NCBI RefSeq assembly: GCF_003334785.1 | Contig: NZ_QOWV01000002.1 | From: Escherichia coli | Lineage (GTDB): Bacteria > Pseudomonadota > Gammaproteobacteria > Enterobacterales > Enterobacteriaceae | Reading direction: 5' to 3' (one strand) | Length of the DNA: 64,000 nt | Shown here: positions 1 through 64,000 of the stretch, in pieces | How positions within the stretch are numbered: position 1 is the first letter of the stretch | Layout of the letters: every line of letters begins with the position of its first letter | Translations under genes and position numbers: made by a program | The notes under the pieces: model-generated | Databases searched by the model: none | Seen by the model: only the letters and a program-made list of their open reading frames with translations | What the model was told of the DNA's origin: nothing

Positions 1-1301
1 CATTTGAGTTCTCCGGGCGGGTTAATCGCGATCAGCGCGATCTCACGATATCCCTTAACGGTACGGTAGATGCTTCTGATTATCCGCATGATTTAACGGC
101 GGCTATTGAACAAATTAACTGGCAGTTGCAGGGTGCCGATTTACCAAAACAAGGTATTCAGGGGCAGGGGAGTTTCCAGGCCCAGTGGCAGGAGTCACAT
201 AAACGCCTTTCATTTAACCAAATTAGTTTGACCGCCAATGATAGTACGCTAAGCGGGCAAGCACAGGTTACGCTGACAGAGAAACCGGAATGGCAGCTGA
301 GGCTGCAATTCCCGCAACTGAATCTTGACAACCTCATCCCGCTTAATGAAACCGCGAATGGTGAAAACGGTGCCGCGCAGCAGGGGCAGAGCCAATCAAC
401 GTTGCCGCGCCCGGTCATTTCTTCGCGTATTGATGAACCGGCCTATCAGGGACTGCAAGGCTTTACGGCTGATATTTTGTTGCAGGCCAGTAACGTGCGC
501 TGGCGCGGAATGAATTTTACAGATGTTGCCACGCAAATGACCAACAAGTCGGGTTTGCTGGAAATTACTCAACTGCAGGGCAAACTTAACGGTGGACAGG
601 TTTCACTGCCGGGCACGCTGGACGCGACATCAATTAATCCGCGGATAAACTTCCAGCCACGGCTGGAAAACGTTGAGATTGGTACCATTCTGAAGGCGTT
701 TAACTATCCGATTTCGTTGACCGGAAAAATGTCACTGGCTGGTGATTTCTCCGGTGCTGACATAGATGCCGACGCATTCCGCCACAACTGGCAAGGACAG
801 GCACATGTCGAAATGACCGACACGCGCATGGAAGGGATGAACTTCCAGCAGATGATTCAGCAAGCGGTAGAGCGTAATGGCGGTGATGTGAAGGCCGCTG
901 AAAACTTTGATAACGTGACGCGGCTTGACCGCTTTACCACCGATTTGACGTTGAAGGATGGCGTCGTGACGTTAAACGACATGCAAGGTCAATCGCCTGT
1001 GCTGGCGCTGACAGGGGAAGGCATGTTGAATCTGGCAGATCAAACCTGCGACACCCAGTTTGATATTCGGGTCGTGGGTGGCTGGAACGGGGAAAGCAAA
1101 CTGATTGATTTCCTGAAAGAAACGCCAGTACCGCTGCGGGTTTATGGCAACTGGCAGCAACTCAATTACAGCCTGCAAGTGGATCAGTTACTGCGCAAAC
1201 ATCTACAGGACGAAGCGAAACGTCGCCTGAATGACTGGGCCGAGCGGAATAAAGATTCCCGTAATGGCAAAGATGTGAAGAAGTTGCTGGAGAAGATGTA
1301 G
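1..1301 (+). CDS. asmA: AsmA-family outer-membrane assembly protein, C-terminal part; 5' end lies outside the window (reading frame open from position 3)
   Basis: Frame is open from the window edge to the stop at 1301; position left of yegH and the colanic-acid cluster; recalled AsmA C-terminus. Confidence 0.75.
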   Translation, partial: FEFSGRVNRDQRDLTISLNGTVDASDYPHDLTAAIEQINWQLQGADLPKQGIQGQGSFQAQWQESHKRLSFNQISLTANDSTLSGQAQVTLTEKPEWQLRLQFPQLNLDNLIPLNETANGENGAAQQGQSQSTLPRPVISSRIDEPAYQGLQGFTADILLQASNVRWRGMNFTDVATQMTNKSGLLEITQLQGKLNGGQVSLPGTLDATSINPRINFQPRLENVEIGTILKAFNYPISLTGKMSLAGDFSGADIDADAFRHNWQGQAHVEMTDTRMEGMNFQQMIQQAVERNGGDVKAAENFDNVTRLDRFTTDLTLKDGVVTLNDMQGQSPVLALTGEGMLNLADQTCDTQFDIRVVGGWNGESKLIDFLKETPVPLRVYGNWQQLNYSLQVDQLLRKHLQDEAKRRLNDWAERNKDSRNGKDVKKLLEKM

Positions 1302-1315
1302 GTTACCAGGTGACC

Positions 1316-1366
1316 AGTCCTGTAGGCCTGATAAGACGCGTAAAGCGTCGCATCAGGCGTTCGTGG
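1316..1366. repeat. REP (repetitive extragenic palindrome) unit
   Basis: Contains the gcctgataagacgcg...cgtcgcatcaggc palindromic motif typical of E. coli REP elements. Confidence 0.6.
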
Positions 1367-1574
1367 CGGCATCATTATATTCTGAATATGTAAGATCGAA
1401 GGCTGTTCCGTTCACTTGATGTTCCTCGCTACTATGGAACGCTCAAGCCGGTGAACGTGCCAGGGTGGCTCAATCTCCACCACCCTGGCAACCCGGGCTC
1501 CCGGCGGTAAATCGCCGATGGCGCGGTTCCCTCATCTTATTCCTTTCGGCTATTGGGTAAAATGACCGATACCA

Positions 1575-3158
1575 TCACACCTCGTACTCCATCTCGCCAT
1601 CCTTACGCAGCGGTATAATCTGCACCTTCTGCACGCGATGGCTTTCTACCTGCAACGTTTTAAGCAAATAATCCCCCACCTGAACTTCTTCGCCAGGTTT
1701 TGGAATACGCTGCAAATACTCCATCAACAGCCCGGCAATGGTGTGATATTCACGTTTTTCATCCAGCGGCAGCGGCACATATTGCACCAGATCCTCCAGC
1801 GGCATATGACCATTCGCCGTCCAGGAACCGTCCGCATTCTTCTGAATATCATGGCGGGCGTCGATCTCTTCCACTTCGTTCGGTAAGTTACCGGCAATGG
1901 TTTCAGTGACGTCACTTAATGTCACAATCCCTTCCACCGAGCCAAACTCATCCACCACAAAAGCAAAGTGCGTGCGGGCATTACGGAACTGCTCCAGGGC
2001 AGGTAACAACGGCAAGGTTTCCGGGAACACCAGCGGCTGGCGAATCAACACCCGCAGGTTGAGCGGTTCGCCGCGCAGAGACTGTTGTAGCAGGTCGATA
2101 ACGTGAACAACACCGAGCAAATCTTCTGCGTCATCACCGTCGGTAACCACCAGCCGCGTATGCTGATTTCGCTCCAGCAACTGGCGGATTTCTTCTTCCG
2201 GCGCGTTGAGATCGATATGCTCAATATCGTGGCGCGACGTCATAATGCTGCTGACGGTACGCTGGTTAAGATTAAGTACCCGCTCAATCATCCGCCGTTC
2301 CTGCGGATTAAAGATCTGCTGGTTACCATGATCCACCAGCATGGACGCGGTTTCGGCGTCCAGTTCCGCATCTTCTTTTTGCCCGCTAAGCAGGCGCATT
2401 ACCGCTTCGGTAGTCCGCTGGCGCAGCGTCTGGTTAGCGGAAAGAAAACGTCGCCGGTTAAAGATAGCCAACTGATTGAGCGCCTCGATCATCACCGAGA
2501 AACCAATGGCAGCGTACAGGTAGCCTTTCGGAATGACGAAGCCGAAACCTTCTGCCACCAGGCTAAAGCCAATCATCAACAGGAAGCTTAAGCAGAGAAT
2601 AACGATCGTCGGGTGACTGTTAACAAATTGCGTTAACGGCTTGCTGGCCATCAACATCAGGCTGATAGCGATAACCACGGCGGCCATCATGACCAGTAAA
2701 TGGTCGACCATCCCGACGGCGGTAATCACTGAGTCGAGTGAGAAAATGGCGTCCAGTACCACAATTTGCGTCACCACGCCCCAGAACTTCGCACCTTTGC
2801 GTTGTGTGGGATTATTGCTGTCTTTCCCTTCCAGCCGTTCGTTCAGCTCCATCGTGGCTTTGAACAACAGGAAGAAACCACCAAACAGCATGATTAAGTC
2901 GCGGGCGCTAAAGGTAAACGAGCGGAAGCTGAACAGCGGTTGAGTCAGGGTGACCAGCCAGGAGATTGACGCCAGCAGTAACAGGCGCATTAACATCGCC
3001 AGCAGCAGCCCGGTAACCCGTGCGCGGTCGCGCTGCTTCGGCGGTAGTTTTTCGGCGAGGATGGCAATAAAGACCAGGTTATCAATGCCGAGGACCAGTT
3101 CGATCACAATCAGCGTGATTAACCCGGCCCAGATAGACGGATCGGCAATCCATTCCAT
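1575..3158 (-). CDS. yegH: Inner-membrane protein YegH (TerC-type membrane domain plus CBS/CorC domains)
   Basis: ORF 1575..3224; hydrophobic N-terminal half and CBS/CorC-like C-terminal half; start placed at internal Met ([10 protein letters not shown]) to give the expected 527 aa. Confidence 0.8.
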
Positions 3159-3595
3159 AGTAAGTACAAAACCTATTCGTTGTATGACAAATGTCACAAT
3201 TCGATCATGGATAAATCGGGGCAAAAATGCAATGTTGCAGCACTATTTATCTCATATTATTTGAGGGTAATAACCTCACATTATCCCTGAATTAAAAGTG
3301 GTAATAATAAAACATTATTTAAGAAATATCGCATGTGGAGGCGCAATATTAAATATTGTCAACCTAAAGAAACTCCTAAAAACCATATTGAATGACACTT
3401 AATATAATTCTTAAAAATAGCCAATTACCGAATTGTTATCTTGCCTGCTATTCCGTTAGCTGTAACACTTCCTCCTGCATTATTGGAAAGCCAATATTCA
3501 ATTACCATAATGTCACCTTATATTCGGAAGTTAATTTCCGTAATAACCCTTTCTCATCAACGACTGCATGCTGAGAGGGTGTGAAAAATTAAACT

Positions 3596-3638
3596 AAATC
3601 AGTGTATTGGTAGCTAAAAAGCCAGGGGCGGTAGCGTG
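3596..3638 (+). promoter_or_regulatory. JUMPStart element containing the ops motif GGCGGTAGCGTG (3627..3638) in the wza leader
   Basis: Exact ops 12-mer read in sequence, about 180 bp upstream of the wza start; same element repeated at 28098..28136. Confidence 0.8.
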
Positions 3639-3816
3639 TCTGGATGCCTGAAAGACCAGTCTGAATTATTCTGTCAATAGCCTGCGGATGAAATCAATTT
3701 TTTTAGGACTGATGCCAGTTAAATTTTTATTCAATTAACTGCAAGGTAAATGTGCATGGCGACATTGCTATTAATAGTGCACAGGATAATTACTCTGCCA
3801 AAGTGATAAATAAACA

Positions 3817-4956
3817 ATGATGAAATCCAAAATGAAATTGATGCCATTATTGGTGTCAGTAACCTTGATAAGCGGTTGCACAGTACTTCCGGGCAGCAAT
3901 ATGTCGACGATGGGCAAAGACGTCATCAAACAGCAGGACGCTGATTTCGATCTCGACAAAATGGTGAATGTTTATCCGCTGACCCCGCGCCTGATTGACC
4001 AATTACGCCCACGCCCGAATGTAGCGCGCCCCAATATGACGCTGGAAAGTGAGATCGCGAATTACCAGTATCGCGTCGGGCCGGGGGACGTTCTTAATGT
4101 CACCGTCTGGGATCACCCGGAACTCACCACGCCAGCCGGTCAGTACCGCAGCTCCAGCGACACCGGCAACTGGGTACAGCCTGACGGCACTATGTTTTAC
4201 CCGTATATCGGCAAGGTCCACGTAGTCGGGAAAACGCTCGCTGAAATCCGCAGTGATATTACCGGGCGCTTAGCGACGTACATCGCTGACCCGCAGGTGG
4301 ACGTTAATATCGCCGCCTTCCGCTCACAAAAGGCCTATATCTCCGGTCAGGTGAATAAATCCGGTCAACAGGCGATCACCAACGTGCCACTGACTATTCT
4401 CGACGCCATCAACGCCGCAGGTGGCCTGACCGACACCGCTGACTGGCGCAACGTGGTGCTAACACACAATGGTCGTGAAGAGCGCATTTCTTTGCAGGCG
4501 CTGATGCAAAACGGCGACCTCAACCAGAATCGCCTGCTTTACCCCGGCGATATTCTCTACGTGCCACGTAATGATGATCTGAAAGTATTTGTGATGGGTG
4601 AAGTGAAGAAACAGAGCACCCTGAAAATGGACTTTAGCGGCATGACCCTGACTGAAGCCCTGGGCAATGCTGAAGGCATCGACATGACCACCTCCAACGC
4701 CAGCGGCATCTTTGTCATTCGTCCGCTGAAAGGCGAGGGCGGGCGTAACGGCAAGATTGCCAATATCTACCAGCTGGATATGTCCGATGCCACGTCGCTG
4801 GTGATGGCGACAGAATTCCGCCTGCAACCTTATGACGTGGTGTATGTCACCACCGCCCCGGTTTCCCGCTGGAACCGTCTGATCAATCAGTTGCTGCCAA
4901 CTATTAGCGGTGTCCGTTACATGACGGATACAGCCAGCGACATTCATAACTGGTAA
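3817..4956 (+). CDS. wza: Outer-membrane polysaccharide export lipoprotein Wza
   Basis: 379 aa; lipoprotein signal [21 protein letters not shown]; first gene of the cluster. Confidence 0.95.
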
Positions 4957-4961
4957 TCGTC

Positions 4962-5405
4962 ATGTTTAACAACATCTTAGTTGTCTGTGTCGGCAATATT
5001 TGCCGTTCCCCGACGGCGGAACGCTTACTGCAACGTTATCACCCGGAGCTGAAAGTGGAGTCCGCTGGACTCGGCGCGCTGGTCGGTAAGGGCGCTGATC
5101 CTACCGCTATCAGCGTCGCCGCAGAACATCAACTGTCTCTGGAAGGTCACTGTGCCCGTCAAATCAGCCGCCGTCTGTGTCGCAACTACGACCTGATTTT
5201 GACCATGGAAAAGCGCCATATCGAACGCTTATGCGAGATGGCACCGGAGATGCGCGGCAAAGTGATGCTGTTTGGTCACTGGGATAACGAATGTGAAATC
5301 CCCGATCCGTATCGCAAAAGCCGGGAAACGTTTGCAGCGGTGTACACATTACTTGAACGGTCTGCCCGCCAGTGGGCGCAGGCATTGAACGCAGAGCAGG
5401 TATAA
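4962..5405 (+). CDS. wzb: Low-molecular-weight protein-tyrosine phosphatase Wzb
   Basis: 147 aa; N-terminal CVGNICRSP phosphatase motif. Confidence 0.95.
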   Translation: MFNNILVVCVGNICRSPTAERLLQRYHPELKVESAGLGALVGKGADPTAISVAAEHQLSLEGHCARQISRRLCRNYDLILTMEKRHIERLCEMAPEMRGKVMLFGHWDNECEIPDPYRKSRETFAAVYTLLERSARQWAQALNAEQV

Positions 5406-5407
5406 GA

Positions 5408-7570
5408 ATGACAGAAAAAGTAAAACAACATGCCGCTCCGGTAACGGGCAGTGATGAAATCGATATTGGTCGCCTGGTCGGCACCGTCATTGAAGCGCGC
5501 TGGTGGGTGATTGGCATCACCGCTGTATTTGCCCTCTGTGCCGTGGTTTACACCTTCTTCGCCACGCCGATTTATAGTGCCGACGCACTGGTACAAATCG
5601 AGCAAAACAGCGGCAATTCGTTAGTGCAGGACATTGGTTCGGCATTAGCCAACAAACCGCCTGCATCGGACGCCGAGATCCAGTTGATTCGTTCGCGTCT
5701 GGTGCTTGGTAAAACGGTGGACGATCTCGACCTCGATATTGCGGTGAGCAAAAACACGTTCCCGATTTTCGGTGCGGGCTGGGATCGTTTGATGGGACGT
5801 CAGAACGAGACGGTGAAAGTGACCACCTTTAACCGCCCGAAAGAGATGGCGGATCAGGTGTTTACGCTTAATGTGCTGGACGATAAAAACTACACCCTGA
5901 GCAGTGATGGCGGCTTTAGCGCCCGTGGACAAGCGGGCCAGATGCTGAAAAAAGAAGGCGTCACGCTGATGGTTGAAGCCATTCACGCCCGCCCGGGCAG
6001 TGAGTTTACCGTCACCAAATACTCCACGCTGGGGATGATCAATCAACTGCAAAACAGCCTGACGGTAACGGAGAACGGCAAAGACGCAGGCGTACTGAGC
6101 CTGACTTATACCGGTGAAGATCGCGAACAGATCCGCGACATTCTTAATAGCATCGCCCGTAACTATCAGGAACAAAATATTGAGCGCAAATCGGCGGAAG
6201 CGTCGAAAAGCCTCGCTTTCCTCGCGCAACAGTTACCGGAAGTACGTAGCCGCCTTGATGTTGCCGAAAACAAACTGAATGCCTTCCGTCAGGATAAAGA
6301 TTCTGTTGATCTGCCGCTGGAAGCGAAAGCGGTGCTCGATTCGATGGTGAACATCGACGCGCAGTTGAACGAACTGACCTTTAAAGAGGCGGAAATCTCC
6401 AAGCTGTACACCAAAGTTCACCCGGCGTACCGCACGCTGCTGGAGAAACGTCAGGCGCTGGAAGACGAAAAAGCCAAACTTAACGGTCGCGTAACGGCGA
6501 TGCCGAAAACCCAGCAGGAGATTGTCCGTCTGACCCGCGATGTCGAGTCTGGTCAGCAGGTCTATATGCAACTGCTGAATAAAGAGCAGGAGCTGAAAAT
6601 CACCGAAGCCAGCACCGTCGGCGATGTGCGCATTGTTGACCCGGCAATCACTCAGCCTGGTGTGCTAAAACCGAAGAAAGGGCTGATTATCCTTGGGGCG
6701 ATTATTCTTGGCCTGATGCTCTCTATCGTGGGTGTGCTGCTGCGCTCGTTGTTTAATCGCGGCATCGAAAGCCCGCAGGTGCTGGAAGAACACGGTATCA
6801 GCGTCTATGCCAGCATCCCGTTGTCGGAATGGCAGAAAGCGCGCGATAGCGTCAAAACCATCAAAGGGATTAAACGCTATAAACAGAGCCAGCTACTGGC
6901 GGTGGGGAATCCAACCGATCTGGCGATTGAAGCCATCCGCAGTCTGCGTACCAGTCTGCACTTCGCGATGATGCAGGCGCAGAACAATGTGTTGATGATG
7001 ACCGGGGTTAGCCCGTCAATCGGTAAAACCTTTGTCTGCGCCAACCTGGCGGCGGTGATCAGCCAGACCAATAAACGCGTGTTGTTGATCGACTGCGATA
7101 TGCGCAAAGGCTACACCCACGAGCTGTTGGGCACCAATAACGTCAATGGCCTGTCGGAAATTCTGATTGGTCAGGGCGATATTACTACCGCAGCTAAACC
7201 GACCTCTATTGCCAAATTTGACCTGATCCCGCGCGGTCAGGTGCCGCCAAATCCTTCTGAACTGTTGATGAGCGAACGCTTTGCCGAACTGGTGAACTGG
7301 GCGAGTAAAAACTATGACCTGGTGTTGATTGATACGCCGCCGATTCTGGCAGTGACCGATGCGGCAATTGTTGGTCGTCATGTCGGAACCACATTAATGG
7401 TGGCGCGTTATGCGGTCAACACATTGAAAGAAGTGGAAACCAGTCTGAGCCGCTTTGAGCAAAACGGTATTCCGGTGAAAGGGGTGATTCTGAACTCCAT
7501 CTTCCGCCGCGCCAGCGCGTATCAGGATTATGGCTATTACGAATACGAATATAAGTCGGATGCGAAATAA
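5408..7570 (+). CDS. wzc: Tyrosine autokinase / polysaccharide co-polymerase Wzc
   Basis: Start at MTEKVKQ (internal Met of ORF 5372..7570); Walker-A-like GVSPSIGKT; C-terminal tyrosine cluster YQDYGYYEYEY. Confidence 0.95.
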   Translation: MTEKVKQHAAPVTGSDEIDIGRLVGTVIEARWWVIGITAVFALCAVVYTFFATPIYSADALVQIEQNSGNSLVQDIGSALANKPPASDAEIQLIRSRLVLGKTVDDLDLDIAVSKNTFPIFGAGWDRLMGRQNETVKVTTFNRPKEMADQVFTLNVLDDKNYTLSSDGGFSARGQAGQMLKKEGVTLMVEAIHARPGSEFTVTKYSTLGMINQLQNSLTVTENGKDAGVLSLTYTGEDREQIRDILNSIARNYQEQNIERKSAEASKSLAFLAQQLPEVRSRLDVAENKLNAFRQDKDSVDLPLEAKAVLDSMVNIDAQLNELTFKEAEISKLYTKVHPAYRTLLEKRQALEDEKAKLNGRVTAMPKTQQEIVRLTRDVESGQQVYMQLLNKEQELKITEASTVGDVRIVDPAITQPGVLKPKKGLIILGAIILGLMLSIVGVLLRSLFNRGIESPQVLEEHGISVYASIPLSEWQKARDSVKTIKGIKRYKQSQLLAVGNPTDLAIEAIRSLRTSLHFAMMQAQNNVLMMTGVSPSIGKTFVCANLAAVISQTNKRVLLIDCDMRKGYTHELLGTNNVNGLSEILIGQGDITTAAKPTSIAKFDLIPRGQVPPNPSELLMSERFAELVNWASKNYDLVLIDTPPILAVTDAAIVGRHVGTTLMVARYAVNTLKEVETSLSRFEQNGIPVKGVILNSIFRRASAYQDYGYYEYEYKSDAK

Positions 7571-7584
7571 CGACGCCTGCATTC

Positions 7585-7635
7585 GCACCGCCCCGTAGGC
7601 CGGATAAGGCGTTCACGCCGCATCCGGCAAGCAAA
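7585..7635. repeat. REP unit between wzc and wcaA
   Basis: ggccggataaggcgttcacgccgcatccggc REP-type palindrome. Confidence 0.5.
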
Positions 7636-7662
7636 CCAGCTCATAAGCCGGGAGAACAACCT

Positions 7663-8502
7663 ATGAAAGACAATCCGCTGATCTCAATCTATATGCCGAC
7701 CTGGAACCGCCAACAACTGGCGATTCGGGCGATAAAATCGGTCCTGCGCCAGGACTACAGTAACTGGGAGATGATCATCGTGGATGATTGCTCCACCTCC
7801 TGGGAACAACTGCAACAGTACGTCAGCGCCCTCAACGATCCGCGTATCACCTACATTCACAACGACATTAACAGCGGGGCGTGCGCGGTACGTAACCAGG
7901 CGATTATGCTGGCGCAAGGGGAATACATTACCGGGATCGATGACGATGATGAATGGACGCCCAACCGTCTGAGCGTCTTCCTCGCCCATAAACAGCAACT
8001 GGTCACACACGCCTTTTTGTACGCTAACGACTACGTTTGCCAGGGCGAAGTCTATTCCCAACCGGCAAGCTTGCCGCTGTATCCCAAATCGCCGTATTCA
8101 CGCCGCCTGTTCTACAAACGCAATATCATTGGCAATCAGGTCTTTACCTGGGCATGGCGTTTCAAAGATTGTTTGTTCGATACCGAACTAAAAGCGGCAC
8201 AGGATTACGACATCTTCCTGCGGATGGTGGTGGAGTATGGCGAACCGTGGAAAGTGGAAGAGGCGACGCAGATCCTGCATATCAATCACGGTGAAATGCA
8301 GATCACCTCGTCACCGAAAAAATTCTCCGGATACTTCCACTTTTACCGCAAGCACAAAGACAAATTTGACCGTGCCAGTAAAAAATATCAGCTGTTTACC
8401 CTCTACCAGATCCGCAATAAACGTATGACCTGGCGCACTTTGCTGACGCTGCTGTCGGTGCGTAACGGCAAACGTCTGGCTGATGGTATTCGGGGGCGCT
8501 AA
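7663..8502 (+). CDS. wcaA: Colanic-acid glycosyltransferase WcaA (GT2)
   Basis: 279 aa; GT2-like N-terminus with DDCS and DDDDE motifs; position. Confidence 0.9.
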   Translation: MKDNPLISIYMPTWNRQQLAIRAIKSVLRQDYSNWEMIIVDDCSTSWEQLQQYVSALNDPRITYIHNDINSGACAVRNQAIMLAQGEYITGIDDDDEWTPNRLSVFLAHKQQLVTHAFLYANDYVCQGEVYSQPASLPLYPKSPYSRRLFYKRNIIGNQVFTWAWRFKDCLFDTELKAAQDYDIFLRMVVEYGEPWKVEEATQILHINHGEMQITSSPKKFSGYFHFYRKHKDKFDRASKKYQLFTLYQIRNKRMTWRTLLTLLSVRNGKRLADGIRGR

Positions 8503-8504
8503 AG

Positions 8505-8993
8505 ATGCTGGAAGATCTGCGCGCCAACAGCTGGAGTTTACGTCCGTGCTGCATGGTTCTAGCGTATCGCGTCGCTCATTTTTGTTCGGTGTGGCGCAAA
8601 AAGAACGTCCTCAACAATATTTGGGCGGCCCCTCTGCTGGTGCTGTATCGCATTATCACCGAATGCTTTTTCGGTTATGAAATCCAGGCTGCCGCGACCA
8701 TTGGCCGCCGCTTTACTATCCATCACGGTTACGCCGTAGTGATCAATAAAAACGTGGTGGCGGGGGATGATTTCACCATTCGCCACGGCGTCACTATCGG
8801 CAATCGTGGTGCCGATAACATGGCATGTCCACATATTGGCAACGGCGTCGAACTCGGTGCCAACGTTATTATTCTTGGTGATATCACGCTTGGTAACAAC
8901 GTCACCGTGGGTGCGGGCAGCGTGGTGCTCGACTCTGTCCCGGACAACGCGCTGGTGGTGGGAGAAAAAGCGCGAGTGAAGGTAATTAAATGA
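8505..8993 (+). CDS. wcaB: Colanic-acid O-acetyltransferase WcaB (hexapeptide-repeat)
   Basis: 162 aa; hexapeptide-repeat pattern; position. Confidence 0.9.
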   Translation: MLEDLRANSWSLRPCCMVLAYRVAHFCSVWRKKNVLNNIWAAPLLVLYRIITECFFGYEIQAAATIGRRFTIHHGYAVVINKNVVAGDDFTIRHGVTIGNRGADNMACPHIGNGVELGANVIILGDITLGNNVTVGAGSVVLDSVPDNALVVGEKARVKVIK

Positions 8994-10207
8994 ATATTTT
9001 GCAATTTAATGTGCGACTGGCGGAAGGCGGGGCAGCAGGTGTGGCGTTAGATCTCCACCAGCGTGCGCTGCAACAGGGGCTAGCGTCACATTTTGTCTAC
9101 GGTTACGGCAAAGGCGGCAAAGAGAGCGTCAGCCATCAAAACTATCCGCAGGTCATCAAACATACGCCGCGGATGACTGCAATGGCGAATATTGTCCTGT
9201 TTCGTCTGTTTAATCGCGATCTGTTTGGCAATTTCAATGAGTTATATCGCACCATTACTCGTACACCGGGTCCGGTGGTCCTGCATTTTCATGTGCTGCA
9301 CAGCTACTGGCTAAATCTTAAGAGCGTGGTGCGCTTTTGCGAAAAGGTGAAAAACCATAAACCGGACGTCACTCTGGTCTGGACGCTGCACGACCACTGG
9401 AGCGTTACCGGACGCTGCGCCTTTACCGACGGTTGTGAAGGCTGGAAAACGGGCTGCCAGAAATGCCCGACCTTAAATAACTATCCGCCGGTGAAGATTG
9501 ATCGGGCGCACCAGCTGGTGGCGGGCAAACGCCAGTTATTCCGTGAGATGCTGGCGCTGGGCTGTCAGTTTATTTCCCCCAGCCAGCATGTGGCTGACGC
9601 TTTCAATAGCCTGTACGGTCCAGGGCGTTGCCGGATTATCAATAATGGTATTGATATGGCAACCGAAGCGATTCTGGCGGATCTGCCTCCGGTGCGCGAA
9701 ACCCAGGGCAAGCCGAAAATCGCTGTGGTGGCGCATGACCTGCGTTACGACGGCAAGACTAACCAGCAACTGGTGCGTGAGATGATGGCGCTGGGCGACA
9801 AAATTGAACTGCATACCTTTGGTAAGTTCTCGCCGTTCACCGCTGGCAACGTGGTTAATCACGGCTTTGAAACTGACAAGCGCAAGTTGATGAGCGCGCT
9901 CAATCAGATGGATGCGCTGGTGTTCAGTTCTCGCGTCGATAACTACCCGCTGATTTTGTGTGAGGCGCTATCGATTGGCGTGCCGGTGATTGCCACCCAT
10001 AGCGACGCGGCGCGGGAAGTGTTGCAAAAATCCGGCGGTAAAACCGTCAGCGAAGAAGAGGTGCTGCAACTGGTGCAATTAAGCAAACCGGAAATCGCGC
10101 AGGCGATATTTGGTACCACGCTGGCTGAGTTCAGCAAACGCAGCCGTGCCGCTTACAGTGGACAACAGATGCTGGAGGAGTATGTCAACTTCTATCAGAA
10201 TCTGTAG
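8990..10207 (+). CDS. wcaC: Colanic-acid glycosyltransferase WcaC (GT4-like)
   Basis: 405 aa; position. Confidence 0.9.
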   Translation: MNILQFNVRLAEGGAAGVALDLHQRALQQGLASHFVYGYGKGGKESVSHQNYPQVIKHTPRMTAMANIVLFRLFNRDLFGNFNELYRTITRTPGPVVLHFHVLHSYWLNLKSVVRFCEKVKNHKPDVTLVWTLHDHWSVTGRCAFTDGCEGWKTGCQKCPTLNNYPPVKIDRAHQLVAGKRQLFREMLALGCQFISPSQHVADAFNSLYGPGRCRIINNGIDMATEAILADLPPVRETQGKPKIAVVAHDLRYDGKTNQQLVREMMALGDKIELHTFGKFSPFTAGNVVNHGFETDKRKLMSALNQMDALVFSSRVDNYPLILCEALSIGVPVIATHSDAAREVLQKSGGKTVSEEEVLQLVQLSKPEIAQAIFGTTLAEFSKRSRAAYSGQQMLEEYVNFYQNL

Positions 10208-11399
10208 CTACCTGCTGCTGCCGCTGATCTACCTGCTGGTTAACGTCAAAATCGCCCAGCTTGGTGAAAGTTTCCCCATCACTATCGTCACTTTTTTACC
10301 TGTCTTGTTACTGCTGTTTTTAGAACGCATCAGCGTTAAAAAATTGATGATTGCCTTAGGGATTGGTGCGGGACTCACGGCGTTTAACTACCTGTTTGGT
10401 CAGTCGTTGGATGCCAGTAAATACGTCACTTCAACCATGCTGTTTGTCTATATTGTGATCATTATTGGCATGGTGTGGAGTATTCGCTTTAAAACGATTT
10501 CGCCACACAACCATCGCAAGATATTACGTTTCTTTTATCTGGTGGTCGGGCTGGTGGTGGCGCTGGCGGCGGTGGAGATGGCGCAAATTATCCTCACCGG
10601 CGGCAGCAGTATTATGGAGTCGATATCGAAATATCTGATTTACAGCAACAGCTATGTACTGAATTTCATTAAATTCGGCGGCAAGCGCACGACAGCACTT
10701 TATTTCGAACCGGCATTTTTCGCTCTGGCATTAATCTCAATTTGGCTCAGCATCAAACAGTTTGGTATCAAAACGCCTAAAACCGATGCTATGATTCTCG
10801 CAGGGATAATATTATCCGGATCGTTTTCAGGGGTTATGACCTTTATCCTGTTTTATTTGCTGGAGTGGGCATTTCAATATCTGAATAAAGAGGCGATTAA
10901 GAAAAAGTTACCGTTAGCATTGATTTCTCTGGCTGTATTCCTGGTTGGTGTGGTAATCGCGTTTCCTTATATTTCCACCCGTCTGGGCGATTTAGGTACG
11001 GAAGGATCGTCATCGTATTATCGTATTGTCGGTCCGCTGGTGATGGTCGGTTATTCTTTGACCCATATTGACGGTGTAGTCAGATTTGGCTCACTTTATG
11101 AATATGTCGCATCATTCGGAATATTTAACGGTGCGGATGTCGGAAAAACCATAGACAATGGTTTGTATCTGCTGATTATTTATTTTTCCTGGTTCGCGGT
11201 GTTTTTATCGCTGTGGTACATGGGGAAAGTGATAAAAATGATGATCAACGCTTTTGGTGATAACCGCAATTTTCGCGTGCAATTATATCTTTTTACTCCG
11301 GTTTCGCTGTTTTTTACCGGTTCGATATTTAGCCCGGAATATGCATTTTTAATCGTCTGTCCGTTTATTTTGCGAAAAGCGTTAAATATTACGAGGTAA
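10182..11399 (+). CDS. wcaD: Colanic-acid polymerase WcaD (Wzy-like)
   Basis: Multi-pass membrane protein; start placed at [12 protein letters not shown] (ATG 10182) giving 405 aa; overlaps the wcaC 3' end. Confidence 0.8.
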
Positions 11400-11409
11400 G
11401 AATAAGAAC

Positions 11410-12156
11410 ATGTTGCTTAGCATAATCACTGTCGCGTTTCGTAACCTCGAAGGGATAGTCAAAACACATGCCTCGCTGGCGCATCTGGCGCAGGCGGACG
11501 ATATCAGCTTCGAATGGATTGTTGTCGATGGCGGTTCCAACGACGGTACCCGTGAGTATCTGGAGAATCTCAATAGTATCTATAACCTACGCTTTGTCAG
11601 CGAGCCAGATAACGGTATCTACGACGCCATGAACAAGGGCATTGCGATGGCACAAGGCAAGTTCGCGTTGTTTCTCAACTCGGGCGATATTTTTCATCAG
11701 GATGCCGCAAATTTTGTTCGTAAGTTAAAAATGCAAAAAGATAACGTGATGATCACCGGCGATGCGCTGCTGGATTTTGGCGACGGGCATAAAATTAAGC
11801 GTAGTGCTAAACCGGGTTGGTATATTTATCACAGCCTGCCCGCCAGCCATCAGGCGATATTTTTCCCGGTATCCTGTTTGAAAAAATGGCGTTATGACCT
11901 GGAATATAAAGTTTCTTCTGATTACGCGCTGGCAGCTAAAATGTATAAAGCAGGTTATGCATTTAAAAAACTCAATGGCCTGGTGTCTGAATTTTCCATG
12001 GGTGGGGTATCAACCACCAATAATATGGAATTGTGTGCTGACGCCAAAAAAGTCCAACGGCAGATATTACATGTGCCTGGCTTCTGGGCAGAATTATCCT
12101 GGCATTTACGCCAGCGTACTACCTCAAAGACGAAAGCCTTATATAACAAAAGCTGA
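11410..12156 (+). CDS. wcaE: Colanic-acid glycosyltransferase WcaE (GT2)
   Basis: 248 aa; GT2 DGGSNDGT motif. Confidence 0.9.
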
Positions 12157-12157
12157 A

Positions 12158-12286
12158 TATACTCGTCATACTTCAAGTTGCATGTGCTGCGGATGCGTTC
12201 GTTCACCCCAGTCACTTACTTATGTAAGCTCCTGGGGATTCACTCTCTTGCCGCCTTCCTGCAACTCGAATTATTTAGAGTACATA
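12158..12286. repeat. ERIC / IRU element (enterobacterial repetitive intergenic consensus), reverse orientation
   Basis: Reverse complement of 12204..12245 reads gtgaatccccaggagcttacataagtaagtgactgggg, the ERIC core as recalled; imperfect palindrome fills the wcaE-wcaF gap. Confidence 0.7.
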
Positions 12287-12296
12287 AGGAAGACCA

Positions 12297-12845
12297 ATGC
12301 AAGATTTAAGCGGTTTCTCGGTGCCGAAAGGGTTCCGGGGCGGCAACGCTATTAAAGTGCAATTATGGTGGGCAGTACAGGCAACAATATTTGCCTGGTC
12401 GCCACAAGTATTGTATCGCTGGCGGGCATTTTTATTACGTTTATTCGGCGCAAAAATAGGAAAAAACGTAGTTATTCGTCCGTCAGTAAAAATTACCTAT
12501 CCGTGGAAATTAACCTTAGGTGATTACGCGTGGGTCGGCGATGACGTCAATTTATATACCCTCGGTGAAATAACCATTGGCGCACATTCGGTGATATCGC
12601 AAAAAAGTTATTTATGCACCGGTAGCCACGACCATGCAAGTCAACATTTCACCATTAACGCCACGCCTATTGTGATTGGCGAGAAATGCTGGCTGGCAAC
12701 CGATGTCTTTGTTGCCCCAGGCGTCACAATCGGCGACGGCACCGTCGTGGGTGCACGAAGCAGTGTTTTTAAATCGCTTCCGGCAAATGTGGTTTGCCGG
12801 GGGAATCCCGCAGTGGTGATACGCGAACGCGTTGAAACTGAATAA
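12297..12845 (+). CDS. wcaF: Colanic-acid acetyltransferase WcaF (hexapeptide-repeat)
   Basis: 182 aa; hexapeptide repeats. Confidence 0.9.
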   Translation: MQDLSGFSVPKGFRGGNAIKVQLWWAVQATIFAWSPQVLYRWRAFLLRLFGAKIGKNVVIRPSVKITYPWKLTLGDYAWVGDDVNLYTLGEITIGAHSVISQKSYLCTGSHDHASQHFTINATPIVIGEKCWLATDVFVAPGVTIGDGTVVGARSSVFKSLPANVVCRGNPAVVIRERVETE

Positions 12846-12870
12846 ATTCAAAAATACAGAGGAATAAGAC

Positions 12871-13992
12871 ATGTCAAAAGTTGCTCTCATCACCGGTGTA
12901 ACCGGACAAGACGGTTCTTACCTGGCAGAGTTTCTGCTGGAAAAAGGTTACGAGGTGCATGGTATTAAGCGTCGCGCATCGTCATTCAACACCGAGCGCG
13001 TGGATCACATTTATCAGGATCCGCACACCTGCAACCCGAAATTCCATCTGCATTATGGCGACCTGAGTGATACCTCTAACCTGACGCGCATTTTGCGTGA
13101 AGTACAGCCGGATGAAGTGTACAACCTGGGCGCAATGAGCCACGTTGCGGTCTCTTTTGAGTCACCAGAATATACCGCTGACGTCGACGCGATGGGTACG
13201 CTGCGCCTGCTGGAGGCGATCCGCTTCCTCGGTCTGGAAAAGAAAACTCGTTTCTATCAGGCTTCCACCTCTGAACTGTATGGTCTGGTGCAGGAAATTC
13301 CGCAGAAAGAAACCACGCCGTTCTACCCGCGATCTCCGTATGCGGTCGCCAAACTGTACGCCTACTGGATCACCGTTAACTACCGCGAATCCTACGGCAT
13401 GTACGCTTGTAACGGTATTCTCTTCAACCATGAATCCCCGCGCCGCGGCGAAACCTTCGTTACCCGCAAAATCACCCGCGCAATCGCCAACATCGCCCAG
13501 GGGCTGGAGTCGTGCCTGTACCTCGGCAATATGGATTCCCTGCGTGACTGGGGCCACGCCAAAGACTACGTAAAAATGCAGTGGATGATGCTGCAACAGG
13601 AACAGCCGGAAGATTTCGTTATCGCGACCGGCGTTCAGTACTCCGTACGTCAGTTCGTGGAAATGGCAGCGGCACAGCTGGGCATCAAACTGCGCTTTGA
13701 AGGCACGGGTGTTGAAGAGAAGGGCATTGTGGTTTCCGTCACCGGGCATGACGCGCCGGGCGTTAAACCGGGTGATGTGATTATCGCCGTTGATCCGCGT
13801 TACTTCCGTCCGGCAGAAGTTGAAACGCTGCTCGGCGACCCGACCAAAGCGCACGAAAAACTGGGCTGGAAACCGGAAATCACCCTCAGAGAGATGGTGT
13901 CTGAAATGGTGGCTAATGACCTCGAAGCGGCGAAAAAACACTCTCTGCTGAAATCTCACGGCTACGACGTGGCGATCGCGCTGGAGTCATAA
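12871..13992 (+). CDS. gmd: GDP-mannose 4,6-dehydratase
   Basis: 373 aa; N-terminal [12 protein letters not shown] Rossmann motif; recalled Gmd sequence. Confidence 0.95.
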
Positions 13993-13994
13993 GC

Positions 13995-14960
13995 ATGAGT
14001 AGACAACGCATTTTTATCGCTGGCCATCGCGGAATGGTCGGTTCCGCCATCACGCGGCAGCTCGAACAGCGCGGTGATGTGGAACTGGTATTACGCATCC
14101 GCGACGAGCTGAACCTGCTGGACAGCCGCGCGGTGCATGATTTCTTTGCCAGCGAACGTATTGACCAGGTCTATCTGGCGGCGGCGAAAGTGGGCGGCAT
14201 TGTTGCCAACAACACGTATCCGGCGGATTTCATCTACCAGAACATGATGATTGAGAGCAACATCATTCACGCCGCGCATCAGAACGACGTGAACAAACTG
14301 CTGTTTCTCGGATCGTCCTGTATCTACCCGAAACTGGCAAAACAGCCGATGGCAGAAAGCGAGTTGTTGCAGGGTACGCTGGAGCCGACCAACGAGCCTT
14401 ATGCCATTGCCAAAATCGCCGGGATCAAACTGTGCGAATCATACAACCGCCAGTATGGACGCGATTACCGCTCTGTCATGCCGACCAACCTGTACGGGCC
14501 GCATGACAACTTCCACCCGAGTAATTCGCATGTGATCCCTGCATTGCTGCGTCGCTTCCACGAGGCGACGGCACAGAATGCACCGGACGTGGTGGTATGG
14601 GGCAGCGGTACACCGATGCGTGAATTCCTGCACGTCGATGATATGGCGGCGGCGAGCATTCATGTCATGGAGCTGGCGCACGAAGTCTGGCTGGAGAACA
14701 CCCAGCCGATGCTGTCGCACATTAACGTCGGTACGGGCGTTGACTGCACTATCCGCGAGCTGGCGCAAACCATCGCCAAAGTGGTGGGTTACAAAGGTCG
14801 GGTGGTTTTTGATGCCAGCAAACCGGATGGTACGCCGCGCAAACTGCTTGATGTGACGCGCCTGCATCAGCTTGGCTGGTATCACGAAATCTCACTGGAA
14901 GCGGGGCTTGCCAGCACTTACCAGTGGTTCCTTGAGAATCAAGACCGCTTTCGGGGGTAA
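13995..14960 (+). CDS. fcl: GDP-L-fucose synthase
   Basis: 321 aa; NAD(P)-binding epimerase/reductase fold; directly after gmd. Confidence 0.95.
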
Positions 14961-15442
14961 TGATGTTTTTACGTCAGGAAGACTTTGCCACGGTAGTGCG
15001 CTCCACCCCGCTTGTCTCTCTCGACTTTATTGTCGAGAACAGTCGCGGCGAGTTTCTGCTTGGCAAAAGAACCAACCGCCCGGCGCAGGGTTACTGGTTT
15101 GTGCCGGGAGGGCGCGTGCAGAAAGACGAAACGCTGGAAGCCGCATTTGAGCGGCTGACGATGGCGGAACTGGGGCTGCGTCTGCCGATAACAGCAGGCC
15201 AGTTTTACGGTGTCTGGCAGCACTTTTATGACGATAACTTCTCCGGCACGGATTTCACCACTCACTATGTGGTGCTCGGTTTTCGCTTCAGAGTAGCGGA
15301 AGAAGAACTGTTACTGCCGGATGAGCAGCATGACGATTACCGCTGGCTGACGCCGGACGCACTGCTCGCCAGTGACAATGTTCACGCTAACAGCCGCGCC
15401 TATTTTCTCGCTGAGAAGCGTGCCGGAGTACCCGGATTATGA
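14960..15442 (+). CDS. gmm: GDP-mannose mannosyl hydrolase (Nudix; also called wcaH/nudD)
   Basis: 160 aa Nudix-sized protein after fcl. Confidence 0.9.
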
Positions 15443-16662
15443 AAATACTGGTCTACGGCATTAACTACTCGCCGGAGTTAACCGGCATCGGCAAATACAC
15501 TGGCGAGATGGTGGAATGGCTGGTAGCACAAGGTCATGAGGTGCGGGTCATTACCGCACCGCCTTACTACCCGCAGTGGCAGGTGGGCGAGAACTATTCC
15601 GCCTGGCGCTACAAACGAGAAGAGGGGGCCGCCACGGTGTGGCGCTGCCCGCTGTACGTGCCAAAACAGCCGAGCACCCTGAAACGCCTGTTACATCTCG
15701 GCAGTTTTGCCGTCAGCAGTTTCTTTCCTCTGATGGCGCAACGTCGCTGGAAGCCGGATCGCATTATCGGCGTGGTGCCAACGCTGTTTTGCACGCCGGG
15801 AATGCGCCTGCTGGCGAAACTCTCTGGTGCGCGTACCGTGCTGCATATTCAGGATTACGAAGTGGACGCCATGCTGGGGCTGGGCCTTGCCGGAAAAGGC
15901 AAAGGCGGCAAAGTTGCACAGCTGGCAACGGCGTTCGAACGTAGCGGACTGCATAACGTCGATAACGTCTCCACGATTTCGCGCTCAATGATGAATAAAG
16001 CCATCGAAAAAGGCGTGGCGGCGGAAAACGTCATCTTCTTCCCCAACTGGTCGGAAATTGCCCGTTTTCAGCATATTGCAGATGCCGATGTTGATGCCCT
16101 TCGTAACCAGCTTGGCCTGCCGGATAACAAAAAAATCATTCTTTACTCCGGCAATATTGGTGAAAAGCAGGGGCTGGAAAACGTTATTGAAGCTGCCGAT
16201 CTCCTGCGCGATGAACCGCTGATTTTTGCCATTGTCGGGCAGGGCGGCGGCAAAGCGCGGCTGGAAAAAATGGCGCAACAGCGTGGTCTGCGCAACATGC
16301 AATTTTTTCCGCTGCAATCGTATGACGCTTTACCCGCACTGCTGAAGATGGGCGATTGCCATCTGGTGGTGCAAAAACGCGGCGCGGCAGATGCCGTATT
16401 GCCGTCGAAACTGACCAATATTCTGGCGGTAGGCGGTAACGCGGTGATTACTGCAGAAGCCCACACAGAACTGGGACAGCTTTGCGAAACCTTTCCGGGC
16501 ATTGCGGTTTGCGTTGAACCGGAATCGGTCGAGGCGCTGGTGGCGGGGATTCGTCAGGCGCTCCTGCTGCCCAAACACAACACGGTGGCACGTGAATATG
16601 CCGAACGCACGCTCGATAAAGAGAACGTGTTACGTCAATTTATAAATGATATTCGGGGATAA
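15439..16662 (+). CDS. wcaI: Colanic-acid glycosyltransferase WcaI (GT4)
   Basis: 407 aa; position. Confidence 0.9.
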
Positions 16663-16664
16663 TT

Positions 16665-18101
16665 ATGGCGCAGTCGAAACTCTATCCAGTTGTGATGGCA
16701 GGTGGCTCCGGTAGCCGCTTATGGCCGCTTTCCCGCGTACTTTACCCCAAGCAGTTTTTATGCCTGAAAGGCGATCTCACCATGCTGCAAACCACCATCT
16801 GCCGCCTGAAAGGCGTAGAGTGCGAAAGCCCGGTGGTGATTTGCAATGAGCAGCACCGCTTTATTGTCGCGGAACAGCTGCGCCAACTGAACAAACTCAC
16901 CGAGAACATTATTCTCGAACCGGCAGGGCGTAACACTGCACCAGCCATTGCGCTGGCGGCGCTGGCGGCAACACGTCATAGTCCGGAGAGCGACCCGTTA
17001 ATGCTGGTGCTGGCGGCGGATCATGTGATTGCCGATGAAGACGCGTTCCGTGCCGCCGTGCGTAATGCCATGCCGTATGCCGAAGCGGGCAAGCTGGTGA
17101 CCTTTGGCATTGTGCCGGATCTACCAGAAACCGGTTATGGCTATATTCTTCGCGGTGAAGTATCTGCGGGCGAGCAGGATACGGTGGCCTTTGAAGTGGC
17201 GCAGTTTGTCGAAAAACCGAATCTGGAAACCGCCCAGGCCTATGTGGCAAGCGGCGAATATTACTGGAACAGCGGCATGTTCCTGTTCCGTGCCGGACGC
17301 TATCTCGAAGAACTGAAAAAATATCGTCCGGATATTCTCGATGCCTGCGAAAAAGCGATGAGCGCCGTCGATCCGGATCTCGATTTTATTCGCGTGGATG
17401 AAGAAGCGTTTCTCGCCTGCCCGGAAGAGTCGGTGGATTACGCGGTCATGGAACGTACGGCAGATGCCGTTGTGGTGCCGATGGATGCGGGCTGGAGCGA
17501 TGTCGGTTCCTGGTCCTCTTTATGGGAGATCAGCGCCCACACCGCGGAAGGCAACGTTTGCCACGGCGATGTGATTAATCACAAAACTGAAAACAGCTAT
17601 GTGTACGCCGAATCTGGCCTGGTCACCACCGTCGGGGTGAAAGATCTGGTGGTGGTGCAGACCAAAGATGCGGTGCTGATTGCCGACCGTAACGCGGTGC
17701 AGGATGTGAAAAAAGTGGTCGAGCAGATCAAAGCCGATGGTCGCCATGAGCATCGGGTGCATCGCGAAGTCTATCGCCCGTGGGGCAAATATGACTCTAT
17801 CGACGCGGGCGACCGCTACCAGGTGAAACGCATCACCGTGAAACCGGGCGAAGGCTTGTCGGTACAGATGCACCATCACCGCGCGGAACACTGGGTGGTG
17901 GTCGCGGGAACGGCAAAAGTCACTATCGACGGTGATATCAAACTGCTTGGTGAAAACGAGTCCATTTATATTCCGCTGGGGGCGACGCATTGCCTGGAAA
18001 ACCCGGGGAAAATTCCGCTCGATTTAATTGAAGTGCGCTCCGGCTCTTATCTCGAAGAGGATGATGTGGTGCGCTTCGCGGATCGCTACGGACGGGTGTA
18101 A
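16665..18101 (+). CDS. cpsB: Mannose-1-phosphate guanylyltransferase (colanic-acid copy)
   Basis: 478 aa; N-terminal [13 protein letters not shown] nucleotidyltransferase motif and cupin-like C-terminus. Confidence 0.95.
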
Positions 18102-18104
18102 ACG

Positions 18105-18215
<111 letters not shown>

Positions 18216-18293
18216 ACCGAGATGTAAATAACGACAAAAACAAAATTGGCCGTTTCGGTCAGGGCCAACTATTGCCTGAAAAAGGGTAACGAC

Positions 18294-19664
18294 ATGAAAA
18301 AATTAACCTGCTTTAAAGCCTATGATATTCGCGGGAAATTAGGCGAAGAACTGAATGAAGATATCGCCTGGCGCATTGGTCGCGCCTATGGCGAATTTCT
18401 CAAACCGAAAACCATTGTGTTAGGCGGTGATGTCCGTCTCACCAGCGAAACCTTAAAACTGGCGCTGGCAAAAGGTTTACAGGATGCGGGCGTTGACGTG
18501 TTGGATATTGGTATGTCCGGCACCGAAGAGATCTATTTCGCCACGTTCCATCTCGGCGTGGATGGCGGCATTGAAGTTACCGCCAGCCATAATCCGATGG
18601 ATTATAACGGCATGAAACTGGTGCGCGAAGGGGCTCGCCCAATCAGCGGTGATACCGGACTGCGCGACGTCCAGCGTCTGGCAGAAGCCAACGACTTTCC
18701 TCCCGTCGATGAAACCAAACGCGGTCGCTATCAGCAAATCAACCTGCGTGACGCTTACGTTGATCACCTGTTCGGTTATATCAATGTCAAAAACCTCACG
18801 CCGCTCAAGCTGGTGATCAACTCCGGGAACGGCGCAGCGGGTCCGGTGGTGGACGCTATCGAAGCCCGCTTTAAAGCCCTCGGCGCACCTGTGGAATTGA
18901 TCAAAGTGCACAACACGCCGGACGGCAATTTCCCCAACGGTATTCCTAACCCGCTGCTGCCGGAATGTCGCGACGACACCCGCAATGCGGTCATCAAACA
19001 CGGCGCGGATATGGGCATTGCCTTTGATGGCGATTTTGACCGCTGTTTTCTGTTTGACGAAAAAGGGCAGTTTATCGAGGGCTACTACATTGTCGGCCTG
19101 CTGGCAGAAGCGTTCCTCGAAAAAAATCCCGGCGCGAAGATCATCCACGATCCACGTCTCTCCTGGAACACCGTTGATGTGGTGACTGCCGCAGGTGGCA
19201 CGCCGGTAATGTCGAAAACCGGACACGCCTTTATTAAAGAACGTATGCGCAAGGAGGACGCCATCTACGGTGGCGAAATGAGCGCCCACCATTACTTCCG
19301 TGATTTCGCTTACTGCGACAGCGGCATGATCCCGTGGCTGCTGGTCGCCGAACTGGTGTGCCTGAAAGGAAAAACGCTGGGCGAACTGGTGCGCGACCGG
19401 ATGGCTGCGTTTCCGGCAAGCGGTGAGATCAACAGCAAACTGGCGCAACCCGTTGAGGCGATTAATCGCGTCGAACAGCATTTTAGCCGTGAGGCGCTGG
19501 CGGTGGATCGTACCGATGGCATCAGCATGACCTTTGCCGACTGGCGCTTTAACCTGCGCACCTCCAACACCGAACCGGTGGTGCGCCTGAATGTGGAATC
19601 GCGCGGTGATGTGCCGCTGATGGAAGCGCGAACGCGAACTCTGCTGACGTTGCTGAACGAGTAA
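18294..19664 (+). CDS. cpsG: Phosphomannomutase (colanic-acid copy)
   Basis: 456 aa from [14 protein letters not shown]; phosphohexomutase active-site region TASHNP. Confidence 0.95.
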
Positions 19665-19718
19665 TGTCGGATCTTCCCTTACCCCATTGCGGGTAAGGGG
19701 CTATTAACAGGAACAACG

Positions 19719-21113
19719 ATGACAAATCTAAAAAAGCGCGAGCGAGCGAAAACCAATGCATCGTTAATCTCTATGGTGCAACGCTTTTCAGATATCACCA
19801 TCATGTTTGCCGGACTATGGCTGGTTTGCGAAGTGAGCGGCCTGTCATTCCTCTACATGCACCTGTTGGTGGCACTGATTACGCTGGTGGTGTTCCAGAT
19901 GTTGGGCGGCATCACCGATTTTTATCGCTCATGGCGCGGTGTTCGGGCAGCGACAGAATTTGCTCTGTTGCTACAAAACTGGACGTTAAGCGTGATTTTC
20001 AGCGCCGGACTGGTGGCGTTCAACAATGATTTCGACACGCAACTGAAAATCTGGCTGGCGTGGTATGGGCTGACCAGCATCGGACTGGTGGTTTGCCGTT
20101 CATGTATTCGCATTGGGGCGGGCTGGCTGCGTAATCATGGCTATAACAAGCGCATGGTCGCGGTGGCGGGGGATTTAGCCGCCGGGCAAATGCTGATGGA
20201 GAGCTTCCGTAACCAGCCGTGGTTAGGGTTTGAAGTGGTGGGCGTTTACCACGACCCGAAACCGGGCGGCGTTTCTAACGACTGGGCGGGTAACCTGCAA
20301 CAGCTGGTCGAGGATGCTAAAGCAGGCAAGATTCATAATGTCTATATCGCGATGCAAATGTGCGACGGCGCGCGAGTGAAAAAACTGGTCCATCAATTGG
20401 CGGACACCACCTGTTCGGTGCTGCTGATCCCCGACGTCTTTACCTTCAATATTCTTCATTCCCGTATCGAAGAGATGAACGGCGTTCCGGTGGTGCCGCT
20501 GTATGACACGCCGCTTTCCGGGGTTAACCGCCTGATAAAACGTGCGGAAGACATTGTGCTGGCGACGCTTATTCTGCTGCTGATCTCCCCGGTGCTGTGC
20601 TGTATTGCGCTGGCGGTGAAACTCAGTTCACCAGGGCCGGTTATTTTCCGCCAGACTCGCTATGGCATGGATGGCAAGCCGATCAAAGTGTGGAAGTTTC
20701 GTTCCATGAAAGTGATGGAGAACGACAAAGTGGTGACCCAGGCGACGCAGAACGATCCGCGCGTCACCAAAGTGGGGAACTTTCTGCGCCGCACCTCGCT
20801 GGATGAATTGCCGCAGTTTATCAATGTGCTGACCGGCGGGATGTCGATTGTGGGGCCACGTCCGCACGCAGTAGCGCATAACGAACAGTATCGACAGCTC
20901 ATTGAAGGCTACATGCTGCGCCATAAGGTGAAACCGGGCATTACCGGCTGGGCGCAGATTAACGGCTGGCGCGGCGAAACCGACACGCTGGAGAAAATGG
21001 AAAAACGCGTCGAGTTCGACCTTGAGTACATCCGCGAATGGAGCGTCTGGTTCGATATCAAAATCGTTTTCCTGACGGTATTCAAAGGCTTCGTTAACAA
21101 AGCGGCATATTGA
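19719..21113 (+). CDS. wcaJ: Undecaprenyl-phosphate glucose-1-phosphate transferase WcaJ
   Basis: 464 aa; membrane N-terminus plus sugar-transferase C-terminal domain. Confidence 0.9.
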   Translation: MTNLKKRERAKTNASLISMVQRFSDITIMFAGLWLVCEVSGLSFLYMHLLVALITLVVFQMLGGITDFYRSWRGVRAATEFALLLQNWTLSVIFSAGLVAFNNDFDTQLKIWLAWYGLTSIGLVVCRSCIRIGAGWLRNHGYNKRMVAVAGDLAAGQMLMESFRNQPWLGFEVVGVYHDPKPGGVSNDWAGNLQQLVEDAKAGKIHNVYIAMQMCDGARVKKLVHQLADTTCSVLLIPDVFTFNILHSRIEEMNGVPVVPLYDTPLSGVNRLIKRAEDIVLATLILLLISPVLCCIALAVKLSSPGPVIFRQTRYGMDGKPIKVWKFRSMKVMENDKVVTQATQNDPRVTKVGNFLRRTSLDELPQFINVLTGGMSIVGPRPHAVAHNEQYRQLIEGYMLRHKVKPGITGWAQINGWRGETDTLEKMEKRVEFDLEYIREWSVWFDIKIVFLTVFKGFVNKAAY

Positions 21114-21114
21114 T

Positions 21115-22593
21115 ATGAGCTTACGTGAAAAAACCATCAGCGGCGCGAAGTGGTCGGCGATTGCCACGGTGATCATCATCGGTCTCGGGCTGGTGCAGAT
21201 GACCGTGCTGGCGCGGATCATCGACAACCACCAGTTCGGTTTGCTGACTGTGTCGCTGGTGATTATCGCGCTGGCAGATACGCTTTCTGACTTCGGTATC
21301 GCTAACTCGATTATTCAGCGAAAAGAAATCAGCCACCTTGAACTCACCACGTTGTACTGGCTGAACGTCGGGCTGGGGCTTGTGGTGTGCGTGGCGGTGT
21401 TTTTGTTGAGTGATCTCATCGGCGACGTGCTGAACAACCCGGACCTGGCACCGTTGATTAAAACATTGTCGCTGGCGTTTGTGGTGATCCCCCACGGGCA
21501 ACAGTTCCGCGCGTTGATGCAAAAAGAGCTGGAGTTCAACAAAATCGGCATGATCGAAACCAGCGCGGTGCTGGCGGGCTTCACTTTTACGGTGGTTAGC
21601 GCCCATTTCTGGCCGCTGGCGATGACCGCGATCCTCGGTTATCTGGTCAATAGTGCGGTAAGAACGCTGCTGTTTGGCTACTTTGGTCGAAAAATTTATC
21701 GCCCCGGTCTGCATTTCTCGCTGGCGTCGGTGGCACCAAACTTACGCTTTGGTGCCTGGCTGACGGCGGACAGCATCATCAACTATCTCAATACCAACCT
21801 TTCAACGCTGGTGCTGGCGCGTATTCTCGGCGCGGGCGTGGCAGGGGGATACAACCTGGCGTACAACGTGGCCGTTGTGCCGCCGATGAAGCTGAACCCG
21901 ATCATCACCCGCGTGTTGTTTCCGGCGTTTGCCAAAATTCAGGACGACACCGAAAAGCTGCGCGTCAACTTCTACAAGCTGCTGTCGGTGGTGGGGATTA
22001 TCAACTTTCCGGCGCTGCTCGGGCTGATGGTGGTGTCGAATAATTTTGTACCGCTGGTCTTTGGTGAGAAGTGGAACAGCATTATTCCGGTGCTGCAATT
22101 GCTGTGTGTGGTGGGTCTGCTGCGCTCCGTAGGTAACCCGATTGGCTCGCTGCTGATGGCGAAAGCGCGGGTCGATATCAGCTTTAAATTCAACGTATTC
22201 AAAACATTTCTGTTTATTCCGGCGATTGTTATTGGTGGGCAGATGGCGGGCGCAATCGGTGTCACGCTTGGCTTCCTGCTGGTGCAGATTATCAACACCA
22301 TTCTGAGTTACTTCGTGATGATTAAACCGGTTCTTGGTTCCAGTTATCGCCAGTACATCCTGAGTTTGTGGCTGCCGTTTTATCTCTCGCTGCCGACGCT
22401 GGTGGTCAGTTATGCGCTGGGCATTGTGCTGAAAGGGCAACTGGCACTGGGGATGCTGCTGGCGGTGCAAATAGCCGCGGGCGTGCTGGCGTTTGTGGTG
22501 ATGATTGTGCTGTCGCGCCATCCGCTGGTGGTGGAAGTGAAGCGTCAGTTTTGTCGCAGCGAAAAAATGAAAATGCTTTTACGGGCGGGGTGA
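21115..22593 (+). CDS. wzxC: Colanic-acid repeat-unit flippase WzxC
   Basis: 492 aa polytopic membrane protein; position. Confidence 0.9.
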   Translation: MSLREKTISGAKWSAIATVIIIGLGLVQMTVLARIIDNHQFGLLTVSLVIIALADTLSDFGIANSIIQRKEISHLELTTLYWLNVGLGLVVCVAVFLLSDLIGDVLNNPDLAPLIKTLSLAFVVIPHGQQFRALMQKELEFNKIGMIETSAVLAGFTFTVVSAHFWPLAMTAILGYLVNSAVRTLLFGYFGRKIYRPGLHFSLASVAPNLRFGAWLTADSIINYLNTNLSTLVLARILGAGVAGGYNLAYNVAVVPPMKLNPIITRVLFPAFAKIQDDTEKLRVNFYKLLSVVGIINFPALLGLMVVSNNFVPLVFGEKWNSIIPVLQLLCVVGLLRSVGNPIGSLLMAKARVDISFKFNVFKTFLFIPAIVIGGQMAGAIGVTLGFLLVQIINTILSYFVMIKPVLGSSYRQYILSLWLPFYLSLPTLVVSYALGIVLKGQLALGMLLAVQIAAGVLAFVVMIVLSRHPLVVEVKRQFCRSEKMKMLLRAG

Positions 22594-22619
22594 GTTGCTG
22601 TTTTCGGTTCCGACAACGG

Positions 22620-22808
22620 TTGCCGGATGCGGCGTAAAACGCCTTATCCGTCCTACGGTTCTGTGCTCGGGACCTGTAGGCCTGATAAGACGCGTCAGCG
22701 TCGCATCAGGCACTGAATGCCGGATGCGGCGTGAACGCCTTATCCGGCCTACGGTTCTGTGCTCGGGTCTTGTAGGCCTGATAAGACGCGTCAGCGTCGC
22801 ATCAGGCA
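22620..22808. repeat. Tandem BIME: two near-identical units of about 100 bp, each with a pair of inverted REPs
   Basis: Motif gccggatgcggcgt.aacgccttatccg.cctacggttctgtgctcggg.cctgtaggcctgataagacgcgtcagcgtcgcatcaggca occurs twice in tandem. Confidence 0.75.
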
Positions 22809-22868
22809 AAAAGCGGCAACGAACAAAACAAACGCAGCCTCACCTGGCATCAAATTTATGAGGAAAAA

Positions 22869-24149
22869 ATGAAATTACTTATTCTGGGCAACCACACTTG
22901 CGGCAATCGTGGCGACAGCGCCATCCTGCGCGGCTTACTTGATGCCATCAACATTCTCAATCCACACGCCGAAGTGGATGTGATGAGCCGCTATCCGGTC
23001 AGTTCTTCCTGGCTGCTCAACCGCCCGGTAATGGGCGATCCGCTGTTCCTGCAAATGAAACAACACAATAGCGCGGCGGGCGTTGTCGGGCGCGTTAAAA
23101 AAGTCCTCCGTCGCCGCTACCAGCATCAGGTATTGCTCTCACGCGTCACCGACACTGGCAAGCTGCGCAATATCGCCATCGCCCAGGGATTCACCGACTT
23201 CGTGCGCCTGCTGTCAGGTTACGACGCCATTATTCAGGTCGGCGGATCGTTTTTTGTCGATCTCTATGGCGTGCCGCAGTTTGAACATGCGCTTTGCTCA
23301 TTTATGGCGAAAAAGCCGCTGTTTATGATTGGTCACAGTGTTGGTCCCTTCCAGGATGAGCAATTTAACCAACTGGCGAACTATGTCTTTGGTCATTGCG
23401 ACGCGCTGATCATGCGCGAATCGGTCAGCCTTGATCTGATGAAACGCAGCAATATCACTACCGCAAAAGTGGAACATGGCGTCGATACCGCGTGGCTGGT
23501 CGATCACCACACCGAAGATTTCACCGCCAGCTATGCCGTCCAACACTGGCTGGACGTTGCCGCACAACAGAAAACGGTGGCAATTACCCTGCGCGAACTG
23601 GCACCGTTCGACAAACGTCTCGGCACCACTCAACATGCGTATGAAAAAGCCTTTGCCGGGGTGGTCAATCGCATTCTCGACGAAGGGTATCAGGTGATTG
23701 CGCTCTCCACCTGTACGGGCATCGACAGCTATAACAAAGACGACCGCATGGTGGCGCTCAATCTTCGCCAGCACATCAGCGATCCTGCCCGTTACCATGT
23801 GGTGATGGATGAACTCAACGATCTGGAAATGGGCAAAATTCTGGGTGCCTGTAAACTCACCGTTGGTACGCGTCTGCACTCAGCCATTATCTCAATGAAT
23901 TTTGCCACTCCGGCAATTGCCATCAACTACGAACATAAATCCGCCGGGATTATGCAACAACTGGGGCTGCCAGAGATGGCGATTGATATCCGTCATTTAT
24001 TAGATGGCAGCCTGCAAGCGATGGTTGCGGATACCTTAGGCCAGCTTCCGGTGCTGAACGCACGACTTAGCGAAGCCGTCAGTCGTGAGCGTCAGATAGG
24101 AATGCAGATGGTGCAATCTGTGCTTGAGCGCATCGGGGAGGTGAAATGA
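22869..24149 (+). CDS. wcaK: Colanic-acid pyruvyl transferase WcaK
   Basis: 426 aa; position. Confidence 0.9.
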   Translation: MKLLILGNHTCGNRGDSAILRGLLDAINILNPHAEVDVMSRYPVSSSWLLNRPVMGDPLFLQMKQHNSAAGVVGRVKKVLRRRYQHQVLLSRVTDTGKLRNIAIAQGFTDFVRLLSGYDAIIQVGGSFFVDLYGVPQFEHALCSFMAKKPLFMIGHSVGPFQDEQFNQLANYVFGHCDALIMRESVSLDLMKRSNITTAKVEHGVDTAWLVDHHTEDFTASYAVQHWLDVAAQQKTVAITLRELAPFDKRLGTTQHAYEKAFAGVVNRILDEGYQVIALSTCTGIDSYNKDDRMVALNLRQHISDPARYHVVMDELNDLEMGKILGACKLTVGTRLHSAIISMNFATPAIAINYEHKSAGIMQQLGLPEMAIDIRHLLDGSLQAMVADTLGQLPVLNARLSEAVSRERQIGMQMVQSVLERIGEVK

Positions 24150-25366
24150 AGGTCGGCTTCTTTTTACTGAAATTCCCGCTGTCTTCGGAAACCTTCGTCC
24201 TCAACCAAATCACTGCGTTTATTGATATGGGCTTTGAGGTGGAGATTGTCGCGCTGCAAAAAGGCGATACAGAGAACACCCACGCGGCATGGACGAAATA
24301 CAACCTTGCCGCCAGAACCCGCTGGTTACAGGACGAACCTACGGGCAAAGTGGCGAAACTGCGCCACCGCGCCAGCCAGACCTTACGCGGCATTCATCGT
24401 AAAAATACCTGGCAGGCGCTCAACCTCAAACGCTATGGCGCAGAGTCGCGGAACCTGATTTTGTCTGCCATTTGCGGTCAGGTCGCAACACCATTTCATG
24501 CCGATGTCTTTATCGCTCATTTTGGTCCAGCGGGGGTAACAGCAGCAAAACTCCGCGAACTGGGTGTCATTCGCGGCAAAATTGCTACTATCTTCCACGG
24601 CATTGATATCTCAAGTCGGGAAGTGCTCAACCACTACACTCCCGAATATCAGCAACTGTTCCGCCGTGGCGACCTGATGCTACCGATAAGCGATCTGTGG
24701 GCCGGAAGGCTGCAAAAAATGGGCTGCCCGAGGGAAAAAATCGCCGTATCGCGCATGGGCGTGGACATGACGCGCTTTAGCCCGCGTCCGGTGAAAGCGC
24801 CTGCAACGCCGCTGGAAATCATTTCCGTCGCACGCTTAACCGAGAAAAAAGGCCTGCATGTGGCGATTGAAGCCTGTCGGCAGTTGAAAGAGCAGGGCGT
24901 GGCATTTCGCTATCGCATCCTCGGCATTGGCCCGTGGGAACGACGCCTGCGCACCCTCATCGAACAATATCAACTGGAAGATGTGGTGGAGATGCCGGGC
25001 TTTAAACCGAGCCATGAAGTGAAAGCGATGCTCGACGACGCGGATGTCTTCCTGTTGCCATCGGTAACGGGTGCGGATGGCGATATGGAAGGCATTCCGG
25101 TAGCGCTGATGGAAGCGATGGCGGTCGGCATTCCGGTGGTTTCTACTCTGCATAGCGGAATACCGGAATTGGTGGAGGCCGATAAATCCGGCTGGCTGGT
25201 GCCTGAGAACGATGCTCGCGCACTGGCGCAACGACTGGCTGCGTTTAGCCAACTGGACACCGACGAACTGGCTCCGGTTGTCAAACGTGCGCGCGAAAAA
25301 GTCGAACACGATTTTAACCAGCAGGTGATTAATCGAGAACTCGCCAGCTTGCTGCAGGCTTTATAG
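24146..25366 (+). CDS. wcaL: Colanic-acid glycosyltransferase WcaL (GT4)
   Basis: 406 aa; GT4 E-x7-E-like motif region. Confidence 0.9.
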
Positions 25367-25376
25367 AGGAGAACGC

Positions 25377-26771
25377 ATGCCATTTAAAAAACTCTCCCGA
25401 CGCACCTTCCTGGCGGCAAGCTCGGCGCTTGCCTTCCTCCATACCCCTTTCGCTCGCGCACTTCCCGCCCGACAAAGCGTTAACATTAACGACTACAACC
25501 CACACGACTGGATCGCCTCATTTAAACAAGCCTTCAGCGAAGGGCAAACGGTCGTCGTGCCTGCCGGATTGGTTTGTGACAATATCAACACCGGCATCTT
25601 CATTCCTGCAGGTAAAACGTTACACATCTTGGGAAGCCTGCGCGGCAACGGCAGAGGGCGATTTATCTTACAGGACGGCAGCCAGGTGACAGGGGAGGAG
25701 GGCGGCAGTATGCATAACATCACCCTGGATGTGCGTGGCTCTGACTGCACCATCAAAGGGCTGGCGATGAGCGGCTTTGGCCCGGTAACGCAGATTTATA
25801 TCGGCGGCAAAAACAAACGGGTCATGCGCAACCTGACCATCGATAATCTCACCGTTAACCACGCTAATTACGCTATTTTGCGCCAGGGATTTCATAACCA
25901 GATAATCGGTGCCAACATCACCAATTGTAAGTTCAGTGACTTACAAGGCGACGCCATTGAATGGAACGTGGCAATTAACGACAGTGATATTTTGATATCT
26001 GACCATGTCATCGAGCGCATCAACTGTACTAACGGCAAAATCAACTGGGGCATTGGCATAGGTCTTGCGGGAAGTACCTACGATAACAACTACCCGGAAG
26101 ACCAGGCAGTGAAAAACTTTGTCGTGGCGAATATCACGGGATCGGATTGTCGGCAGTTGATCCATGTTGAAAATGGCAAACATTTTGTTATTAGTAATAT
26201 CAAAGCCCGCAATATCACGCCGGATTTCAGTAAGAAAGCGGGCATTGATAACGCCACGGTCGCTATTTACGGTTGTGACAATTTCGTGATTGATAATATT
26301 GAAATGATTAATAGCGCCGGGATGTTAATCGGCTATGGGGTAATTAAAGGCAAATATCTCTCGATACCGCAAAATTTCCGAGTGAATAATATTCAACTGG
26401 ATAATACCCACCTTGCTTATAAATTGCGCGGTATCCAAATCTCCGCCGGGAATGCCGTCTCCTTTGTGTCGCTAACTAATATTGAGATGAAGCGTGCCTC
26501 GCTGGAGTTACACAACAAGCCGCAACATCTTTTTATGCGTAATATCAATGTGATGCAGGAATCCTCTGTTGGACCCGCATTGATCATGAACTTCGACATG
26601 CGCAAAGACGTTCGAGGCGTCTTTATGGCGAAAGAAGAAACACTGCTGTCTCTTGCAAATGTTCATGCGGTGAATGAAAGAGGGCAAAGCTCCGTCGATA
26701 TCGACAGGATTAATCACCATATTGTTAATGTGGAAAAGATTAACTTTAGATTGCCGGAACGGAGGGAGTAG
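25377..26771 (+). CDS. wcaM: Colanic-acid biosynthesis protein WcaM (secreted, beta-helix-like)
   Basis: 464 aa; N-terminal signal-like segment; last gene of the cluster. Confidence 0.85.
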
Positions 26772-26945
26772 ATTTGCGACCATTCCTGGAAAAATGGAGC
26801 CATACTTAGGAACAATGCTACTGCAATCCACAACGAAGCGGCGTAACATCACAAGTAATTCAGTAATCAATTCAGGGTAATTGATGCTGGCGAAAAAAAT
26901 CGAACAAGCTATAATTCAGCAACCATTTTACAGGTGGATGAAATA

Positions 26946-27839
26946 ATGACGAATTTAAAAGCAGTTATTCCTGTAGCGGGTCTTGGGATGCATATGTTGC
27001 CTGCCACTAAGGCGATTCCCAAAGAGATGCTACCGATCGTCGACAAGCCAATGATTCAGTACATTGTTGACGAGATTGTGGCTGCAGGGATCAAAGAAAT
27101 CCTCCTGGTAACTCATGCGTCCAAGAACGCGGTCGAAAACCACTTCGACACCTCTTATGAATTAGAATCTCTTCTTGAACTGCGCGTGAAGCGTCAACTA
27201 CTGGCGGAAGTTCAGTCCATCTGCCCGCCGGGCGTGACCATTATGAACGTACGTCAGGGCGAACCTTTAGGTTTAGGTCACTCCATTTTGTGTGCACGAC
27301 CCGCCATTGGTGACAACCCATTTGTCGTGGTGCTGCCAGACGTTGTGATCGACGACGCCAGTGCCGACCCGCTGCGCTACAACCTTGCAGCCATGATTGC
27401 GCGCTTCAACGAAACGGGCCGCAGCCAGGTGCTGGCAAAACGTATGCCGGGTGACCTCTCTGAATACTCCGTCATTCAGACCAAAGAACCACTGGATCGT
27501 GAAGGTAAAGTCAGCCGCATTGTTGAATTTATCGAAAAACCGGATCAGCCGCAGACGCTGGATTCAGACATCATGGCCGTTGGTCGCTATGTGCTTTCTG
27601 CAGATATTTGGCCGGAACTTGAACGCACTCAGCCTGGTGCATGGGGGCGTATTCAGCTGACTGATGCCATCGCTGAACTGGCGAAAAAACAGTCTGTTGA
27701 TGCCATGCTGATGACAGGTGACAGCTACGACTGCGGTAAAAAAATGGGTTATATGCAGGCATTTGTGAAGTATGGACTACGCAACCTGAAAGAAGGGGCG
27801 AAGTTCCGTAAAGGTATTGAGAAGCTGTTAAGCGAATAA
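26946..27839 (+). CDS. galF: UTP-glucose-1-phosphate uridylyltransferase paralog GalF
   Basis: Start at [14 protein letters not shown]; flanks the O-antigen cluster. Confidence 0.9.
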
Positions 27840-28097
27840 TGAAAATCTGACCGAATGTAACGGTTGATAAGAAAATTATAACGGCAGTGAAGATTCGTGG
27901 CGAAAGTAATTTGCTGCGAATATTCCTGCCGTTGTTTTATATAAACAATCAGAATAACAACGAGTTAGCAATAGGATTTTAGTCAAAGATTTCCAGGATT
28001 TTCCTTGTTTCCAGAGCGGATTGGTAAGACAATTAGCGTTTGAATTTTTCGGGTTTAGCGCGAGTGGGTAACGCTCGTCACATCGTAGACATGCATG

Positions 28098-28136
28098 CAG
28101 TGCTCTGGTAGCTGTAAAGCCAGGGGCGGTAGCGTG
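28098..28136 (+). promoter_or_regulatory. JUMPStart element with ops motif GGCGGTAGCGTG (28125..28136) upstream of the O-antigen operon
   Basis: cagtgctctggtagctgtaaagccaggggcggtagcgtg read directly; near-repeat of 3596..3638. Confidence 0.85.
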
Positions 28137-28195
28137 CTGAAATTATAAAGTCATTCTTATAGAACATCGCATTTCAATAATATAATTACACCTAA

Positions 28196-29452
28196 ATGAA
28201 TAGGATACAACGTGTGCATAATTATTTAAGGCTTAAAGATAAAATAAAAAACGTATTTTTAGGGTTATATATATTGCAGTTATTTAATTATATCGCGCCA
28301 TTGGTAATTATCCCTATCCTGATAAAATATATTGGGTTGGGGGAATATGGGGAATTAGTCTATATTACATCTATTTATCAAATAGTGGCTTTGTTTATTG
28401 ATTTTGGCTTTACTTACACAGGACCTGTGGTTGCTGCGAGACATAAATGTGAGATCCAAAATTTACAGCGCTATTACTCAATAGTTGTTCTTTTAAAATC
28501 ATTGCTTTTTATAATTGCATTAACATGTGTATTTTTATTGTGCAGATTAAATATAGTCCACTTGTCATTTTTGGGGTTTTTGTCAATTTTTCTATGCTCT
28601 ATTGGTAATATAGTATCGCCCAATTGGTTTTTGCAGGGGATTGGTGATTTTAAAAAACTTTCATACTCTCAAGTAATAGTGAGAATAACATTGTTTATCA
28701 TGCTTCTTGTTTATGTCTGTAGTGGCGGAGATAATGTTTTTATCTTAAGTTTTTTACAAAATGCAACATTACTCATATGCTGTATATACTTATGGCCAAA
28801 TATTCATATTAGCCATGTTGTTCATCTTAAACCTAATGAATGCATTGTGGAATTTAAGAAGGCAGGAAATGTTTTTATTGGCGTAATAGGTACGATTGGT
28901 TACAATGGTCTAATTCCTGTGTTAATTGGAAACCTTTGCGGTAATACGAGTCTTGGTGTTTTTTCAATCGTTCAAAAAATGACAACAGCATGTCAAAGCC
29001 TAATTAATCCAATATCACAGTATATGTTATCACAAGTTTCAGAAATTAAACCTCAAGATGAACTGTTTTATTATAGAATTAAAAAAAGTTTTTTTGTGCA
29101 TTTAACAATTAGCATAATTGCATGTTTATGTTATATGGGGTTAGGGCAATATGTGGCGACTTTTATAGGTAAAGTTGACGTTTCATTTGTTATTATTTTA
29201 TATGCGTCAGTAATTACAATTTTTTCATCTTTAAATAATGTCCTTGGTATACAGTTTCTTATACCGACAGATAATGTAAAAATACTGCGAAGTATAAATG
29301 TTATAGCGGGAATTATTGTTGTTAGTTTGTCCTGGCTGTTAATATCACGCTTTGACATTCTGGGGGGGGTTTTATTAAATCTAATTGGTGAGTTTCTTGT
29401 ATTCAGTATGCTAGCTTTTATTGCCCATCGTAAGTGGGGAGCGAGAGTATAA
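28196..29452 (+). CDS. wzx: O-antigen flippase Wzx (MOP superfamily)
   Basis: 418 aa, about 12 predicted membrane spans, AT-rich; first gene after JUMPStart. Confidence 0.75.
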   Translation: MNRIQRVHNYLRLKDKIKNVFLGLYILQLFNYIAPLVIIPILIKYIGLGEYGELVYITSIYQIVALFIDFGFTYTGPVVAARHKCEIQNLQRYYSIVVLLKSLLFIIALTCVFLLCRLNIVHLSFLGFLSIFLCSIGNIVSPNWFLQGIGDFKKLSYSQVIVRITLFIMLLVYVCSGGDNVFILSFLQNATLLICCIYLWPNIHISHVVHLKPNECIVEFKKAGNVFIGVIGTIGYNGLIPVLIGNLCGNTSLGVFSIVQKMTTACQSLINPISQYMLSQVSEIKPQDELFYYRIKKSFFVHLTISIIACLCYMGLGQYVATFIGKVDVSFVIILYASVITIFSSLNNVLGIQFLIPTDNVKILRSINVIAGIIVVSLSWLLISRFDILGGVLLNLIGEFLVFSMLAFIAHRKWGARV

Positions 29453-30795
29453 TGAAAGTGAAGGCGGTTCCTGCTATTACATTCTATTTAAGTTTAATGC
29501 TGACAATTTTAGTGTTACTGTTTGGTAATGAACCAAATAAATCACAATATATTCTTGTTATAGCAACGATAACAGTTTTTTATATCGCGTATATCACTAA
29601 TAAAATAACTTCTCCGGCCAGCCTTCTCGTTATATCATCTTTTGTGTTTTTAGGTTGTCGACCTTTATTATCTTTGTTTGCAAACTATGATTACAGGATT
29701 GCCGATTGGTTTATTGAAGGATATATGGATGACGATGTGATTATGGCTAACTATGCTATAACATTAATGTATTATGGTTATACATTGGGACTAATTCTAT
29801 GCAGAAATACTGAAAAAATTTATCCGCATGGATCATATCCAGAGAAACAATTGCTAAAAATAAAGTTTCTTTTGACTTTATTTTTTCTGGGTTCGATAGG
29901 TATGGTTGTGAAAGGGATATTCTTTTTTAACTTTATAGAATCTAATAGTTATGTTGATATATATCAATCAAATATAACAACGCCAATAGGTTATGATTTT
30001 CTGTCTTATTTGTTTTATTGTTCTTTTTTCCTTATATGTGCGTTTCATATACAGTTCAGAACAAATAAAAAATTTCTTTTTATTGCGATATGCATTGCTG
30101 CATTTAGCACCTTGAAGGGTAGTCGTAGTGAAGCTATAACGTTTCTTTTAACGGTTACATGTATATATTTTAATGAAGTAAAGACAAGAAACTTACGTTT
30201 GCTGATTACAATGATTTTTGTTTTTAGCGTCATTTTTGTGATTAGTGAATTTATCTCAATGTGGCGCACTGGAGGGAGTTTTATTCAATTAATGCAGGGT
30301 AATAATCCTGTTATAAACTTTGTATACGGCATGGGAGTATCATATCTTTCCATTTATCAATCAGTAAAACTACAACTATTGTCAGGGGGGTATAATGTTA
30401 CCTATCTATTCAGCCAGTTAATAATAACTTGCTCGTCAATATTTAATGTTAAATTGAGCTTGCCGGAAATAAGCTATAGCCATTTGGCCTCATACACAGC
30501 AAACCCAGAACTATATAATCTTGGGTTCGGACTTGGGGGAAGTTATTTAGCAGAATCGTTTTTAGCATTTGGTCTTATTGGGTGTTTCATAATACCCTTT
30601 TTACTTTTACTTAATTTAAATGTATTGGAAAAATACACAAAAAACAAACCAATCATATATTTTGTTTATTATAGTGTGTTGCCACCTATATTATTCACAC
30701 CAAGAGAGACTTTGTTCTATTTCTTCCCCTATCTTGTCAAAAGTATATTTGTTGCTTTTTTAGTTACATTATACATCCAGTATAAAAAGGATTGA
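29452..30795 (+). CDS. wzy: O-antigen polymerase Wzy (putative)
   Basis: Highly hydrophobic polytopic protein; ATG at 29452 overlaps the wzx stop (TAATG); the ORF track offers an upstream start at 29434. Confidence 0.65.
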   Translation: MKVKAVPAITFYLSLMLTILVLLFGNEPNKSQYILVIATITVFYIAYITNKITSPASLLVISSFVFLGCRPLLSLFANYDYRIADWFIEGYMDDDVIMANYAITLMYYGYTLGLILCRNTEKIYPHGSYPEKQLLKIKFLLTLFFLGSIGMVVKGIFFFNFIESNSYVDIYQSNITTPIGYDFLSYLFYCSFFLICAFHIQFRTNKKFLFIAICIAAFSTLKGSRSEAITFLLTVTCIYFNEVKTRNLRLLITMIFVFSVIFVISEFISMWRTGGSFIQLMQGNNPVINFVYGMGVSYLSIYQSVKLQLLSGGYNVTYLFSQLIITCSSIFNVKLSLPEISYSHLASYTANPELYNLGFGLGGSYLAESFLAFGLIGCFIIPFLLLLNLNVLEKYTKNKPIIYFVYYSVLPPILFTPRETLFYFFPYLVKSIFVAFLVTLYIQYKKD

Positions 30796-30800
30796 CGAAA

Positions 30801-31661
30801 ATGTCAGAAAAAAATGTCAGCATAATAATCCCAAGTTATAACAGGGCTCATATTCTTAAGGAGGTCATACCAAGTTATTTTCAGGATGAGACTTTAGAGG
30901 TAATAGTTATCAATGATGGATCAACAGATAATACAAATAGTGTATTAGCTGAACTGAAGGAAAAATATTCTCAATTAGTTATTTTAGAAAATGATACGAA
31001 CAAAAAACAGATGTATTCTAAAAACCGAGGGATTGAAATAGCCAAAGGGAAATATATTTTTTTTGGTGATGATGACTCTTACCTCTTACCCGGTGTTATA
31101 TCTCGGTTATTGGCTACAAAATATGAGACAGGCGCTGATGTAATCGGCGCAAGAATACTCTATATGAATAATAACGAGAAAACAATTGAAGATTGCATAA
31201 ATCGACATAAAACAGAGGGGCGTTTTGTTAGTGATTTAAATAGATTGGATTTTAGTTATACATGTGATTTGGACCATCCGATTGAATGTTTTTATGCACA
31301 GTCTATTATTCTAGCTGAAAGGGAACTAATATCGAAATATCGATTTGATATATCTTATACGGGAAACTGCTATCGTGAGGAAACTGATTTCATGTTATCT
31401 CTTTTTATAAAAAATAAAAAATTTATATATGATTCAAAGGCTCTGTTAATAAATTTACCTCCACGAAAAGCGACGGGAGGGGCAAGAACAGCTAATCGAT
31501 TAAAATATCATTATGAAAGTTGCATAAATAATTATAGATTTTTAAAAAAATATAATGATAATTTGAATCTTCTTTCAGGACAAAAGCATGCTATATTTTA
31601 CCGACAGTGTCAATTCGTTCTGCTAAAAATTAAGTCGTTTATCGGGAAGTTTTTAAAATGA
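30801..31661 (+). CDS. Glycosyltransferase family 2 (O-unit synthesis)
   Basis: N-terminal SIIIPSYNRA...INDGSTDNT and downstream DDD motif typical of GT2; ATG 30801 preceded by aagga. Confidence 0.75.
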   Translation: MSEKNVSIIIPSYNRAHILKEVIPSYFQDETLEVIVINDGSTDNTNSVLAELKEKYSQLVILENDTNKKQMYSKNRGIEIAKGKYIFFGDDDSYLLPGVISRLLATKYETGADVIGARILYMNNNEKTIEDCINRHKTEGRFVSDLNRLDFSYTCDLDHPIECFYAQSIILAERELISKYRFDISYTGNCYREETDFMLSLFIKNKKFIYDSKALLINLPPRKATGGARTANRLKYHYESCINNYRFLKKYNDNLNLLSGQKHAIFYRQCQFVLLKIKSFIGKFLK

Positions 31662-32689
31662 TTGTATATATTGCCGCGTATAATGGTTCAGGAGGGCAAG
31701 GTGGGGTGGAAAGGGTTGTTGCCCAACAATGTAACATTCTTAAAAATTTGGGGGTTAAAGTCATTATACTTGATAAAGCATACTTCAAAATTTCTAACAA
31801 AATTCGTAACAAAAAAATACAAGTAGCACTTTATCCAATATTAGTTTCTCTTTATTTAACCTTACAAAAATTACGTGGCGTGACGTTTAAAGTTATTGCG
31901 CATGGCTATTGTTCTCCTTTTTATAGGAATGACATCTTAATAGCTCATGGCAATATGAAATGTTATTTTCAAACAGTCATGAAAAAAAAACCTAATCGAT
32001 TGTCCGGCAGTGGTCTTTTATCTTTCTATGAGCGTTTGGCTGGATCATTCTCAAAAAATATCTGGGCTGTTTCAAATAAGGTTAAAAGTGAATGGAATGA
32101 GCTTTACAATATTAATTCACATAAAATTAAAGTTGTTCGAAATTTTATAAATCTTGAACAATTTGATTGCACTGATGTTAATGAAGCACAATATGTGACA
32201 TTTGTCGGGCGATTGGAAAAAGGAAAAGGAATAGATGATCTGTATTACATATGTAAAAATCTGCCAGATACTTCCTTCCATTTAGTTTCAAGTATTCCCG
32301 CCCCACAAAATTTTGCTTCGCTAAATAATGTTCTGACCAGCATTGCTGTCCCCTATGCGAAAATGCCAGAAATATTTAAGAAATCCAGAGTACTTATTTT
32401 ACCGTCCTATTATGAAGGATATGAGCTGGTTACTATTGAAGCGCTATGCTGTGGTTGCCCTGTGATAGGCTATAACGTTGGTGCAATTAGAGAGTTGTAT
32501 GCTGAAAGTTTTCCTGGCGTGTTTATTGCCAATAATAAAGAAGATTTAGCACAAGTAGCCTACGAACTAATTAGTCTTGATAATGAAAAATATTATCATT
32601 TGAGACAAACTATTTATAGCAAGCGTGAGCTTTTTTCTGAAGAGAGATATGCGGAAATTTTAACGGCGGCATTTAATGAAAAAAAATAA
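31658..32689 (+). CDS. Glycosyltransferase, GT4/group-1 type
   Basis: 343 aa; C-terminal LPSYYEGYELVTIEA E-x7-E motif. Confidence 0.75.
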   Translation: MIVYIAAYNGSGGQGGVERVVAQQCNILKNLGVKVIILDKAYFKISNKIRNKKIQVALYPILVSLYLTLQKLRGVTFKVIAHGYCSPFYRNDILIAHGNMKCYFQTVMKKKPNRLSGSGLLSFYERLAGSFSKNIWAVSNKVKSEWNELYNINSHKIKVVRNFINLEQFDCTDVNEAQYVTFVGRLEKGKGIDDLYYICKNLPDTSFHLVSSIPAPQNFASLNNVLTSIAVPYAKMPEIFKKSRVLILPSYYEGYELVTIEALCCGCPVIGYNVGAIRELYAESFPGVFIANNKEDLAQVAYELISLDNEKYYHLRQTIYSKRELFSEERYAEILTAAFNEKK

Positions 32690-33821
32690 GAAACTATGTC
32701 TCATTTCAATTAACTCATATAATGAACTTACCGGAGGAGGAGTATATTTACGTACGCTTGTTAGTTTTCTACAAAAACAGAATGTTAATTTAACACTTAT
32801 TGATAAAAAATCTTCAGGTAAACTATTCGAAGACAATACTTTTCAACATATATCATTTATTAAAGGTAAACGTCAGGATATTATATCCAGGCTTTTTTTT
32901 ATACCATCATTTTATGTCCCTTATATTTTCTCAATAATTAAAATTTTACGGAAGCAAGATATTCTAGCTTTTCACAACTCTCGACTTGGATTGTTATGTC
33001 TGCTTTTTAGAATACTCATGCCCCATAAAAAGATCATATTGTTTACGGATAACTTCGAATATGACTTAATAAGACAAAAAGATAAAAACATAACTACTTT
33101 TGTTGAAAAAATAATTGTTTATCTCAATGAATTTATCGGGCTTAAGAATTCACATTTAGTTAGCTATATTACCCGGCAAGATAAAAATGCAATGGATAAA
33201 TTTTATGGGGTTAAAAAAAGCAGAAATTTAATTCTCCCTGTGATATTTAGTAGAGAAAAGCCAACTGATGTATTATCAGCTCACTTTATTAATGAGTATA
33301 ATCGATTGAATAATGATAATAGGAAAAAAGTAGTATTTACTGCATCTTTTGATTTTTTTCCAAATATAGATGCTGCCAACTATGTTTTAAATGCAGCAAA
33401 GTCGAATAATGATTATTGCTATATTTTGGCAGGTAGGAAAAGTACTACTTTGAATCTTCCTGATTTGGATAATTTATTTTTTTTCGATAATCTATCTAAT
33501 AGTGAAATGTCATATTTATTATCTGCTTGTGATATTTTTTATTCTCCTATAGTTTTAGGAAGTGGAATGAAAACAAAAATTGCAGAAGCGCTATCATATG
33601 GATTATATATTTATGCGACAGAGCATTCCTTAATCGGCTATGATGAAATTATAAACAACAAGGAGTGTGTTAAAAAAATCTCACATTTGGATGAGGAATT
33701 TCCTAAAGATTTCAAGGTGAAAAGTATCAATAAACAGCTAATAATGTCTTATCAGCAAAAATATTATTCACATTATCGGTTTAATGGCCATGAACTTGAC
33801 ATGATAAATATTGACGATTAG
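32676..33821 (+). CDS. Glycosyltransferase (probable GT4-like)
   Basis: 381 aa; general GT-B-like layout; weaker motif support than neighbours. Confidence 0.6.
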   Translation: MKKNKKLCLISINSYNELTGGGVYLRTLVSFLQKQNVNLTLIDKKSSGKLFEDNTFQHISFIKGKRQDIISRLFFIPSFYVPYIFSIIKILRKQDILAFHNSRLGLLCLLFRILMPHKKIILFTDNFEYDLIRQKDKNITTFVEKIIVYLNEFIGLKNSHLVSYITRQDKNAMDKFYGVKKSRNLILPVIFSREKPTDVLSAHFINEYNRLNNDNRKKVVFTASFDFFPNIDAANYVLNAAKSNNDYCYILAGRKSTTLNLPDLDNLFFFDNLSNSEMSYLLSACDIFYSPIVLGSGMKTKIAEALSYGLYIYATEHSLIGYDEIINNKECVKKISHLDEEFPKDFKVKSINKQLIMSYQQKYYSHYRFNGHELDMINIDD

Positions 33822-33837
33822 TTAGTGGAGATATAAT

Positions 33838-34845
33838 ATGAACATATTAGTAACTGGTGGTGCTGGATATATCGGATCTCATACGGCTATTGAATTACTA
33901 AATGCAGGTCATGAGATTATCGTTCTGGACAATTTCAGTAATGCTTCATACAAGTGTATCGAAAAAATAAAAGAAATTACTCGACGTGATTTTATAACAA
34001 TTACAGGAGATGCTGGGTGTAGGAAGACACTCTCCGCTATTTTCGAGAAACACGCCATAGATATAGTTATTCATTTTGCTGGCTTTAAATCTGTTTCAGA
34101 GTCTAAAAGTGAACCCTTAAAGTATTACCAAAATAATGTTGGAGTGACCATTACTTTATTACAGGTAATGGAAGAGTACAAAATTAAAAAATTTATCTTT
34201 AGTTCATCTGCGACAGTCTATGGTGAACCAGAGATAATTCCAATTTCAGAAACAGCTAAAATTGGAGGAACTACGAATCCATATGGCACATCGAAATATT
34301 TTGTTGAAAAAATTCTAGAGGATGTTAGTTCCACGGGAAAACTGGATATAATTTGCTTGAGATATTTTAATCCTGTCGGTGCTCATTCTAGTGGTAAAAT
34401 AGGTGAAGCTCCATCTGGTATCCCTAATAATCTTGTCCCTTATTTATTGGATGTTGCAAGTGGTAAACGTGATAAATTATTTATTTATGGCAATGATTAT
34501 CCTACTAATGATGGAACAGGTGTAAGAGATTTTATTCATGTTGTTGACTTAGCGAAAGGTCATTTGGCTGCAATGAATTATTTAAGTATCAATTCGGGAT
34601 ATAATATCTTTAATCTTGGTACAGGAAAAGGTTATTCAGTGCTTGAATTAATCACTACATTTGAAAAATTAACAAACATTAAGGTCAATAAATCTTTTAT
34701 AGAGAGAAGGGCAGGGGATGTTGCGTCTTGTTGGGCTGATGCAGATAAAGCTAATTCTTTATTGGACTGGAAAGCCGAACAAACTCTAGAACAGATGTTA
34801 TTGGACTCGTGGCGTTGGAAAAAAAATTATCCAGACGGATTCTGA
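33838..34845 (+). CDS. gne: UDP-hexose / UDP-N-acetylhexosamine 4-epimerase (GalE/Gne family)
   Basis: 335 aa; N-terminal TGGAGYIGSH Rossmann motif and YGTSK catalytic motif of short-chain epimerases. Confidence 0.8.
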   Translation: MNILVTGGAGYIGSHTAIELLNAGHEIIVLDNFSNASYKCIEKIKEITRRDFITITGDAGCRKTLSAIFEKHAIDIVIHFAGFKSVSESKSEPLKYYQNNVGVTITLLQVMEEYKIKKFIFSSSATVYGEPEIIPISETAKIGGTTNPYGTSKYFVEKILEDVSSTGKLDIICLRYFNPVGAHSSGKIGEAPSGIPNNLVPYLLDVASGKRDKLFIYGNDYPTNDGTGVRDFIHVVDLAKGHLAAMNYLSINSGYNIFNLGTGKGYSVLELITTFEKLTNIKVNKSFIERRAGDVASCWADADKANSLLDWKAEQTLEQMLLDSWRWKKNYPDGF

Positions 34846-34865
34846 ATAAAAAAGGTTTCAGTTTT

Positions 34866-36071
34866 ATGAATCAATCAGAGCAGAGAAAAAAAATACTGGT
34901 TCTTACACCTCGCTTTCCCTACCCTGTCATTGGAGGGGATAGATTAAGAGTCTATATGTTATGTAAAGAACTTTCCAAAAAATATGATCTTATTCTTCTG
35001 AGCTTATGTGATCAACCACTAGAACTTGAAATAAATATAAATGACTCGGTCTTCAAAGAAATTCATCGTGTCTATCTACCAAAATATAAATCATATTATA
35101 ATGTATTTAAAGCTTTGGTTACGCAAAAACCGTTGCAAATTGCTTATTATCAATCGGACACATTTAAGAATAAATACAATAAATTAATTAAACAATGCGA
35201 TGCAGTATTTTGTCATCTAATAAGAGTTGCTGATTATGTTAAGGATACAGACAAGTTCAAAATTCTTGATATGACAGATGCAATATCTTTGAATTACAGT
35301 CGCGTTAAAAAATTAGCAAGTAAAAAAAGTTTGCGTGCAATTATTTATTCTCTGGAACAAAAAAGATTAGAATCATATGAGCGTTCTGTGGCGAATCTTT
35401 TTGATTTGACCACTTTTATTTCATCCGTAGACCGTGACTATCTCTACCCTAATCCGGGCAGTAATATCCATATAGTCAATAATGGGGTTGATACATCAGC
35501 CTTGAGATATATAAAAAGAGAAATAAAAATCGATAAGCCGGTGGAACTTATATTTATCGGAAATATGTATTCTTTACAAAATATGGATGCTGCAAAAAAT
35601 TTTGCTAAGAATATTTTACCTTGCTTGCATGATGAGTTTAATATTATTTTTAAAGTGATTGGTAAGATCTCAGAAACTAATAAAAATATATTAAATTCAT
35701 TTAAAAATACAATTGCTTTAGGTACTGTTGATGATATCAATTCTTCCGCTTCTACAGGGCATATAGGTATATGTCCTGTTCGTCTTGGAGCAGGCGTACA
35801 AAATAAAATTCTTGAATACATGGCTTTAGGTTTACCATGTATTACATCTAGCATTGGTTATGAAGGTATTAATGCAAAATCTGGTAGCGAAATTTTTGTT
35901 GCAGATACAGTAGAGCAATATAAAAACGTACTAAGAGAAATAATTTACGATTATAATCGTTATACTGAAGTGGCTGAAAATGCCCGTAGTTTTGTAGAAA
36001 ATAATTTTTCTTGGGAATCAAAAGTTGCCAATTTAATGAATATATTAGATGAGAAATTATATGAACAATAA
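34866..36071 (+). CDS. Glycosyltransferase, GT4/group-1 type
   Basis: Start at [20 protein letters not shown] (internal Met of ORF 34809..36071); GT4 layout. Confidence 0.7.
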
Positions 36072-37500
36072 TAAAATTATTACACCTATCATTATGGCAG
36101 GTGGTTCAGGCAGTCGGTTGTGGCCACTATCAAGAATTCTCTATCCGAAACAATTTCTTAGCCTAAACGGTAGTCATACCATGCTTCAAACAACGGCTAA
36201 TCGTCTGGATGGTTTGGATTGTACCAACCCTTATGTCATTTGTAATGAACAACACCGCTTTATAGTTGCTGAACAGCTTAGAAAAATCGATAGATTGACT
36301 TCAAAGAATATCATCCTTGAGCCTGTTGGGCGTAACACTGCCCCTGCAATTGCATTAGCGGCGTTGCTGATGTCTAAGTCTGATAAAAGTGCAGATGATC
36401 TTATGCTCGTACTGGCTGCAGATCACGTTATATTAGATGAAGAAAAATTTTGTAACGCTGTTAGATCGGCAATTCCATACGCTGCTGATGGGAAATTGGT
36501 AACATTTGGTATAATTCCAGACAAAGCAGAAACTGGTTATGGTTATATACATCGAGGACAATATATTAATCAGGAAGATTCGGATGCATTTATAGTGTCA
36601 TCATTTGTTGAAAAGCCAAATCATGAGACAGCCACTAAATATCTTGCTTCCGGTGAGTATTATTGGAATAGCGGTATGTTTTTGTTTAGTGCAAATCGTT
36701 ATATAGAGGAACTTAAACAATTTCGGCCTGATATTTTATCCGCTTGTGAAAAAGCAATTGCTTCAGCGAACTTTGACCTTGATTTTGTGCGTTTAGATGA
36801 AAGTTCTTTCTCTAAGTGTCCTGAAGAGTCAATTGATTACGCTGTAATGGAAAAAACAAAAGACGCAATTGTTATTCCAATGGATGCTGGCTGGAGTGAT
36901 GTCGGTTCATGGTCTTCTCTTTGGGAAATTAATGATAAAGACTCAGACGGCAACGTAATAGTTGGGGATATTTTCTCTCATGAAACAAAGAATTCTTTCA
37001 TATATGCCGAATCGGGAATTGTTGCTACAGTGGGAGTGGAAAATTTAGTTGTTGTCCAAACAAAGGATGCCGTTCTTGTCTCAGAGAGAAATAAAGTTCA
37101 GGATGTAAAGAAAATAGTCGAACAAATTAAAAATTCAGGTCGTAGCGAGCATTATGTTCATCGCGAAGTATATCGTCCTTGGGGTAAATATGATTCCATT
37201 GACACAGGGGAGCGTTATCAGGTCAAACGTATAACAGTAAATCCTGGTGAAGGACTTTCTTTACAAATGCACCATCATAGGGCAGAACATTGGATCATAG
37301 TTTCTGGAACTGCAAAGGTGACTATAGGTTCTGAAACTAAGATTCTTAGCGAAAATGAATCTGTTTACATACCTCTTGGTGTAATACACTGCTTGGAAAA
37401 TCCAGGGAAAATTCCTCTTGATTTAATTGAAGTTCGTTCTGGATCTTATTTAGAAGAAGACGATGTTATCCGTTTTCAGGACCGATATGGTCGCAGCTAA
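36061..37500 (+). CDS. manC: Mannose-1-phosphate guanylyltransferase (O-antigen copy)
   Basis: Protein close to CpsB ([14 protein letters not shown]), but DNA is AT-rich and diverged from cpsB. Confidence 0.9.
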
Positions 37501-37582
37501 ATTTTTGATAATGTAACGTTAGTAGAAGAACGCTAATATTTTTAGTTAATCTGTAATAAGTATTATTTGTTTAAGGTATATC

Positions 37583-38953
37583 ATGTCGAGTTTAACCTGC
37601 TTTAAAGCCTATGATATTCGCGGGAAATTAGGCGAAGAACTGAATGAAGATATCGCCTGGCGTATTGGGCGTGCCTATGGCGAATTTCTCAAACCGAAAA
37701 CCATTGTGTTAGGCGGTGACGTCCGCCTCACCAGCGAAACCTTAAAACTGGCGCTGGCGAGAGGTTTACAGGATGCGGGCGTCGATGTGCTGGATATCGG
37801 CATGTCCGGCACCGAAGAGATCTATTTCGCCACGTTCCATCTCGGCGTGGATGGCGGCATCGAAGTTACCGCCAGCCATAATCCGATGGATTATAACGGC
37901 ATGAAGCTGGTTCGCGAGGGGGCTCGCCCGATCAGCGGAGATACCGGACTGCGCGACGTCCAGCGTCTGGCTGAAGCCAACGACTTTCCTCCCGTCGATG
38001 AAACCAAACGCGGTCGCTATCAGCAAATCAACCTGCGTGACGCTTACGTTGATCACCTGTTCGGTTATATCAATGTCAAAAACCTCACGCCGCTCAAGCT
38101 GGTGATCAACTCCGGGAACGGCGCAGCGGGTCCGGTGGTGGACGCTATCGAAGCCCGCTTTAAAGCCCTCGGCGCACCTGTGGAATTGATCAAAGTGCAC
38201 AACACGCCGGACGGCAATTTCCCCAACGGTATTCCTAACCCGCTGCTGCCGGAATGTCGCGACGACACCCGCAATGCGGTCATCAAACACGGCGCGGATA
38301 TGGGCATTGCCTTTGATGGCGATTTTGACCGCTGTTTTCTGTTTGACGAAAAAGGGCAGTTTATCGAGGGCTACTACATTGTCGGCCTGCTGGCAGAAGC
38401 GTTCCTCGAAAAAAATCCCGGCGCGAAGATCATCCACGATCCACGTCTCTCCTGGAACACCGTTGATGTGGTGACTGCCGCAGGTGGCACGCCGGTAATG
38501 TCGAAAACCGGACACGCCTTTATTAAAGAACGTATGCGCAAGGAGGACGCCATCTACGGTGGCGAAATGAGCGCCCACCATTACTTCCGTGATTTCGCTT
38601 ACTGCGACAGCGGCATGATCCCGTGGCTGCTGGTCGCCGAACTGGTGTGCCTGAAAGAGAAAACGCTGGGCGAACTGGTACGCGACCGGATGGCGGCGTT
38701 TCCGGCAAGCGGTGAGATCAACAGCAAACTGGCGCAACCCGTTGAGGCGATTAACCGCGTGGAACAGCATTTTAGCCGTGAGGCGCTGGCGGTGGATCGC
38801 ACCGATGGCATCAGCATGACCTTTGCCGACTGGCGCTTTAACCTGCGCTCCTCCAACACCGAACCGGTGGTGCGCCTGAATGTGGAATCGCGCGGTGATG
38901 TGCCGCTGATGGAAGAAAAGACAAAACTTATCCTTGCGTTATTGAACAAGTAA
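37583..38953 (+). CDS. manB: Phosphomannomutase (O-antigen copy)
   Basis: 456 aa; DNA nearly identical to cpsG across most of its length. Confidence 0.95.
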
Positions 38954-39116
38954 TTCAGTATTTTCATATAAATAAGTTTTAAAAGACGGAAAAGATGAGA
39001 TATTCAGTGTGGTATAGCAAAGGTACTGCTATTCACCATCTCTATGAGTGAGTTAACATCTATACCACATTTAAGCCGCACACTCGGCGGTGAACACCCC
39101 CTGACAGGAGTAAACA

Positions 39117-40523
39117 ATGTCAAAGCAACAGATTGGCGTCGTCGGTATGGCAGTGATGGGGCGCAACCTTGCGCTCAACATCGAAAGCCGTGGTTATACC
39201 GTCTCTATTTTCAACCGTTCCCGTGAGAAGACGGAAGAAGTGATTGCCGAAAATCCAGGCAAGAAATTGGTTCCTTACTTTACGGTAAAAGAGTTTGTTG
39301 AATCTCTGGAAACGCCTCGTCGCATCCTGTTAATGGTGAAAGCAGGTGCAGGCACGGATGCTGCTATTGATTCCCTCAAGCCATACCTCGATAAAGGTGA
39401 CATCATCATTGATGGTGGTAACACCTTCTTCCAGGATACTATTCGTCGTAACCGTGAGCTTTCTGCAGAAGGTTTTAACTTCATTGGTACCGGTGTTTCC
39501 GGCGGTGAAGAAGGCGCGTTGAAAGGGCCGTCCATCATGCCAGGTGGGCAGAAAGAAGCCTATGAACTTGTTGCGCCGATCCTGACCAAAATCGCCGCAG
39601 TGGCTGAAGACGGTGAGCCATGCGTTACCTATATCGGTGCCGATGGCGCAGGCCATTATGTGAAGATGGTACACAACGGTATTGAATACGGCGATATGCA
39701 GCTGATTGCTGAAGCCTATTCGTTGCTTAAAGGCGGCCTTAATCTCTCTAACGAAGAACTGGCGCAGACGTTTACCGAGTGGAATAACGGTGAACTGAGC
39801 AGCTACCTGATCGACATCACCAAAGATATCTTCACCAAAAAAGATGAAGACGGTAACTACCTGGTTGATGTGATTCTGGATGAAGCAGCAAACAAAGGTA
39901 CCGGTAAATGGACCAGCCAGAGCGCGCTGGATCTCGGCGAACCGCTGTCGCTGATTACCGAGTCTGTGTTTGCACGTTATATCTCGTCTCTGAAAGATCA
40001 GCGCGTTGCCGCGTCTAAAGTTCTCTCTGGCCCGCAAGCACAGCCAGCAGGCGACAAGGCTGAGTTCATCGAAAAAGTTCGCCGTGCGCTGTATCTTGGC
40101 AAAATCGTTTCTTACGCTCAGGGCTTCTCTCAGCTGCGTGCTGCGTCTGAAGAATACAACTGGGCTCTGAACTACGGCGAAATCGCGAAGATTTTCCGTG
40201 CTGGCTGCATCATCCGTGCGCAGTTCCTGCAGAAAATCACCGATGCTTATGCCGAAAATCCGCAGATCGCTAACCTGCTGCTGGCTCCGTACTTCAAGCA
40301 AATTGCCGATGACTACCAGCAGGCGCTGCGTGATGTCGTCGCATATGCAGTACAGAACGGTATCCCGGTTCCGACCTTCGCCGCTGCGGTTGCCTATTAC
40401 GATAGCTACCGTGCCGCTGTTCTGCCTGCGAACCTGATCCAGGCACAGCGTGACTATTTCGGTGCGCATACTTATAAGCGCATTGATAAAGAAGGTGTGT
40501 TCCATACTGAATGGCTGGATTAA
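39117..40523 (+). CDS. gnd: 6-phosphogluconate dehydrogenase, decarboxylating
   Basis: 468 aa; N-terminal [20 protein letters not shown]-binding motif. Confidence 0.95.
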
Positions 40524-40550
40524 TCTGATTTAACCAACAATAAAATTGAG

Positions 40551-40583
40551 GCCCGGCGTATATTGCACCGGGCTTTTTTTTGC
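40551..40583 (+). terminator. Rho-independent terminator after gnd
   Basis: Hairpin gcccgg...ccgggc followed by an 8-T run. Confidence 0.65.
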
Positions 40584-40762
40584 CAATTATCTTATAGACT
40601 AAATTTCACTGCTTAATATTAACTTAATAAATATCAGCTATTCTTATAAAGAAAATCTGAATTGTTTTTCGTTGCGTTGACCATCGAACAACGTAGCGTT
40701 AAAACTTTTAGCTCTTATCAGGATGCTAAAAACATCATGATTCACAGTTAAGTTAATTCTGA

Positions 40763-41938
<1,176 letters not shown>

Positions 41939-42080
41939 CATCTTGTTATCAGGGCTATTTACGCCCTGATTGTCTTTTGTTACTTACGCAACAATTCATT
42001 ATTTTTATCACTTATCCTATAGCATTCACGGGGATTATCGCTAAACTATGCGGACTTGGAAATTTCCGTCAGTTAGGGTA

Positions 42081-43061
42081 ATGATGAGAGTAGAAAATAA
42101 TAATGTTTCTGGGCAAAATCATGACCCGGAACAGATTGATTTGATTGATTTACTAGTGCAGTTGTGGCGTGGCAAGATGACAATCATCATTTCCGTCATT
42201 GTGGCTATTGCCCTGGCTATTGGTTATTTGGCAGTCGCGAAGGAGAAATGGACGTCAACAGCAATTATCACTCAGCCCGACGTGGGGCAAATTGCTGGCT
42301 ATAACAATGCCATGAATGTTATCTATGGTCAGGCTGCACCGAAAGTATCGGATTTACAGGAGACGTTAATTGGTCGCTTCAGTTCTGCTTTCTCTGCATT
42401 AGCAGAAACGCTGGATAATCAGGAAGAACCAGAAAAACTTACCATCGAACCTTCTGTTAAGAACCAGCAATTACCATTGACTGTTTCTTATGTTGGGCAA
42501 ACTGCAGAGGGAGCACAAATGAAGTTGGCCCATTACATTCAGCAAGTTGATGATAAAGTGAATCAAGAGCTAGAAAAGGATCTCAAAGACAACATTGCTC
42601 TGGGACGGAAAAACTTGCAGGACTCTTTAAGAACCCAGGAAGTGGTTGCGCAGGAGCAGAAAGATCTGCGTATCCGTCAGATTCAGGAAGCGTTGCAGTA
42701 TGCGAATCAGGCGCAGGTGACAAAGCCACAGGTTCAGCAGACTGAAGATGTGACACAAGATACGTTGTTCCTTTTGGGGAGCGAAGCGCTGGAGTCGATG
42801 ATTAAGCATGAGGCGACCCGTCCGTTGGTGTTCTCGCCAAACTACTATCAGACACGTCAAAACCTGTTGGATATTGAAAACTTAAAGGTTGATGATCTTG
42901 ATATTCATGCTTACCGCTATGTGATGAAACCGACGTTACCTATTCGTCGCGATAGTCCGAAAAAGGCAATCACCTTGATTCTGGCAGTGCTTCTGGGCGG
43001 CATGGTTGGCGCGGGGATTGTGTTGGGGCGTAATGCTCTGCGTAATTACAACGCGAAGTAA
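42081..43061 (+). CDS. wzzB: O-antigen chain-length determinant WzzB
   Basis: Start at MMRVENNN; two membrane spans flanking a coiled-coil-rich periplasmic region; C-terminal GGMVGAGIVL. Confidence 0.9.
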   Translation: MMRVENNNVSGQNHDPEQIDLIDLLVQLWRGKMTIIISVIVAIALAIGYLAVAKEKWTSTAIITQPDVGQIAGYNNAMNVIYGQAAPKVSDLQETLIGRFSSAFSALAETLDNQEEPEKLTIEPSVKNQQLPLTVSYVGQTAEGAQMKLAHYIQQVDDKVNQELEKDLKDNIALGRKNLQDSLRTQEVVAQEQKDLRIRQIQEALQYANQAQVTKPQVQQTEDVTQDTLFLLGSEALESMIKHEATRPLVFSPNYYQTRQNLLDIENLKVDDLDIHAYRYVMKPTLPIRRDSPKKAITLILAVLLGGMVGAGIVLGRNALRNYNAK

Positions 43062-43080
43062 TCTTTGCAGTTTTAAAGAA

Positions 43081-43116
43081 AACGGGCAGGGTGGTGACAC
43101 CTTGCCCGTTTTTTTG
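43081..43116. terminator. Bidirectional rho-independent terminator between convergent wzzB and hisI
   Basis: GC-rich hairpin acgggca...tgcccgt with T-run on the plus strand and T-rich tail on the minus strand. Confidence 0.6.
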
Positions 43117-43156
43117 CCGGATGCGACAACAATATCGCATCCGCTTACCCCGCAAC

Positions 43157-43761
43157 TCACTGATGCCGTTTACGCAGGTTCTCAATCACCGTCGTTAAGT
43201 CCAGATCCTGATCCTGCAACAGCACCAGCAGGTGATACATCAAATCAGATGCCTCGTTGGTCAGCTCAAAGCGGTCATGTACAGTCGCGGCCAGTGCGGT
43301 TTCCACCCCTTCTTCGCCCACTTTCTGCGCAATGCGTTTGGTGCCGCTGGCATACAGTTTGGCGGTGTAAGAGGTTTCCGGGTCGGCAGATTTACGTTCG
43401 GCGAGCAGTTGTTCCAGTTGATAAAGGAACAGCCACTGGTGAGCGGTGTCGCCGAAGCAGCTGCTGGTGCCTTTGTGGCAGGTCGGGCCGATGGGATTCG
43501 CCAGTACCAGTAGCGTGTCGTTGTCGCAGTCCGGCGTAATATTTACTACGTTGAGGAAATTGCCCGATGTTTCGCCTTTGGTCCACAGTCGCTGTTTAGT
43601 GCGCGAGAAGAAGGTGACTTTGCCGCTTTCGATGGTTTTGTCTAAGGCTTCCGGGTTCATATAGCCCAGCATTAACACTTCACCGGATACCGCGTGTTGC
43701 ACAATCACCGGCATAAGTCCGTCGGTTTTTTCCCAGTCCAGTTCGCGACGTTGTTGTTCTG

Positions 43762-43768
<7 letters not shown>
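43157..43768 (-). CDS. hisI: Bifunctional phosphoribosyl-AMP cyclohydrolase / phosphoribosyl-ATP pyrophosphatase
   Basis: 203 aa; his operon order. Confidence 0.95.
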
Positions 43769-45846
<2,078 letters not shown>

Positions 45847-45847
<1 letters not shown>

Positions 45848-46913
45848 TACAGCACTCCTTTCGACGAGGGCAGGGTGTCGCCTTCCACGCGGATGGCCTG
45901 GCGCAGGGTGCGACCAAAGGCTTTGAACAGACTCTCTACACGGTGATGATCGTTTTTACCTTTGGTTTTCAGGTGTAGCGTCACGCCCATGGTGTATGAG
46001 AGCGAACGGAAGAAGTGCTCGATCATTTCGGTGCTGAGATCGCCCACGCGCTGGTAGGTAAACTCGGCTTTATATTCCAGGTGCGGGCGACCAGAGATAT
46101 CCAGCGCGCAGCGGGCAAGGCATTCGTCCATCGGTAGCACAAAACCAAAGCGGCAAATACCGCGTTTGTCTCCGAGGGCGATTTTTAGCGCTTCGCCCAG
46201 CGCCAGGCCGGTATCTTCGACGGTGTGGTGATCGTCGATATAGAGGTCGCCTTTGACGTTGATTTCCATGCGGAAACCGCCGTGGGTGGCGATCTGATCC
46301 AGCATGTGATCAAAGAAGCCAACACCGGTGTTAATCTTGCTGCCACCTTCGCGATCCAGCCACACCTGGACGTCAATTTGCGTCTCTTTGGTGTTGCGCA
46401 CTACATGGGCGTAACGGTCTCGTTTAGTGAGTTGCTCGCCAATCATCGGCCAGTTCAGGATTTCGCGGTCGTAGCGTAAACCATTAATGCCCATGTTTTC
46501 CGCCAGTTGAATGTCGGTCGCGCGATCGCCAATCACATAACTGTTGGCACGGTCCATCGCTTGCTCAGCCAGATAACGCTCCACCAGTTTTACTTTCGGC
46601 TTACGGCAGTCGCACTCATCGGCGGGCAGGTGAGGGCAAATCAGCACTTCATCAAACTGCACGCCCTGTGAGGTGAAGATCTGCATCATCAGGTTGTGCG
46701 GGCCATCGAAATCCGCCTGCGGGAAACTTTGTGTTCCCAGACCATCCTGATTAGTGATCATCACCAGCTTGTAGCCCGCTTTTTGCAGCTTCAGCAGTTC
46801 CGGGATCACGCCCGGTTCAAAGGCGAGTTTGTCAAAACGGTCCACCTGAAAATCACTCGGCGGTTCGCTAATCAGGGTTCCATCGCGATCGATAAAAAGA
46901 TACTTCTGACTCA

Positions 46914-46914
<1 letters not shown>
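45847..46914 (-). CDS. hisB: Bifunctional histidinol-phosphatase / imidazoleglycerol-phosphate dehydratase
   Basis: Start at [14 protein letters not shown] (second Met of ORF), overlapping the hisC stop. Confidence 0.95.
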
Positions 46915-49285
<2,371 letters not shown>

Positions 49286-49290
49286 GGCGA

Positions 49291-50190
49291 TCACTCCATC
49301 ATCTTCTCAATCGGCAGGACCAGAATCGAACTGGCACCCAGCGCTTTCAGTTTTTCCATCGTTTCCCAGAACAGGGTTTCACTGCTGACCATGTGCATCG
49401 CTACGCGTTGTTGATCACCCGCCAGCGGCAGAATGGTTGGGCGTTCGGCACCAGGCAGCAGGGCGATGACTTCATCCAGGCGTTCGGTCGGTGCGTGCAT
49501 CATGATGTATTTTGATTCGCGCGCCTGGATCACACCCTGAATACGGGTCAGCAGTTTGTCGATCAGTTGCTGTTTGGATTCTTCCATTTCGCCATCGCGC
49601 TGGATAAGGCAGGCTTTCGAGCGGTAGATAACTTCGACTTCGCGCAGGCCGTTTGCTTCCAGCGTGGCACCGGTGGAAACCAGATCGCAAATCGCATCCG
49701 CCAGTCCGGCACGCGGGGCAACTTCGACAGAACCGTTCAGTAAGCAGGATTTAAAAGAGATGCCTTTCTGGTCGAGATAACGCTTGAGCAGGTGAGGATA
49801 AGAGGTGGCGATACGTTTACCGTTTAAGGAGAGCGGGCCGTCCCAGGCTTCATCAACCGGCGTTGCCAGCGAAAGGCGGCAGCCGCCGAAATCCAGACGA
49901 CGCAAGGTAAAGTAGCGCGGATCTTCACCCTGGGCGAGGCGGTTAAGCAGCTCTTCTTCCAGCACGTTTTCGCCGATAATCCCAAGGTCTACCACGCCAT
50001 CCATTACCAGACCGGGAATGTCGTCGTCACGCACGCGCAGAATATCAATCGGCATGTTTTCTGCCATCGCGATCAGGCGCTGGGTGTGAAGATTGATTTT
50101 AATACCACAGCGCGCCAGCAATTCACGTGAGTCATCACTTAAACGGCCGGATTTCTGCATAGCTATGCGTAAACGAGTGTTGTCTGTCAT
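49291..50190 (-). CDS. hisG: ATP phosphoribosyltransferase
   Basis: Start at [17 protein letters not shown] (internal Met), 299 aa. Confidence 0.95.
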
Positions 50191-50234
50191 TTTCTTATTC
50201 CTCTTTAAACCTGTCTGAACCGTTATCAATCGCG

Positions 50235-50272
50235 CAATAAAAAAGCCCCCGGAAGGTGATCTTCCGGGGGCT
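50235..50272 (-). terminator. his attenuator terminator hairpin
   Basis: Minus strand reads agcccccggaag-atcac-cttccgggggc followed by UUUUUUAUU, between hisL and hisG. Confidence 0.85.
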
Positions 50273-50335
50273 TTCTCATGCGTTCATGCACCACTGGAAG
50301 ATCTGAATGTCTTCCAGCACACATCGCCTGAAAGA

Positions 50336-50386
50336 CTAGTCAGGATGATGGTGATGATGGTGGTGTTTAAATTGAACGCGTGTCAT
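50336..50386 (-). CDS. hisL: his operon leader peptide (MTRVQFKHHHHHHHPD)
   Basis: Minus-strand 16-codon ORF with seven consecutive His codons upstream of the attenuator. Confidence 0.9.
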   Translation of the reverse strand: MTRVQFKHHHHHHHPD

Positions 50387-50600
50387 AAAAGTCTCTGTGA
50401 ATGTTTATTCAACTGATGTCTTTTAACCTAAACCACTTTCACGTTAGAAAGCAAGGGCTTTTTTATATATTTTATGGCAATGGATTTGTTTAATGAATGA
50501 GCGGGGAAAGGAGGGGGCCTGGAGTGACTACGTTAGAAAAGTAATCGTGAAAATATGTCTTTAAAACCCTCAAGAACATTGTGTTCTGTAACTAAAGTGG

Positions 50601-50712
50601 GATTTGTTCCTGCCGGATGCGGCGTGAATGCCTTATCAGGTCTACAAATATTGCCTAAATTCAATGTATTGATGTTTTTGTAGGACTGATAAGCGGAGCG
50701 CATCAGGCAATT
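50601..50712. repeat. REP cluster in the hisL-yeeZ intergenic region
   Basis: gccggatgcggcgtgaatgccttatcagg ... gactgataagcggagcgcatcaggc REP-type palindromes. Confidence 0.55.
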
Positions 50713-50812
50713 GTATATTTGCTAACAGTTTCGATTTCATTCATAGAATGAATTGTCAGTTTTGATACGCTAGCGTAGCCTTATAGATCTAAGGTGTATC
50801 AGGAGATAACGG

Positions 50813-51637
50813 ATGAAAAAGGTCGCAATTGTCGGGTTAGGGTGGTTAGGCATGCCGCTGGCGATGTCACTTTCAGCGCGAGGCTGGCAAGTCACCGGGA
50901 GTAAAACCACACAAGATGGTGTCGAAGCGGCCCGAATGAGTGGCATTGATAGCTATCTGCTTCGCATGGAGCCTGAGTTAGTTTGCGATTCTGACGATCT
51001 GGATGCCCTGATGGATGCCGACGCGCTGGTCATTACGCTTCCGGCACGTCGTAGCGGCCCCGGCGATGAGTTCTATTTACAAGCGGTACAAGAGTTAGTG
51101 GATAGCGCGCTGGCCCATCGTATTCCCCGAATTATTTTTACCAGCTCAACGTCTGTCTATGGCGACGCGCAAGGCACGGTGAAAGAAACCACCCCGCGTA
51201 ATCCGGTGACCAACAGTGGACGAGTATTAGAAGAACTCGAAGACTGGCTGCACAATTTACCCGGTACTTCGGTCGATATTCTGCGTCTTGCGGGGCTGGT
51301 CGGACCGGGGCGTCATCCCGGACGCTTCTTTGCCGGAAAAACCGCGCCTGATGGTGAACATGGTGTTAATTTAGTCCATTTAGAAGATGTTATTGGCGCT
51401 ATCACTCTGTTGTTACAGGCACCTAAAGGCGGACACATCTATAATATATGTGCGCCAGCTCACCCTGCGCGTAATGTTTTCTATCCGCAGATGGCCCGTT
51501 TACTGGGGCTTGAACCTCCGCAGTTCAGAAATAGTCTGGACAGCGGCAAAGGTAAGATTATTGATGGCAGTCGGATTTGTAATGAACTGGGATTTGAATA
51601 CCAGTATCCCGATCCGCTGGTAATGCCGCTGGAGTAA
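50813..51637 (+). CDS. yeeZ: NAD(P)-binding epimerase/dehydratase-family protein YeeZ
   Basis: 274 aa; N-terminal VAIVGLGWLG Rossmann motif. Confidence 0.85.
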   Translation: MKKVAIVGLGWLGMPLAMSLSARGWQVTGSKTTQDGVEAARMSGIDSYLLRMEPELVCDSDDLDALMDADALVITLPARRSGPGDEFYLQAVQELVDSALAHRIPRIIFTSSTSVYGDAQGTVKETTPRNPVTNSGRVLEELEDWLHNLPGTSVDILRLAGLVGPGRHPGRFFAGKTAPDGEHGVNLVHLEDVIGAITLLLQAPKGGHIYNICAPAHPARNVFYPQMARLLGLEPPQFRNSLDSGKGKIIDGSRICNELGFEYQYPDPLVMPLE

Positions 51638-51682
51638 ACGATCACGCCAGCAGGACGCCGCATGCACTGCAAGGGGGCGTGT

Positions 51683-64000: not shown

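Follow-up and report, generated by a model that had tools for sequence, protein, structure and literature searches.

Coordinates and conservation of the wza control region of the Escherichia coli colanic-acid operon, a probable meeting point of RcsAB activation and RfaH antitermination

Introduction

The closest described system to the locus examined here is the cps/wza control region of E. coli K-12 (Stout 1996; Wehland & Bernhard 2000), and two wider classes of operon share features with it. In the RfaH/ops operons (rfaQ/waaQ, rfb/O-antigen, hlyCABD, kps and tra), an ops element lies on the nontemplate strand within a long leader. The RcsAB-box promoters (rcsA, K. pneumoniae galF, E. amylovora amsG and S. 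Typhi tviA) are weak, are situated in AT-rich DNA bound by H-NS and have upstream of them a 14-bp box of the TaAGaatatTCctA type, of which the rcsA promoter carries two. Transcription of the colanic-acid operon itself has been described in terms of both a JUMPStart-RfaH mechanism and activation by RcsA/RcsB (PMC9976346).

We analyzed a window of 64,000 nucleotides (the whole stretch of DNA under study) from the chromosome of an O6-type E. coli strain, in which the spacer upstream of wza is the already known control region of the colanic-acid capsule operon. The locus is the same as that of K-12, with an identical RcsAB box and a JUMPStart in the leader, and nothing of substance differs, the strain being O6-type and not K-12. 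Navasa 2014 and Stout 1996 are reportedly the works cited for RfaH control of colanic acid. We consider it very likely that the region comprises a weak sigma-70 promoter activated by RcsAB, followed by a leader whose JUMPStart/ops element recruits RfaH, in front of the colanic-acid operon.

Judged by its sequence-level features, the locus falls into two classes at once, JUMPStart/ops and RcsAB-box. It resembles the other RfaH/ops operons in preceding a long surface-polysaccharide operon and in carrying ops on the nontemplate strand of a long leader, and its 12-nt ops, GGCGGTAGCGTG, is identical to those of rfaQ and wzx in CFT073. Unlike rfa and rfb, it has a promoter that is normally silent, repressed by H-NS and dependent on Rcs activation. 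Like the RcsAB-box promoters, the wza promoter is weak, is situated in AT-rich DNA to which H-NS binds, and has a 14-bp box upstream of it. The wza box differs from the other published boxes in its degenerate left half, which reads TAAAG for TAAG, in its lower score (8.1 bits compared with 11.9-17.1), and in being flanked by two box-like elements at fixed spacing.

The value of the locus is that of a positive control, a textbook case of Rcs-activated initiation and RfaH antitermination before a capsule operon, for which the phylogenetic footprint described below supplies exact window coordinates of the RcsAB box, core promoter and JUMPStart. The architecture proved to be fixed across Enterobacteriaceae. 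The analysis advances no open question; its only leads, both modest, come from the conserved leader blocks and from the additional conserved sites that resemble boxes.

Results

Extent and conservation of the yegH-wza spacer

Gene boundaries were taken from a RefSeq-annotated genome that is identical over the spacer, in which the order is dcd, asmA, yegH (-), then wza, wzb, wzc, wcaA (+). The yegH start codon in this annotation corresponds to window position 3158, and wza, the first gene of the colanic-acid operon (wza-wzb-wzc-wca...), occupies 3817..4956 on the + strand in both the ORF list and the RefSeq annotation. The intergenic spacer therefore spans 3159..3816 and measures 658 bp. A preliminary description of this DNA had given about 590 bp, a value too short; its boundary at 3225 derives from the end of a TTG-extended ORF (1575..3224). 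The same description had treated the whole spacer as an AT-rich leader of wza. The AT-richness was borne out, with a GC content of 0.31-0.40 over 3100..3900 compared with 0.50-0.59 in both flanking genes, and about 340 nt are predicted to be transcribed as leader, while the remainder is promoter and regulatory DNA of wza and yegH.

The spacer is carried at 95% identity or above by 4,818 of 5,426 complete E. coli genomes. Compared with K-12 MG1655, 3 of its 658 positions differ (3341, 3343 and 3345), all outside the elements named below. For comparison beyond E. coli, we fetched wza loci from 80 Enterobacteriaceae species and built a phylogenetic footprint from an alignment of 74 distinct upstream regions, using 73 Enterobacteriaceae species for measurements of spacing. 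The 74-sequence alignment shows variable, indel-rich DNA interrupted by near-invariant islands at the promoter, the boxes and JUMPStart.

JUMPStart and ops in the wza leader

The ops element reported in the preliminary description was recovered as an exact match to GGCGGTAGCGTG at 3627..3638, on the + strand, which is that of wza and is nontemplate. When up to one mismatch was allowed, GGCGGTAGCGTG had three matches in the window against 0.20 expected. The 12-nt element contains the ops consensus core GGCGGTAG and forms the 3' end of a complete JUMPStart of 39 nt (3600..3638, + strand; Rfam RF01707), in which a small hairpin lies 5' of ops and which is kept across genera. The match to RF01707 is full-length (model positions 1-38 of 38), with a score of 57.3 bits (gathering score 35) and an E value of 2.5e-12.

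The end of ops lies 178 nt and its start 190 nt from the wza ATG at 3817, in agreement with the distance of roughly 180 bp given earlier. This placement is widely conserved: 74 of the 80 Enterobacteriaceae loci have GGCGGTAG about 190 nt ahead of wza, and the distance from ops to ATG, measured for 72 species, falls within 186-199 nt in 71 and is 189-190 nt in 46. The exception is Citrobacter amalonaticus L045, where an insertion of about 118 bp between ops and wza extends the distance to 308 nt.

We considered whether the ops match might have arisen by chance or be a relic, taking no part in the expression of wza. By itself the 8-mer is not diagnostic, since a perfect GGCGGTAG core occurs by chance inside yegH (3041..3048, + strand, antisense to yegH) without any JUMPStart context. 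In CFT073, 42 potential ops sites have been catalogued, and the majority (34, located in coding regions) show no RfaH binding (PMC9765446). At wza, however, the exact 12-mer is embedded in a full JUMPStart, sits on the nontemplate strand of a leader and keeps its place near -190 across species, and the occupancy of this site by RfaH in ChIP-seq effectively refutes the chance reading, which we regard as having almost no prospect of being correct.

The ChIP-seq data come from CFT073, in which wza is one of eight leader ops sites with RfaH signal (Hustmyer et al., PMC9765446). There, as in our window, GGCGGTAGCGTG is located in the UTR at -190 relative to the first gene and belongs to the nontemplate strand, and the RfaH signal is lost in delta-rfaH (PMC9765446). 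In CFT073, a sigma-70 peak is present upstream of wza and H-NS covers the promoter, which the wild type keeps silent; RfaH occupancy of the wza ops was detected only in cells carrying delta-hns and delta-stpA, in which the operon is derepressed (PMC9765446). Occupancy is thus seen only on derepression because the promoter is normally silent and repressed by H-NS. Taken with the JUMPStart match, the conserved promoter upstream of it and the description of the operon in PMC9976346, these data uphold the earlier proposal of a long wza 5' UTR under RfaH-dependent antitermination.

Core promoter and predicted transcription start

Upstream of JUMPStart, the alignment contains a conserved pair of hexamers that we predict to be the wza (cps) promoter. 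The predicted -35 element, TTGCCT (3441..3446, + strand), is shared by at least 68 of the 74 sequences at every position. The predicted extended -10 element reads TGtAACACT in the window (3461..3469, + strand) and TGcAACAAT in most species, its TG and AACA being near-invariant. In every one of the 73 species, the two elements are 17 bp apart. The predicted -10 hexamer, AACACT, is weak, and TTGCCT-17-TGtAACACT falls below the threshold of a simple sigma-70 scan.

From the position of the -10 element, transcription of wza is predicted to start at about 3476..3479 (corresponding to about 2,137,581-2,137,584 in K-12), some 150 nt upstream of ops, which would begin near +151. The sigma-70 ChIP peak found upstream of wza in CFT073 agrees with a position of ops downstream of the start. 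Stout 1996 is said to have mapped the wza transcription start by primer extension. Our literature search using the K-12 coordinates of the predicted start yielded nothing useful. The preliminary description had named a start downstream of ops as the result that would count against its reading; the position of the conserved core promoter, upstream of ops, contradicts such an arrangement, as do the ChIP data.

The simple sigma-70 scan did call one site, TTGGAA-17-CATAAT at 3483..3511, as the sole sigma-70-like match (9/12), and wza transcription might begin from this site at about 3518. The call is not above chance, with 2 matches against 3.6 expected in shuffled sequences, and conservation is lowest in this indel-rich part of the spacer, whereas the TTGCCT/TGnAACA pair is near-invariant with its fixed 17-bp spacing. 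We therefore rejected 3483..3511 as the main promoter, on account of its non-conserved DNA and below-chance frequency, and regard a start at 3518 as very improbable. Because ops also lies downstream of 3518, the RfaH reading would be the same from either promoter.

A second promoter after ops has also to be weighed, in which GATAAT at 3785..3790 would serve as a -10 element for RfaH-independent basal expression of wza-wzb-wzc. GATAAT and the surrounding block 3779..3816 are near-invariant across 25 genera, and in one study a colanic-acid phenotype was enhanced when IS1 had inserted between JUMPStart and wza. Were this promoter real, part of the conservation of the leader would reflect promoter DNA. 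There is, however, no conserved -35 element or TG extension at the right spacing, the block 17 bp upstream being variable; the site was not called by the simple sigma-70 scan, and our searches found no data in its support. We consider a promoter at GATAAT unlikely, and retain TTGCCT-17-TGtAACACT as the predicted wza promoter.

The RcsAB box and flanking box-like sites

The preliminary description had expected an RcsAB box upstream of the cps promoter. We placed it at 3365..3378 on the + strand (hereafter box A), where TAAAGAAACTCCTA is letter-for-letter identical to the published E. coli wza box. Table S1 of PMC4381331 gives TAAAGAAACTCCTA as the wza box of E. coli/Shigella, citing Wehland & Bernhard 2000 and Stout 1996. 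Box A has 10 of 14 matches to the consensus TaAGaatatTCctA and lies at approximately -112..-99 from the predicted start. To judge from its title and citations, the study of Wehland & Bernhard 2000 reportedly established that RcsA-RcsB binds the wza box and that induction requires it.

Scanning the spacer did not by itself single out this box. Three candidates matched the consensus at 9-10 of 14 positions. In the scan with a position-weight matrix (PWM) that had been proposed earlier, for which we built the matrix from 13 other published boxes, the true box was scored (8.13 bits) and yet ranked only third, behind matches at 3400..3413 (9.99 bits, rank 1) and 3320..3333 (9.11 bits, rank 2). The scan alone is not decisive because about 9% of AT-rich random sequences reach the top score (P ~0.09 by chance against an AT-rich background). 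The position of the box is settled by the literature and by conservation, not by the scan.

Box A is held at 75-76 bp upstream of the -35 element in 63 of 73 species, and about 70 of the 74 sequences retain its right half, ATCCTA. Immediately 5' of it, outside the 14-bp consensus, lies an invariant TGTCAA (3357..3362), of which G3358 and A3362 are present in 74 of 74 sequences. This motif may extend the RcsA contact or may belong to another factor.

The two higher-scoring PWM matches flank box A. The proximal Rcs-box-like site, box B (TAATATAATTCTTA, 3400..3413, + strand), lies at approximately -77..-64 from the predicted start; in 60 of the 73 species it begins 41 bp upstream of the -35 element, and in 12 the distance is 40 bp. 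It is nearly invariant across the 74 sequences and forms the most conserved block of the upstream region, exceeding the published box in this respect. Boxes A and B have in common the right half-site A-T-C-(C/T)-T-A, followed by AAA. The right half-site of the RcsAB box is the half assigned to RcsB in the literature. Box B is a putative binding site for RcsB or RcsAB.

The distal Rcs-box-like site, box C (TAAGAAATATCGCA, 3320..3333, + strand), lies at approximately -157..-144 from the predicted start. It matches TaAGaatatTCctA at 9 of 14 positions, including 6 of the 6 capitalised core positions, and its function is putative. Most species of Escherichia, Citrobacter, Salmonella and Enterobacter have it in the form TAGGAAATATCGCA or TAGGATATATCGCA, with the -35 element about 120-122 bp downstream, and it has been lost in several outlying genera. 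A literature search with the box sequences found nothing useful. That box B, box C and TGTCAA, along with the conserved leader blocks downstream of ops described below, are undescribed functional elements of the wza control region is possible, and we put it forward tentatively, with more doubt than conviction.

The wza leader

The predicted 5' leader of wza is about 340 nt long (3477..3816, + strand), its start being placed from the -10 position. Its 5' third (3480..3595) varies in both sequence and length, such that the distance from the -10 element to ops ranges over 143-181 nt across species, while the distance from ops to ATG is nearly constant.

Four near-invariant blocks were found in the part of the leader after ops, across 25 genera: ATTATTCTGTCAATAGCC at 3665..3682, TTTTTAGGACTGATGCCAGTTA at 3700..3721 (with a conserved GGA at 3706..3708), ATTAACTGCA at 3734..3743, and a block at 3779..3816 that reaches the start codon (with a conserved GGA at 3784..3786). 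No covarying structure was detected in these blocks among the 25 genera. Over the leader, RNAalifold recovered the JUMPStart hairpin and some small invariant stems but nothing else, a single compensatory change being seen among 19 pairs, and the E. coli leader has no folding advantage over shuffled sequence (z = 0.62). Riboswitch-like or attenuator structures are not present in the leader, and no intrinsic terminator was found in it.

Conceivably, translation of wza is controlled through these blocks by a post-transcriptional regulator that has yet to be described, either an sRNA or a protein of the CsrA type. One published study is said to concern CsrA and colanic acid. The wza start codon is not preceded by a canonical Shine-Dalgarno sequence, only by a weak GUGA 10 nt upstream of AUG. 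The absence of a Shine-Dalgarno sequence is typical of RfaH-dependent operons.

Two small ORFs overlap the region. A 60-aa ORF at 3392..3574, annotated as "hypothetical" in a few genomes, was rejected as not coding because the indel-rich variable block lies within it. An 8-codon ORF at 3712..3738 is probably not a uORF, since its ATG is not conserved and reads ATA or ATT in 7 of the 25 genera.

Proposed course of wza expression

Combining the footprint with the published work, we propose the following sequence of events. The weak sigma-70 promoter of wza, embedded in AT-rich DNA, would be silenced by H-NS, as the literature describes, and binding of RcsA-RcsB at 3365..3378, also known from the literature, would switch it on, with the flanking boxes B and C probably assisting activation. 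Transcription would begin near 3477, and about 150 nt further on RNA polymerase would pause at ops, the end of JUMPStart, where the exposed nontemplate strand would recruit RfaH. The RfaH-modified polymerase would then resist termination and silencing along the operon of about 20 kb, and RfaH may in addition aid the recruitment of ribosomes to wza, whose start lacks a canonical Shine-Dalgarno sequence. In this scheme, the elements, their positions and their conservation are observations of the present analysis, and RcsAB binding, RfaH occupancy and H-NS silencing are drawn from the literature; the precise start of transcription, a part played by boxes B and C and the recruitment of ribosomes are inferred.

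Other features of the spacer and window

The yegH-proximal end of the spacer contains a conserved block at 3181..3209 that includes two published sites given for wza/yegH, both kept across genera: a CRP site, tgTATGAcaaatgTCACAatt at 3181..3201, from a Footprint-seq preprint (PMC12871828), and a PhoB ChIP-seq site, TGTCACAATTCGATCATG at 3192..3209, which was accompanied by no PhoB-dependent change in expression (PMC10294691). Two further conserved islands, AAATGCAAT at 3225..3233 and ATTTATCT at 3245..3252, are located upstream of the yegH start, at a distance of 70-95 bp, and are probably yegH promoter or regulatory DNA.

Elsewhere in the window, a second JUMPStart/ops element (28098..28136, + strand, 60 bits) is located between galF and the wzx of an O6-family O-antigen cluster, and this galF-JUMPStart-wzx order is the standard arrangement of O-antigen clusters. 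A box-like sequence, TAATGAAAATCTGA, is found upstream of it at 27837..27850. Rfam models scoring above their gathering scores also identified an algC RNA motif that falls within the colanic-acid cluster (18240..18289, + strand), naRNA4 (22679..22749, - strand), the His operon leader (50237..50360, - strand) and STnc240 (52658..52732, + strand).

Follow-up and report, generated by a model that had tools for sequence, protein, structure and literature searches.

A Rare ERIC Insertion Between wcaE and wcaF in the Colanic Acid Operon of Escherichia coli

Introduction

In Escherichia coli K-12 the genes wcaE and wcaF of the colanic acid (wca, or cps) operon are separated by a spacer of 15 nt. In the strain considered here (contig NZ_QOWV01000002.1 of assembly GCF_003334785.1, of which a stretch of 64,000 nucleotides, referred to below as the window, was analysed) the gap between these genes is 140 nt long and is largely occupied by a palindrome. 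This raises the questions of what the palindrome is, how it came to lie between two genes of one operon, and what it may do to the transcript that runs through it. The original prediction for this locus was of an ERIC repeat that could modulate mRNA stability or polarity between the two halves of the operon.

The ERIC, IRU or RU-1 elements of Enterobacteriaceae were reportedly characterized by Sharples and Lloyd in 1990, Hulton and co-workers in 1991, and Wilson and Sharp in 2006. To our knowledge, no transposase is known for these elements. The effects of ERICs within operons have so far been studied mainly in Yersinia, and De Gregorio and colleagues are said to have described, in 2005, orientation-dependent ERICs adjoining stop codons in Yersinia enterocolitica. 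Among the papers searched, none connects ERIC with wcaE or wcaF.

Identity and Boundaries of the Element

There is almost no doubt that positions 12158–12284 are a genuine ERIC, a miniature inverted-repeat element of 127 bp. Compared over all 127 positions and without gaps, it agrees at 112 with the E. coli RU-1/ERIC consensus as printed by Delihas (PMC2759123), at 117 with the SeRU-1 sequence of Salmonella enterica, and at 121 with the consensus of six unrelated E. coli ERIC copies, where shuffled controls gave a mean of 64 and a maximum of 77; poor alignment over the 127 bp was not seen. The ERIC-PCR primers, whose sequences were verified against PMC3696847, match at 22 of 22 nucleotides for ERIC1R (12222–12243, plus strand) and 21 of 22 for ERIC2 (12200–12221, minus strand), and shuffles of the window had no match to either. 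The principal features of the locus, and of the operon leader, are the following.

12158–12284, minus strand: full-length ERIC/IRU (RU-1) element, 127 bp, from alignments and primer matches
12158–12183: left terminal inverted repeat, TATACTCGTCATACTTCAAGTTGCAT, 5′ arm of the outer stem in the mRNA, from an inverted-repeat search
12259–12284: right terminal inverted repeat, CTGCAACTCGAATTATTTAGAGTACA, 3′ arm of the outer stem
12206–12237: central conserved inverted repeat, CCCCAGTCACTTAC / GTAAGCTCCTGGGG with loop TTAT, target of the ERIC-PCR primers
12154–12156, plus strand: wcaE stop codon TGA, 1 nt upstream of the left end of the ERIC
12285–12286: TA to the right of the element, candidate target-site duplication with the TA at 12158–12159 or 12160–12161
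12286–12299, plus strand: wcaF Shine-Dalgarno AAGGAAG (12286–12292), spacer and ATG (12297–12299), retained from the original spacer and not part of the ERIC
12268–12272, plus strand: RNase E-type motif RNWUU, here GAAUU, in the AU-rich part of the 3′ arm, from a motif scan
12255–12260, plus strand: anti-Shine-Dalgarno-like CUUCCU, perfect complement of wcaF AGGAAG (12287–12292), from constrained folds
3600–3638, plus strand: JUMPstart with ops (GGCGGTAGCGTG, 3627–3638), upstream of wza; Rfam RF01707, 57.3 bits

The canonical orientation of the core, as used by Hulton and in ERIC-PCR, is on the minus strand; the wca mRNA (plus strand) holds the reverse complement, as does the sequence that Delihas printed in 2007 (PMC2759123). 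The 38-nt core quoted in the original prediction is the exact reverse complement of 12206–12243, and the coordinates and primers agree with its placement of the element inside the operon between wcaE and wcaF, with the canonical consensus on the minus strand. It had also described the whole gap, 12158–12286, as a palindrome. The palindrome is real, but it occupies 127 of the 140 nt between the end of wcaE at 12156 and the start of wcaF at 12297 (gap 12157–12296). The last 12 nt, 12285–12296 (TAAGGAAGACCA), are the original Shine-Dalgarno and spacer of wcaF, so that the right end of the ERIC lies 12 nt before the ATG and the Shine-Dalgarno is intact. The inverted repeats were computed as 12157–12182/12260–12285 and 12206–12219/12224–12237.

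In structure the copy does not differ from the rest of the family. It shares the length, the termini (TATAC...GTATA), the central inverted repeat, the TA at the insertion site, the extragenic position and the occurrence in multiple copies per genome, with full-length identities of 88–95%, and its central core is invariant in seven E. coli copies. Its left end is TATAC; its right end, GTACA, is one substitution from the family GTATA, and the same ends were found in 24 distinct metagenomic sites. Six substitutions are private to the wcaE-wcaF copy (12192G, 12193A, 12202T, 12246T, 12251C and 12283C); the last of these, C for the T of other copies, lies in the right terminal TA. The family is dispersed: copies occur in each of the 5,426 E. 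coli genomes (median 11 BLAST places), those at six unrelated intergenic loci of E. coli were sampled, and further copies lie on plasmids of Salmonella, Escherichia and Klebsiella.

At gathering thresholds Rfam has no family at the wcaE-wcaF site. When the threshold was relaxed, only V_AS5 (RF02818, Vibrio RNA AS5) matched, and it aligned significantly over its full length (model 1–129) with 12163–12285 on the minus strand, which is opposite to the wca mRNA. The long-hairpin architecture is the same, but the score of 43.3 bits (E 1.4e-8) is far under the gathering score of 96, and by the Rfam standard the element is not a member. ERIC relatives are known in vibrios.

REP and BIME elements are likewise structured extragenic repeats, and they are tolerated in the same operon, but their sequence is unrelated, their stems are shorter and GC-rich, and they are mobilized differently, by RAYT transposases. 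The REP consensus (a palindromic unit of the GCCGGATG...CATCCGGC type) is absent from 12157–12296, and the naRNA4/REP model has no match in 12100–12350. That model does match 22679–22749 of the window, an naRNA4-type REP pair in the wzxC-wcaK gap. The ERIC identity itself is nothing new: this is a long-known repeat in an unusual and experimentally convenient place.

Insertion Polymorphism and Origin

The original prediction had taken the ERIC as belonging to the colanic acid operon in general. It proved to be a rare allele. Its left junction occurs in 92 of 5,426 complete E. coli genomes and its right junction likewise in 92, a frequency of 1.7%, or less than 2% of genomes. The strain ATCC 8739 is a carrier. 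The site is empty, with a spacer of 15 nt, in approximately 4,600 genomes; strains E3, 8FA and K-12 MG1655 have this spacer, and precise removal of the ERIC would restore TGAATATAAGGAAGACCAATG. Comparison of the empty allele (GAATATAAGG) with the filled one (GAATATAC...GTACATAAGG) gives a net gain of 125 bp at the target ATATAA. A duplication of TA is compatible in two registers, one of which requires that T at 12283 was later replaced by C; the target TATA leaves the register ambiguous.

All 92 filled copies are at least 99% identical, and across the 5,426 E. coli genomes no ERIC with this degree of identity was seen at another locus. The best full-length plasmid copies, among the matches listed, are 96.8% identical, and one plasmid record beyond these reaches at least 99%; the best match in a phage collection is 92.8% and the best metagenomic match is 97.6%. 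No near-identical source copy was found in E. coli. Since the filled copies are so closely alike and no such copy was seen at other loci, the wcaE-wcaF ERIC copies are probably of single origin.

The ERIC would have entered a TA of the ancestral 15-nt spacer in one E. coli lineage, and we hold with strong confidence that the site has gained rather than lost an element. An ERIC present in the E. coli ancestor and then precisely excised in about 98% of lineages is extremely improbable: the 15-nt spacer occurs with identical sequence in outgroups (Escherichia whittamii, Citrobacter, Enterobacter, Lelliottia and others), all the copies are nearly identical, excision would have had to be exact and to occur many times, and nothing specific speaks for it except that no empty allele comes closer than 2 differences in 120 nt to the flank haplotypes of carriers. 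A search for the exact empty haplotype of the progenitor did not find it, all matches of at least 99% to the 120-nt excised query being filled sites. At 12292 the carriers have G and K-12 has A.

The window and ATCC 8739 are collinear and 2.0% different over 26.8 kb, yet they are identical across 12064–12867. From this contrast it appears that, after the insertion, homologous recombination would have carried the allele into diverged wca backgrounds.

The Same Spacer in Other Enterobacteriaceae

Spacers of 9–23 nt containing ATATAAGGA are found in most of 80 species of Enterobacteriaceae, Escherichia whittamii included, and this motif is conserved across the family. Phytobacter and Kosakonia have ERIC-like elements between wcaE and wcaF, in the orientation opposite to that of the E. 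coli copy, and Buttiauxella, Cedecea and Dryocola have REP elements there. Structured repeats have entered this spacer in at least three independent events, and it is a recurrent landing site across Enterobacteriaceae. Such repeated occupation may reflect tolerance, target preference or selection.

Transcription and RNA Folding

Because the ERIC sits inside the single wca operon driven by RcsAB and RfaH, it is very probably co-transcribed within the polycistronic mRNA. JUMPstart/ops is a target of RfaH antitermination (PMC9976346), and, judged by its leader, the transcript on which the ERIC lies is a predicted RfaH target. All 20 wca genes are intact in one carrier. Scans for promoters and terminators found nothing in the ERIC and no terminator-like site in 11900–12600, and terminator and outward-promoter roles were dropped. 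The stem is not followed by a U-run, the sequence there being CAUAAGGAAGACC / CATAAGGAAGACC.

A strong stem-loop had been foreseen for the RNA. The hairpin predicted for the mRNA strand is of moderate stability, with -40.3 kcal/mol (z -3.05). The opposite strand folds at -54.4 kcal/mol (z -5.35), and the mRNA orientation is the weaker folder. Among 25 ERIC copies 96% of cells are paired and 17 of 30 pairs have compensatory changes, a level of covariation attained in none of 500 shuffles; the innermost helices in this sample were to some extent imposed by the search pattern with which the copies were gathered, and the outer helices also have compensatory changes.

In a context of 340 nt the global minimum-energy fold drops the full outer stem, and when the nucleotides just after the wcaE stop are blocked, the 3′ arm of the ERIC is released. 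Ensemble opening energies for wcaF, with the element in place and after excision in silico, are 8.15 and 7.42 kcal/mol from the Shine-Dalgarno to the AUG, a difference of less than 1, and 9.13 and 9.60 kcal/mol from the Shine-Dalgarno to +16. The predicted accessibility of the wcaF ribosome-binding site is essentially the same with or without the ERIC, and occlusion of this site as the main effect was discarded on the difference of less than 1 kcal/mol.

A Possible Effect on mRNA Decay

The nearest parallel is with the ERICs of Yersinia enterocolitica. Both lie inside an operon, between neighbouring genes and immediately past a stop codon, here with the wcaE TGA at 12154–12156 and the element starting at 12158. 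The 3′ terminal repeat of the wca transcript also has an AU-rich candidate RNase E-type site, a likeness at the level of the motif, and constrained folds predict that terminating ribosomes may open the hairpin, as in the Yersinia model. The Yersinia consensus differs in sequence, and the likeness is known from reviews and, for the present copy, from sequence. According to those reviews, Yersinia ERICs adjoining stop codons alter the relative abundance of flanking transcripts, and the effect ascribed to stop-adjacent ERICs is destabilization, not stabilization (PMC2229807; PMC3184786; PMC10969869; PMC3049150). It is through this Yersinia model, as the reviews summarize it, that the GAAUU motif acquires its relevance. 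RNWUU is a short motif with a chance expectation of about 1 per 64 nt; the motif scan gave a second match, GGAUU at 12236–12240, and none on the opposite strand.

By analogy, the following sequence of events may be proposed. The ERIC would be transcribed in its less stably folding orientation, which puts GAAUU in the 3′ arm. At the wcaE stop, 1 nt before the left arm, terminating ribosomes would hold the outer stem open and bare the 3′ arm, and endonucleolytic processing at the ERIC would then cause the wza-wcaE segment to decay somewhat faster than wcaF-wcaM. Transcription through the ERIC would not be terminated, nor would translation of wcaF be blocked. On this analogy the element would most likely cause a mild shift, dependent on orientation, in the relative mRNA decay of the two halves of the operon, with a neutral passenger almost as likely. 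That the change would be large enough to measure, with wza-wcaE decaying faster than wcaF-wcaM, is put forward tentatively, with rather more doubt than belief. The account as a whole, of ERIC insertion, spread by recombination and processing of the transcript at the element, is favoured with some reserve. The suggestion that the ERIC could modulate mRNA stability is plausible from the Yersinia analogy and the anatomy of the copy.

Three other E. coli ERICs, at cusC-cusF, ybhI-ybhJ and ubiV-yhbW, resemble the wcaE-wcaF copy: they are 94–95% identical to it, lie between codirectional genes 0–5 nt past the stop codon, and have the same orientation to the upstream gene. These insertions are common (the ybhI junction occurs in 5,307 of 5,426 genomes and the cusC junction in at least 1,606) in contrast to the wcaE junction. 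From six annotated E. coli loci it looked as if stop-adjacent ERICs shared this orientation. The 24 distinct metagenomic sites, whose ORFs were called crudely, did not repeat the rule: stop-adjacent elements were divided 2 against 2 in orientation, and codirectional sites numbered 2 '++' against 4 '--'. Since the Phytobacter/Kosakonia element runs the opposite way, no single orientation is required at wcaE-wcaF. These observations, the shortness of RNWUU and the 340-nt fold weigh against the proposed decay effect.

Alternative Explanations

The ERIC may be a neutral passenger, co-transcribed without measurable effect on wca mRNA, wcaF translation or colanic acid output, and persisting through drift and hitch-hiking in a recombination-rich region beside the O-antigen locus. 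This is a serious contender, which we hold at somewhat less than even strength. The low frequency of the allele and the intact downstream genes fit neutrality equally well, and it is favoured further by the integrity of all wca genes in a carrier, the retained Shine-Dalgarno with its essentially unchanged predicted opening energy, the lack of promoter and terminator signatures, and the occurrence of both orientations at this site in different genera. It is weakened by the shifts in flanking transcript ratios reported in reviews for stop-adjacent ERICs of Yersinia (PMC2229807; PMC3184786; PMC10969869; PMC3049150), and by the fact that the same 15-nt spacer was struck at least three times.

A stabilizing role of the kind associated with REP elements is unlikely. 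The hairpin would block 3′-to-5′ exonucleases, and wza-wcaE would be protected after cleavage downstream and would accumulate. A long stem-loop is indeed predicted on the mRNA strand, REP elements occupy this spacer in Buttiauxella, Cedecea and Dryocola, and MITE stem-loops can stabilize co-transcribed mRNA, according to reviews. Yet the mRNA orientation is the one that folds less stably, ribosomes terminating 1 nt away should melt the outer stem, and reviews credit stop-adjacent ERICs with destabilization.

It is more doubtful still that the element modulates wcaF translation. With the outer stem open, CUUCCU would pair with AGGAAG and tie wcaF initiation to wcaE translation; the insertion would also have ended any coupling permitted by the 15-nt spacer. 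The perfect 6-bp complement lies 26 nt away and is formed in constrained folds with the outer stem held open, and the carrier G at 12292, for which K-12 has A, extends the complementarity; the pairing is speculative. Against it, the opening energies of the ribosome-binding site ensemble do not change with the element, CCUUCC is invariant in all ERIC copies whatever their context, so that a match to a purine-rich Shine-Dalgarno is expected by chance, and AAGGAAG is also present in the empty spacer of another species (L022).

Polarity, the other effect that had been suggested, is improbable: terminator-like sites were not found, the stem lacks a following U-tract, and the operon has JUMPstart/ops for RfaH antitermination. 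A transcriptional attenuator, at which the hairpin would pause or terminate RNA polymerase and lower wcaF-wcaM, is very unlikely, in spite of the large stem-loop in an intercistronic gap and the attenuation of transcription within operons by some BIMEs (noted in a review); the downstream genes, moreover, hold essential steps of the pathway (gmd, fcl and wcaJ) and are intact in carriers.

Significance

The wcaE-wcaF ERIC provides a natural experiment. In about 90 sequenced strains, the widely used ATCC 8739 among them, an ERIC lies between two genes of a well-characterized single-promoter operon, and in thousands more the 15-nt site is cleanly empty, which makes possible an isogenic-style test in E. 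coli of the influence of an intra-operonic ERIC on mRNA decay and translation. Carrier strains would also gain an extra priming site in ERIC-PCR.

There is a slim chance that insertions in this spacer are selected, in that they uncouple the mRNA abundance or translation of wza-wcaE, the export and polymerase block, from wcaF-wcaM, the sugar-nucleotide and assembly block. If this were true, the E. coli allele would be an adaptive regulatory variant spread by recombination, not a passenger. The allele represents a clear gain of an ERIC within E. coli, followed by spread through recombination, and it bears on the current mobility of these elements.

The wca cluster and its wcaE-wcaF gap

A complete E. 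coli colanic-acid (wca/cps) cluster lies on the + strand of the window. The cluster has been described as a single operon of ~24 kb, activated by RcsA/RcsB, with JUMPstart-RfaH antitermination (PMC9976346). E. coli ATCC 8739 and the window are collinear over 26.8 kb, with 97.97% identity and no gaps, so that the gene coordinates of ATCC 8739 transfer directly; the two strains are nevertheless distinct. All 20 wca genes are intact in one carrier of the insertion described below.

Features of the window
3600-3638, + strand, JUMPstart/ops, with GGCGGTAGCGTG at 3627-3638 (Rfam search and sequence)
3817-26771, + strand, wza to wcaM, downstream of JUMPstart/ops
11410-12156, + strand, wcaE (gene coordinates)
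12157-12296, wcaE-wcaF gap, 140 nt
12297-12845, + strand, wcaF (gene coordinates)
50237-50360, - strand, his leader (Rfam search)
52658-52732, + strand, STnc240 (Rfam search)

Gaps between wca genes are mostly ≤10 nt, that between wcaE and wcaF being among the exceptions. In addition to the repeat described below, the wca transcript tolerates a second structured repeat, a REP pair (22679-22749, - strand; Rfam naRNA4 model, 79.7 bits) within the 275-nt wzxC-wcaK gap. The 192-nt cpsB-cpsG gap holds an algC RNA motif (18240-18289, + strand; Rfam, 78.2 bits) just upstream of the phosphomannomutase gene. Past wcaM follow galF, the O-antigen cluster with a second JUMPstart, and the his leader. The second JUMPstart (28098-28136, + strand, 60 bits) is near the end of galF (approximately 26928-28137) and presumably heads the O-antigen operon. 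In the O-antigen region a phosphomannomutase-like segment (37592-38915) is 97% identical to cpsG of ATCC 8739 (18303-19626); the window thus has cpsG/manB paralogues ~19 kb apart, a potential recombination substrate.

Identity and boundaries of the ERIC element

The original prediction recognized an ERIC repeat by a 38-nt core, which is the exact reverse complement of window 12206-12243. PCR primers, E. coli copies and the published consensus all match at 12158-12284, and the identification is upheld. The standard ERIC-PCR primers (sequences as given in PMC3696847) match 22/22 at 12222-12243 (+) and 21/22 at 12200-12221 (-), with no matches in dinucleotide shuffles of the window; primer matching finds no other copy in the 64 kb. 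Comparison with six copies from unrelated E. coli loci (prfH-GNAT, psuT-yeiL, ybhI-ybhJ, DUF6708-ilvN, cusC-cusF and ubiV-yhbW) gave a common block of exactly 127 bp, TATAC...GTACA, at 12158-12284, which agrees with the consensus of those six at 121/127 positions. Poor full-length alignment, named earlier as what would refute the identification, is not what is seen: with the sequences in Table 1a of Delihas 2007 (PMC2759123) the element scores 112/127 to the E. coli RU-1/ERIC consensus and 117/127 to a Salmonella copy, both gap-free over all 127 positions (shuffled controls, mean 64, maximum 77). The wcaE-wcaF element has every sequence and structural feature of ERIC/IRU that could be tested.

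The palindrome had been taken to fill the whole gap. It fills most of it; outside lie the single nucleotide 12157, which separates the end of wcaE from the left end of ERIC, and the last 12 nt, TAAGGAAGACCA, which are the original wcaF Shine-Dalgarno sequence and spacer.

The ERIC region is open in two + strand frames (12157-12300). One would encode YTRHTSSCMCCGCVRSPQSLTYVSSWGFTLLPPSCNSNYLEY, which is the RU-1 peptide of Delihas 2007, and the frame continuing from wcaE beyond its TGA is open for ~47 codons; these are predicted ORFs only. At the DUF6708-ilvN locus, AATAATTCGAGTTACAG (L007:581-600, coordinates of that locus) lies directly 5' of the full ERIC; it is the reverse complement of a right-arm segment, and so part of another ERIC copy, inverted and adjoining the full one.

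A rare insertion allele

With a 1.5-kb wcaE-wcaF query, most E. coli genomes match in two pieces whose span is ~125 bp shorter than the query. The spacer is 15 nt in strains E3, 8FA and K-12 MG1655. Alignment of the empty sequence, ...CTGAATATAAGGAA..., with the filled one, ...CTGAATATAC[ERIC]GTACATAAGGAA..., gives a net gain of 125 bp at TA within ATATAA. This appears to fit the duplication of TA that reviews describe for ERICs, the TATA target leaving the register ambiguous. The element behaves as a miniature inverted-repeat transposable element, with occupied and empty sites.

The left junction (wcaE end and ERIC left end) was covered in 92 of 5,426 complete E. coli genomes, and a more sensitive search for the right junction returned the same 92; K-12 and O157:H7 match in the wcaF part alone. 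Since the wcaE-wcaF junction is present in 4,724 genomes, ERIC occupies ~1.9% of these, and is a rare insertion allele. By megablast, which may undercount sites with diverged flanks, 5,307 genomes have the ybhI-ERIC junction and at least 1,606 have the cusC-ERIC junction.

A spacer of 9-23 nt is the rule among 80 Enterobacteriaceae species with a wcaF orthologue (Escherichia whittamii, Citrobacter, Enterobacter, Lelliottia, Kosakonia and Kluyvera among them), and it usually keeps the motif ATATAAGGA. The short state is therefore ancestral and ERIC a gain.

Origin and recombinational spread

The ≥99% identity of all filled copies (93 records) to the window ERIC points to one common origin. At other loci in the 5,426 genomes, no copy of such identity was seen. 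The best full-length plasmid match among the matches listed was 96.8%; one plasmid record has a ≥99% match, probably partial. The best match was 92.8% in the phage collection and 97.6% in metagenomes. A search for the exact empty progenitor haplotype gave none, all ≥99% matches to the in-silico excised 120-mer being filled sites.

Two carriers, the window strain and ATCC 8739, are 2% diverged across the wca cluster and differ in gene content past wcaM. Window 12064-12867 is identical in the two, where ~16 differences would be expected; this 804-nt block comprises the end of wcaE, ERIC and all of wcaF, and divergence is 3% just upstream in wcaE. Such identity amid ~2% divergence indicates that the ERIC-bearing segment was exchanged by homologous recombination, and by sequence comparison a recombination mosaic surrounds the insertion in this pair.

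The same spacer in other genera

The spacer is 146-147 nt in Phytobacter diazotrophicus (L060:1853-2001), P. ursingii (L069:1854-2001) and Kosakonia sp. S29 (L065:1854-2001). It holds an oppositely oriented ERIC-family element, ~72% identical and alignable over its full length, which is therefore an independent insertion at the wcaE-wcaF site. In Buttiauxella, Cedecea and Dryocola, spacers of 53-93 nt with GTAGGYCGGATAAGCG...CATCCGRC contain a REP palindromic unit (compare the naRNA4 consensus).

REP-filled spacers of Buttiauxella, Cedecea and Dryocola (locus coordinates)
L074:907-961
L081:1946-2001
L083:1912-2001
L086:1907-2001
L087:1933-2001

Other ERIC sequences were seen near wca genes. 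In the wcaD-wcaE junction region of Citrobacter amalonaticus an internally deleted copy, only the two terminal parts, lies ~20 bp before the start of wcaE (L013:1135-1193). An ERIC-like stretch follows wcaF in a metagenome-assembled genome of Citrobacter (L014:2599-2660), and Enterobacter mori has an 81%-identical copy at the locus edge (L022:2-81).

Structure of the element

Inverted-repeat search
12157-12182 and 12260-12285, outer arms
12206-12219 and 12224-12237, core arms

The mRNA (+) strand has a predicted fold of -40.3 kcal/mol (z -3.05; 1/200 shuffles as good) compared to -54.4 kcal/mol (z -5.35) for the opposite strand; the wca transcript thus has the weaker-folding orientation. In 25 diverse ERIC copies (E. 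coli, metagenomic, and Phytobacter/Kosakonia relatives) 96% of cells in the consensus hairpin are paired, the innermost helices being partly fixed by the collection pattern. Compensatory double changes occur in 17/30 pairs, a number reached by 0/500 shuffles, and the signal is lost when pairing partners are slid by 1-3 columns. At the level of aligned sequences, this covariation confirms the palindromic architecture of the family, with constraint on RNA and on DNA (terminal inverted repeat) not separable.

Rfam at gathering thresholds has no ERIC family at the site. With thresholds relaxed, the model of the Vibrio antisense RNA V_AS5 aligns over its full length to 12163-12285 on the minus strand (43.3 bits, E 1.4e-8). 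Membership is rejected at a gathering score of 96; the sub-threshold match is consistent with ERIC relatives in vibrios.

Possible effects on the wca mRNA

A promoter/terminator scan found neither a sigma-70-like promoter nor a terminator-like site in ERIC, and the sequence downstream is CAUAAGGAAGACC, not a U-run. We infer that ERIC is co-transcribed with the wca genes, without terminating the transcript. The insertion leaves the Shine-Dalgarno sequence and ATG of wcaF unaltered. Predicted opening energies in the filled and in-silico excised forms are 8.15 and 7.42 kcal/mol from Shine-Dalgarno to AUG, and 9.13 and 9.60 kcal/mol from Shine-Dalgarno to +16. As these are <1 kcal/mol apart, simple occlusion of the ribosome-binding site is not predicted.

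According to four reviews, ERICs of Yersinia that are co-transcribed reduce the level of upstream transcript when in one orientation; ribosomes keep the hairpin from forming and expose an RNase E site in a terminal repeat (PMC2229807, PMC3184786, PMC10969869, PMC3049150). The anatomy of the wcaE-wcaF ERIC fits this review-level model of stop-adjacent ERICs. The left arm begins 1 nt past the wcaE stop codon, and in constrained folds blocking the first 10-16 nt after the stop frees the 3' arm. RNase E-type motifs (RNWUU) are on the mRNA strand only: one, GAAUU, in the AU-rich 3' arm (12268-12272), and another, GGAUU, at 12236-12240. Three further E. coli ERICs (ybhI-ybhJ, cusC-cusF and ubiV-yhbW) lie 0-5 nt after a stop codon in the same orientation. 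Because of this anatomy, the folds, the motifs and the other stop-adjacent copies we tentatively favor, as possible rather than probable, a mild translation-dependent processing and decay at ERIC, which would lower wza-wcaE mRNA relative to wcaF-wcaM. However, 24 distinct metagenomic sites did not bear out the orientation preference, RNWUU is short, and the Phytobacter insertion is oppositely oriented.

That ERIC is a neutral passenger without effect is a serious possibility, if short of an even chance; the low allele frequency fits it equally well. Two minor alternatives are a REP-like barrier to 3' exonuclease at ERIC, and anti-Shine-Dalgarno pairing of ERIC CUUCCU (12255-12260) with wcaF AGGAAG (12287-12292). 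Such pairing is seen in constrained folds and would be lengthened by the G at 12292, where carriers have AAGGAAG and K-12 AAGGAAA in the wcaF Shine-Dalgarno region; the G may, however, be coincidental, as AAGGAAG is also found in the empty spacer of E. mori. Transcriptional polarity at ERIC, suggested earlier, is unlikely, with no terminator-like site or U-run and JUMPstart/ops present.

Significance

Strain-specific ERIC sites in E. coli have been reported, with 14 extra sites in a review, and the family itself is long known; what is new here is the site. The literature searched did not mention ERIC together with wcaE or wcaF, and the site appears to be empty in the strains analyzed in 2006 (K-12, O157 and B2 types). 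The filled and empty alleles form a natural pair usable to test the effect of an intra-operonic ERIC in E. coli, and the wcaE-wcaF element is evidence for ERIC gain and recombinational spread within the species.

Follow-up and report, generated by a model that had tools for sequence, protein, structure and literature searches.

A two-unit BIME-2 array, REP144 of K-12, at the wzxC-wcaK junction of the Escherichia coli colanic acid operon and its variation in unit number within the species

REP and BIME clusters have been known since 1982–1991. BIME-1 elements combine z1 and y REPs, are present as single copies and contain a long L linker, in which an IHF site is often located, and BIME-2 elements combine z2 and y REPs in tandem copies, with short S and s/l/r linkers and a copy number that varies between strains (PMC3333891). 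In vivo, gyrase cleavage is concentrated in BIME-2 elements, chiefly at the y REP, and this enrichment is independent of transcription (PMC6379681). The closest studied analogue of the element described here is REP325, which consists of six Y-l-Z2 units between yjdM and yjdN, and its 77-nt Y-l-Z2 unit is the source of the Rfam family RF02564 (naRNA4) (PMC4550694). It is reported that REP325 stabilises the mRNA of the upstream gene yjdM, reduces that of the downstream gene yjdN about 8–10-fold, partly via Rho, and gives rise to a ladder of hairpin-ended RNAs, and that REP-separated tandem gene pairs are biased genome-wide toward the upstream gene (10.64898/2026.03.23.713779). For the junction between wzxC and wcaK, the entry "REP144, Tandem, 2118652-2118467, wzxC / wcaK" is listed for MG1655 (supplement, 10.64898/2026.03.23.713779), and REP insertions between wcaK and wzxC, numbering two copies in some O157 strains and four in others, were described together with a sequence-similarity junction at the same place (Iguchi et al., 2011; PMC3158064). 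The wzxC-wcaK array is thus already known, being catalogued in K-12, with its strain variation published in 2011. Compared with the six strains of Iguchi et al. (2011; PMC3158064), the present sample widens the range to 0–6 units (0–12 REPs) and adds a deletion junction.

In the window analysed here, a stretch of 64,000 nucleotides of E. coli DNA, the array is flanked by wzxC (21115-22593) and wcaK (22869-24149), both of which gave full-length NCBIfam equivalog matches, and the intergenic gap (22594-22868) measures 275 bp. Tandem Repeats Finder reported 22621-22808 as one tandem array with a period of 96, 1.9 copies, 94% matches, 1% indels and a score of 341, and a repeat search of the array recovered a direct repeat of 75 nt with 96% identity at a spacing of 96 nt, together with inverted repeats typical of REP hairpins. 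A first-pass annotation of this DNA had proposed that inverted REP pairs form a tandem duplicated BIME in the wzxC-wcaK gap, and had named a lack of tandem structure as the ground for giving up that proposal; the two methods agree in bearing the proposal out, with the 96-bp period found by Tandem Repeats Finder. Its statement that the element occupies the whole intergenic gap was overstated, as the array covers 188 of the 275 bp and has unique, non-repeat sequence around it, 27 bases on the 5′ side and about 60 bases on the 3′ side.

The four REPs of the array alternate in orientation (Y>, <Z2, Y>, <Z2). The Y REP of unit 1 (22622-22656, + strand), with the CTAC foot at its 3′ end, is followed by a 19-nt tail-to-tail linker in the S-type position (GGTTCTGTGCTCGGGACCT; 22657-22675, + strand) and by the inverted Z2 REP (22676-22711, − strand), which presents GTAGG at its 5′ end on the + strand. 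A 7-nt head-to-head linker, ACTGAAT (22712-22718, + strand), leads from unit 1 to unit 2, where a Y REP (22719-22752, + strand), a 19-nt tail-to-tail linker (22753-22771, + strand) and an inverted Z2 REP (22772-22807, − strand) follow in the same order. The REP foot motif CTTATCMGGCCTAC, with at most two mismatches, was found 10 times in the 64-kb window against 0.34 expected, and four of the 10 occurrences lie in the wzxC-wcaK array. The unique 5′ spacer (22594-22621, + strand) begins directly past the wzxC stop codon TGA (22591-22593) and contains the 5′ arm of an older hairpin (GTTGCTGTTTTCG; 22594-22606, + strand), which is kept in the empty-site alleles described below, and the left copy of an 8-bp direct repeat (CGACAACG; 22611-22618, + strand). 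The unique 3′ spacer ahead of wcaK (22808-22868, + strand) contains the right copy of this repeat (CGGCAACG; 22814-22821, + strand), the 3′ arm of the older hairpin (CGAACAAAACAAAC; 22820-22833, + strand) and the wcaK ribosome-binding site GAGG (22860-22863, + strand), 5 nt ahead of the ATG at 22869.

The array shows each of the properties by which BIME-2 elements are recognised, namely alternating Y and Z2 units, short linkers (19 nt and 7 nt, without the IHF consensus) and tandem copies whose number varies between strains (1.9 copies here and 0–6 units across E. coli). It also contains a full-length match to Rfam RF02564 (naRNA4) at 22679-22749 on the − strand that scores 79.7 bits (gathering score, 59.5). 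Each of its two hairpins, Y and Z2, departs from this model by one or two loop differences, the Z2 REP of unit 1 aligns near-perfectly to the Z2 hairpin of the model, and the head-to-head linker is 6 nt shorter than that of the model. Because the Y/Z2 REPs, the short linkers, the tandem copies and the RF02564 match all fit the class definition, we read the array as a two-unit BIME-2 with four REP palindromes, identical with REP144 of K-12, at a probability of about 0.9, a figure that also covers its general mode of action. Two checks that could have overturned this identity, agreement of the REPs with the Y and Z2 consensus and presence of the element in K-12, both came out in its favour, and the identity is regarded as settled. 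Within the classification of Gilson, Bachellier and Hofnung, the array shares with the BIME-2 family the Y/Z2 alternation, the short linkers, the tandem arrangement, the extragenic position and the variable copy number, and no difference from the family was found in these features.

The correspondence with K-12 is close. In MG1655 the wzxC-wcaK gap is likewise 275 bp long and holds the same two Y-S-Z2 units, and coordinate conversion places REP144 (2118467-2118652) at 22621-22806 of the window. The sole base difference in the gap lies in the Y REP of unit 2, which reads CCGGCC in the window and CCGTCC in K-12. Over 551–901 bp, the window locus matches strains VE-F10 and AST198 at 100% identity and K-12 derivatives at 99.0–99.5%. 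With REP325 the array shares both hairpin types, their arrangement and the co-orientation of the flanking genes, but it has two units instead of six and a head-to-head linker of 7 nt instead of 13 nt; moreover, it is located in a long RfaH-controlled operon, and its sense strand scores below the Rfam threshold.

A comparison of unit number with other E. coli genomes, which the first-pass annotation had put forward as a check, was carried out with a query restricted to 200 bp of flank on either side of the gap, with the repeat excluded, and the span between the two flanks was taken as the gap length. With this flank query, the wzxC-wcaK junction was found in 4,642 of 5,426 complete E. coli genomes. 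Units were counted in 59 genomes that have both flanks, sampled at even spacing, and their number ranges from 0 to 6. Two units, with a gap of 275 or 284 bp, represent the commonest state (21 genomes). Seven genomes have no unit (gap of 71 bp), two have a partial unit (145 bp), seven have one unit (179 bp) and three have three units (371 bp), and the longer arrays comprise four units in seven genomes (about 468 bp), five units in another seven (about 564 bp) and six units in two (about 662 bp). The 0-, 1-, 2-, 3-, 4-, 5- and 6-unit alleles were checked base by base and are clean [Y-S-Z2]n arrays. Unit number is stable within clones, with one unit in all sampled O157:H7 genomes and two in all sampled K-12 derivatives, and for this reason the array behaves as a slow VNTR rather than as a phase-variable switch. 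The remaining three genomes of the sample have a gap of 161 bp occupied by a different repeat sequence. This 161-bp allele, found in BL21(DE3), in the E. coli type strain and in 275 genomes in total, contains a different G+C-rich palindrome, CCCTCACCC...GGGGCGAGGGG, which may be a "box C" element. This B-strain repeat is not highly dispersed in E. coli, having a median of 1 place per genome at megablast sensitivity.

Loci of other species were collected with a degenerate pattern for the conserved WcaK N-terminus, which gave at least 120 loci, with none from E. albertii or E. fergusonii among those listed. Among the matches listed, wzxC lies directly upstream of wcaK in 72 loci of other enterobacterial species, where the median gap is 30 bp, 53 of the 72 gaps are no longer than 60 bp and 12 exceed 100 bp. 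The long gaps among these matches hold Citrobacter-type REP pairs in three loci (L071, L094, L074) and CCCTCACCC...GGGGAGAGGG palindromes in seven (L083, L048, L076, L092, L117, L121, L099); palindromes of the latter kind were found in Lelliottia, Pluralibacter, Phytobacter, Kosakonia and E. coli B. The long-gap element of one further isolate (L047) is presumably ERIC-like. Since the other genera mostly have a short gap, and long gaps are filled with other repeats, the comparison of these loci indicates that the BIME is an insertion in the Escherichia lineage at an insert-tolerant junction.

The E. coli alleles that lack the array help to delimit this insertion. At the empty sites, a hairpin of −21.9 kcal/mol, GTTGTTGTTTTCG-GTTCCGGCAA-CGAAAACAACAAC, is located directly past the stop codon. 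The hairpin is kept in the empty-site alleles L004 and L134–L137, which have a single CGGCAACG, and a second empty haplotype (L135–L137) has a different hairpin loop. The existence of two diverged empty haplotypes, rather than any comparison with sister species, argues that the empty state is old and may be ancestral. In filled alleles the 8-bp direct repeat flanks the array, and the empty sites have one copy of it. Its left copy is CGACAACG in the window and CGGCAACG in L131 and L132. Within any one allele the two copies share 6–7 of their 8 positions, and the least-changed copies, compared across alleles, agree at all 8; the chance of a 7/8 match at a fixed position is about 4e-4 by a binomial estimate. 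The flanking repeat looks like a target-site duplication; such a duplication is predicted neither by the IS200/IS605-type transposition model put forward for the REP-associated transposase nor by the usual description of REPs (PMC2817692, PMC3184786), and in reviews REPs are said to be without MITE signatures (PMC3184786). In the origin proposed here, a REP pair would have entered the loop of the small hairpin just past the wzxC stop codon, and units would then have been gained and lost locally in steps of 96 bp, through unequal recombination, slippage or a REP-associated transposase. A more far-reaching proposal is that the footprint of the original BIME arrival, namely the hairpin-loop insertion and the 8-bp CGGCAACG duplication, has been preserved, and, linked with it, that the repeated independent filling of the wzxC/wcaK junction by unrelated structured repeats in several genera may reflect selection for a structured uncoupling element, with unit number serving as an expression dial. 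Taken jointly, we regard these two ideas as speculative and unlikely.

Recombination at the array is illustrated by strain TUM11356, in which alkA immediately precedes wcaK. Over its first 92 nt, the alkA-wcaK gap of this strain agrees with the K-12 alkA-dgcE BIME at 90 of 92 positions. The switch point falls directly past a Z2 REP (...GCATCAGGC), after which the ACTGAAT linker and two wzxC-wcaK units follow. Judged from this junction sequence, TUM11356 has lost about 29 kb, dgcE through wzxC in K-12 coordinates, by REP-to-REP recombination with the junction inside the Z2 REP, and with it most of the colanic-acid cluster. The first-pass suggestion that such an array can act as a recombination site is therefore borne out by the allelic series and by the TUM11356 deletion, and agrees with the similarity junction reported earlier (PMC3158064). 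At the DNA level, the array would provide dispersed homology and serve as a substrate for recombination, deletion and copy-number change. Gyrase binding, which had likewise been suggested, is documented at the class level for BIME-2 (PMC6379681), and by analogy the array would be a preferred gyrase site; the wzxC-wcaK locus has no entry in the supplement text of the gyrase Topo-Seq study or in the RepRanger supplement.

At the RNA level, the sense transcript of 22580-22880 is predicted to fold with −144.6 kcal/mol (z = −8.2 against shuffles), and its last ~33 nt, among them the ribosome-binding site and the wcaK ATG, stay unpaired in the predicted fold. Among the individual hairpins, the Y REP of unit 1 (−15.6 kcal/mol) is less stable than that of unit 2 (−21.3 kcal/mol) owing to a G>T change (CCGTCC), and the Z2 REPs of both units reach −21.9 kcal/mol each. 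A whole Y-Z2 unit can also fold as one long hairpin, with a computed energy of −52 to −55 kcal/mol. The interval 22300-23100 contains no promoter-like site. An intrinsic terminator was considered as a candidate and rejected, as no G+C-rich, terminator-like hairpin followed by a T-run was found on either strand of that interval. Reportedly, Liang, Rudd and Deutscher (2015) defined REP translation regulators as REP hairpins lying within about 15 nt of the upstream stop codon; at this locus, 28 nt separate the wzxC TGA (22591-22593) from the first REP base (22622), which is more than the reported distance. A JUMPstart/ops element is located upstream in the cps operon at 3600-3638, with the ops sequence GGCGGTAGCGTG at 3627-3638. 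RfaH, which is recruited at JUMPstart/ops, would suppress Rho-dependent attenuation.

In the cps transcript, the four G+C-rich hairpins would block 3′-to-5′ exonucleases and the 275-nt gap would uncouple wcaK translation from wzxC, so that the array would favour the wza-wzxC portion of the transcript, which lies upstream, and partially attenuate wcaK-wcaL-wcaM, probably to a degree that rises with unit number. Any Rho-dependent share of this attenuation is probably lessened by RfaH antitermination from 3600-3638. By analogy with REP325, attenuation at the array is plausible, and because REP325 behaves in this way, a modest polarity that grows with unit number would be expected at the wzxC/wcaK boundary; the odds that such RNA-level polarity is large enough to measure appear about even. 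In K-12 RNA-seq data with cps uninduced, the mean counts are 36 for wzxC and 91 for wcaK, values that are low and not length-normalised (supplement, 10.64898/2026.03.23.713779), and they show no obvious drop across the array. Since wcaK, wcaL and wcaM are needed for colanic acid, yet strains with 0–6 units all keep the operon, the effect on cps must be quantitative and may be near neutral. A small effect is what we expect from the ops/RfaH system, the need for the downstream genes, the coexistence of strains with 0–6 units and the K-12 counts. Separately, what appears to be an antisense Rho/NusG termination peak is listed at MG1655 2118651-2118749, which corresponds to 22524-22622 of the window (− strand) and touches REP144 (supplement, 10.64898/2026.03.23.713779). 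This peak is a tentative hint that the array may also stop antisense transcription.

Several other readings of the array were weighed against its assignment to BIME-2. The first-pass annotation had listed IHF binding among the activities of such arrays, and an IHF-binding BIME-1 (RIB/RIP) that bends DNA inside the operon would have in common with the present element an inverted REP pair including a Y unit, in a class of REP clusters often cited as IHF sites (PMC3184786, PMC2817692). However, the IHF site belongs to the long L linker of the single-copy z1 + y BIME-1 (PMC3333891), and the wzxC-wcaK array shows none of these hallmarks: Y is paired with the long Z2 instead of Z1, linkers of 19 and 7 nt stand in place of a long L linker bearing an IHF site, and the units form a tandem instead of a single copy. 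The IHF consensus WATCARNNNNTTR has no match in 22594-22868, and the nearest of its 10 matches in the window lie at 20525 and 23688. The suggestion of IHF binding is thus not supported for this array, and the BIME-1 reading is very improbable. We give a similarly low probability to the array being a gene for an naRNA4-type nucleoid sRNA, which would act with HU to bridge cruciforms and condense the chromosome. The RF02564 match lies above the gathering score, and RNAs of Y-l-Z2 units are reported to bind HU and condense DNA (PMC4550694), but the match at 22679-22749 is antisense to cps (− strand), and on the transcribed + strand the score is 55.4 bits, below the threshold of 59.5. In addition, no promoter-like site is present in 22300-23100, the linker is 6 nt too short for the model, and the model in effect recognises any pair of Y and Z2. 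More recently, no measurable nucleoid compaction by REP325/naRNA4 was detected and REP-REP contacts were absent, in a study that has an author in common with the original naRNA4 paper (10.64898/2026.03.23.713779). In annotation, the Rfam naRNA4 match at the array should consequently be taken to mark a Y + Z2 REP pair rather than an sRNA gene. Both open reading frames that overlap the repeat exist as frames with TTG starts, at 22579..22809 (− strand, 76 aa) and 22595..22861 (+ strand, 88 aa), and this is what could be said for their being small-protein genes. Neither has an NCBIfam family match or a CDS in the RefSeq annotations of the genomes inspected, their length shifts by 32 codons per unit, their sequence is dictated by the REP palindromes, and they are impossible in 0-unit strains. 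The earlier judgement that the two frames are spurious was correct, the chance that they are genes is negligible, and neither should be called as a gene in annotation.

Two further readings concern the effect of the array on the operon. As an internal terminator, it would close a wza-wzxC unit and leave wcaK-wcaM to a promoter of their own, in keeping with the strong hairpins directly past the stop codon and with the reported ability of REPs to join in Rho-dependent termination (PMC6061677, 10.64898/2026.03.23.713779). Against this stand the lack of both a T-run hairpin and a promoter-like site in 22300-23100, the JUMPstart/ops antitermination signal upstream of the operon and the existence of 0-unit E. 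coli alleles. Furthermore, because other genera have only 13–30 bp at the wzxC-wcaK junction (among the matches listed), wcaK would normally be co-transcribed, and we consider an internal terminator quite improbable, if slightly less so than an sRNA gene or a BIME-1. A neutral selfish repeat, tolerated where the operon has one of its few uncoupled junctions and exerting no selectable effect on cps, is a possibility of real weight that we nevertheless hold to be clearly below even odds. It would fit the retention of the operon in strains with 0–6 units and in those with a quite different repeat, the presence of unrelated repeats or none at the same junction in other genera, and the K-12 counts without a drop across the array; the large local effects of REP325, the closest studied analogue, and the bias of REP-separated gene pairs to the upstream gene speak against it. 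Neutrality is a question of how large the effect is, not of what the element is, and it overlaps with the best explanation, the two-unit BIME-2 REP144.

The wzxC-wcaK array constitutes a hot spot of recombination and deletion that is able to remove most of the colanic-acid cluster. For strain typing, it offers a clonally stable 96-bp VNTR adjoining the O-antigen region. The natural alleles with 0–6 units represent a ready test set for the relation between BIME-2 unit number and polarity in a long RfaH-dependent operon.

Several alleles of the wzxC–wcaK gap, which holds the two-unit BIME array in the window, were found in E. coli. HUSEC2011 (O104:H4) carries a two-unit allele of 284 bp (L133, the retrieved HUSEC2011 locus, 211–494), in which the first linker is longer by nine bases that duplicate CCTGTAGG. 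A 145-bp gap, detected in two of the 59 sampled genomes and represented by UTAK-12 (L003, 645–789), is an internal deletion whose junction (GCTCG|CATCAGGC) fuses the linker with the terminal part of the Z2 REP. A 161-bp gap of quite different sequence is present in 275 of the 5,426 complete E. coli genomes (~5%), including B strains and the E. coli type strain. At this allele (L005, the BL21(DE3) locus, 645–805), a CCCTCACCC...GGGGCGAGGGG palindrome replaces the BIME at the same junction as window 22594–22868, and this palindrome may resemble the ‘box C’ repeat. Even at blastn sensitivity, ~13–14% of complete E. coli genomes (717–784 of 5,426) lack wcaK or the wzxC–wcaK junction, and the colanic-acid cluster is therefore partly or wholly missing or replaced in these genomes.

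Most of the colanic-acid cluster has been lost in E. coli TUM11356 (NZ_CP135656.1) through a deletion of ~29 kb extending from dgcE to wzxC in K-12 coordinates, which leaves wcaK directly adjoining alkA (L008, the TUM11356 locus, 1497–1842, corresponding to window 22676–22868). The deletion junction lies within a Z2 REP common to the alkA–dgcE BIME and the wzxC–wcaK BIME. Further REP copies occur in the window at 1322–1335, at 7595–7608 as a single copy, at 18143–18181 as an inverted pair just upstream of a match to the Rfam ‘algC RNA’ motif (18240–18289), and at 50632–50693 as another pair, ~300 bp away from the match to the histidine-operon leader. The gaps wcaA–wzc and cpsG–cpsB have also been reported to contain REPs (PMC3158064). 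The histidine-operon leader (50237–50360, minus strand) and the STnc240 sRNA (52658–52732, plus strand) both matched above the Rfam gathering score and, together with the cps genes, are consistent with the E. coli cps – O-antigen – his region.

The BIME array is bracketed by an 8-bp direct repeat, CGRCAACG, at window 22611–22618 and 22814–22821. The empty sites, E. coli alleles with no BIME unit (L004 and L134–L137), hold a single CGRCAACG copy, located in the loop/arm junction of a hairpin with a 13-bp stem. The CGRCAACG pair may represent a footprint resembling a target duplication, which is unexpected for REPs.

A supplementary table (10.64898/2026.03.23.713779) includes an entry for a NusG-dependent Rho termination peak antisense to wzxC, at MG1655 2118651–2118749. 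The entry corresponds to window 22524–22622 on the minus strand and touches REP144, the K-12 name of the array, and we tentatively take this table entry as a Rho termination peak. The window also contains two JUMPstart elements (Rfam RF01707), one at 3600–3638, upstream of the cps genes and with an ops-like GGCGGTAGCGTG at 3627–3638, and the other, identified by its Rfam match, at 28098–28136, ~2.7 kb downstream of wcaL. These elements would imply RfaH-dependent antitermination of the BIME-containing operon and of whatever follows the second JUMPstart.

Among the matches listed (L010–L129), the wzxC–wcaK gap, taken upstream of the match to the WcaK N-terminus, has a median of 30 bp in 72 other enterobacterial species. 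Gaps longer than 100 bp were found in 12 of these 72 species and are filled by unrelated structured repeats. REP pairs fill the long gap in Citrobacter; in Lelliottia, Pluralibacter, and Kosakonia the repeats are CCCTC/GAGGG palindromes, and locus L047 carries what is presumably an ERIC-like element. Shorter gaps of 77–78 bp in two Phytobacter species are likewise filled by this CCCTC/GAGGG palindrome family. The occurrence of unrelated repeats at this junction across genera indicates that it has been colonised repeatedly.

Follow-up and report, generated by a model that had tools for sequence, protein, structure and literature searches.

An exact JUMPStart/ops element ahead of wzx in an O6 O-antigen locus of Escherichia coli

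Introduction

The JUMPStart sequence, as outlined in Hobbs & Reeves 1994 and in the Rfam entry RF01707, lies upstream of the O-antigen (rfb) clusters of E. coli and Salmonella, and the founding genetics of the family can be traced through Hobbs & Reeves 1994, Nieto et al. 1996, Leeds & Welch 1997, Marolda & Valvano 1998 and Wang et al. 1998. A review of RfaH operons places ops/JUMPStart in the waaQ and rfb leaders, which are without a ribosome-binding site, and the same element is also found before rfaQ, hly, kps and further loci, which do not lie at the edge of a cassette (PMC9765446).

The counterpart that has been mapped experimentally is the O6 locus of uropathogenic E. coli CFT073, in which RfaH ChIP-seq yielded a 30.6-fold peak that starts at ops, spans wzx to wzzB and is gone in ΔrfaH (Hustmyer et al. 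2022, PMC9765446). The wzx unit of this strain is coated by H-NS/StpA; the occupancy of RNA polymerase collapses along it in ΔrfaH, with travelling ratios of 0.1–0.34 of wild type, and the RfaH dependence is relieved in Δhns ΔstpA (PMC9765446). The start of the unit, as predicted from RNA-seq, lies 138 nt before wzx and 67 nt upstream of ops, where a σ70 ChIP peak is also found (PMC9765446). The wza promoter of CFT073 is silenced by H-NS, and RfaH is visible there, from wza to wcaM, only once both H-NS and StpA are deleted (PMC9765446).

Here we describe the spacer between galF and wzx in a 64-kb stretch of E. coli DNA (64,000 nucleotides, called the window below; all positions are those of the window). 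We conclude that positions 28098..28136 are almost certainly the standard, RfaH-dependent JUMPStart/ops leader of the E. coli O6 O-antigen operon. Such an element before the O6 wzx is already known and nothing in it is new; since all of it is established knowledge, the result is one of routine annotation, not of discovery.

Results

The JUMPStart/ops element and its flanking genes

The spacer, its flanking genes and the element itself are laid out as follows.

26946..27839, + strand: galF, the conserved gene upstream of the O-antigen locus (NCBIfam TIGR01105, 685 bits, above the cut-off)
28098..28136, + strand: JUMPStart, 39 bp, exact 39-mer CAGTGCTCTGGTAGCTGTAAAGCCAGGGGCGGTAGCGTG, Rfam RF01707
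28105..28123, + strand: hairpin of the Rfam JUMPstart model, CUGGU / 9-nt loop / GCCAG, from the structure line of the Rfam alignment
28125..28136, + strand: ops element GGCGGTAGCGTG, exact 12-mer at the 3' end of JUMPStart
28196..29452, + strand: wzx, O6 O-antigen flippase of 418 aa (Pfam Polysacc_synt PF01943 and record annotation)

The interval 27840..28195, singled out in an earlier note on this DNA, runs exactly from the first position after the galF stop to the last before the wzx start. The galF reading frame is open from a GTG at 26934, the RefSeq start being the ATG at 26946, and the gene is named galF in a RefSeq record that is 100% identical over the intergenic query. The earlier note had put a 39-bp JUMPStart with ops at 28098..28136, about 60 bp before wzx. 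Both statements hold: the exact 39-mer lies on the + strand, the Rfam model matches at the same coordinates (60.0 bits against a gathering score of 35, E = 1.5e-13, over the full-length model, positions 1–38), and the measured distance from the 3' end of JUMPStart to the wzx ATG at 28196 is 59 nt, so that ops starts 71 nt before the gene. The identity of wzx rests on PF01943 and on RefSeq records 99.9–100% identical over the stretch, in which it is annotated as "O6 family O-antigen flippase". Nothing in the analysis speaks against the identification of JUMPStart/ops before wzx.

Within the 64 kb, the only exact matches to the ops consensus GGCGGTAGnnTG are those at 3627..3638 and 28125..28136, and partial matches elsewhere in the window are located inside ORFs. 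The element is also highly significant: neither the 39-mer nor the 21-mer common to the two JUMPStart copies of the window occurs in dinucleotide-preserving shuffles of the window (100 of them for the 39-mer) with up to three mismatches tolerated. Taken alone, the 8-mer GGCGGTAG counts for little, because it has four sites in the window against 1.5 expected and three of the 100 shuffles reach four. Its sites at 3040 and 16425 were considered as further ops elements and rejected, as they mismatch the 12-nt consensus and both lie within coding ORFs.

The ops element at 28125..28136 is intergenic and on the + strand, like wzx, which places it on the non-template strand; by analogy with CFT073, it is the site at which RfaH is loaded and the polymerase pauses. 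JUMPStart as a whole precedes a polysaccharide cluster on the same strand (wzx, wzy, glycosyltransferases, gne, manC and manB, all +).

Probable terminator hairpin, candidate promoters and leader

The remainder of the spacer holds further features, several of them predicted.

27878..27943, + strand: long hairpin (27878..27935) with GUUUUAU on its 3' side, just past the galF stop
28005..28033, + strand: best candidate σ70 promoter, −35 TTGTTT (28005..28010), 17-bp spacer, −10 GACAAT (28028..28033), from a position weight matrix (PWM)
28021..28048, + strand: weaker alternative promoter, −35 TTGGTA (28021..28026), 16-bp spacer, −10 AATTTT (28043..28048), PWM score 5.1
28060..28078, + strand: stem-loop with a 7-bp stem, ahead of JUMPStart in the predicted 5' leader, present in both the minimum-free-energy and the centroid fold
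28137..28195, + strand: O6-specific AT-rich leader, 59 nt, 24% GC, from composition and a Shine–Dalgarno check

The long hairpin has a folding energy of −32.4 kcal/mol (z = −6.6), and none of 200 shuffles is equally stable. It stands in the same place in CFT073, K-12 and O7 (z from −6.1 to −7.9) despite sequence differences, and is weaker in O157. These features suggest that 27878..27943 is probably the intrinsic terminator of galF, which would insulate the O-antigen promoter. A simple terminator scan of the spacer returned no terminator, its limits on loop and stem passing over this hairpin. Rfam microRNA-precursor matches at 27866..27941 were set aside, as they are far below the gathering score and are accounted for by the long hairpin; short ORFs of the spacer (20–36 aa) were likewise rejected, having no coding support and overlapping the hairpin or JUMPStart.

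Promoter prediction over 27840..28097, which the earlier note had proposed as a check, gave a divided answer. A consensus scan at its thresholds found nothing between the galF hairpin and JUMPStart; the PWM scan used instead did find candidates. The top one in this interval, TTGTTT/GACAAT, scores 8.4, a value attained by 0.3% of window positions, and predicts a start at about 28039..28041. Both of its hexamers are retained in the O6, O16, O7 and O157 spacers of a five-way alignment, the highly divergent O157 spacer reading GATAAT. The alternative TTGGTA/AATTTT predicts a start at about 28055..28058, which fits the RNA-seq-predicted start of the CFT073 unit (equivalent to 28058, some 18 nt downstream of the start implied by TTGTTT/GACAAT); its −10 part is absent in O157. 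By alignment, TTGTTT/GACAAT implies a leader of 172–173 nt in K-12 and O7. Promoter mapping of the O7 rfb cluster reportedly gave an untranslated leader of about 173 nt, a figure that would agree with this promoter and was not used as evidence. A literature search for a start site at nucleotide resolution (JUMPstart, rfbB) returned nothing usable. Transcription is thus predicted to start near 28040 or near 28058, the CFT073 value not being nucleotide-precise; as either start puts ops inside the leader, the mechanism considered below is unaffected.

The stem-loop at 28060..28078 begins 2 nt past the CFT073-equivalent predicted start. It is closed by a G·U pair, for which CFT073 has G-C and O7 has A-U; O157 lacks the segment. 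Downstream of JUMPStart, the AT-rich leader carries no Shine–Dalgarno-like sequence in the 20 nt before wzx, and none was found before wza either.

Conservation of the spacer across genomes and serogroups

Over the interval 27700..29500, the window is closest to E. coli W-like strains (99.9–100%), and it is 98.2% identical to CFT073, Nissle 1917 and 536. The spacer of CFT073 is identical to that of the window at 350 of 356 positions, JUMPStart and the 59-nt leader being 100% identical, and the six single-base differences (27914, 27922, 27989, 28078, 28079 and 28089) all lie upstream of JUMPStart, none of them within the candidate promoter hexamers. Both loci head an O6 cluster, with ops GGCGGTAGCGTG 71 nt before wzx (NC_004431 2400391..2400402 in CFT073; PMC9765446).

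At the megablast level, the spacer is matched in 4024 of 5426 complete E. coli genomes, with at least 80% of it covered in 2732, and most of the matches listed end at query positions 296–298, that is, at the 3' end of JUMPStart. In the five-way alignment, the identity of JUMPStart is 100% with CFT073, 100% with K-12, 97% with O7 and 82% with O157, whereas that of the 59-nt leader falls from 100% with CFT073 to 31–47% with the other serogroups. Likeness to other serogroups ends at 28137, and beyond it lies serogroup-specific DNA of about 30% GC. At the 3' end of JUMPStart the GC content drops from about 0.5 to about 0.3, and it is low until about 37500 (0.28–0.39 between 28000 and 37500; galF and gnd are at about 0.5). 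The common end of the matches, the divergence of the leader and the drop in GC together mark JUMPStart as the last conserved block before an exchangeable AT-rich serogroup cassette, which is a well-known arrangement.

The galF–rmlB spacers of K-12 (O16) and O7 are organized in the same manner. The 39-mer is the same in K-12 and has one difference in O7; the element closes the conserved, galF-proximal part of the spacer, about 60–75 nt before the first gene of the cluster, and the candidate promoter and the upstream hairpin are also present. Unlike in O6, where the first gene is wzx, rmlB comes first in these clusters, and the leader is unrelated (31–37% aligned identity). The O157 spacer has retained just the promoter-like hexamers and the 3' portion of JUMPStart. 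In some genomes, O157 and others, the match to the spacer covers just its first 52–61 or its first 206 nt, and the galF–JUMPStart spacer thus has several allelic classes.

Two RefSeq records labeled DH5alpha (NZ_CP026085.1 and NZ_CM135829.1) carry the O6 wzx/wzy cluster and are 99.9–100% identical to the window, like E. coli W. In true K-12 (MC4100), rfbB follows JUMPStart. Judged from these sequences, the strain labels of the two records are probably wrong.

The JUMPStart copy ahead of wza

A further copy of the element heads the colanic-acid operon.

3600..3638, + strand: first JUMPStart copy, Rfam RF01707 at 57.3 bits, with ops at 3627..3638

The earlier note had this copy at 3596..3638. 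The element is there, but its start was placed 4 nt too far upstream. Aligning the two copies, another check proposed in that note, gave 34 of 39 positions identical. The last 21 nt are the same and the five differences fall at positions 6–8 and 17–18, in keeping with the claim that the copies agree in the ops core and the flanking gccagggg and diverge upstream. The first stem pair, C-G in the wzx copy, is U·G in the wza copy, and two of the five differences lie in the hairpin loop. Resemblance ceases right after the final G, and the flanking DNA is unrelated on both sides. Each copy lies on the strand of its own operon, ahead of a first gene that lacks a Shine–Dalgarno sequence; they differ in their distance to that gene, ops lying 190 nt before wza (3817..4956), the same spacing as in CFT073 (PMC9765446), and 71 nt before wzx.

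The O6 cluster downstream

28196 to 38953, + strand: wzx, then O6 wzy, four glycosyltransferase genes, gne/galE, manC and manB
39117..40523: gnd
40772..41938: ugd, followed by wzzB

The annotations of the near-identical RefSeq records identify the window as the colanic-acid, O-antigen and his region of an O6 E. coli. By analogy with CFT073, wzx is the first gene of the RfaH-dependent unit. This unit shows traits that make it prone to polarity: it is long and AT-rich, and its first gene is without a Shine–Dalgarno sequence.

At about 37500, by manB, the GC content steps from about 0.3–0.39 to about 0.5. At the DNA level, the O6 manB (37592..38915) and the colanic-acid cpsG (18303..19626) are 98.0% identical, whereas manC and cpsB share only 66%. 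The sequences suggest that the two phosphomannomutase genes have undergone gene conversion or have recombined with each other.

Discussion

We propose the following model for the expression of the O6 O-antigen operon, which relies in large part on what has been described for CFT073. Transcription would be initiated within the conserved portion of the galF–wzx spacer, at a σ70 promoter for which TTGTTT-17-GACAAT, with a start at about 28040, is the best candidate. On reaching ops (28125..28136), RNA polymerase would pause, and the ops bases of the non-template strand would be exposed. RfaH would recognize the exposed ops DNA, bind the elongation complex and remain bound to it. The bound factor would then suppress pausing and Rho-dependent termination, counteract H-NS/StpA filaments on the serogroup-specific DNA of 30% GC, and help to recruit the ribosome to the wzx start, which has no Shine–Dalgarno sequence. 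Through this combination of anti-pausing and anti-termination, counter-silencing and ribosome recruitment, the polymerase could reach the distal genes manB, gnd, ugd and wzzB. The colanic-acid operon would be headed by the same signal at wza. The earlier note had suggested that the two operons share RfaH-dependent control; this reading, transferred from CFT073, is supported because that near-identical locus shows both RfaH loading and RfaH-dependent progression of the polymerase, and ChIP-seq in that strain found RfaH at both ops sites, at wza once H-NS and StpA were deleted, the colanic-acid unit being silenced at initiation under laboratory conditions.

Could the element instead act mainly as RNA, with the hairpin at 28105..28123 of the nascent transcript, for instance, stabilizing the ops pause from the RNA exit channel or binding a factor, and with the non-template DNA not being the signal? 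The 3' end of the hairpin lies 12 nt ahead of ops position 11 (28135), a stem-to-pause spacing typical of hairpin-stabilized pauses. Moreover, both copies in the window fit the 5-bp stem, with differences that fall in the loop or leave the bases paired (C-G to U·G). The Rfam entry for JUMPstart treats it as a structured cis-regulatory RNA, and RirA, an ops-containing 5'-UTR RNA from waaQ, is reported in a review to bind RfaH–RNAP. Against this, the fold of the leader is no stabler than that of shuffles (z = −0.38), the stem is just 5 bp with no double-sided compensatory change between copies, and the part that is invariant across serogroups is the 3' ops half, not the 5' flank of the stem. Biochemistry and structures place RfaH recognition on the non-template ops DNA, and the ops pause is classed as hairpin-independent, which also counts against an RNA signal. 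On balance, we consider a primarily RNA-based element improbable; a role for the JUMPStart hairpin RNA in addition to RfaH loading is possible. A related idea is that the leader might give rise to a short, stable RNA that contains ops, comparable to the RirA of the waaQ leader, and that this RNA would titrate RfaH and cross-regulate the wza, waa and O-antigen operons. It is prompted by the end of the JUMPStart hairpin 12 nt before the ops pause position and by the stem-loop at 28060..28078 near the predicted 5' end, and we regard it as a long shot.

The sharp end of serogroup likeness at the 3' end of JUMPStart, together with the drop in GC, invites the view that the 39-mer owes its retention solely to recombination, being a junction of shared sequence on the 5' side of the O-antigen cassette through which entire clusters can be swapped, and that it plays no regulatory role. 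Indeed, the point at which the likeness ends suggests that the whole galF–JUMPStart block serves as the left arm for cassette exchange. The same element is, however, found before wza and at other loci that do not border a cassette, and in CFT073 RfaH loads at the wzx ops and RNA polymerase fails to traverse the unit without RfaH (PMC9765446). A junction role is compatible with the regulatory role and is no replacement for it; as the sole reason for retention, it is scarcely credible. Chance resemblance to JUMPStart, for which one might cite the recurrence of the 8-mer in shuffled sequence, can be dismissed altogether given the absence of the 39-mer and the 21-mer from the shuffles, the Rfam E value and the retention of the element in thousands of genomes.

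What is the relevance of an RfaH-dependent JUMPStart/ops leader at this position? It explains the full-length transcription of a long, AT-rich and horizontally exchanged O-antigen operon, and with it the loss of O antigen and of virulence in rfaH mutants. In addition, annotation and serotyping can make use of the 3' end of JUMPStart as the left-hand limit of the exchangeable serogroup cassette.

Several other RNA-related features were detected in the window. An algC RNA motif (Rfam RF02929, 78 bits) lies at 18240..18289 (+) in the cpsB–cpsG spacer of the colanic-acid operon; the 82 bp that separate manC from manB in the O6 cluster showed no counterpart. A REP-type element, naRNA4, lies between wzxC and wcaK at 22679..22749 (−; Rfam, 79.7 bits). 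The histidine operon leader at 50237..50360 (−; 131.6 bits) and the enterobacterial sRNA STnc240 at 52658..52732 (+; 68.2 bits) are expected neighbors of the O-antigen region.

Follow-up and report, generated by a model that had tools for sequence, protein, structure and literature searches.

The window, a 64,000-nucleotide stretch of Escherichia coli DNA, carries at 28098-38953 a polysaccharide gene cluster bounded upstream by galF (26946..27839, forward strand; TIGR01105, 685 bits) and downstream by gnd (39117-40523, forward strand; NCBIfam equivalog above cutoff, 770 bits). All ten open reading frames are co-oriented, full length and tightly packed or overlapping. The JUMPstart/ops leader is followed, in this order, by wzx, wzy, the genes of three glycosyltransferases (a GT2-family enzyme, GT4a and GT_381), gne, the gene of a fourth glycosyltransferase (GT4b), manC and manB. 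Beyond gnd lie ugd (40772-41938, forward strand; NCBIfam equivalog above cutoff, 892 bits) and wzzB, encoding the chain-length regulator (42084-43061, forward strand; NF012015, 609 bits, above cutoff). The colanic-acid cluster upstream is complete, has a wza-wzb-wzc set of its own and holds gmd and fcl (12871-14960), while neither these nor rml genes occur inside the block. No gnu gene is present between wcaM, which ends at 26771, and galF, a gap of 174 bp, and no Wzm/Wzt ABC transporter genes are found, all ten frames falling in other families. The first-pass annotation had proposed the galF-gnd location, a gene content of wzx, wzy, four glycosyltransferases, a GalE-family epimerase, manC and manB, and the lack of rml and gmd/fcl in the block, and the profile matches agree with it on these points.

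The 39-bp element at 28098-28136 (forward strand; cagtgctctggtagctgtaaagccaggggcggtagcgtg, read directly), whose first base is exactly the start given to the locus by the first-pass annotation, includes the ops motif GGCGGTAG at 28126-28133 on the same strand. By its consensus we take it to be JUMPstart/ops. JUMPstart/ops is an RfaH-dependent antitermination signal in operon leaders. Transcription would thus begin upstream of the element, and RfaH would carry it across the 10.8-kb AT-rich operon. A scan for promoter-like and terminator-like sequences remained at chance level, with 49 promoter-like hits against 47 expected and 3 terminator-like hits against 6 expected.

Measured in steps of 1 kb, the GC content between 28.0 and 36.5 kb is 29-34%, compared to 53-56% in the upstream cps genes and about 50-55% in the downstream gnd/his region. 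By gene, it amounts to 28-34% from wzx through the last glycosyltransferase gene (GC3 21-28%) and 38% in manC, with 51% in both galF and gnd and 55-56% in cpsB and cpsG. The AT-rich block described earlier is therefore confirmed from wzx to manC (28-38% GC), but it does not extend as far as gnd, as manB has a GC content of 55.4%. By composition the cluster is a mosaic, in which the AT-rich, imported segment reaches no further than manC, and manB represents a resident gene of the cpsG type.

The two genes at this border differ accordingly in their relation to the colanic-acid cluster. The mannose-1-phosphate guanylyltransferase gene manC (36061..37500, forward strand, 479 aa; NF012004, 865 bits, cutoff 859) is a low-GC, cluster-specific copy with only 66% nucleotide and 72% amino acid identity to cpsB of the window. 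The phosphomannomutase gene manB (37583..38953, forward strand, 456 aa; NF011943, 1050 bits), with a GC3 of 65%, is of the colanic-acid cpsG type; it shares 96.4% nucleotide identity with cpsG of the window (18294-19664), including a perfectly identical tract of 685 bp at 37973-38657. The haplotype common with E. coli W breaks off inside manB, at about 38338. From this position 20 differences to W are found in the 3' part of the gene, and gnd is 95.9% identical, so that a recombination junction is placed within manB. Judged from these tracts, manB is a recombination mosaic that has exchanged sequence with the colanic-acid cpsG copy. In the O14 type strain the O-antigen cluster has been removed by deletion (PMC7685785), and the 685-bp identical direct repeat of cpsG and manB could serve as the substrate for a similar event.

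Both membrane proteins belong to the Wzx and Wzy families, as the first-pass annotation required for its reading. Wzx, the predicted O-unit flippase (28196..29452, forward strand, 418 aa), contains ten hydrophobic 19-mers; its family was resolved by Pfam (PF01943 Polysacc_synt, E=2.7e-19), with no HMM match in NCBIfam. The gene is 99.9% identical to that of W and 98.1% identical to those of CFT073, Nissle and ETEC, with 11 amino acid differences to CFT073, and copies with 99.9-100% identity are named 'O6 family O-antigen flippase' in RefSeq. The start of wzy overlaps the stop of wzx by 1 nt. Its product, the predicted O-antigen polymerase (29452..30795, forward strand, 447 aa), matches Pfam PF14296 O-ag_pol_Wzy (E=7e-31) and TIGR04370 (54.9 bits, cutoff 40) and appears in RefSeq as 'O6 family O-antigen polymerase'. 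Here the identity is 99.9% to W and 98.0% to CFT073, Nissle and ETEC. The reading frame is intact: codon 329 encodes Ser in the window and is a stop in Nissle 1917 (RefSeq 'internal stop'). Residue 128, which lies outside the predicted hydrophobic segments, is a Ser private to the sublineage of the window and VE-F10, and a Pro in W, CFT073, Nissle and ETEC6.

Over its full length the locus is 98.3-100% identical at the DNA level to the O6-annotated loci of CFT073, 536, Nissle 1917, ATCC 25922 and E. coli W. Query coverage is 100% in one piece in all five, so gene content and order are kept. E. coli W has been published as O6 (PMC3032704), and one matching record is titled 'O6:K2:H1'. Among 5426 complete E. 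coli genomes, 154 contain the locus; the 7.9-kb specific region matches only those 154, and the RefSeq matches listed for them name wzx and wzy 'O6 family'. Two discrete alleles can be distinguished. The W type, to which the window belongs, is present in 22 genomes at an identity of at least 99%, the CFT073 type in 132 genomes at about 98.3%, and nothing lies between. Compared to the window, the allele of CFT073, 536, Nissle, ATCC 25922 and ETEC has diverged by 1.7%, evenly spread. A swapped glycosyltransferase gene as the source of the difference between the types was rejected on the basis of this even spread and the complete coverage. Several independent isolates of human, pig and wastewater origin carry exactly the allele of the window, with 100% identity and with Ser128 of Wzy included. 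Taken together, the sequence comparisons leave very little doubt that the region is an intact, operon-organised, Wzx/Wzy-dependent O-antigen cluster of serogroup O6 in its E. coli W allele. The tentative 'O6-like' assignment of the first-pass annotation is thus borne out, and the repeat unit of the matched serogroup contains mannose, as that assignment demanded. The cluster is already known, catalogued, annotated in RefSeq and routinely typed, and the finding is ordinary.

The epimerase gene gne, annotated as galE (33838..34845, forward strand), encodes a protein of 335 aa that is predicted to be a UDP-GlcNAc/UDP-Glc 4-epimerase (TIGR01179 galE, 431 bits; E=1e-108 to E. coli GalE PDB chains). 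Its Cys298 aligns with the gatekeeper Tyr299 of E. coli GalE, within 'VASCWADA' in the window as opposed to 'LPAYWADA' in wild-type GalE and 'LPACWADA' in the chain 1lrk, which we take to be the gain-of-function mutant Y299C. With a small residue at the position of Tyr299, the pocket gains room for the N-acetyl group. A role as Gne, the source of UDP-GalNAc, fits this substitution, and a review lists gne in the O6 cluster (PMC7685785).

The repeat unit of O6 is a branched pentasaccharide of two beta-Man, a beta-Glc branch, an alpha-GalNAc and the initiating HexNAc (PMC8244359). It holds one GlcNAc and one GalNAc, of which GlcNAc is considered the first because gne is present in the cluster (PMC7685785). 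This composition leaves four glycosyltransferase-made linkages for four glycosyltransferase genes, and no deoxy-sugar genes are found in the cluster. The four enzymes together with WecA, ManC/ManB and Gne with its Cys gatekeeper fit the published structure, which agrees with the five-sugar unit of mannose and N-acetylhexosamine anticipated earlier.

The specificities of the glycosyltransferases, left unassigned in the first-pass annotation, can in part be deduced from other clusters; this holds for GT4b, while for the GT2-family gene, GT4a and GT_381 distant blastn searches brought up no homologue beyond the O6 genomes, and hence no comparative assignment is available for these three. GT4b, a GT-B enzyme of 401 aa (34866..36071, forward strand; TIGR03087-like, 204 bits, below cutoff; PF13692, E=3.5e-14), has a full-length homologue with 53% amino acid identity (E=2e-155) in the O17/O44/O73/O77/O106 cluster, where the gene of that glycosyltransferase directly precedes manC. 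As beta-Man-(1->3)-GlcNAc is the only linkage common to the O-units of this O77 group and O6 (PMC7685785), GT4b is probably the first mannosyltransferase, which would add beta-1,3-Man onto GlcNAc-PP-undecaprenol. The RefSeq label of GT4b, 'family 4', denotes a retaining family, whereas adding beta-Man from a GDP-alpha-Man donor, as proposed, requires inversion, so that one of the two, label or assigned role, is imprecise.

The GT2-family enzyme (30801..31661, forward strand, 286 aa; RefSeq 'glycosyltransferase family 2 protein') has NCBIfam matches of the GT2 type, all below their equivalog cutoffs, including the beta-1,3-glucosyltransferase PglI with 64 bits. For GT4a (31658..32689, forward strand, 343 aa) the GT4-type NCBIfam matches below cutoff include the alpha-GalNAc transferases PglJ and PglH, and its translation contains a canonical E-X7-E motif, EGYELVTIE. 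GT_381 (32676..33821, forward strand, 381 aa) is a divergent GT-B enzyme with weak Pfam matches (PF13692, E=1.7e-6; PF13439, E=7.6e-4), no NCBIfam family and, at 28.2%, the lowest GC content in the cluster. From retaining/inverting logic and elimination we infer that the GT2-family enzyme is an inverting beta-1,2-glucosyltransferase for the side-branch Glc and GT4a a retaining alpha-1,3-GalNAc transferase, which by elimination would leave GT_381 as the beta-1,4-mannosyltransferase linking Man to Man. A PDB sequence search gave no usable relatives for GT_381 or GT4b, and BLASTP, run to see whether the two are paralogues, gave no significant match between them (E=0.4-5). Both share G-x-G-x3-K-I-x-E in place of E-X7-E, a weak hint only.

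In the assembly we propose, WecA, encoded outside the window, would make GlcNAc-PP-undecaprenol, with GDP-Man supplied by ManB and ManC and UDP-GalNAc by Gne. GT4b would attach the beta-1,3-Man to GlcNAc, followed by the beta-1,4-Man from GT_381 and the alpha-1,3-GalNAc from GT4a, and the GT2-family enzyme would add the beta-1,2-Glc side branch. Wzx would then flip the pentasaccharide and Wzy polymerise it via an alpha-GlcNAc-(1->4)-GalNAc bond, to a modal length governed by WzzB. Ligation of the O6 polymer to the core would fall to WaaL, whose gene lies elsewhere in the genome.

Two O6 structures that differ in the side branch, Glc or GlcNAc, were reportedly compared by Jann et al. 1994. The W-type allele might accordingly make the form with the beta-GlcNAc side branch through a donor switch of the GT2-family enzyme, which we consider unlikely. 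This enzyme differs from that of CFT073 by six changes (D65E, T138K, S168P, I169F, I170V and I277M), three of them at the consecutive positions 168-170, and the sharp separation of the two alleles would suit such a switch. However, the divergence of about 2% runs over all genes and is mostly synonymous, as expected for simple lineage divergence and not for selection on one enzyme, and a gene at another place in the genome could just as well account for the side-branch difference. Literature searches on the genetic basis of the Glc and GlcNAc forms gave no results, and no paper was found that connects these forms with the W-type and CFT073-type alleles. That the two allele types as such correspond to the beta-Glc and beta-GlcNAc forms, via substitutions like S168P/I169F/I170V, is rather improbable; if true, 'O6' calls by genotype would combine two polysaccharides of distinct antigenicity, a point of relevance for ExPEC vaccines containing O6A.

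It is quite improbable, too, that the cluster is present while the strain has rough or semi-rough LPS, owing to a missense change like P128S in Wzy or to a defect outside the window (wecA, waaL, rfaH). Such an effect of one nucleotide change in wzy is described for the semi-rough Nissle 1917, according to PMC6895014 citing Grozdanov 2002, and Ser128 is private to the present sublineage. Yet the frames are all complete, residue 128 avoids the hydrophobic segments, and the recurrence of the Ser128 allele in independent isolates argues against a crippling lesion. A locus that makes a capsule, of group 1 or a group 4 'O-antigen capsule', instead of LPS O-antigen is barely credible. Group 4 capsules do use the same galF-gnd cluster and repeat unit, and an extra capsular export of O6 is compatible with the sequence, but a complete upstream colanic-acid cluster with wza-wzb-wzc is the pattern of strains that lack a group 1 capsule at this site, and wzzB is present downstream. 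In addition, O6 counts among the established LPS serogroups (PMC7685785), and a waaL mutant of CFT073 loses the O6 antigen (bioRxiv 10.1101/2024.06.07.597965).

O6 is clinically important through CFT073, 536 and ETEC O6, and is met in the probiotic Nissle 1917 and as a component of ExPEC bioconjugate vaccines. By genotype the strain of the window is O6, and it shares its allele with W, an industrial and laboratory strain, as opposed to the uropathogenic strains of ST73 type. Beyond correct annotation the significance is small; the mosaic structure, the assignment of GT4b by comparison and the 685-bp repeat of cpsG and manB are modest useful points.

The O6 (wb*O6 / rfb) cluster found in Nissle 1917, 536 and CFT073 (Grozdanov et al. 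2002, J Bacteriol 184:5912, as cited in PMC6895014) has the same ten genes, order, JUMPstart and flanks as the window, with 98.3% identity over 10.86 kb. This structurally studied allele, of the CFT073/Nissle type, has diverged by about 2% across the genes wzx to gne and by about 0.7% across GT4b and manC, so that each protein has 3-11 amino acid changes. For manB and gnd the recombinant segments differ, with identities of 96.6% and 95.5%, and Nissle wzy is interrupted at codon 329 where that of the window is intact. E. coli W (ATCC 9637) is identical to the window from galF through manC except for 5 single-nucleotide differences (99.9%), and its proteins differ by L99F in Wzx and S128P in Wzy. 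The O16 rfb cluster of K-12 resembles that of the window in its galF-gnd locus, the Wzx/Wzy pathway and a low GC content. It differs in rmlBDAC, glf and an IS5-disrupted wbbL (O16 IS5::wbbL, Table 1 of PMC3032704), all of which are absent from the window cluster, and the designation as a non-K-12 type was correct. With the O77 group (O17/O44/O73/O77/O106), finally, the window has a glycosyltransferase-manC module in common (the glycosyltransferases 53% and manC 60% identical), and at the reducing end both O-units carry beta-Man-(1->3)-GlcNAc (PMC7685785). The O77-group cluster has a different wzx and wzy, only two glycosyltransferases and no gne; its manB is of low GC and of a different class, with 24% amino acid identity to that of O6, and its backbone is alpha-1,2-mannose, while that of O6 is Man-GalNAc.

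Between galF (26946-27839) and gnd (39117-40523) ten ORFs are tightly packed in the same orientation. A 39-bp JUMPstart element (cagtgctctggtagctgtaaagccaggggcggtagcgtg) begins exactly at 28098, the start coordinate in the first-pass annotation, and contains the ops motif GGCGGTAG at 28126-28133. Profile matches were obtained for each of the predicted genes. Wzx (28196-29452), with ten hydrophobic segments, matched PF01943 (E=2.7e-19), and Wzy (29452-30795) matched PF14296 (E=7e-31) and exceeded the cutoff of TIGR04370. Among the four glycosyltransferases, GT2 (30801-31661) gave NCBIfam matches of GT2 type, GT4a (31658-32689) gave matches of GT4 type and has a canonical E-X7-E motif, and GT4b (34866-36071) matched PF13692 and a TIGR03087-like profile (204 bits). 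For GT_381 (32676-33821), a divergent GT-B protein of 381 residues, the only matches were weak ones to PF13692 and PF13439; the NCBIfam profile search returned no family and the PDB sequence search no relative. The epimerase gene gne (33838-34845), annotated galE, matched TIGR01179 (GalE family, 431 bits), manC (36061-37500) NF012004 (865 bits) and manB (37583-38953) NF011943 (1050 bits). As claimed, the O-antigen block holds no rml, gmd or fcl; the gmd and fcl of the window belong to the colanic-acid cluster.

That cluster (wca/cps, about 3817-26771) is complete, including gmd, fcl, cpsB, cpsG, wcaJ, wzxC and wcaM, and together with the his operon on the minus strand downstream it forms the standard E. 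coli backbone context. Just 174 bp separate wcaM from galF, with no gnu gene in between, and gnd is followed by ugd and then wzzB.

In 1-kb windows, the GC content is 29-34% from 28.0 to about 36.5 kb, compared with 53-56% in the colanic-acid genes upstream and about 50-55% in gnd and his downstream. Per gene it is 28-34% from wzx through GT4b (GC3 21-28%) and 38% in manC, while manB has 55.4% (GC3 65%). Hence, the AT-rich block exists and its composition lies far outside chance expectation. It was drawn too wide, however: the description holds from wzx to manC (28-38% GC), ending at about 37500, and not up to gnd.

To identify the serotype, the whole region was used as a megablast query against 5426 complete E. 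coli genomes. Full-length, single-piece matches were found in 154, annotated 'O6 family O-antigen flippase/polymerase' in every row among the matches listed, and the serotype-specific 7.9 kb (wzx through GT4b) matched the same 154 genomes and no others. As the matched loci are annotated as O6 family and E. coli W, whose cluster is intact, has been published as O6 (PMC3032704), the tentative O6-like assignment is correct. The locus, intact and ordinary, is the O6 O-antigen cluster known from earlier work, in the allele shared with E. coli W (W-type). Two classes of match can be distinguished: 22 genomes with at least 99% identity, among them E. coli W, the W derivatives KO11FL and LY180, and several isolates from human, pig and wastewater at 100%, and 132 with about 98.3%, among them CFT073, 536, Nissle 1917, ATCC 25922, ETEC isolates and a record titled O6:K2:H1. 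Two 4.83-Mb records labelled 'DH5alpha' (NZ_CP026085.1 and NZ_CM135829.1) also carry the W-type cluster at 99.8% identity. Since a K-12 derivative is expected to have the O16 rfb cluster, it is probable that the label is wrong and that both strains derive from E. coli W.

In a five-way alignment, the window and the CFT073-type allele (the 98.3% class) diverge by about 2% across the genes wzx to gne and by about 0.7% across GT4b and manC, with 3-11 amino-acid changes per protein. A gene swap between the two alleles was rejected, as the differences are evenly spread; the pattern is one of lineage divergence. It appears very improbable that the Glc and GlcNAc forms of O6 stem from these two alleles. 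Wzy is full length in the window, while in Nissle 1917 it has a stop at codon 329; this is the lesion named as the cause of the semi-rough phenotype of that strain in a passage of PMC6895014 citing Grozdanov 2002. Codon 128 of wzy (29833-29835) encodes Ser in the window and the 100%-identical genomes, and Pro in E. coli W, CFT073, Nissle 1917 and ETEC6; the P128S change is private to the former group. In one Nissle assembly (EcN_Sk, NZ_CP172017.1), both wzx and wzy of the O6 cluster have frameshifts, and glycosyltransferase and galE ORFs are fused or truncated; these defects are most likely sequencing errors, as they are absent from another Nissle assembly.

The epimerase was proposed to be of GalE/Gne type, and its Cys298 aligns with the gatekeeper Tyr299 of E. 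coli GalE. The surrounding motif reads VASCWADA in the window, LPAYWADA in wild-type PDB chains and LPACWADA in the 1lrk chain, which we take to be the GalE Y299C mutant with gained UDP-GlcNAc activity. Its match to the 1lrk residue makes the predicted role as Gne well supported. Gne would supply UDP-GalNAc, and ManB and ManC GDP-Man. The O6 repeat has been published as ->4)-a-GalNAc-(1->3)[b-Glc-(1->2)]-b-Man-(1->4)-b-Man-(1->3)-a-HexNAc-(1-> (PMC8244359). According to PMC7685785, its two HexNAc residues are one each of GalNAc and GlcNAc, the latter being the initiating sugar since the cluster has gne. The text of PMC8244359, unlike PMC7685785, writes both HexNAc residues as GalNAc, probably a typographical slip. 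The five-sugar unit with mannose and N-acetylhexosamine predicted from the gene content agrees with this structure; overall, the earlier observation is confirmed and its interpretation supported.

With GlcNAc initiating the pentasaccharide, four linkages remain for the four glycosyltransferase genes, one alpha (GalNAc to Man) and three beta. GT4b has homologues in 114 non-O6 genomes (about 63-64% nucleotide identity). The one in the O17/O44/O73/O77/O106 cluster (O77-group) is 53% identical over the full protein length (E=2e-155) and likewise lies directly 5' of manC. The O77-group backbone, ->6)-a-Man-(1->2)-a-Man-(1->2)-b-Man-(1->3)-a-GlcNAc-(1->, is built by two glycosyltransferases, one of which adds both alpha-Man residues (PMC7685785). 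As b-Man-(1->3)-GlcNAc is the only linkage common to O6 and the O77-group, GT4b is quite likely the first, beta-1,3-mannosyltransferase. By mechanism and elimination, the inverting GT2 might add the beta-Glc branch, GT4a, given its canonical motif, the alpha-GalNAc, and GT_381 the beta-1,4-Man; each of these three assignments is tentative and falls somewhat short of probable. Homologues of GT2, GT4a and GT_381 were not detectable in other E. coli clusters, and the similarity between GT_381 and GT4b is not significant. A galF-gnd cluster in strain GDSC2227PM (NZ_CP135595.1; 3354-13013 of the extracted locus) encodes a flippase, an EpsG-family polymerase and four glycosyltransferases, one 53% identical to GT4b, and has low-GC manC/manB. 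Its wzx and wzy carry no O-group name in RefSeq, so it may represent an unnamed O-genotype.

Comparison with the colanic-acid counterparts gave 96.4% identity between manB and cpsG but only 66% between manC and cpsB. The two former genes, in direct orientation and 19.3 kb apart, share a perfectly identical 685-bp tract (manB 37973-38657, cpsG 18684-19368). Apart from cpsG/manB sites, the closest complete genome, VE-F10, shows only two differences from the window over 9098-42118. Relative to it, 15 informative sites in a row in the window cpsG (18818-19256) show the base typical of manB, and position 38338 in manB shows that of cpsG. The cause is either gene conversion in the very recent past or a collapse of the two paralogues during assembly. 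The haplotype common to both genomes extends into wzzB as far as about 42119, the point at which an indel puts the alignment out of register. E. coli W is essentially identical to the window from galF to manC, but 20 differences follow within manB, the first of them at 38338, which places a recombination junction inside manB at about that position; gnd is only 95.9% identical. Junctions of this kind flank the cluster, in 38338-40523 and from about 42119 onward. In the O14 type strain, the O-antigen cluster was deleted through recombination between the two manB copies (PMC7685785). The O6 cluster uses a manB of the resident type, being close to cpsG and far from the manB of the O77-group, which is low in GC and shares only 24% protein identity with it.

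Follow-up and report, generated by a model that had tools for sequence, protein, structure and literature searches.

Overlapping gene junctions and operon compaction in the Escherichia coli O6 O-antigen cluster

Four of the eight gene junctions in the O6 O-antigen cluster overlap, by 1, 4, 14 and 11 nt, and the other four are gaps of 5, 16, 20 and 82 nt. The overlaps are real but, as judged from gene coordinates, start-site evidence and comparison with neighbouring operons, very probably represent the usual tight packing of a bacterial operon. The cluster and its gene coordinates are already known and annotated, and the overlaps are nothing special to it. Three overlaps had been described in the first-pass annotation of bases 29434–36071: TAATG between wzx and wzy, 14 nt before the third glycosyltransferase, and 11 nt between the last glycosyltransferase and manC. 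All three were present as described and agree with RefSeq coordinates. A fourth overlap within the same interval, the ATGA between the GT2 and GT4 genes, had been missed. The RefSeq/PGAP annotations of VE-F10, W, CFT073 and O6:H16 ETEC, whose clusters are identical or 98.5% identical, contain exactly these starts and stops.

The O6 O-antigen locus

The window, a 64-kb stretch (64,000 nt) of E. coli chromosome, contains the O6 cluster at bases 28196–38953 (Table 1), flanked upstream by galF (26946–27839) and downstream by gnd (39117–40523). The locus is arranged as galF, JUMPStart/ops, wzx, wzy, GT2, GT4, GT, gne, GT4, manC, manB, gnd. Nucleotide identity across 28196–38953 was 100% to VE-F10, 99.9% to E. 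coli W and 98.5% to CFT073/Nissle, and annotated O6 clusters were found in 154 complete genomes at 98.5–100% identity. Both wzx and wzy are labelled “O6 family” by PGAP and share 98.5–100% DNA identity with their counterparts in CFT073, Nissle 1917, O6:H16 ETEC and E. coli W. By these identities, the 29434–36071 interval is identified as the central part of the Wzx/Wzy-dependent E. coli O6 O-antigen operon.

Table 1 Features of the O6 O-antigen cluster, in window coordinates.
Feature	Position	Strand	Evidence or remarks
JUMPStart element containing ops	28098–28136	+	Rfam RF01707, 60 bits versus gathering score 35; upstream of the cluster's first gene
wzx, O6 family O-antigen flippase, first gene of the cluster	28196–29452	+	PGAP, identical record
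Predicted RNA hairpin, last 40 nt of wzx	29414–29448	+	GGGGAGCGAGAG, the purine-rich ribosome-binding site of wzy, is paired in the predicted fold
TAATG, 1-nt overlap	29450–29454	+	wzx TAA 29450–29452; wzy in-frame ATG 29452–29454
wzy, O6 family O-antigen polymerase	29452–30795	+	PGAP; TIGR04370 repeat-unit polymerase, E = 7e-15
GT2-family glycosyltransferase	30801–31661	+	PGAP; 5-nt gap from wzy; AAGGA 9 nt upstream
ATGA, 4-nt start/stop overlap, GT2/GT4	31658–31661	+	Same junction in Salmonella and Morganella clusters
GT4-family glycosyltransferase (second)	31658–32689	+	PGAP; N-terminus MIVYIAAYNGSGGQGGVERV aligns with orthologue starts
14-nt overlap ATGAAAAAAAATAA	32676–32689	+	Upstream GT4 TAA 32687–32689; next ATG 32676
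Third glycosyltransferase, GT-B fold	32676–33821	+	Weak GT4/GT1 Pfam matches: PF13439 residues 20–183, PF13692 residues 217–329
GalE-family 4-epimerase (annotated galE)	33838–34845	+	TIGR01179, E = 2e-129
Fourth glycosyltransferase (GT4)	34866–36071	+	PGAP; TIGR03087
11-nt overlap ATGAACAATAA	36061–36071	+	Last glycosyltransferase TAA 36069–36071; manC ATG 36061; identical in both O6 lineages
manC (annotated cpsB), mannose-1-phosphate guanylyltransferase	36061–37500	+	NF012004, 865 bits
manB (annotated cpsG), phosphomannomutase	37583–38953	+	NF011943, 1050 bits; 82 nt past manC

Searches with NCBIfam and Pfam identified GT2, GT4, GT-B and GT4 glycosyltransferase genes, a galE-family epimerase gene, manC and manB. 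The O6 repeat unit is composed of Man, GalNAc and GlcNAc with a Glc or GlcNAc branch. The predicted gene content fits this unit, with four glycosyltransferases, the GDP-mannose pathway and a 4-epimerase. The epimerase annotated as galE is presumably Gne, which makes UDP-GalNAc; its gene follows a 16-nt gap and has its own Shine-Dalgarno (SD) sequence (GGAG, −6.4 kcal/mol). The manB gene is 92–100% identical to the colanic acid cpsG of the same window.

Upstream of the first gene, an exact match to ops, GGCGGTAGCGTG, is located at 28125–28136, with the motif GGCGGTAG on the coding strand at 28125–28132, ~60 nt upstream of wzx. No SD was found at the wzx start, where the duplex energy (+1.8 kcal/mol) is weaker than in 97% of background windows. 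Within the cluster, neither promoter-like sites (50 versus 50.1 expected from shuffled sequence) nor terminator-like sites (3 versus 7.6 expected) occurred in excess, and the overlapping junctions leave no space for such signals. The overlapping pairs are co-directional and lie within one apparent transcription unit, and the cluster would be transcribed as a single RfaH-dependent polycistronic mRNA.

Start codons and the overlapped bases

Several start codons in the interval had been regarded as uncertain, but this holds for wzy alone, where ATG 29452, GTG 29434 and GTG 29458 are candidates; the starts at 32676, 36061, 30801, 31658 and 34866 are supported. The overlaps could in principle be annotation artefacts, with the true starts lying past the preceding stops and the genes not overlapping. 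This explanation is very unlikely overall and, on the alignments and reading frames described below, is largely refuted for 32676 and 36061.

The start of the third glycosyltransferase is fixed by the structure of its open reading frame, as ATG 32676 is the sole ATG, GTG or TTG between the in-frame stop at 32661–32663 and a point beyond +150 nt, leaving no alternative within 150 nt downstream. It also matches 25 homologues (25–59% identity), which start 0–6 residues from this position and whose conservation sets in at residue 5 with the block K-x-x-L-I-S-I-N-S..E-L-T-G-G-G. For manC, the start is set by alignments to profiles, solved structures and homologues. In the form read from ATG 36049, residues 11–482 align to positions 6–477 of NF012004. 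Position 1 of TIGR01479 corresponds to nt 36079, alignments to PDB entries 2x5s, 2qh5 and 2cu2 begin at residues 12–14, and in four manC homologues 2–5 residues precede the I-x-P-[VI]-[IV] strand. These alignments place the conserved first strand from nt 36079 on and fit a start at ATG 36061 rather than at 36049 or 36094. The non-overlapping ATG 36094 was rejected because it deletes the residues aligned to TIGR01479 positions 1–5 and to the first strand of all three solved structures.

Homologue N-termini agree with the overlapping starts, and their alignments did not favour non-overlapping downstream starts at either the 14-nt or the 11-nt overlap; gene calls in the homologous contigs are automatic predictions and cannot prove start sites independently. 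Homologues or profiles likewise match the starts of the adjacent genes at 30801, 31658 and 34866. Longest-ORF calls do inflate overlaps at two other junctions, a point in favour of the artefact explanation. TTG 30792 was rejected as the GT2 start, since the N-terminal length of the Salmonella and Morganella orthologues equals that of the ATG 30801 form. GTG 34809 was rejected for the fourth glycosyltransferase in favour of ATG 34866, which is supported by PGAP and by TIGR03087; position 1 of this profile lies 9 residues past ATG 34866 and its end 6 residues short of the stop.

For wzy, homologue N-termini do not discriminate among the three candidates, and scoring of the candidates' ribosome-binding sites ranked the overlapping ATG 29452 best (−7.7 kcal/mol, a value within the best 3% of background windows), followed by GTG 29458 (−5.8 kcal/mol) and GTG 29434 (+0.6 kcal/mol). 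The in-frame GTG 29458 would replace the overlap by a 5-nt gap after the wzx stop and uses the same purine-rich upstream region, which lends the artefact explanation some support at this junction; ATG 29452 is nevertheless the stronger start codon and has the better SD spacing. ATG 29452 is favoured by its ribosome-binding site, with some ambiguity remaining. The TAATG junction is the same in both O6 lineages. The 81-nt fold at this junction, one of eight junctions examined, has a minimum free energy (MFE) of −22.5 kcal/mol (z-scores of −2.3 for the window and −2.5 for CFT073), and the sole lineage SNP at the predicted hairpin (29431, T/A) sits in the loop. Fold comparison found no such hairpin at the Salmonella and Morganella junctions, and it is not conserved outside O6; the hairpin is considered a weak lead only.

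The 14-nt overlap encodes the upstream tail NEKK* and the downstream MKKNK, and contains a run of eight adenines (A8, 32679–32686). A +1 shift in this run would switch ribosomes to the downstream frame immediately ahead of the TAA, so that A8 could act as a slippage site, either as a phase-variation switch or to produce a fused two-domain glycosyltransferase by +1 frameshifting or transcriptional slippage. One genome, SCU-112, does carry A6, but its annotation is fragmented and a second homopolymer in the 140 aligned nucleotides is also shortened (T6 to T5), consistent with an assembly error. The junction (32640–32694) is identical in 150 of the 154 O6 genomes, and A8 is confined to O6 genomes; the corresponding junctions of Salmonella, Morganella and Aeromonas lack it. 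Neither an SD-like nor a structural stimulator was evident (fold z = −0.83), and the combination of a conserved slippery run with a stimulatory element, as expected of a programmed frameshift, was not found at A8. Slippage is therefore regarded as highly improbable, and the 14 nt are read as an ordinary overlap. The C-terminal tails of the GT4 orthologues differ and are not conserved.

Overlap frequency and translational coupling

With RefSeq coordinates, overlaps were counted for 15 of the 48 pairs of adjacent same-strand genes in the 64-kb window, with lengths of 1 (four pairs), 4 (five), 7, 11 (two), 14, 19 and 26 nt. The proportion of overlapping junctions is 4/8 in the O6 cluster, 4/19 in the colanic acid cluster and 6/7 in the his operon. 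No excess was observed in O6 relative to the rest of the window (4/8 versus 11/40, Fisher p = 0.24). Genome-wide, 24% of E. coli K-12 junctions fall in the −8 to +6 nt class (PMC10666635), compared to 3/8 in O6 (binomial p = 0.29). A −14 overlap is also found at ftsI/murE of E. coli K-12.

Termination-reinitiation coupling at the four overlapping junctions is plausible. It is a reasonable inference because their geometry matches that of pairs shown experimentally to be coupled, 13 of 14 native overlapping pairs, five from E. coli, having proved strictly coupled (PMC6728339). Reinitiation drops steeply as distance grows (PMC10666635). At the four junctions, a ribosome ending the upstream gene could reinitiate at the nearby start, 0–11 nt backwards, which would make expression of Wzy, of two glycosyltransferases and of ManC depend on translation of the respective preceding gene. 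The contribution of reinitiation would be greatest for genes with a weak ribosome-binding site (manC and the third glycosyltransferase) and for wzy, whose site appears to lie in a hairpin. No SD above background was found for manC (−2.7 kcal/mol, 38th percentile), and the SD is marginal for the second glycosyltransferase (−4.4 kcal/mol) and for the third (−5.0 kcal/mol), at the ~12–13th percentile of background windows. The suggestion in the first-pass annotation that coupling extends through the cluster was too strong, since coupling cannot span the four junctions with 5–82 nt gaps, where independent initiation is more likely.

It is possible, though doubtful, that the overlaps are neutral by-products of compaction in very AT-rich DNA, with each gene initiated independently and coupling functionally irrelevant. 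Stop codons would be displaced to whichever out-of-frame stop comes next and start codons would drift, with start regions A/U-rich and unstructured. Consistent with this, the G+C content of the cluster is about 30–35%, and there is very little local structure around the starts of the third glycosyltransferase gene (61-nt MFE −3.1 kcal/mol, with 92% of cluster windows at least as stable) and of manC (−1.7 kcal/mol, 97%), so both genes could initiate independently without a strong SD. The overlapped bases encode only a non-conserved C-terminal tail and the first 1–5 residues of the next protein, homologous clusters differ in overlap length, and overlap frequency in O6 is not above that of the rest of the window. 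Against neutrality, strict coupling was the outcome for nearly all pairs in the only systematic tests (PMC6728339), the rank of the manC SD makes efficient independent initiation less likely, and the GT2/GT4 ATGA is kept in Salmonella and Morganella at 41–66% protein identity.

Comparison with known clusters and coupled gene pairs

The O6 clusters of CFT073, Nissle 1917, 536, ATCC 25922 and E. coli W occupy the same locus with 98.5–100% identity over 9.3 kb; their gene order, position between galF and gnd, RefSeq starts and stops and all four overlaps are as in the window. The E. coli O6 cluster has been described (Grozdanov et al. 2002, J Bacteriol 184:5912, via PMC6895014). Within O6, the window falls in the W/VE-F10 sub-lineage. 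Its differences from the CFT073/Nissle sub-lineage amount to 0.7–2% per gene and are of no substance; none of them falls in overlapped bases. In the same window, the his operon is likewise a long biosynthetic operon with overlaps of 1, 1, 1, 4, 7 and 19 nt, and the colanic acid (wca) cluster, which has a JUMPStart as in O6, has overlaps of 4, 4, 4 and 26 nt. Both have about 53–56% G+C versus about 31–35% for the O6 genes.

In other genera, Salmonella enterica and Morganella morganii share the wzx-wzy-GT2-GT4-GT order at 39–66% protein identity, followed by manC-manB, and Aeromonas caviae keeps the GT4-GT pair. Overlaps occur at the corresponding junctions in all three, as in O6, and the GT2/GT4 junction is ATGA in Salmonella and Morganella as well. 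The GT4/GT overlap measures 11 nt in Salmonella, 11 nt in Morganella and 4 nt in Aeromonas versus 14 nt in O6, indicating that its exact geometry is not conserved; these three junctions are without the A8 run of O6. The related clusters also lack the wzy-start hairpin and differ from O6 in their downstream genes.

The trpB-trpA pair is an example of a translationally coupled overlapping pair. The proteins encoded by the O6 cluster are not known to be subunits of a single complex. Among configurations in E. coli, overlaps of −1 and −4 nt are the most frequent, and the −11 and −14 overlaps of O6, which have a weak SD or none, are rarer than −4, −1 and −8 (PMC10666635). Coupled pairs (Huber et al. 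2019, PMC6728339; PMC10666635) are co-directional with −1 and −4 overlaps (TAATG, ATGA), as in O6, and in both any SD sits within the 3′ end of the upstream gene.

The O6 locus and its overlapping junctions

The window is a stretch of E. coli chromosome that carries, in order, asmA, yegH, the colanic acid cluster from wza to wcaM (3817-26771), galF (26946-27839), a low-G+C block, gnd, ugd, wzzB and, on the minus strand, the his operon. The G+C content of the block from 28 to 37 kb was about 29-37% per kb. Its segment 28196-37500 displayed 100% identity to strain VE-F10, 99.9% to E. coli W and 98.5% to CFT073, Nissle 1917, 536, ATCC 25922 and O6:H16 ETEC strains, and 154 of 5,426 complete genomes carry the whole segment. 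RefSeq names wzx, the first gene, an "O6 family O-antigen flippase" and wzy, the second, an "O6 family O-antigen polymerase". The locus is the known, already sequenced and annotated E. coli O6 O-antigen operon, and a passage of PMC6895014 attributes the first description of the cluster to Grozdanov et al. (2002). RefSeq coding sequences were mapped to the window and rechecked on the sequence; the resulting coordinates are collected in the table together with the Rfam matches. An NCBIfam profile scan returned no match for wzx or the third glycosyltransferase.

Coordinates of the O6 cluster genes and of RNA elements in the window
Feature	Position	Strand	Basis	Remark
JUMPStart/ops	3600-3638		Rfam RF01707, 57 bits	heads colanic acid cluster
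naRNA4	22679-22749	-	Rfam match	between wzxC and wcaK
JUMPStart + ops, complete	28098-28136		Rfam RF01707, 60 bits	heads O6 cluster
wzx	28196-29452		RefSeq CDS	
wzy	29452-30795		RefSeq CDS	
GT2 glycosyltransferase	30801-31661		RefSeq CDS	
GT4 glycosyltransferase (second)	31658-32689		RefSeq CDS	
third glycosyltransferase	32676-33821		RefSeq CDS	
galE-family epimerase	33838-34845		RefSeq CDS	
GT4 glycosyltransferase (last)	34866-36071		RefSeq CDS	
manC	36061-37500		RefSeq CDS	
manB	37583-38953		RefSeq CDS	
His leader	50237-50360	-	Rfam match	
STnc240	52658-52732	+	Rfam match	upstream of yoeI/plaP

The three overlaps reported in the first-pass annotation were reproduced to the base: TAATG at 29450-29454 between wzx and wzy, 14 nt between the second and third glycosyltransferase genes (ATG 32676 against the gene end at 32689), and 11 nt between the last glycosyltransferase gene and manC (ATG 36061 against 36071). 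A fourth overlap in the same interval, absent from that annotation, is the 4-nt ATGA at 31658-31661 joining the GT2 and GT4 genes. All are already visible in the public annotation.

Several other features of the window were recorded. Within the window, manB was 92-100% identical to colanic acid cpsG (18294-19664), reaching 100% over 37983-38582; G+C climbs to about 0.55 there, and the adjoining manC and cpsB share only 59-72% identity. The likeness of the two phosphomannomutase genes looks like gene conversion between the copies. Upstream of cpsG, 18240-18289 matches the algC RNA motif (RF02929, 78 bits); the 82 nt between manC and manB in the O6 cluster gave no such Rfam match. Compared with the otherwise near-identical VE-F10, cpsG carries 17 clustered substitutions at 18818-19256, suggesting a recombination patch, and wzzB an in-frame 12-nt insertion at 42354-42365. 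Single-base deletions in two O6 contigs, five in ATCC 25922 (NZ_CP037449.1) and one in RIVM_C040348, account for the wzx, wzy, galE or GT4 genes called "frameshifted" there by PGAP; in the former contig the called GT4 start was also moved downstream (4049 versus about 3960). Since another ATCC 25922 assembly (H22) matched across the full 9305 bases, these deletions are probably sequencing errors.

Start codons at the overlaps

The first-pass annotation had regarded several start codons as uncertain. That concern largely fails: ORF structure, profiles and homologues support both 32676 and 36061, and homologue alignments do not favor non-overlapping downstream starts at either the 14-nt or the 11-nt overlap.

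The frame of the third glycosyltransferase opens past an in-frame TAA at 32661-32663, and ATG 32676 is the sole ATG, GTG or TTG between that stop and a point beyond +150 nt. A homologue search returned 43 proteins, and 25 full-length sequences (25-59% identity) from Salmonella, Citrobacter, Enterobacter, Morganella, Aeromonas, Shewanella, Moritella and metagenomes were aligned. All 25 have N-termini 0-6 residues from the methionine of the E. coli protein, in which residue 5 opens the conserved block K-x-x-L-I-S-I-N-S-x-x-E-L-T-G-G-G and residue 20 the Pfam GT4 N-domain match. The 14-nt overlap is thus forced by the sole available start codon, the homologue N-termini and the Pfam coverage.

This overlap contains an A8 homopolymer (32679-32686), which could in principle link the two reading frames through a +1 shift or allow phase variation. 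Slippage of this kind is not supported, as the junction including A8 was identical in 150 of 154 O6 genomes, with no evidence of phase variation among the 154, and the run is missing at all three homologous junctions (Salmonella, Morganella and Aeromonas). The one A6 variant, in SCU-112, is accompanied by an adjacent T6-to-T5 deletion and fragmented annotation and appears consistent with an assembly error.

For manC, the equivalog profile NF012004 (478 positions) aligned over positions 6-477 with residues 11-482 of the longer form beginning at ATG 36049. Position 1 of TIGR01479 corresponds to residue 11 of that form (nt 36079), and alignments to three solved GDP-mannose pyrophosphorylases begin at its residues 12-14. 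In colanic acid CpsB from the same window and in ManC of Salmonella, Morganella and Aeromonas, 2-5 residues precede the I-x-P-[VI]-[IV] strand, and the Morganella N-terminus MNNND resembles the O6 MNNNK. ATG 36049 was rejected as it adds four residues found in no homologue and lacks a Shine-Dalgarno (SD) match, and the non-overlapping ATG 36094 would remove the first conserved strand. Judged from these alignments, ATG 36061 fits as the manC start and the 11-nt overlap stands. As the source of the overlaps, misannotated starts can be all but dismissed at 32676 and 36061 and are possible at wzy alone.

The start of wzy is the sole one with real residual uncertainty. The best ribosome-binding site, GGGGAG plus GAGAG (−7.7 kcal/mol), lies upstream of ATG 29452 and falls within the top 3% of a background of 20-nt windows from the cluster. 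GTG 29434 scored +0.6 kcal/mol, and GTG 29458 shares the purines of ATG 29452 at longer spacing and with a weaker start codon. Depending on the start, the junction is a 19-nt overlap, a 1-nt overlap or a 5-nt gap. The Wzy N-termini of Salmonella and Morganella did not discriminate between starts 2-6 codons apart. Of the other overlapping genes, the third glycosyltransferase has a marginal SD (−5.0 kcal/mol) and manC none above background (−2.7 kcal/mol for 36041-36060, 38th percentile).

Neighboring starts were also in agreement with RefSeq. The N-terminal length from ATG 30801 (GT2 gene) agrees with both orthologues, from ATG 31658 the second glycosyltransferase reads MIVYIAAYNGSGGQGGVERV, compared with MKVYIAAFNGDGGQGGVERV in its Salmonella counterpart, and ATG 34866 of the last GT4 gene lies 9 residues ahead of TIGR03087 position 1. 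The second glycosyltransferase has a marginal SD (−4.4 kcal/mol). Its internal GTG 31706 was rejected as a start, since both the first conserved strand and the Gly-rich loop would be lost; the strong GGAGG just upstream (31686-31708, −10.8 kcal/mol) comes from the codons encoding the conserved SGGQGG loop and might cause ribosomes to pause. The longest-ORF starts GTG 29434, TTG 30792, GTG 34809 and ATG 36049 were rejected because of their SD scores, the profile alignments and the N-termini of homologues, and should be avoided; taken by themselves they would give yet more overlap than the RefSeq starts. The RefSeq starts of the cluster are confirmed as sound, with wzy the least certain.

Conservation of the junctions and possible translational coupling

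Contigs from Salmonella enterica, Morganella morganii and Aeromonas caviae were selected as encoding homologues of the third glycosyltransferase. The first two carry the same module, wzx-wzy-GT2-GT4-GT followed by manC-manB; their module proteins share 39-66% identity with those of O6, ManC 55-63% and ManB 67-87%. A. caviae carries a related GT4-GT pair. By automatic gene calls, with the protein alignments rather than these calls as the independent evidence, the GT2/GT4 junction is a 4-nt ATGA in O6, Salmonella and Morganella (not present in Aeromonas). The GT4/GT overlap is 14 nt in O6, 11 nt in Salmonella and Morganella and 4 nt in Aeromonas, and the wzx/wzy junction, as called, is 1, 14 and 8 nt in O6, Salmonella and Morganella (again not present in Aeromonas). 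Tight or overlapping junctions thus persist in the module while their exact geometry drifts. The tails of the upstream protein at the overlap, each followed by the stop, are unconserved (AAFNEKK in O6 versus KKEFCCGE and KKEISHDA in the orthologues), and the downstream side encodes the variable first residues of the next protein, so the overlapped bases are under little dual-coding constraint. Between the two O6 lineages all the overlapped bases were identical, a comparison that at 1.5-2% divergence has almost no power on constraint.

The genes are co-directional and closely packed behind JUMPStart/ops. Promoter-like sites were not enriched (50 versus 50.1 expected), and terminator-like sites numbered 3 versus 7.6 expected. 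The cluster is probably carried by a single RfaH-dependent polycistronic mRNA. The first gene, wzx, has no SD match (28176-28195, +1.8 kcal/mol). RfaH reportedly aids ribosome recruitment to ops operons, an idea credited to Burmann and colleagues in Cell in 2012, and the absent wzx SD would fit it.

At the four overlapping junctions, ribosomes terminating upstream may reinitiate at the nearby start. Among native overlapping pairs from E. coli and Haloferax, 13 of 14 were strictly coupled by reinitiation (PMC6728339), and reinitiation depends steeply on distance (PMC10666635). Its contribution would count most where independent initiation is weak, namely at manC and the third and second glycosyltransferases. 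The overlaps might instead reflect neutral compaction without functional coupling, a less likely but plausible reading: few windows are less structured than those at the starts of the third glycosyltransferase and manC, overlap lengths are unconserved and overlap frequency is at baseline. Translational coupling at the overlaps is plausible from the gene arrangement, and the first-pass annotation is upheld in its observation and partly in its interpretation, the starts being mostly secure. Its proposal that coupling runs through the cluster does not hold, as gaps of 5, 16, 20 and 82 nt separate the other genes. The three shorter gaps have AAGGA, GGAG or AAGG at usable spacing; initiation there and across the 82-nt manC-manB gap is probably independent, so coupling cannot be unbroken.

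A predicted hairpin at 29414-29448, in the last 40 nt of wzx, pairs the purine-rich wzy ribosome-binding site. The 81-nt fold of this junction has an MFE of −22.5 kcal/mol (z = −2.3 for the window sequence, −2.5 for CFT073), and wzy alone among eight junctions exceeded shuffled sequences in structure (the remainder z −0.85 to +1.2). The sole lineage SNP in the region falls in the loop. A ribosome completing wzx would open the predicted hairpin. The hairpin is a weak lead as a possible regulatory element, being one of eight junctions examined and not conserved at the Salmonella or Morganella junctions. It seems quite improbable that it would lock the wzy site so that Wzy is made only by ribosomes just finishing wzx, fixing a low Wzy:Wzx ratio by O6-specific structure-gated coupling.

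These results bear on the cloning and refactoring of O6 genes, as in glycoconjugate vaccine work or the engineering of Nissle or W strains. Splitting genes at the overlaps would cut the neighboring frame and might lose coupling, altering enzyme ratios. The results have little importance beyond annotation quality and touch no open biological question.

Comparison with baseline overlap frequency

Of the 48 neighboring same-strand pairs in the window, 15 overlap when RefSeq coordinates are used, by 1 (four pairs), 4 (five pairs), 7, 11 (two pairs, the second being yoeI/plaP), 14, 19 and 26 nt. Overlaps account for 4 of 8 junctions in the O6 cluster, 4 of 19 in the colanic acid cluster and 6 of 7 in the his operon (O6 versus the rest of the window, Fisher p=0.24). 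Co-directional overlaps occur in ~15% of gene pairs across 720 prokaryotic genomes (PMC6728339). In K-12, 707 of 2,987 unidirectional pairs (24%) lie at −8 to +6 nt (PMC10666635), compared with 3 of 8 O6 junctions (binomial p=0.29). Overlap density in the O6 cluster is not above chance or baseline. The first 75 entries of the K-12 supplement list include ftsI/murE at −14 as well as overlaps of −17 and −25 in the thi operon (PMC10666635). Overlaps of −1 and −4 are the commonest E. coli junction types, whereas the −11 and −14 of O6 are rarer and unremarkable, and nothing in the cluster departs from textbook operon organization.

Follow-up and report, generated by a model that had tools for sequence, protein, structure and literature searches.

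The window, the whole stretch of 64,000 nucleotides of Escherichia coli DNA considered here, carries the colanic-acid cluster, galF, an O-antigen cluster of the O6 family, and then gnd, ugd, wzzB and the his operon (Table 1). The O6 cluster is composed of wzx, wzy, glycosyltransferase genes, a galE-like gene, manC and manB. The manB gene adjoins manC between galF and gnd, and lies inside the serogroup-specific cluster. An 11.1-kb segment is identical, save one base, in VE-F10, LR-64-2, PEC399 and other strains, and the region shows 99.8% identity to E. coli W and 98.2% identity to ATCC 25922-type strains. Base composition is heterogeneous. The O6-specific genes have a GC content of 31% and manC of 38%, while values of 56% and 29% are found for the interior and the tail of manB, respectively, and 55% for cpsG. 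At third codon positions, GC3 is 27% in manC versus 63% in its colanic-acid paralogue cpsB. Some intergenic features may also be described. The cpsB-cpsG spacer (18102..18293) contains palindromic, REP-like sequences, and the wzxC-wcaK spacer (22621..22808) contains two direct repeat units of 92 bp that are 94.6% identical; both spacers vary in length from strain to strain. In the O6 strain 2017-02-2CC, an IS421 element (IS4-like) is inserted at 1518..2630 of the corresponding locus (L003), and the 3' end of cpsB is truncated.

Table 1. Positions of the genes, repeat copies, exchange tract and hybrid genes discussed in the text (window coordinates unless a locus handle is given)
Feature	Position	Strand	Remarks
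cpsB, colanic-acid paralogue of manC	16665..18101	+	GC 56%; ORF list and PGAP annotation of relatives with near-identical sequence
cpsG, colanic-acid phosphomannomutase, 456 aa	18294..19664	+	Putative recipient of the recent tract; 15 substitutions relative to cpsG of VE-F10/NCTC9087, each giving the base of manB
Repeat copy 1 (cpsG codons 4-444)	18303..19626	+	1324 bp
Recent tract, maximum extent	18684..19368	+	685 bp; nearest cpsG/manB differences on either side at gene positions 390 and 1076
Recent tract, minimum extent	18818..19256	+	439 bp; gene positions 525..963; 15 strain-private substitutions
Interval between the repeats	19665..37582	+	wcaJ, wzxC, wcaK, wcaL, wcaM, galF, O6 wzx, wzy, glycosyltransferases, galE-like gene, manC; annotation of relatives
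manC, O6 cluster	36061..37500	+	GC 38%, GC3 27%; without homogenisation with cpsB
manB, O6 O-antigen cluster, 456 aa	37583..38953	+	Putative donor of the recent tract; sole difference from VE-F10 manB at 38338
Native, serogroup-specific 5' head of manB	37583..37591	+	ATGTCGAGT, versus ATGAAAAAA in cpsG
Repeat copy 2 (cpsG-like manB interior)	37592..38915	+	GC 56%
Single changed site of manB	38338	+	Gene position 756; T as in cpsG; the other O6 manB genes compared have C
Native AT-rich 3' tail of manB	38916..38953	+	GC 29%; O6-cluster-specific
gnd, downstream flank	39117..40523	+	Adjoins the hybrid gene in deletion derivatives; ORF list, relatives
Chimeric cpsG::manB	L006, L007, L008: 10001..11371 each; L009: 9910..11280		
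Chimeric cpsG::manB	L012, L026, L013: 3501..4871 each; L027: 3501..4870		

Ungapped comparison of the two repeat copies gives 27 mismatches over 1324 bp, or 97.96% identity, in agreement with the near-identity over some 1.3 kb noted in an initial annotation of this DNA. The products of cpsG and manB differ at 12 amino acids. Both repeats are on the same strand and 19,289 bp apart, so that the long direct repeat at about 19.3 kb described in that annotation is indeed present. The identity ends within the genes, as manB is diverged and AT-rich over 9 nucleotides at its start and 38 at its end. The flanking pair behaves differently: cpsB and manC reach only 65.9% identity at the DNA level and 72% at the protein level, and with GC contents of 56% and 38%, respectively, this bears out the view that manC is AT-rich and clearly diverged from its paralogue. 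Within the repeats, the longest identical run measures 685 bp (18684..19368, equal to 37973..38657). Were the 27 differences scattered by chance over the 1324 bp, an identical stretch at least as long would arise with a probability of about 8e-8. A difference-free block of roughly 690 bp had already been recognized, and only its borders have to be moved by a few bases. The antisense open reading frames at 18776..19018 and 38065..38307, also pointed out as identical, are so because they lie inside the 685-bp block, and they add nothing to the argument. In four other O6 genomes, the longest cpsG/manB identical run is 134-220 bp, versus 685 bp here. Chi sites (GCTGGTGG) are found at 16536, 19883, 22398 and 22524, none of them within either repeat.

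The composition of manB points to an old exchange. Its interior (codons 4-444) is cpsG-like and GC-rich within the AT-rich O6 cluster, and the same diverged head and tail are present in all the O6 manB genes examined. In O75 and O157, the heads and tails of manB are also serogroup-specific, differing from those of O6 and from each other, and in each of the three serogroups the interior of manB resembles cpsG, from which it departs at 27-53 of 1324 positions. This is the same range as that observed between the cpsG alleles of different strains. In the O75 strain MCJCHV-1, the last 983 bp of manC (13384..14808 of locus L014) show 92.7% identity to cpsB, compared with only 65% in its 5' part, and there the colanic-acid-like replacement reaches from manB upstream into the 3' two-thirds of manC. 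Such a pattern is what would be expected if the native AT-rich manB had been overwritten from cpsG independently in several clusters. The arrangement of interior and ends in the O6 gene fits the published replacement of O-antigen manB genes by the colanic-acid gene. In a first layer, old and common to all O6 clusters, cpsG sequence would have overwritten the AT-rich interior of manB, with the first 9 and the last 38 nucleotides staying native.

Exchange would not have stopped at this stage. A table of variable sites built from eight sequences reveals lineage-private variants common to both paralogues of one genome, at positions 456, 474, 504, 540 and 1245 in 2017-02-2CC and at positions 450 and 663 in ATCC 25922. 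Since these private variants occur in both paralogues, cpsG and manB act as one gene pool in each genome. A second layer would therefore consist of ongoing, patchy exchange, in both directions and in different lineages.

The most recent event is visible in the comparison of the window with VE-F10. Over positions 1..62124, the two sequences are separated by 22 substitutions and a single indel of 12 bp. Of the substitutions, fifteen fall in cpsG, between 18818 and 19256, one is found in manB, at 38338, and six are located elsewhere. The clustering of 15 of the 18 substitutions of a 26.6-kb stretch inside one 439-bp interval has a probability of about 1e-24. At all 15 changed sites, cpsG carries the base of manB, and the single change in manB carries the base of cpsG. 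As for the remainder of the alignment, the indel lies in wzzB (42354..42365), is in frame and is the only one in 62 kb. Collinearity with VE-F10 stops at 62124, beside a truncated cbtA gene, leaving 62125..64000 beyond it; in VE-F10, an ISL3-family transposase pseudogene is found just past this point.

The polarity of these changes was established with eight close relatives, namely seven clonal O6 strains and the O87 strain NCTC9087, which has no manB. The cpsG gene is identical in VE-F10 and NCTC9087 and has the other base at all 15 sites. Elsewhere, the base of NCTC9087 is that of the window at 601 and 14105 and that of VE-F10 at 635 and 22446 (the background substitutions at 601 and 635 are only 34 bp apart). 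From this mixed agreement, it follows that the cpsG state common to the relatives is ancestral and that of the window is derived. As the 15 cpsG sites have moved from an ancestral state to the manB base, the newest tract, of 439-685 bp, is read as a strain-private one that ran from manB into cpsG.

The initial annotation had proposed the opposite, a recent gene conversion from cpsG into manB. Recombination between the paralogues is upheld, and so is the historical origin of the manB interior from cpsG; the recent direction is not, with 15 cpsG sites turned to the manB base and one manB site changed. It is true that the old layer did run from cpsG to manB and that the base of manB at site 38338 gave way to that of cpsG. 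However, outside 38338, the manB gene of the window equals that of the seven relatives, and over gene positions 391-755 strain W, a more distant one, has the sequence of the block in its manB as well. A recent copying of the central block from cpsG into manB thus appears as the least credible of the alternatives considered here, and a tract from manB into cpsG is preferred.

A segment of cpsG could also have been replaced from another strain, either by a matching cpsG allele or by ectopic recombination with foreign O6 manB DNA. The region is a recombination hot spot in E. coli and cpsG alleles are mosaic. Nevertheless, when the 685-bp block is compared with 5,426 complete genomes, it is matched best, at 99.9% with one mismatch, by manB of the seven clonal O6 strains, the next-best matches being at 98.8% or lower. 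No cpsG in these genomes exceeds 98.8% to the block, the 99.9% matches being only to manB of the same clone, and a donor is present 19 kb away in the same chromosome. Horizontal import is in our opinion highly improbable, although slightly less so than the reversed direction, and a donor within the chromosome is favored.

Finally, the homogeneity of the block might be an artefact of assembly or polishing, two near-identical copies having been partly collapsed or cross-polished to one consensus. Both copies differ from the relatives in the same block, with a mixed parentage (15 manB-type sites and one cpsG-type site), as such an artefact may produce. Moreover, the window cpsG region has no match above 99.1% in the 5,426 complete genomes, even in strains with an identical O6 cluster, and the converted allele has been seen in one assembly, that of the window, with none alike in the complete genomes. 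On the other side, the homogenised sites form one contiguous block and isolated flanking differences, for instance at gene positions 1218 and 1267, were kept, though they would be as easily collapsed. Short reads within 525..963 would carry at least one discriminating site, and one contig spans both copies. The assembly is also clean, as judged from one in-frame indel of 12 bp and six other substitutions relative to VE-F10 over 62 kb. An artefact is considered unlikely, and a genuine tract from manB into cpsG is retained in what follows; of the three alternatives, the artefact nonetheless keeps the largest share of doubt.

The sole coding effect of the tract is T195A in CpsG (window position 18876, codon 195), VE-F10 and NCTC9087 having T195. 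With A195, the CpsG protein of the window is identical to the commonest CpsG protein in public data, which has entries in 10,918 blocks of the collection. The recombinant cpsG allele was not among ten loci fetched with the exact CpsG protein, each of which shows 28-49 DNA differences from the window cpsG. A 151-nucleotide pattern at the left junction was also tried as a marker of the allele. It retrieved one metagenome contig (L015) bearing a different allele, 95.7% identical, and the junction is not diagnostic.

How the tract was formed may be considered from its ends. The longest stretches of perfect identity between the two ancestral copies measure 134 bp (gene positions 391-524) and 112 bp (964-1075), and the ends of the tract lie exactly in these two runs. 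This is the signature expected of RecA-type strand exchange between diverged repeats. Strand exchange would start and finish in the 134-bp and 112-bp runs, and cpsG and manB would undergo concerted evolution through homologous recombination of the RecA type. The third layer would then be a private, non-reciprocal tract of 439-685 bp from manB to cpsG, which erased all 16 differences existing there. Fifteen of these 16 differences of the ancestral pair were resolved to the manB base, and the remaining one, at gene position 756, to the cpsG base. Hence manB, the putative donor of the tract, kept its base at 15 of the 16 informative sites and lost it at 38338. The change at 38338 is probably recombinational too, because a random mutation at one of the 16 sites giving precisely the base of the paralogue is very unlikely. 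It could correspond to another short tract, no longer than 185 bp, or to heteroduplex repair on both duplexes. A base-specific repair was envisaged for this site and discarded, because no base prevailed consistently over the 16 sites and position 756 does not stand in a CCWGG context. It should be stressed that a change of both copies, at 15 sites in cpsG and one in manB, counts against the account given here, as it is not predicted by a single simple non-reciprocal conversion and requires a second event or repair of two duplexes. The history of the block may thus comprise a single event or two.

The repeats also provide a substrate for rearrangement. A crossover between cpsG and manB would remove 19665..37582. 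The window itself has the intact two-copy arrangement, without deletion. Derivatives were searched for with a chimeric query composed of the 3' end of cpsB, a hybrid of cpsG 5' and manB 3' parts, and the 5' end of gnd. The order cpsB-(cpsG 5'/manB 3')-gnd occurs, as assembled, in eight of 5,426 complete genomes. In these eight, wcaJ through manC are lost and the hybrid stands directly downstream of cpsB; every hybrid has a cpsG-like start and a serogroup-specific manB tail, of O6 type in four genomes, O157 type in two and O75 type in two. VREC0864, TUM14697, isolate 127 and FDAARGOS_1249 show the order wcaI-cpsB-hybrid-gnd. The same deletion, with their own downstream remnants, is found in 7.1_Anguil (deposited as O157:H7) and CEC13002, which have the O157 cluster arrangement, and in JNEC-KY173 and SCU-176 (O75). 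The O75 matches in the search were mostly normal O75 clusters with a partly cpsB-like manC, and only these two were deletions. In isolate 127, the crossover took place between gene positions 13 and 72, and the sequence past the junction is 99.98% identical to ATCC 25922. Differences between the two O157 hybrids are confined to positions 1123-1260, which indicates different crossover points. Together, crossover points and hybrid sequences indicate that the eight deletions come from several independent events. The reciprocal duplication junction, manC-(manB 5'/cpsG 3')-wcaJ, is absent from the 5,426 genomes. Hence, of the deletion or duplication of wcaJ through manC suggested in the initial annotation, deletion is documented, in these eight genomes and in the long-term evolution experiment (LTEE, see below), and duplication is not, with no junction in 5,426 genomes. 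As cpsG-like sequence was found at 5,694 places in 4,678 genomes, that is with a second copy in about 1,000 genomes, the substrate for deletion is common.

Altogether, a layered account in which an old overwriting of manB by cpsG was followed by two-way exchange and by a private tract from manB into cpsG, with the two copies serving as a deletion substrate, is likely in our view. A more general proposal is advanced with considerable reserve, and we would at present rather doubt it than accept it. Exchange might be frequent and two-way, manB regularly writing into the core cpsG gene at a rate comparable to that of point mutation over tens of kb. One event might alter both copies by means of a two-sided heteroduplex, and clinical lineages (O6, O157:H7, O75) might recurrently lose O antigen and colanic acid in one step.

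No new mechanism is revealed by these data, whose value mainly lies in caution and calibration. The cpsG and manB genes are not independent markers in typing, phylogeny and variant calling, and pipelines that mask repeats will miss such exchanges. Moreover, the direction of a conversion is unreadable from a single genome, and close relatives are needed. Strains with an O-antigen manB carry, in the repeat pair itself, a recurrent path to becoming rough and colanic-acid-negative, a state found in about 0.15% of complete genomes. This state bears on serotyping failures, on sensitivity to phages and serum, and on the stability of O6 production or probiotic strains.

It is already known that manB may be colanic-acid-like, that it then evolves in concert with cpsG and that deletions arise between these genes, and in these respects the locus is an ordinary new instance. 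What is added here is a well-polarised, strain-private tract from an accessory manB into the core cpsG gene, as well as natural deletion derivatives in several serogroups. Colanic-acid-like manB genes have reportedly been described in O-antigen clusters of Salmonella. For O157, a passage of PMC3158064 citing Samuel et al. (2004, J Bacteriol 186:6536) mentions replacement of manB by the colanic-acid gene and suggests gene conversion. So far as these accounts go, the O6 case resembles those of O157 and Salmonella, with an O-antigen manB more than 95% identical to cpsG and GC-rich, next to an AT-rich, diverged manC. In contrast with what is related for them, the serogroup here is O6, the native head of 9 nucleotides and tail of 38 nucleotides are mapped, and the newest tract is reversed, from manB into the cpsG of the core genome.

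In the LTEE with E. coli B, manB and cpsG are 96% identical, deletion between them occurred repeatedly, and seven recombination events were recorded, with a deletion of 23,293 bp (Raeside et al., 2014, PMC4173774); a chimeric cpsG::manB gene has also been described there (bioRxiv 10.64898/2026.06.14.732165). The present deletions are of the same kind. In both cases, direct repeats about 96-98% identical lie some 20 kb apart, and a crossover yields a chimeric cpsG::manB gene with loss of O-antigen and colanic-acid genes. Unlike in the LTEE, the window is intact, and the deletions reported here are those of natural isolates, with tails of the O6, O157 and O75 types. More generally, ectopic gene conversion and concerted evolution affect bacterial paralogues such as tufA/tufB and the rRNA operons. 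The tract from manB into cpsG resembles these systems in its length of a few hundred bp, in the transfer, here probably non-reciprocal, from one paralogue to another located elsewhere, in its ends within runs of perfect identity, and in changes that are mostly synonymous. However, one of the two partners belongs here to a mobile, serogroup-specific cluster, so that the exchange links the accessory genome to the core genome.

Follow-up and report, generated by a model that had tools for sequence, protein, structure and literature searches.

Chromosomal toxin-antitoxin (TA) modules have been described as horizontally transferred cassettes, consisting of a promoter and the TA genes without a terminator, that insert into intergenic regions (Ramisetty & Santhosh 2016, as cited in PMC5120126). 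In the same paper, yeeZ of Escherichia coli K-12 is thought to be co-transcribed with the yefM-yoeB pair (PMC5120126). In O157:H7 Sakai, no yoeB or yefM lies between yeeZ and hisL and REPs have been reported in the spacer (Iguchi et al. 2011, PMC3158064), and a 2023 survey found YoeB to be absent from ST11 (PMC10790755). O-antigen switching that also moves the hisL-yefM-yoeB-yeeZ segment has been documented as well (PMC5359238). As for the repeats, BIME-1 elements, also called RIP or RIB, pair a y REP with an inversely oriented z1 REP; they are defined as single-copy units whose long L linker often contains an IHF site (PMC3333891). The polymorphism considered here is already published, and the locus is an ordinary one with two forms. 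We describe its state in a stretch of 64,000 nucleotides from E. coli contig NZ_QOWV01000002.1 (assembly GCF_003334785.1), which is referred to as the window throughout. With a probability of roughly 85%, the window carries the TA-free, REP-bearing allele of a two-form E. coli intergenic locus, and within Escherichia that allele predates the other.

The interval of interest separates two divergent transcription units. On the minus strand lies hisG (49291-50190), the first structural gene of the his operon, assigned from its ORF and from the RefSeq annotation of VE-F10, a genome 100% identical to the window here. It is preceded by the his operon leader/attenuator RNA (50237-50360, minus strand), which matches the full-length Rfam model RF00514 (His_leader) with 131.6 bits and an E-value of 2e-23. 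The hisL leader peptide, MTRVQFKHHHHHHHPD, is encoded at 50339-50389 on the same strand; it was recognized by reading the sequence and from the RefSeq annotation, and it overlaps the Rfam His_leader match. Upstream of hisL, positions 50390-50469 (minus strand) comprise the hisL 5' region together with what we take, from established knowledge of the his promoter, to be the his promoter region; the gapless alignment of this part with Salmonella and Citrobacter ends near 50469. On the plus strand, yeeZ (50813-51637; ORF and RefSeq annotation) encodes an SDR-family oxidoreductase or putative epimerase, begins at the RefSeq start of the 100%-identical genome and is 98.9% identical in DNA sequence to K-12 yeeZ; yeeY and plaP follow downstream, also on the plus strand. 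The yeeZ-proximal 50736-50812 (plus strand) is common to both alleles, being 100% identical to K-12, and holds the yeeZ Shine-Dalgarno sequence and a palindrome, TTCATTC-ATA-GAATGAA (50736-50752), that multiple alignment shows to be kept in Salmonella and Citrobacter.

Between the two start codons there are 423 bp (50390-50812). The first-pass annotation had given this interval as about 426 bp, which is nearly right and becomes exact if the hisL ATG is counted. An Rfam scan by E-value across 50000-51000 returned no structured RNA besides the His leader; the other hits in that range fell over the attenuator/terminator hairpin, far under their gathering scores, and were discarded. No intrinsic terminator was found in the interval. 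Two short, exact or near-exact direct repeats are shared by the his promoter region (50416-50450) and a unique segment of the interval that is described below (50530-50565): ACGTTAGAAA occurs at 50441 and 50530, while a second, near-exact repeat, ATGTCTTT(T/A)AA, occurs at 50416 and 50555, with the two repeats in swapped order. These may simply be chance matches in AT-rich DNA. Overall, the interval is a divergent his/yeeZ control region with a non-coding BIME, and it encodes no TA function.

The absence of yefM-yoeB, which the first-pass annotation had reported together with the lack of any ORF of antitoxin or toxin size, was confirmed by several searches. The longest ORFs of the interval measure 56, 42, 32, 30 and 29 amino acids, compared with 83 for YefM and 84 for YoeB, and the three longest overlap the REP pair. 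None of these five ORFs of at least 29 amino acids matched an NCBIfam family at E<=1. With K-12 YefM as the tblastn query against the whole 64 kb, the best E-value was 0.7, with no match inside 50390-50812, and with K-12 YoeB it was 0.95; the sole YoeB match near the interval is a 12-amino-acid chance match within yeeZ. The yefM operator has the sequence TGTACAATGAACTGTACA in K-12, and its half-site TGTACA is absent from both strands of 50390-50812. The idea of hidden or degraded TA genes was rejected on these tblastn, operator motif and NCBIfam searches, all of which were negative. The K-12 gene order behind the annotation's remark, yeeZ-yoeB-yefM-hisL, is borne out in NC_000913, where yeeZ and hisL lie 867 bp apart.

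Aligned to that K-12 locus, the window shows the same neighboring genes and flanks that are identical without exception, namely 132 bp next to hisL (50387-50518) and 77 bp next to yeeZ (50736-50812). The boundaries of the difference are thereby placed at 50518 and 50736, with alternative DNA in each allele. Between the shared flanks, the two alleles are unrelated: the window has 217 bp (50519-50735) and K-12 has 658 bp. The next six bases of K-12, TAAGAG, are those of E. albertii and of Escherichia MOD1-EC7003, so that by comparison with E. albertii-type sequence the junction falls after 50524 and the lengths become 211 bp (50525-50735) and 652 bp. Thus, the 652-658 bp in which K-12 has the yefM promoter/operator, yefM and yoeB (b2017/b4539) have as their counterpart in the window 211-217 bp of non-coding DNA that bear a BIME. 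The K-12 cassette opens with 150 bp that hold the promoter/operator, continues with yefM and yoeB and runs 5 bp past the stop, which puts the yoeB stop codon 5 bp from the shared yeeZ-proximal sequence and gives yeeZ a different upstream context in each allele. It fits the "promoter + TA, no terminator" unit described in PMC5120126, and the yefM-yoeB genes have a GC content of 44% against 48.5% for the window. The site in the REP allele is not simply empty, since each allele carries DNA unrelated to that of the other. Its first 92 bp (50519-50610) form the unique, non-repeat part, which is single-copy in the window. This segment was considered as a structured or repeated element and rejected, given a fold z-score of +0.2 and no second copy in the window.

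The left junction of K-12 (about 2350-2372 of the K-12 locus, corresponding to window 50518-50525) lies in a perfect 10-bp inverted repeat with a 1-nt spacer, CTAAGAGGAC-T-GTCCTCTTAG. The first seven nucleotides of this repeat, CTAAGAG, are ancestral and are also found in the REP alleles of E. albertii and MOD1-EC7003. Microhomology accompanies both junctions, GACT at the left and AACAG at the right. Together, the palindrome at the left junction and the microhomology may be a signature of cassette insertion.

The repeats reported in the interval are genuine. REP1, TGCCGGATGCGGCGTGAATGCCTTATCAGGTCTAC (50611-50645, plus strand), ends in CTAC and is a partly decayed palindrome that matches the REPs at 7595-7629 and 22718-22752 of the window with 91% identity over 35 nt (E 1e-8). 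REP2, GTAGGACTGATAAGCGGAGCGCATCAGGCAAT as read on the plus strand (50677-50711, minus strand), is inverted with respect to REP1, its plus strand showing GTAG and then the palindrome. The hairpin of REP1 alone is weak (z = -1.6), weakened by substitutions in the window copy, and that of REP2 reaches z = -2.4. The 113-nt REP-linker-REP unit, on the other hand, folds as one long inverted repeat with z = -4.3, a value that none of 200 shuffles equaled; its two arms, 50632-50648 and 50677-50693, pair with 88% complementarity. Imperfect palindromes, GTAG/CTAC tetranucleotides and further copies in the window all identify these sequences as REPs. The interval contains one such unit and no tandem array. 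The earlier statement that the gap is filled with REP repeats is right about their presence and wrong about their extent, with the REP pair covering about 101 of 423 bp.

Between the two REPs lies a long linker of 31 nt (50646-50676) that contains ATCAAnnnnTTG. A pattern search located an IHF-like core, ATCAATACATTG, on its minus strand at 50662-50673; the full IHF consensus, WATCAANNNNTTR, was not matched. The short-linker BIMEs found in the window at 18105-18225 and 22600-22830 have linkers that do not align with this one. The complete unit, including the linker, matches a second chromosomal locus, cmoB-torZ, at about 81% in hundreds of genomes. Judged by the published definition (PMC3333891), the element between hisL and yeeZ is, on its sequence, BIME-1-like with a putative IHF site. 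It shares with BIME-1 the single copy, the inverted REPs with GTAG/CTAC and, apparently, the long linker, here of 31 nt, and its whole unit aligns with the cmoB-torZ BIME; it differs in that REP1 is partly decayed and in that it sits between divergent promoters instead of at the 3' end of an operon. Any role of the BIME at this site, be it IHF or gyrase binding or topological insulation between the divergent promoters, would be putative. Elsewhere in the window, REP/BIME clusters occur at 7595-7629, 18122-18206 and 22621-22808; these are short-linker, multi-copy clusters in the colanic-acid/O-antigen part.

The position of the right junction may have a bearing on yeeZ. A consensus scan found one sigma-70-like site, CTAACA-16-TAGAAT (50722-50749, plus strand), that straddles the allele junction, such that its -35 hexamer is specific to the REP allele and its -10 hexamer is common to both alleles. 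The -10 motif (TAGAAT/TAGTAT) is conserved to Salmonella and Citrobacter. This single site compares with 2.1 expected by chance, and shuffled sequences gave more, so as a yeeZ promoter it is a candidate to be treated as a lead only. At that same level, the arrangement suggests that yeeZ regulation may differ between the alleles. In addition, the shared palindrome at the start of the yeeZ-proximal region could be an operator for the neighboring LysR-type regulator YeeY.

The population survey covered 5,426 complete E. coli genomes. The TA cassette is present in 4,218 of them (about 78%) and is always chromosomal. The REP-allele segment is found at a coverage of at least 80% in 1,197 of the 5,426 genomes, or in 1,194 with a larger query, and its carriers include BL21, ATCC 8739 and O157:H7, which match a 226-bp allele-specific query at 97.8%, 96.9% and 95.4%, respectively. 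E. coli W is judged to be a carrier too, from a 24.9-kb query reaching across the interval that is covered there to 99%. The yeeZ-hisL alleles of Sakai, BL21 and ATCC 8739 have the same gene order and the same TA-free, REP-bearing spacer as the window and differ from it by point differences only. Copies of the TA allele, for their part, differ among E. coli genomes by as much as about 3%. When the REP-allele segment is searched across these genomes, its matches outside the locus are confined to the BIME. One match to the region falls on a plasmid-labelled record. The closest genome, AST198 (NZ_AP043606.1), is 100% identical over 24.9 kb and carries an O6-family O-antigen cluster. In the window, positions 26000-50900 comprise an O6-family O-antigen cluster (with wzy annotated as O6 family) that is 98.4% identical to E. 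coli W.

Exclusivity of the two alleles was examined with a chimeric query in which the 92-bp REP-allele marker was joined to the TA cassette. This query matches 5,410 genomes at 5,417 places, which means that at most seven genomes could carry both alleles; TA duplicates alone gave 10 extra places in the TA-cassette search. The two alleles are practically mutually exclusive, and it follows that genomes with the REP allele keep no K-12-like yefM-yoeB elsewhere. The remainder of this strain's genome probably lacks the pair as well, an expectation carried over from population exclusivity at the sensitivity of megablast, which misses distant paralogues. Both the TA cassette and the 92-bp marker are missing from about 16 of the 5,426 genomes, and these may represent a third state or a disrupted locus.

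Beyond E. coli, the comparison drew on 75 hisL loci of GTDB species representatives that were collected with a degenerate hisL pattern, one genome per species; E. fergusonii, E. marmotae and E. ruysiae are not among them under those names. At the loci of about twenty Enterobacteriaceae genera outside Escherichia, neither YefM nor YoeB was found next to hisL. Genera in which hisL adjoins yeeZ include Salmonella, Citrobacter, Enterobacter, Kluyvera, Raoultella, Kosakonia and Leclercia, and the spacer of Salmonella and Citrobacter is 162 bp long and TA-free. The Salmonella, Citrobacter and Enterobacter spacers resemble the window in their divergent hisL and yeeZ, in the lack of TA genes and in the conserved promoter-proximal sequence on both sides; they differ in their length of only 162 bp and in being without an insert of about 266 bp and its BIME. 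By multiple alignment, this Escherichia-specific insert, absent in Salmonella and Citrobacter, occupies 50470-50735, with junctions that are uncertain by a few bases, and it lies directly upstream of the his promoter region, which is itself conserved. In K-12, the initial 49-55 bp of the insert (50470-50524) are retained before cassette DNA begins, a pattern that insertion of the cassette into an already existing REP allele would produce. It was also considered whether the right-hand junctions of the Escherichia insert and the TA cassette fall at exactly one position and so mark a reused hotspot. This idea was dropped since the coincidence lies within alignment ambiguity: it is also possible to align Salmonella TTTCG-TATTT with window 50729-50739, and the older junction then falls about 7 bp further left.

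Within Escherichia, BIME-bearing spacers of 424-426 bp that are collinear with the window occur in E. albertii, Escherichia sp. E1V33, MOD1-EC7003 and 'E. coli' E69. The last of these is a separate GTDB species representative despite its E. coli label, and its hisL (CP089930.1, about 7040-7057) begins with ATGGTACGC (Met-Val-Arg) and not with ATGACACGC (Met-Thr-Arg). Across these four lineages, the window-specific 50519-50735 is 87-97% identical and its unique 92-bp part 87.5-96.7% identical, while the flanking genes show 94.8-97.3% (hisG) and 92.4-94.9% (yeeZ). Since the divergence of the REP allele is in line with that of hisG and yeeZ, the segment is orthologous and vertically inherited. 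Among the non-coli Escherichia loci retrieved, only that of E. whittamii has the TA allele. The non-coding 150 bp of its cassette are 92% identical to K-12, and its flanks are 89-95% identical. At this locus (2063-2562), the E. whittamii YefM and YoeB proteins are 100% identical to those of K-12, with two synonymous differences in yefM and seven in yoeB. Conserved TA genes within a diverged cassette point to strong purifying selection or a mosaic history.

How the window came to be without yefM-yoeB can be read in several ways. A TA-free interval at a site where 78% of genomes carry the TA pair looks like a loss, all the more with shared flanks that are 100% identical to K-12, and on this account the lineage would have lost yefM-yoeB in situ, leaving the REP pair as a remnant or a later fill-in. 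A deletion, however, cannot create 217 bp that are absent from K-12. Those 217 bp are orthologous and collinear in E. albertii and the three other Escherichia lineages, with a divergence like that of the flanks; a recent transfer from E. coli would have left near-identity, and the identities are 87-97%. The window interval retains neither a TA remnant nor a TGTACA half-site. In-situ deletion is accordingly very improbable. A second account turns the direction around, taking the TA allele as ancestral and the BIME DNA as its replacement, or else regards both alleles as an ancient cross-species polymorphism of which the direction is beyond recovery. That the non-coding part of the E. whittamii cassette has diverged to the same degree as its flanks would agree with this, as would the species-level diversity that both alleles show within E. 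coli and the left 49-55 bp of the Escherichia insert that are common to both. Against it, the REP allele is found in E. albertii and in three of the four other non-coli Escherichia representatives, and the TA pair in none of the non-Escherichia loci. A source for the fill-in is not evident either, as the 92-bp segment is single-copy in the window and only the BIME part matches elsewhere. Finally, yefM-yoeB is a self-contained module of lower GC content that belongs to a widely mobile TA family (PMC5120126). A reversed or irrecoverable direction appears quite unlikely.

A more recent event has better prospects, even though it is still on balance unlikely. The ancestors of this strain may have borne the TA allele and imported the REP allele through homologous recombination, for instance along with the adjacent O6-family O-antigen cluster. 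K-12 and HS carry the TA allele and BL21 and ATCC 8739 the REP allele within a single phylogroup, which we take to be phylogroup A for all four. The locus adjoins the his/O-antigen recombination hotspot, O-antigen switching that takes this segment along is documented (PMC5359238), and the same O6-type region occurs in E. coli W at the 98.4% noted above. Such an exchange is compatible with the REP allele being the ancestral type; the strain would then be a secondary TA loser. "Ancestral" is a statement about the allele, and the lineage of this strain might have obtained it by homologous recombination. The first-pass annotation had offered two options for the site, ancestrally empty in this lineage or deleted. 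An ancestral TA-free form is supported by E. albertii and the outgroups, but the word "empty" needs refining, the site being occupied by alternative DNA. The evidence speaks against deletion.

The layout of the interval, the allele frequencies and the orthology are direct results. For the preferred reading, in which the TA-free REP allele is the older form, we infer the direction of change and the manner of insertion from the comparisons above. An enterobacterial ancestor would have had a hisL-yeeZ spacer of about 160 bp with two divergent promoters. About 266 bp, including a BIME-1-like element, would then have been gained upstream of the his promoter before the split of E. coli and E. albertii. 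Later, a promoter-plus-yefM-yoeB cassette of about 655 bp without a terminator would have replaced the distal 211-217 bp, BIME included, either in an ancestor of E. coli and E. whittamii or by transfer among both. The product of this replacement would be the allele of K-12 and of about 78% of E. coli, and both alleles may now circulate by homologous recombination beside the O-antigen cluster. The TA allele is itself old, and the parsimony case for this direction rests on few lineages.

A broader possibility combines a long-lived, cross-species polymorphism with the BIME-1, or its neighborhood, as the specific landing site of a transposase-less promoter-plus-yefM-yoeB cassette and with a rewiring of yeeZ, which would be transcribed with a -35 of its own in the REP allele and, in the TA allele, by transcripts running on from the autoregulated TA promoter. 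Possible signatures of such a landing site are the microhomology at both junctions and the 10-bp palindrome situated exactly at the left one. As a whole, the combination is speculative and rather improbable.

For the biology of E. coli, the locus means that about a fifth of genomes, those of BL21 and O157:H7 included, are naturally without chromosomal yefM-yoeB. K-12 should not be taken as the ancestral reference state here, and beyond correct annotation the importance of the finding is small. One possible practical consequence is that the upstream control region of yeeZ differs between the alleles. On the preferred reading, the hisL-yeeZ interval would also serve as a clean worked example of a chromosomal type II TA module that entered a core intergenic region late and can be dispensed with.
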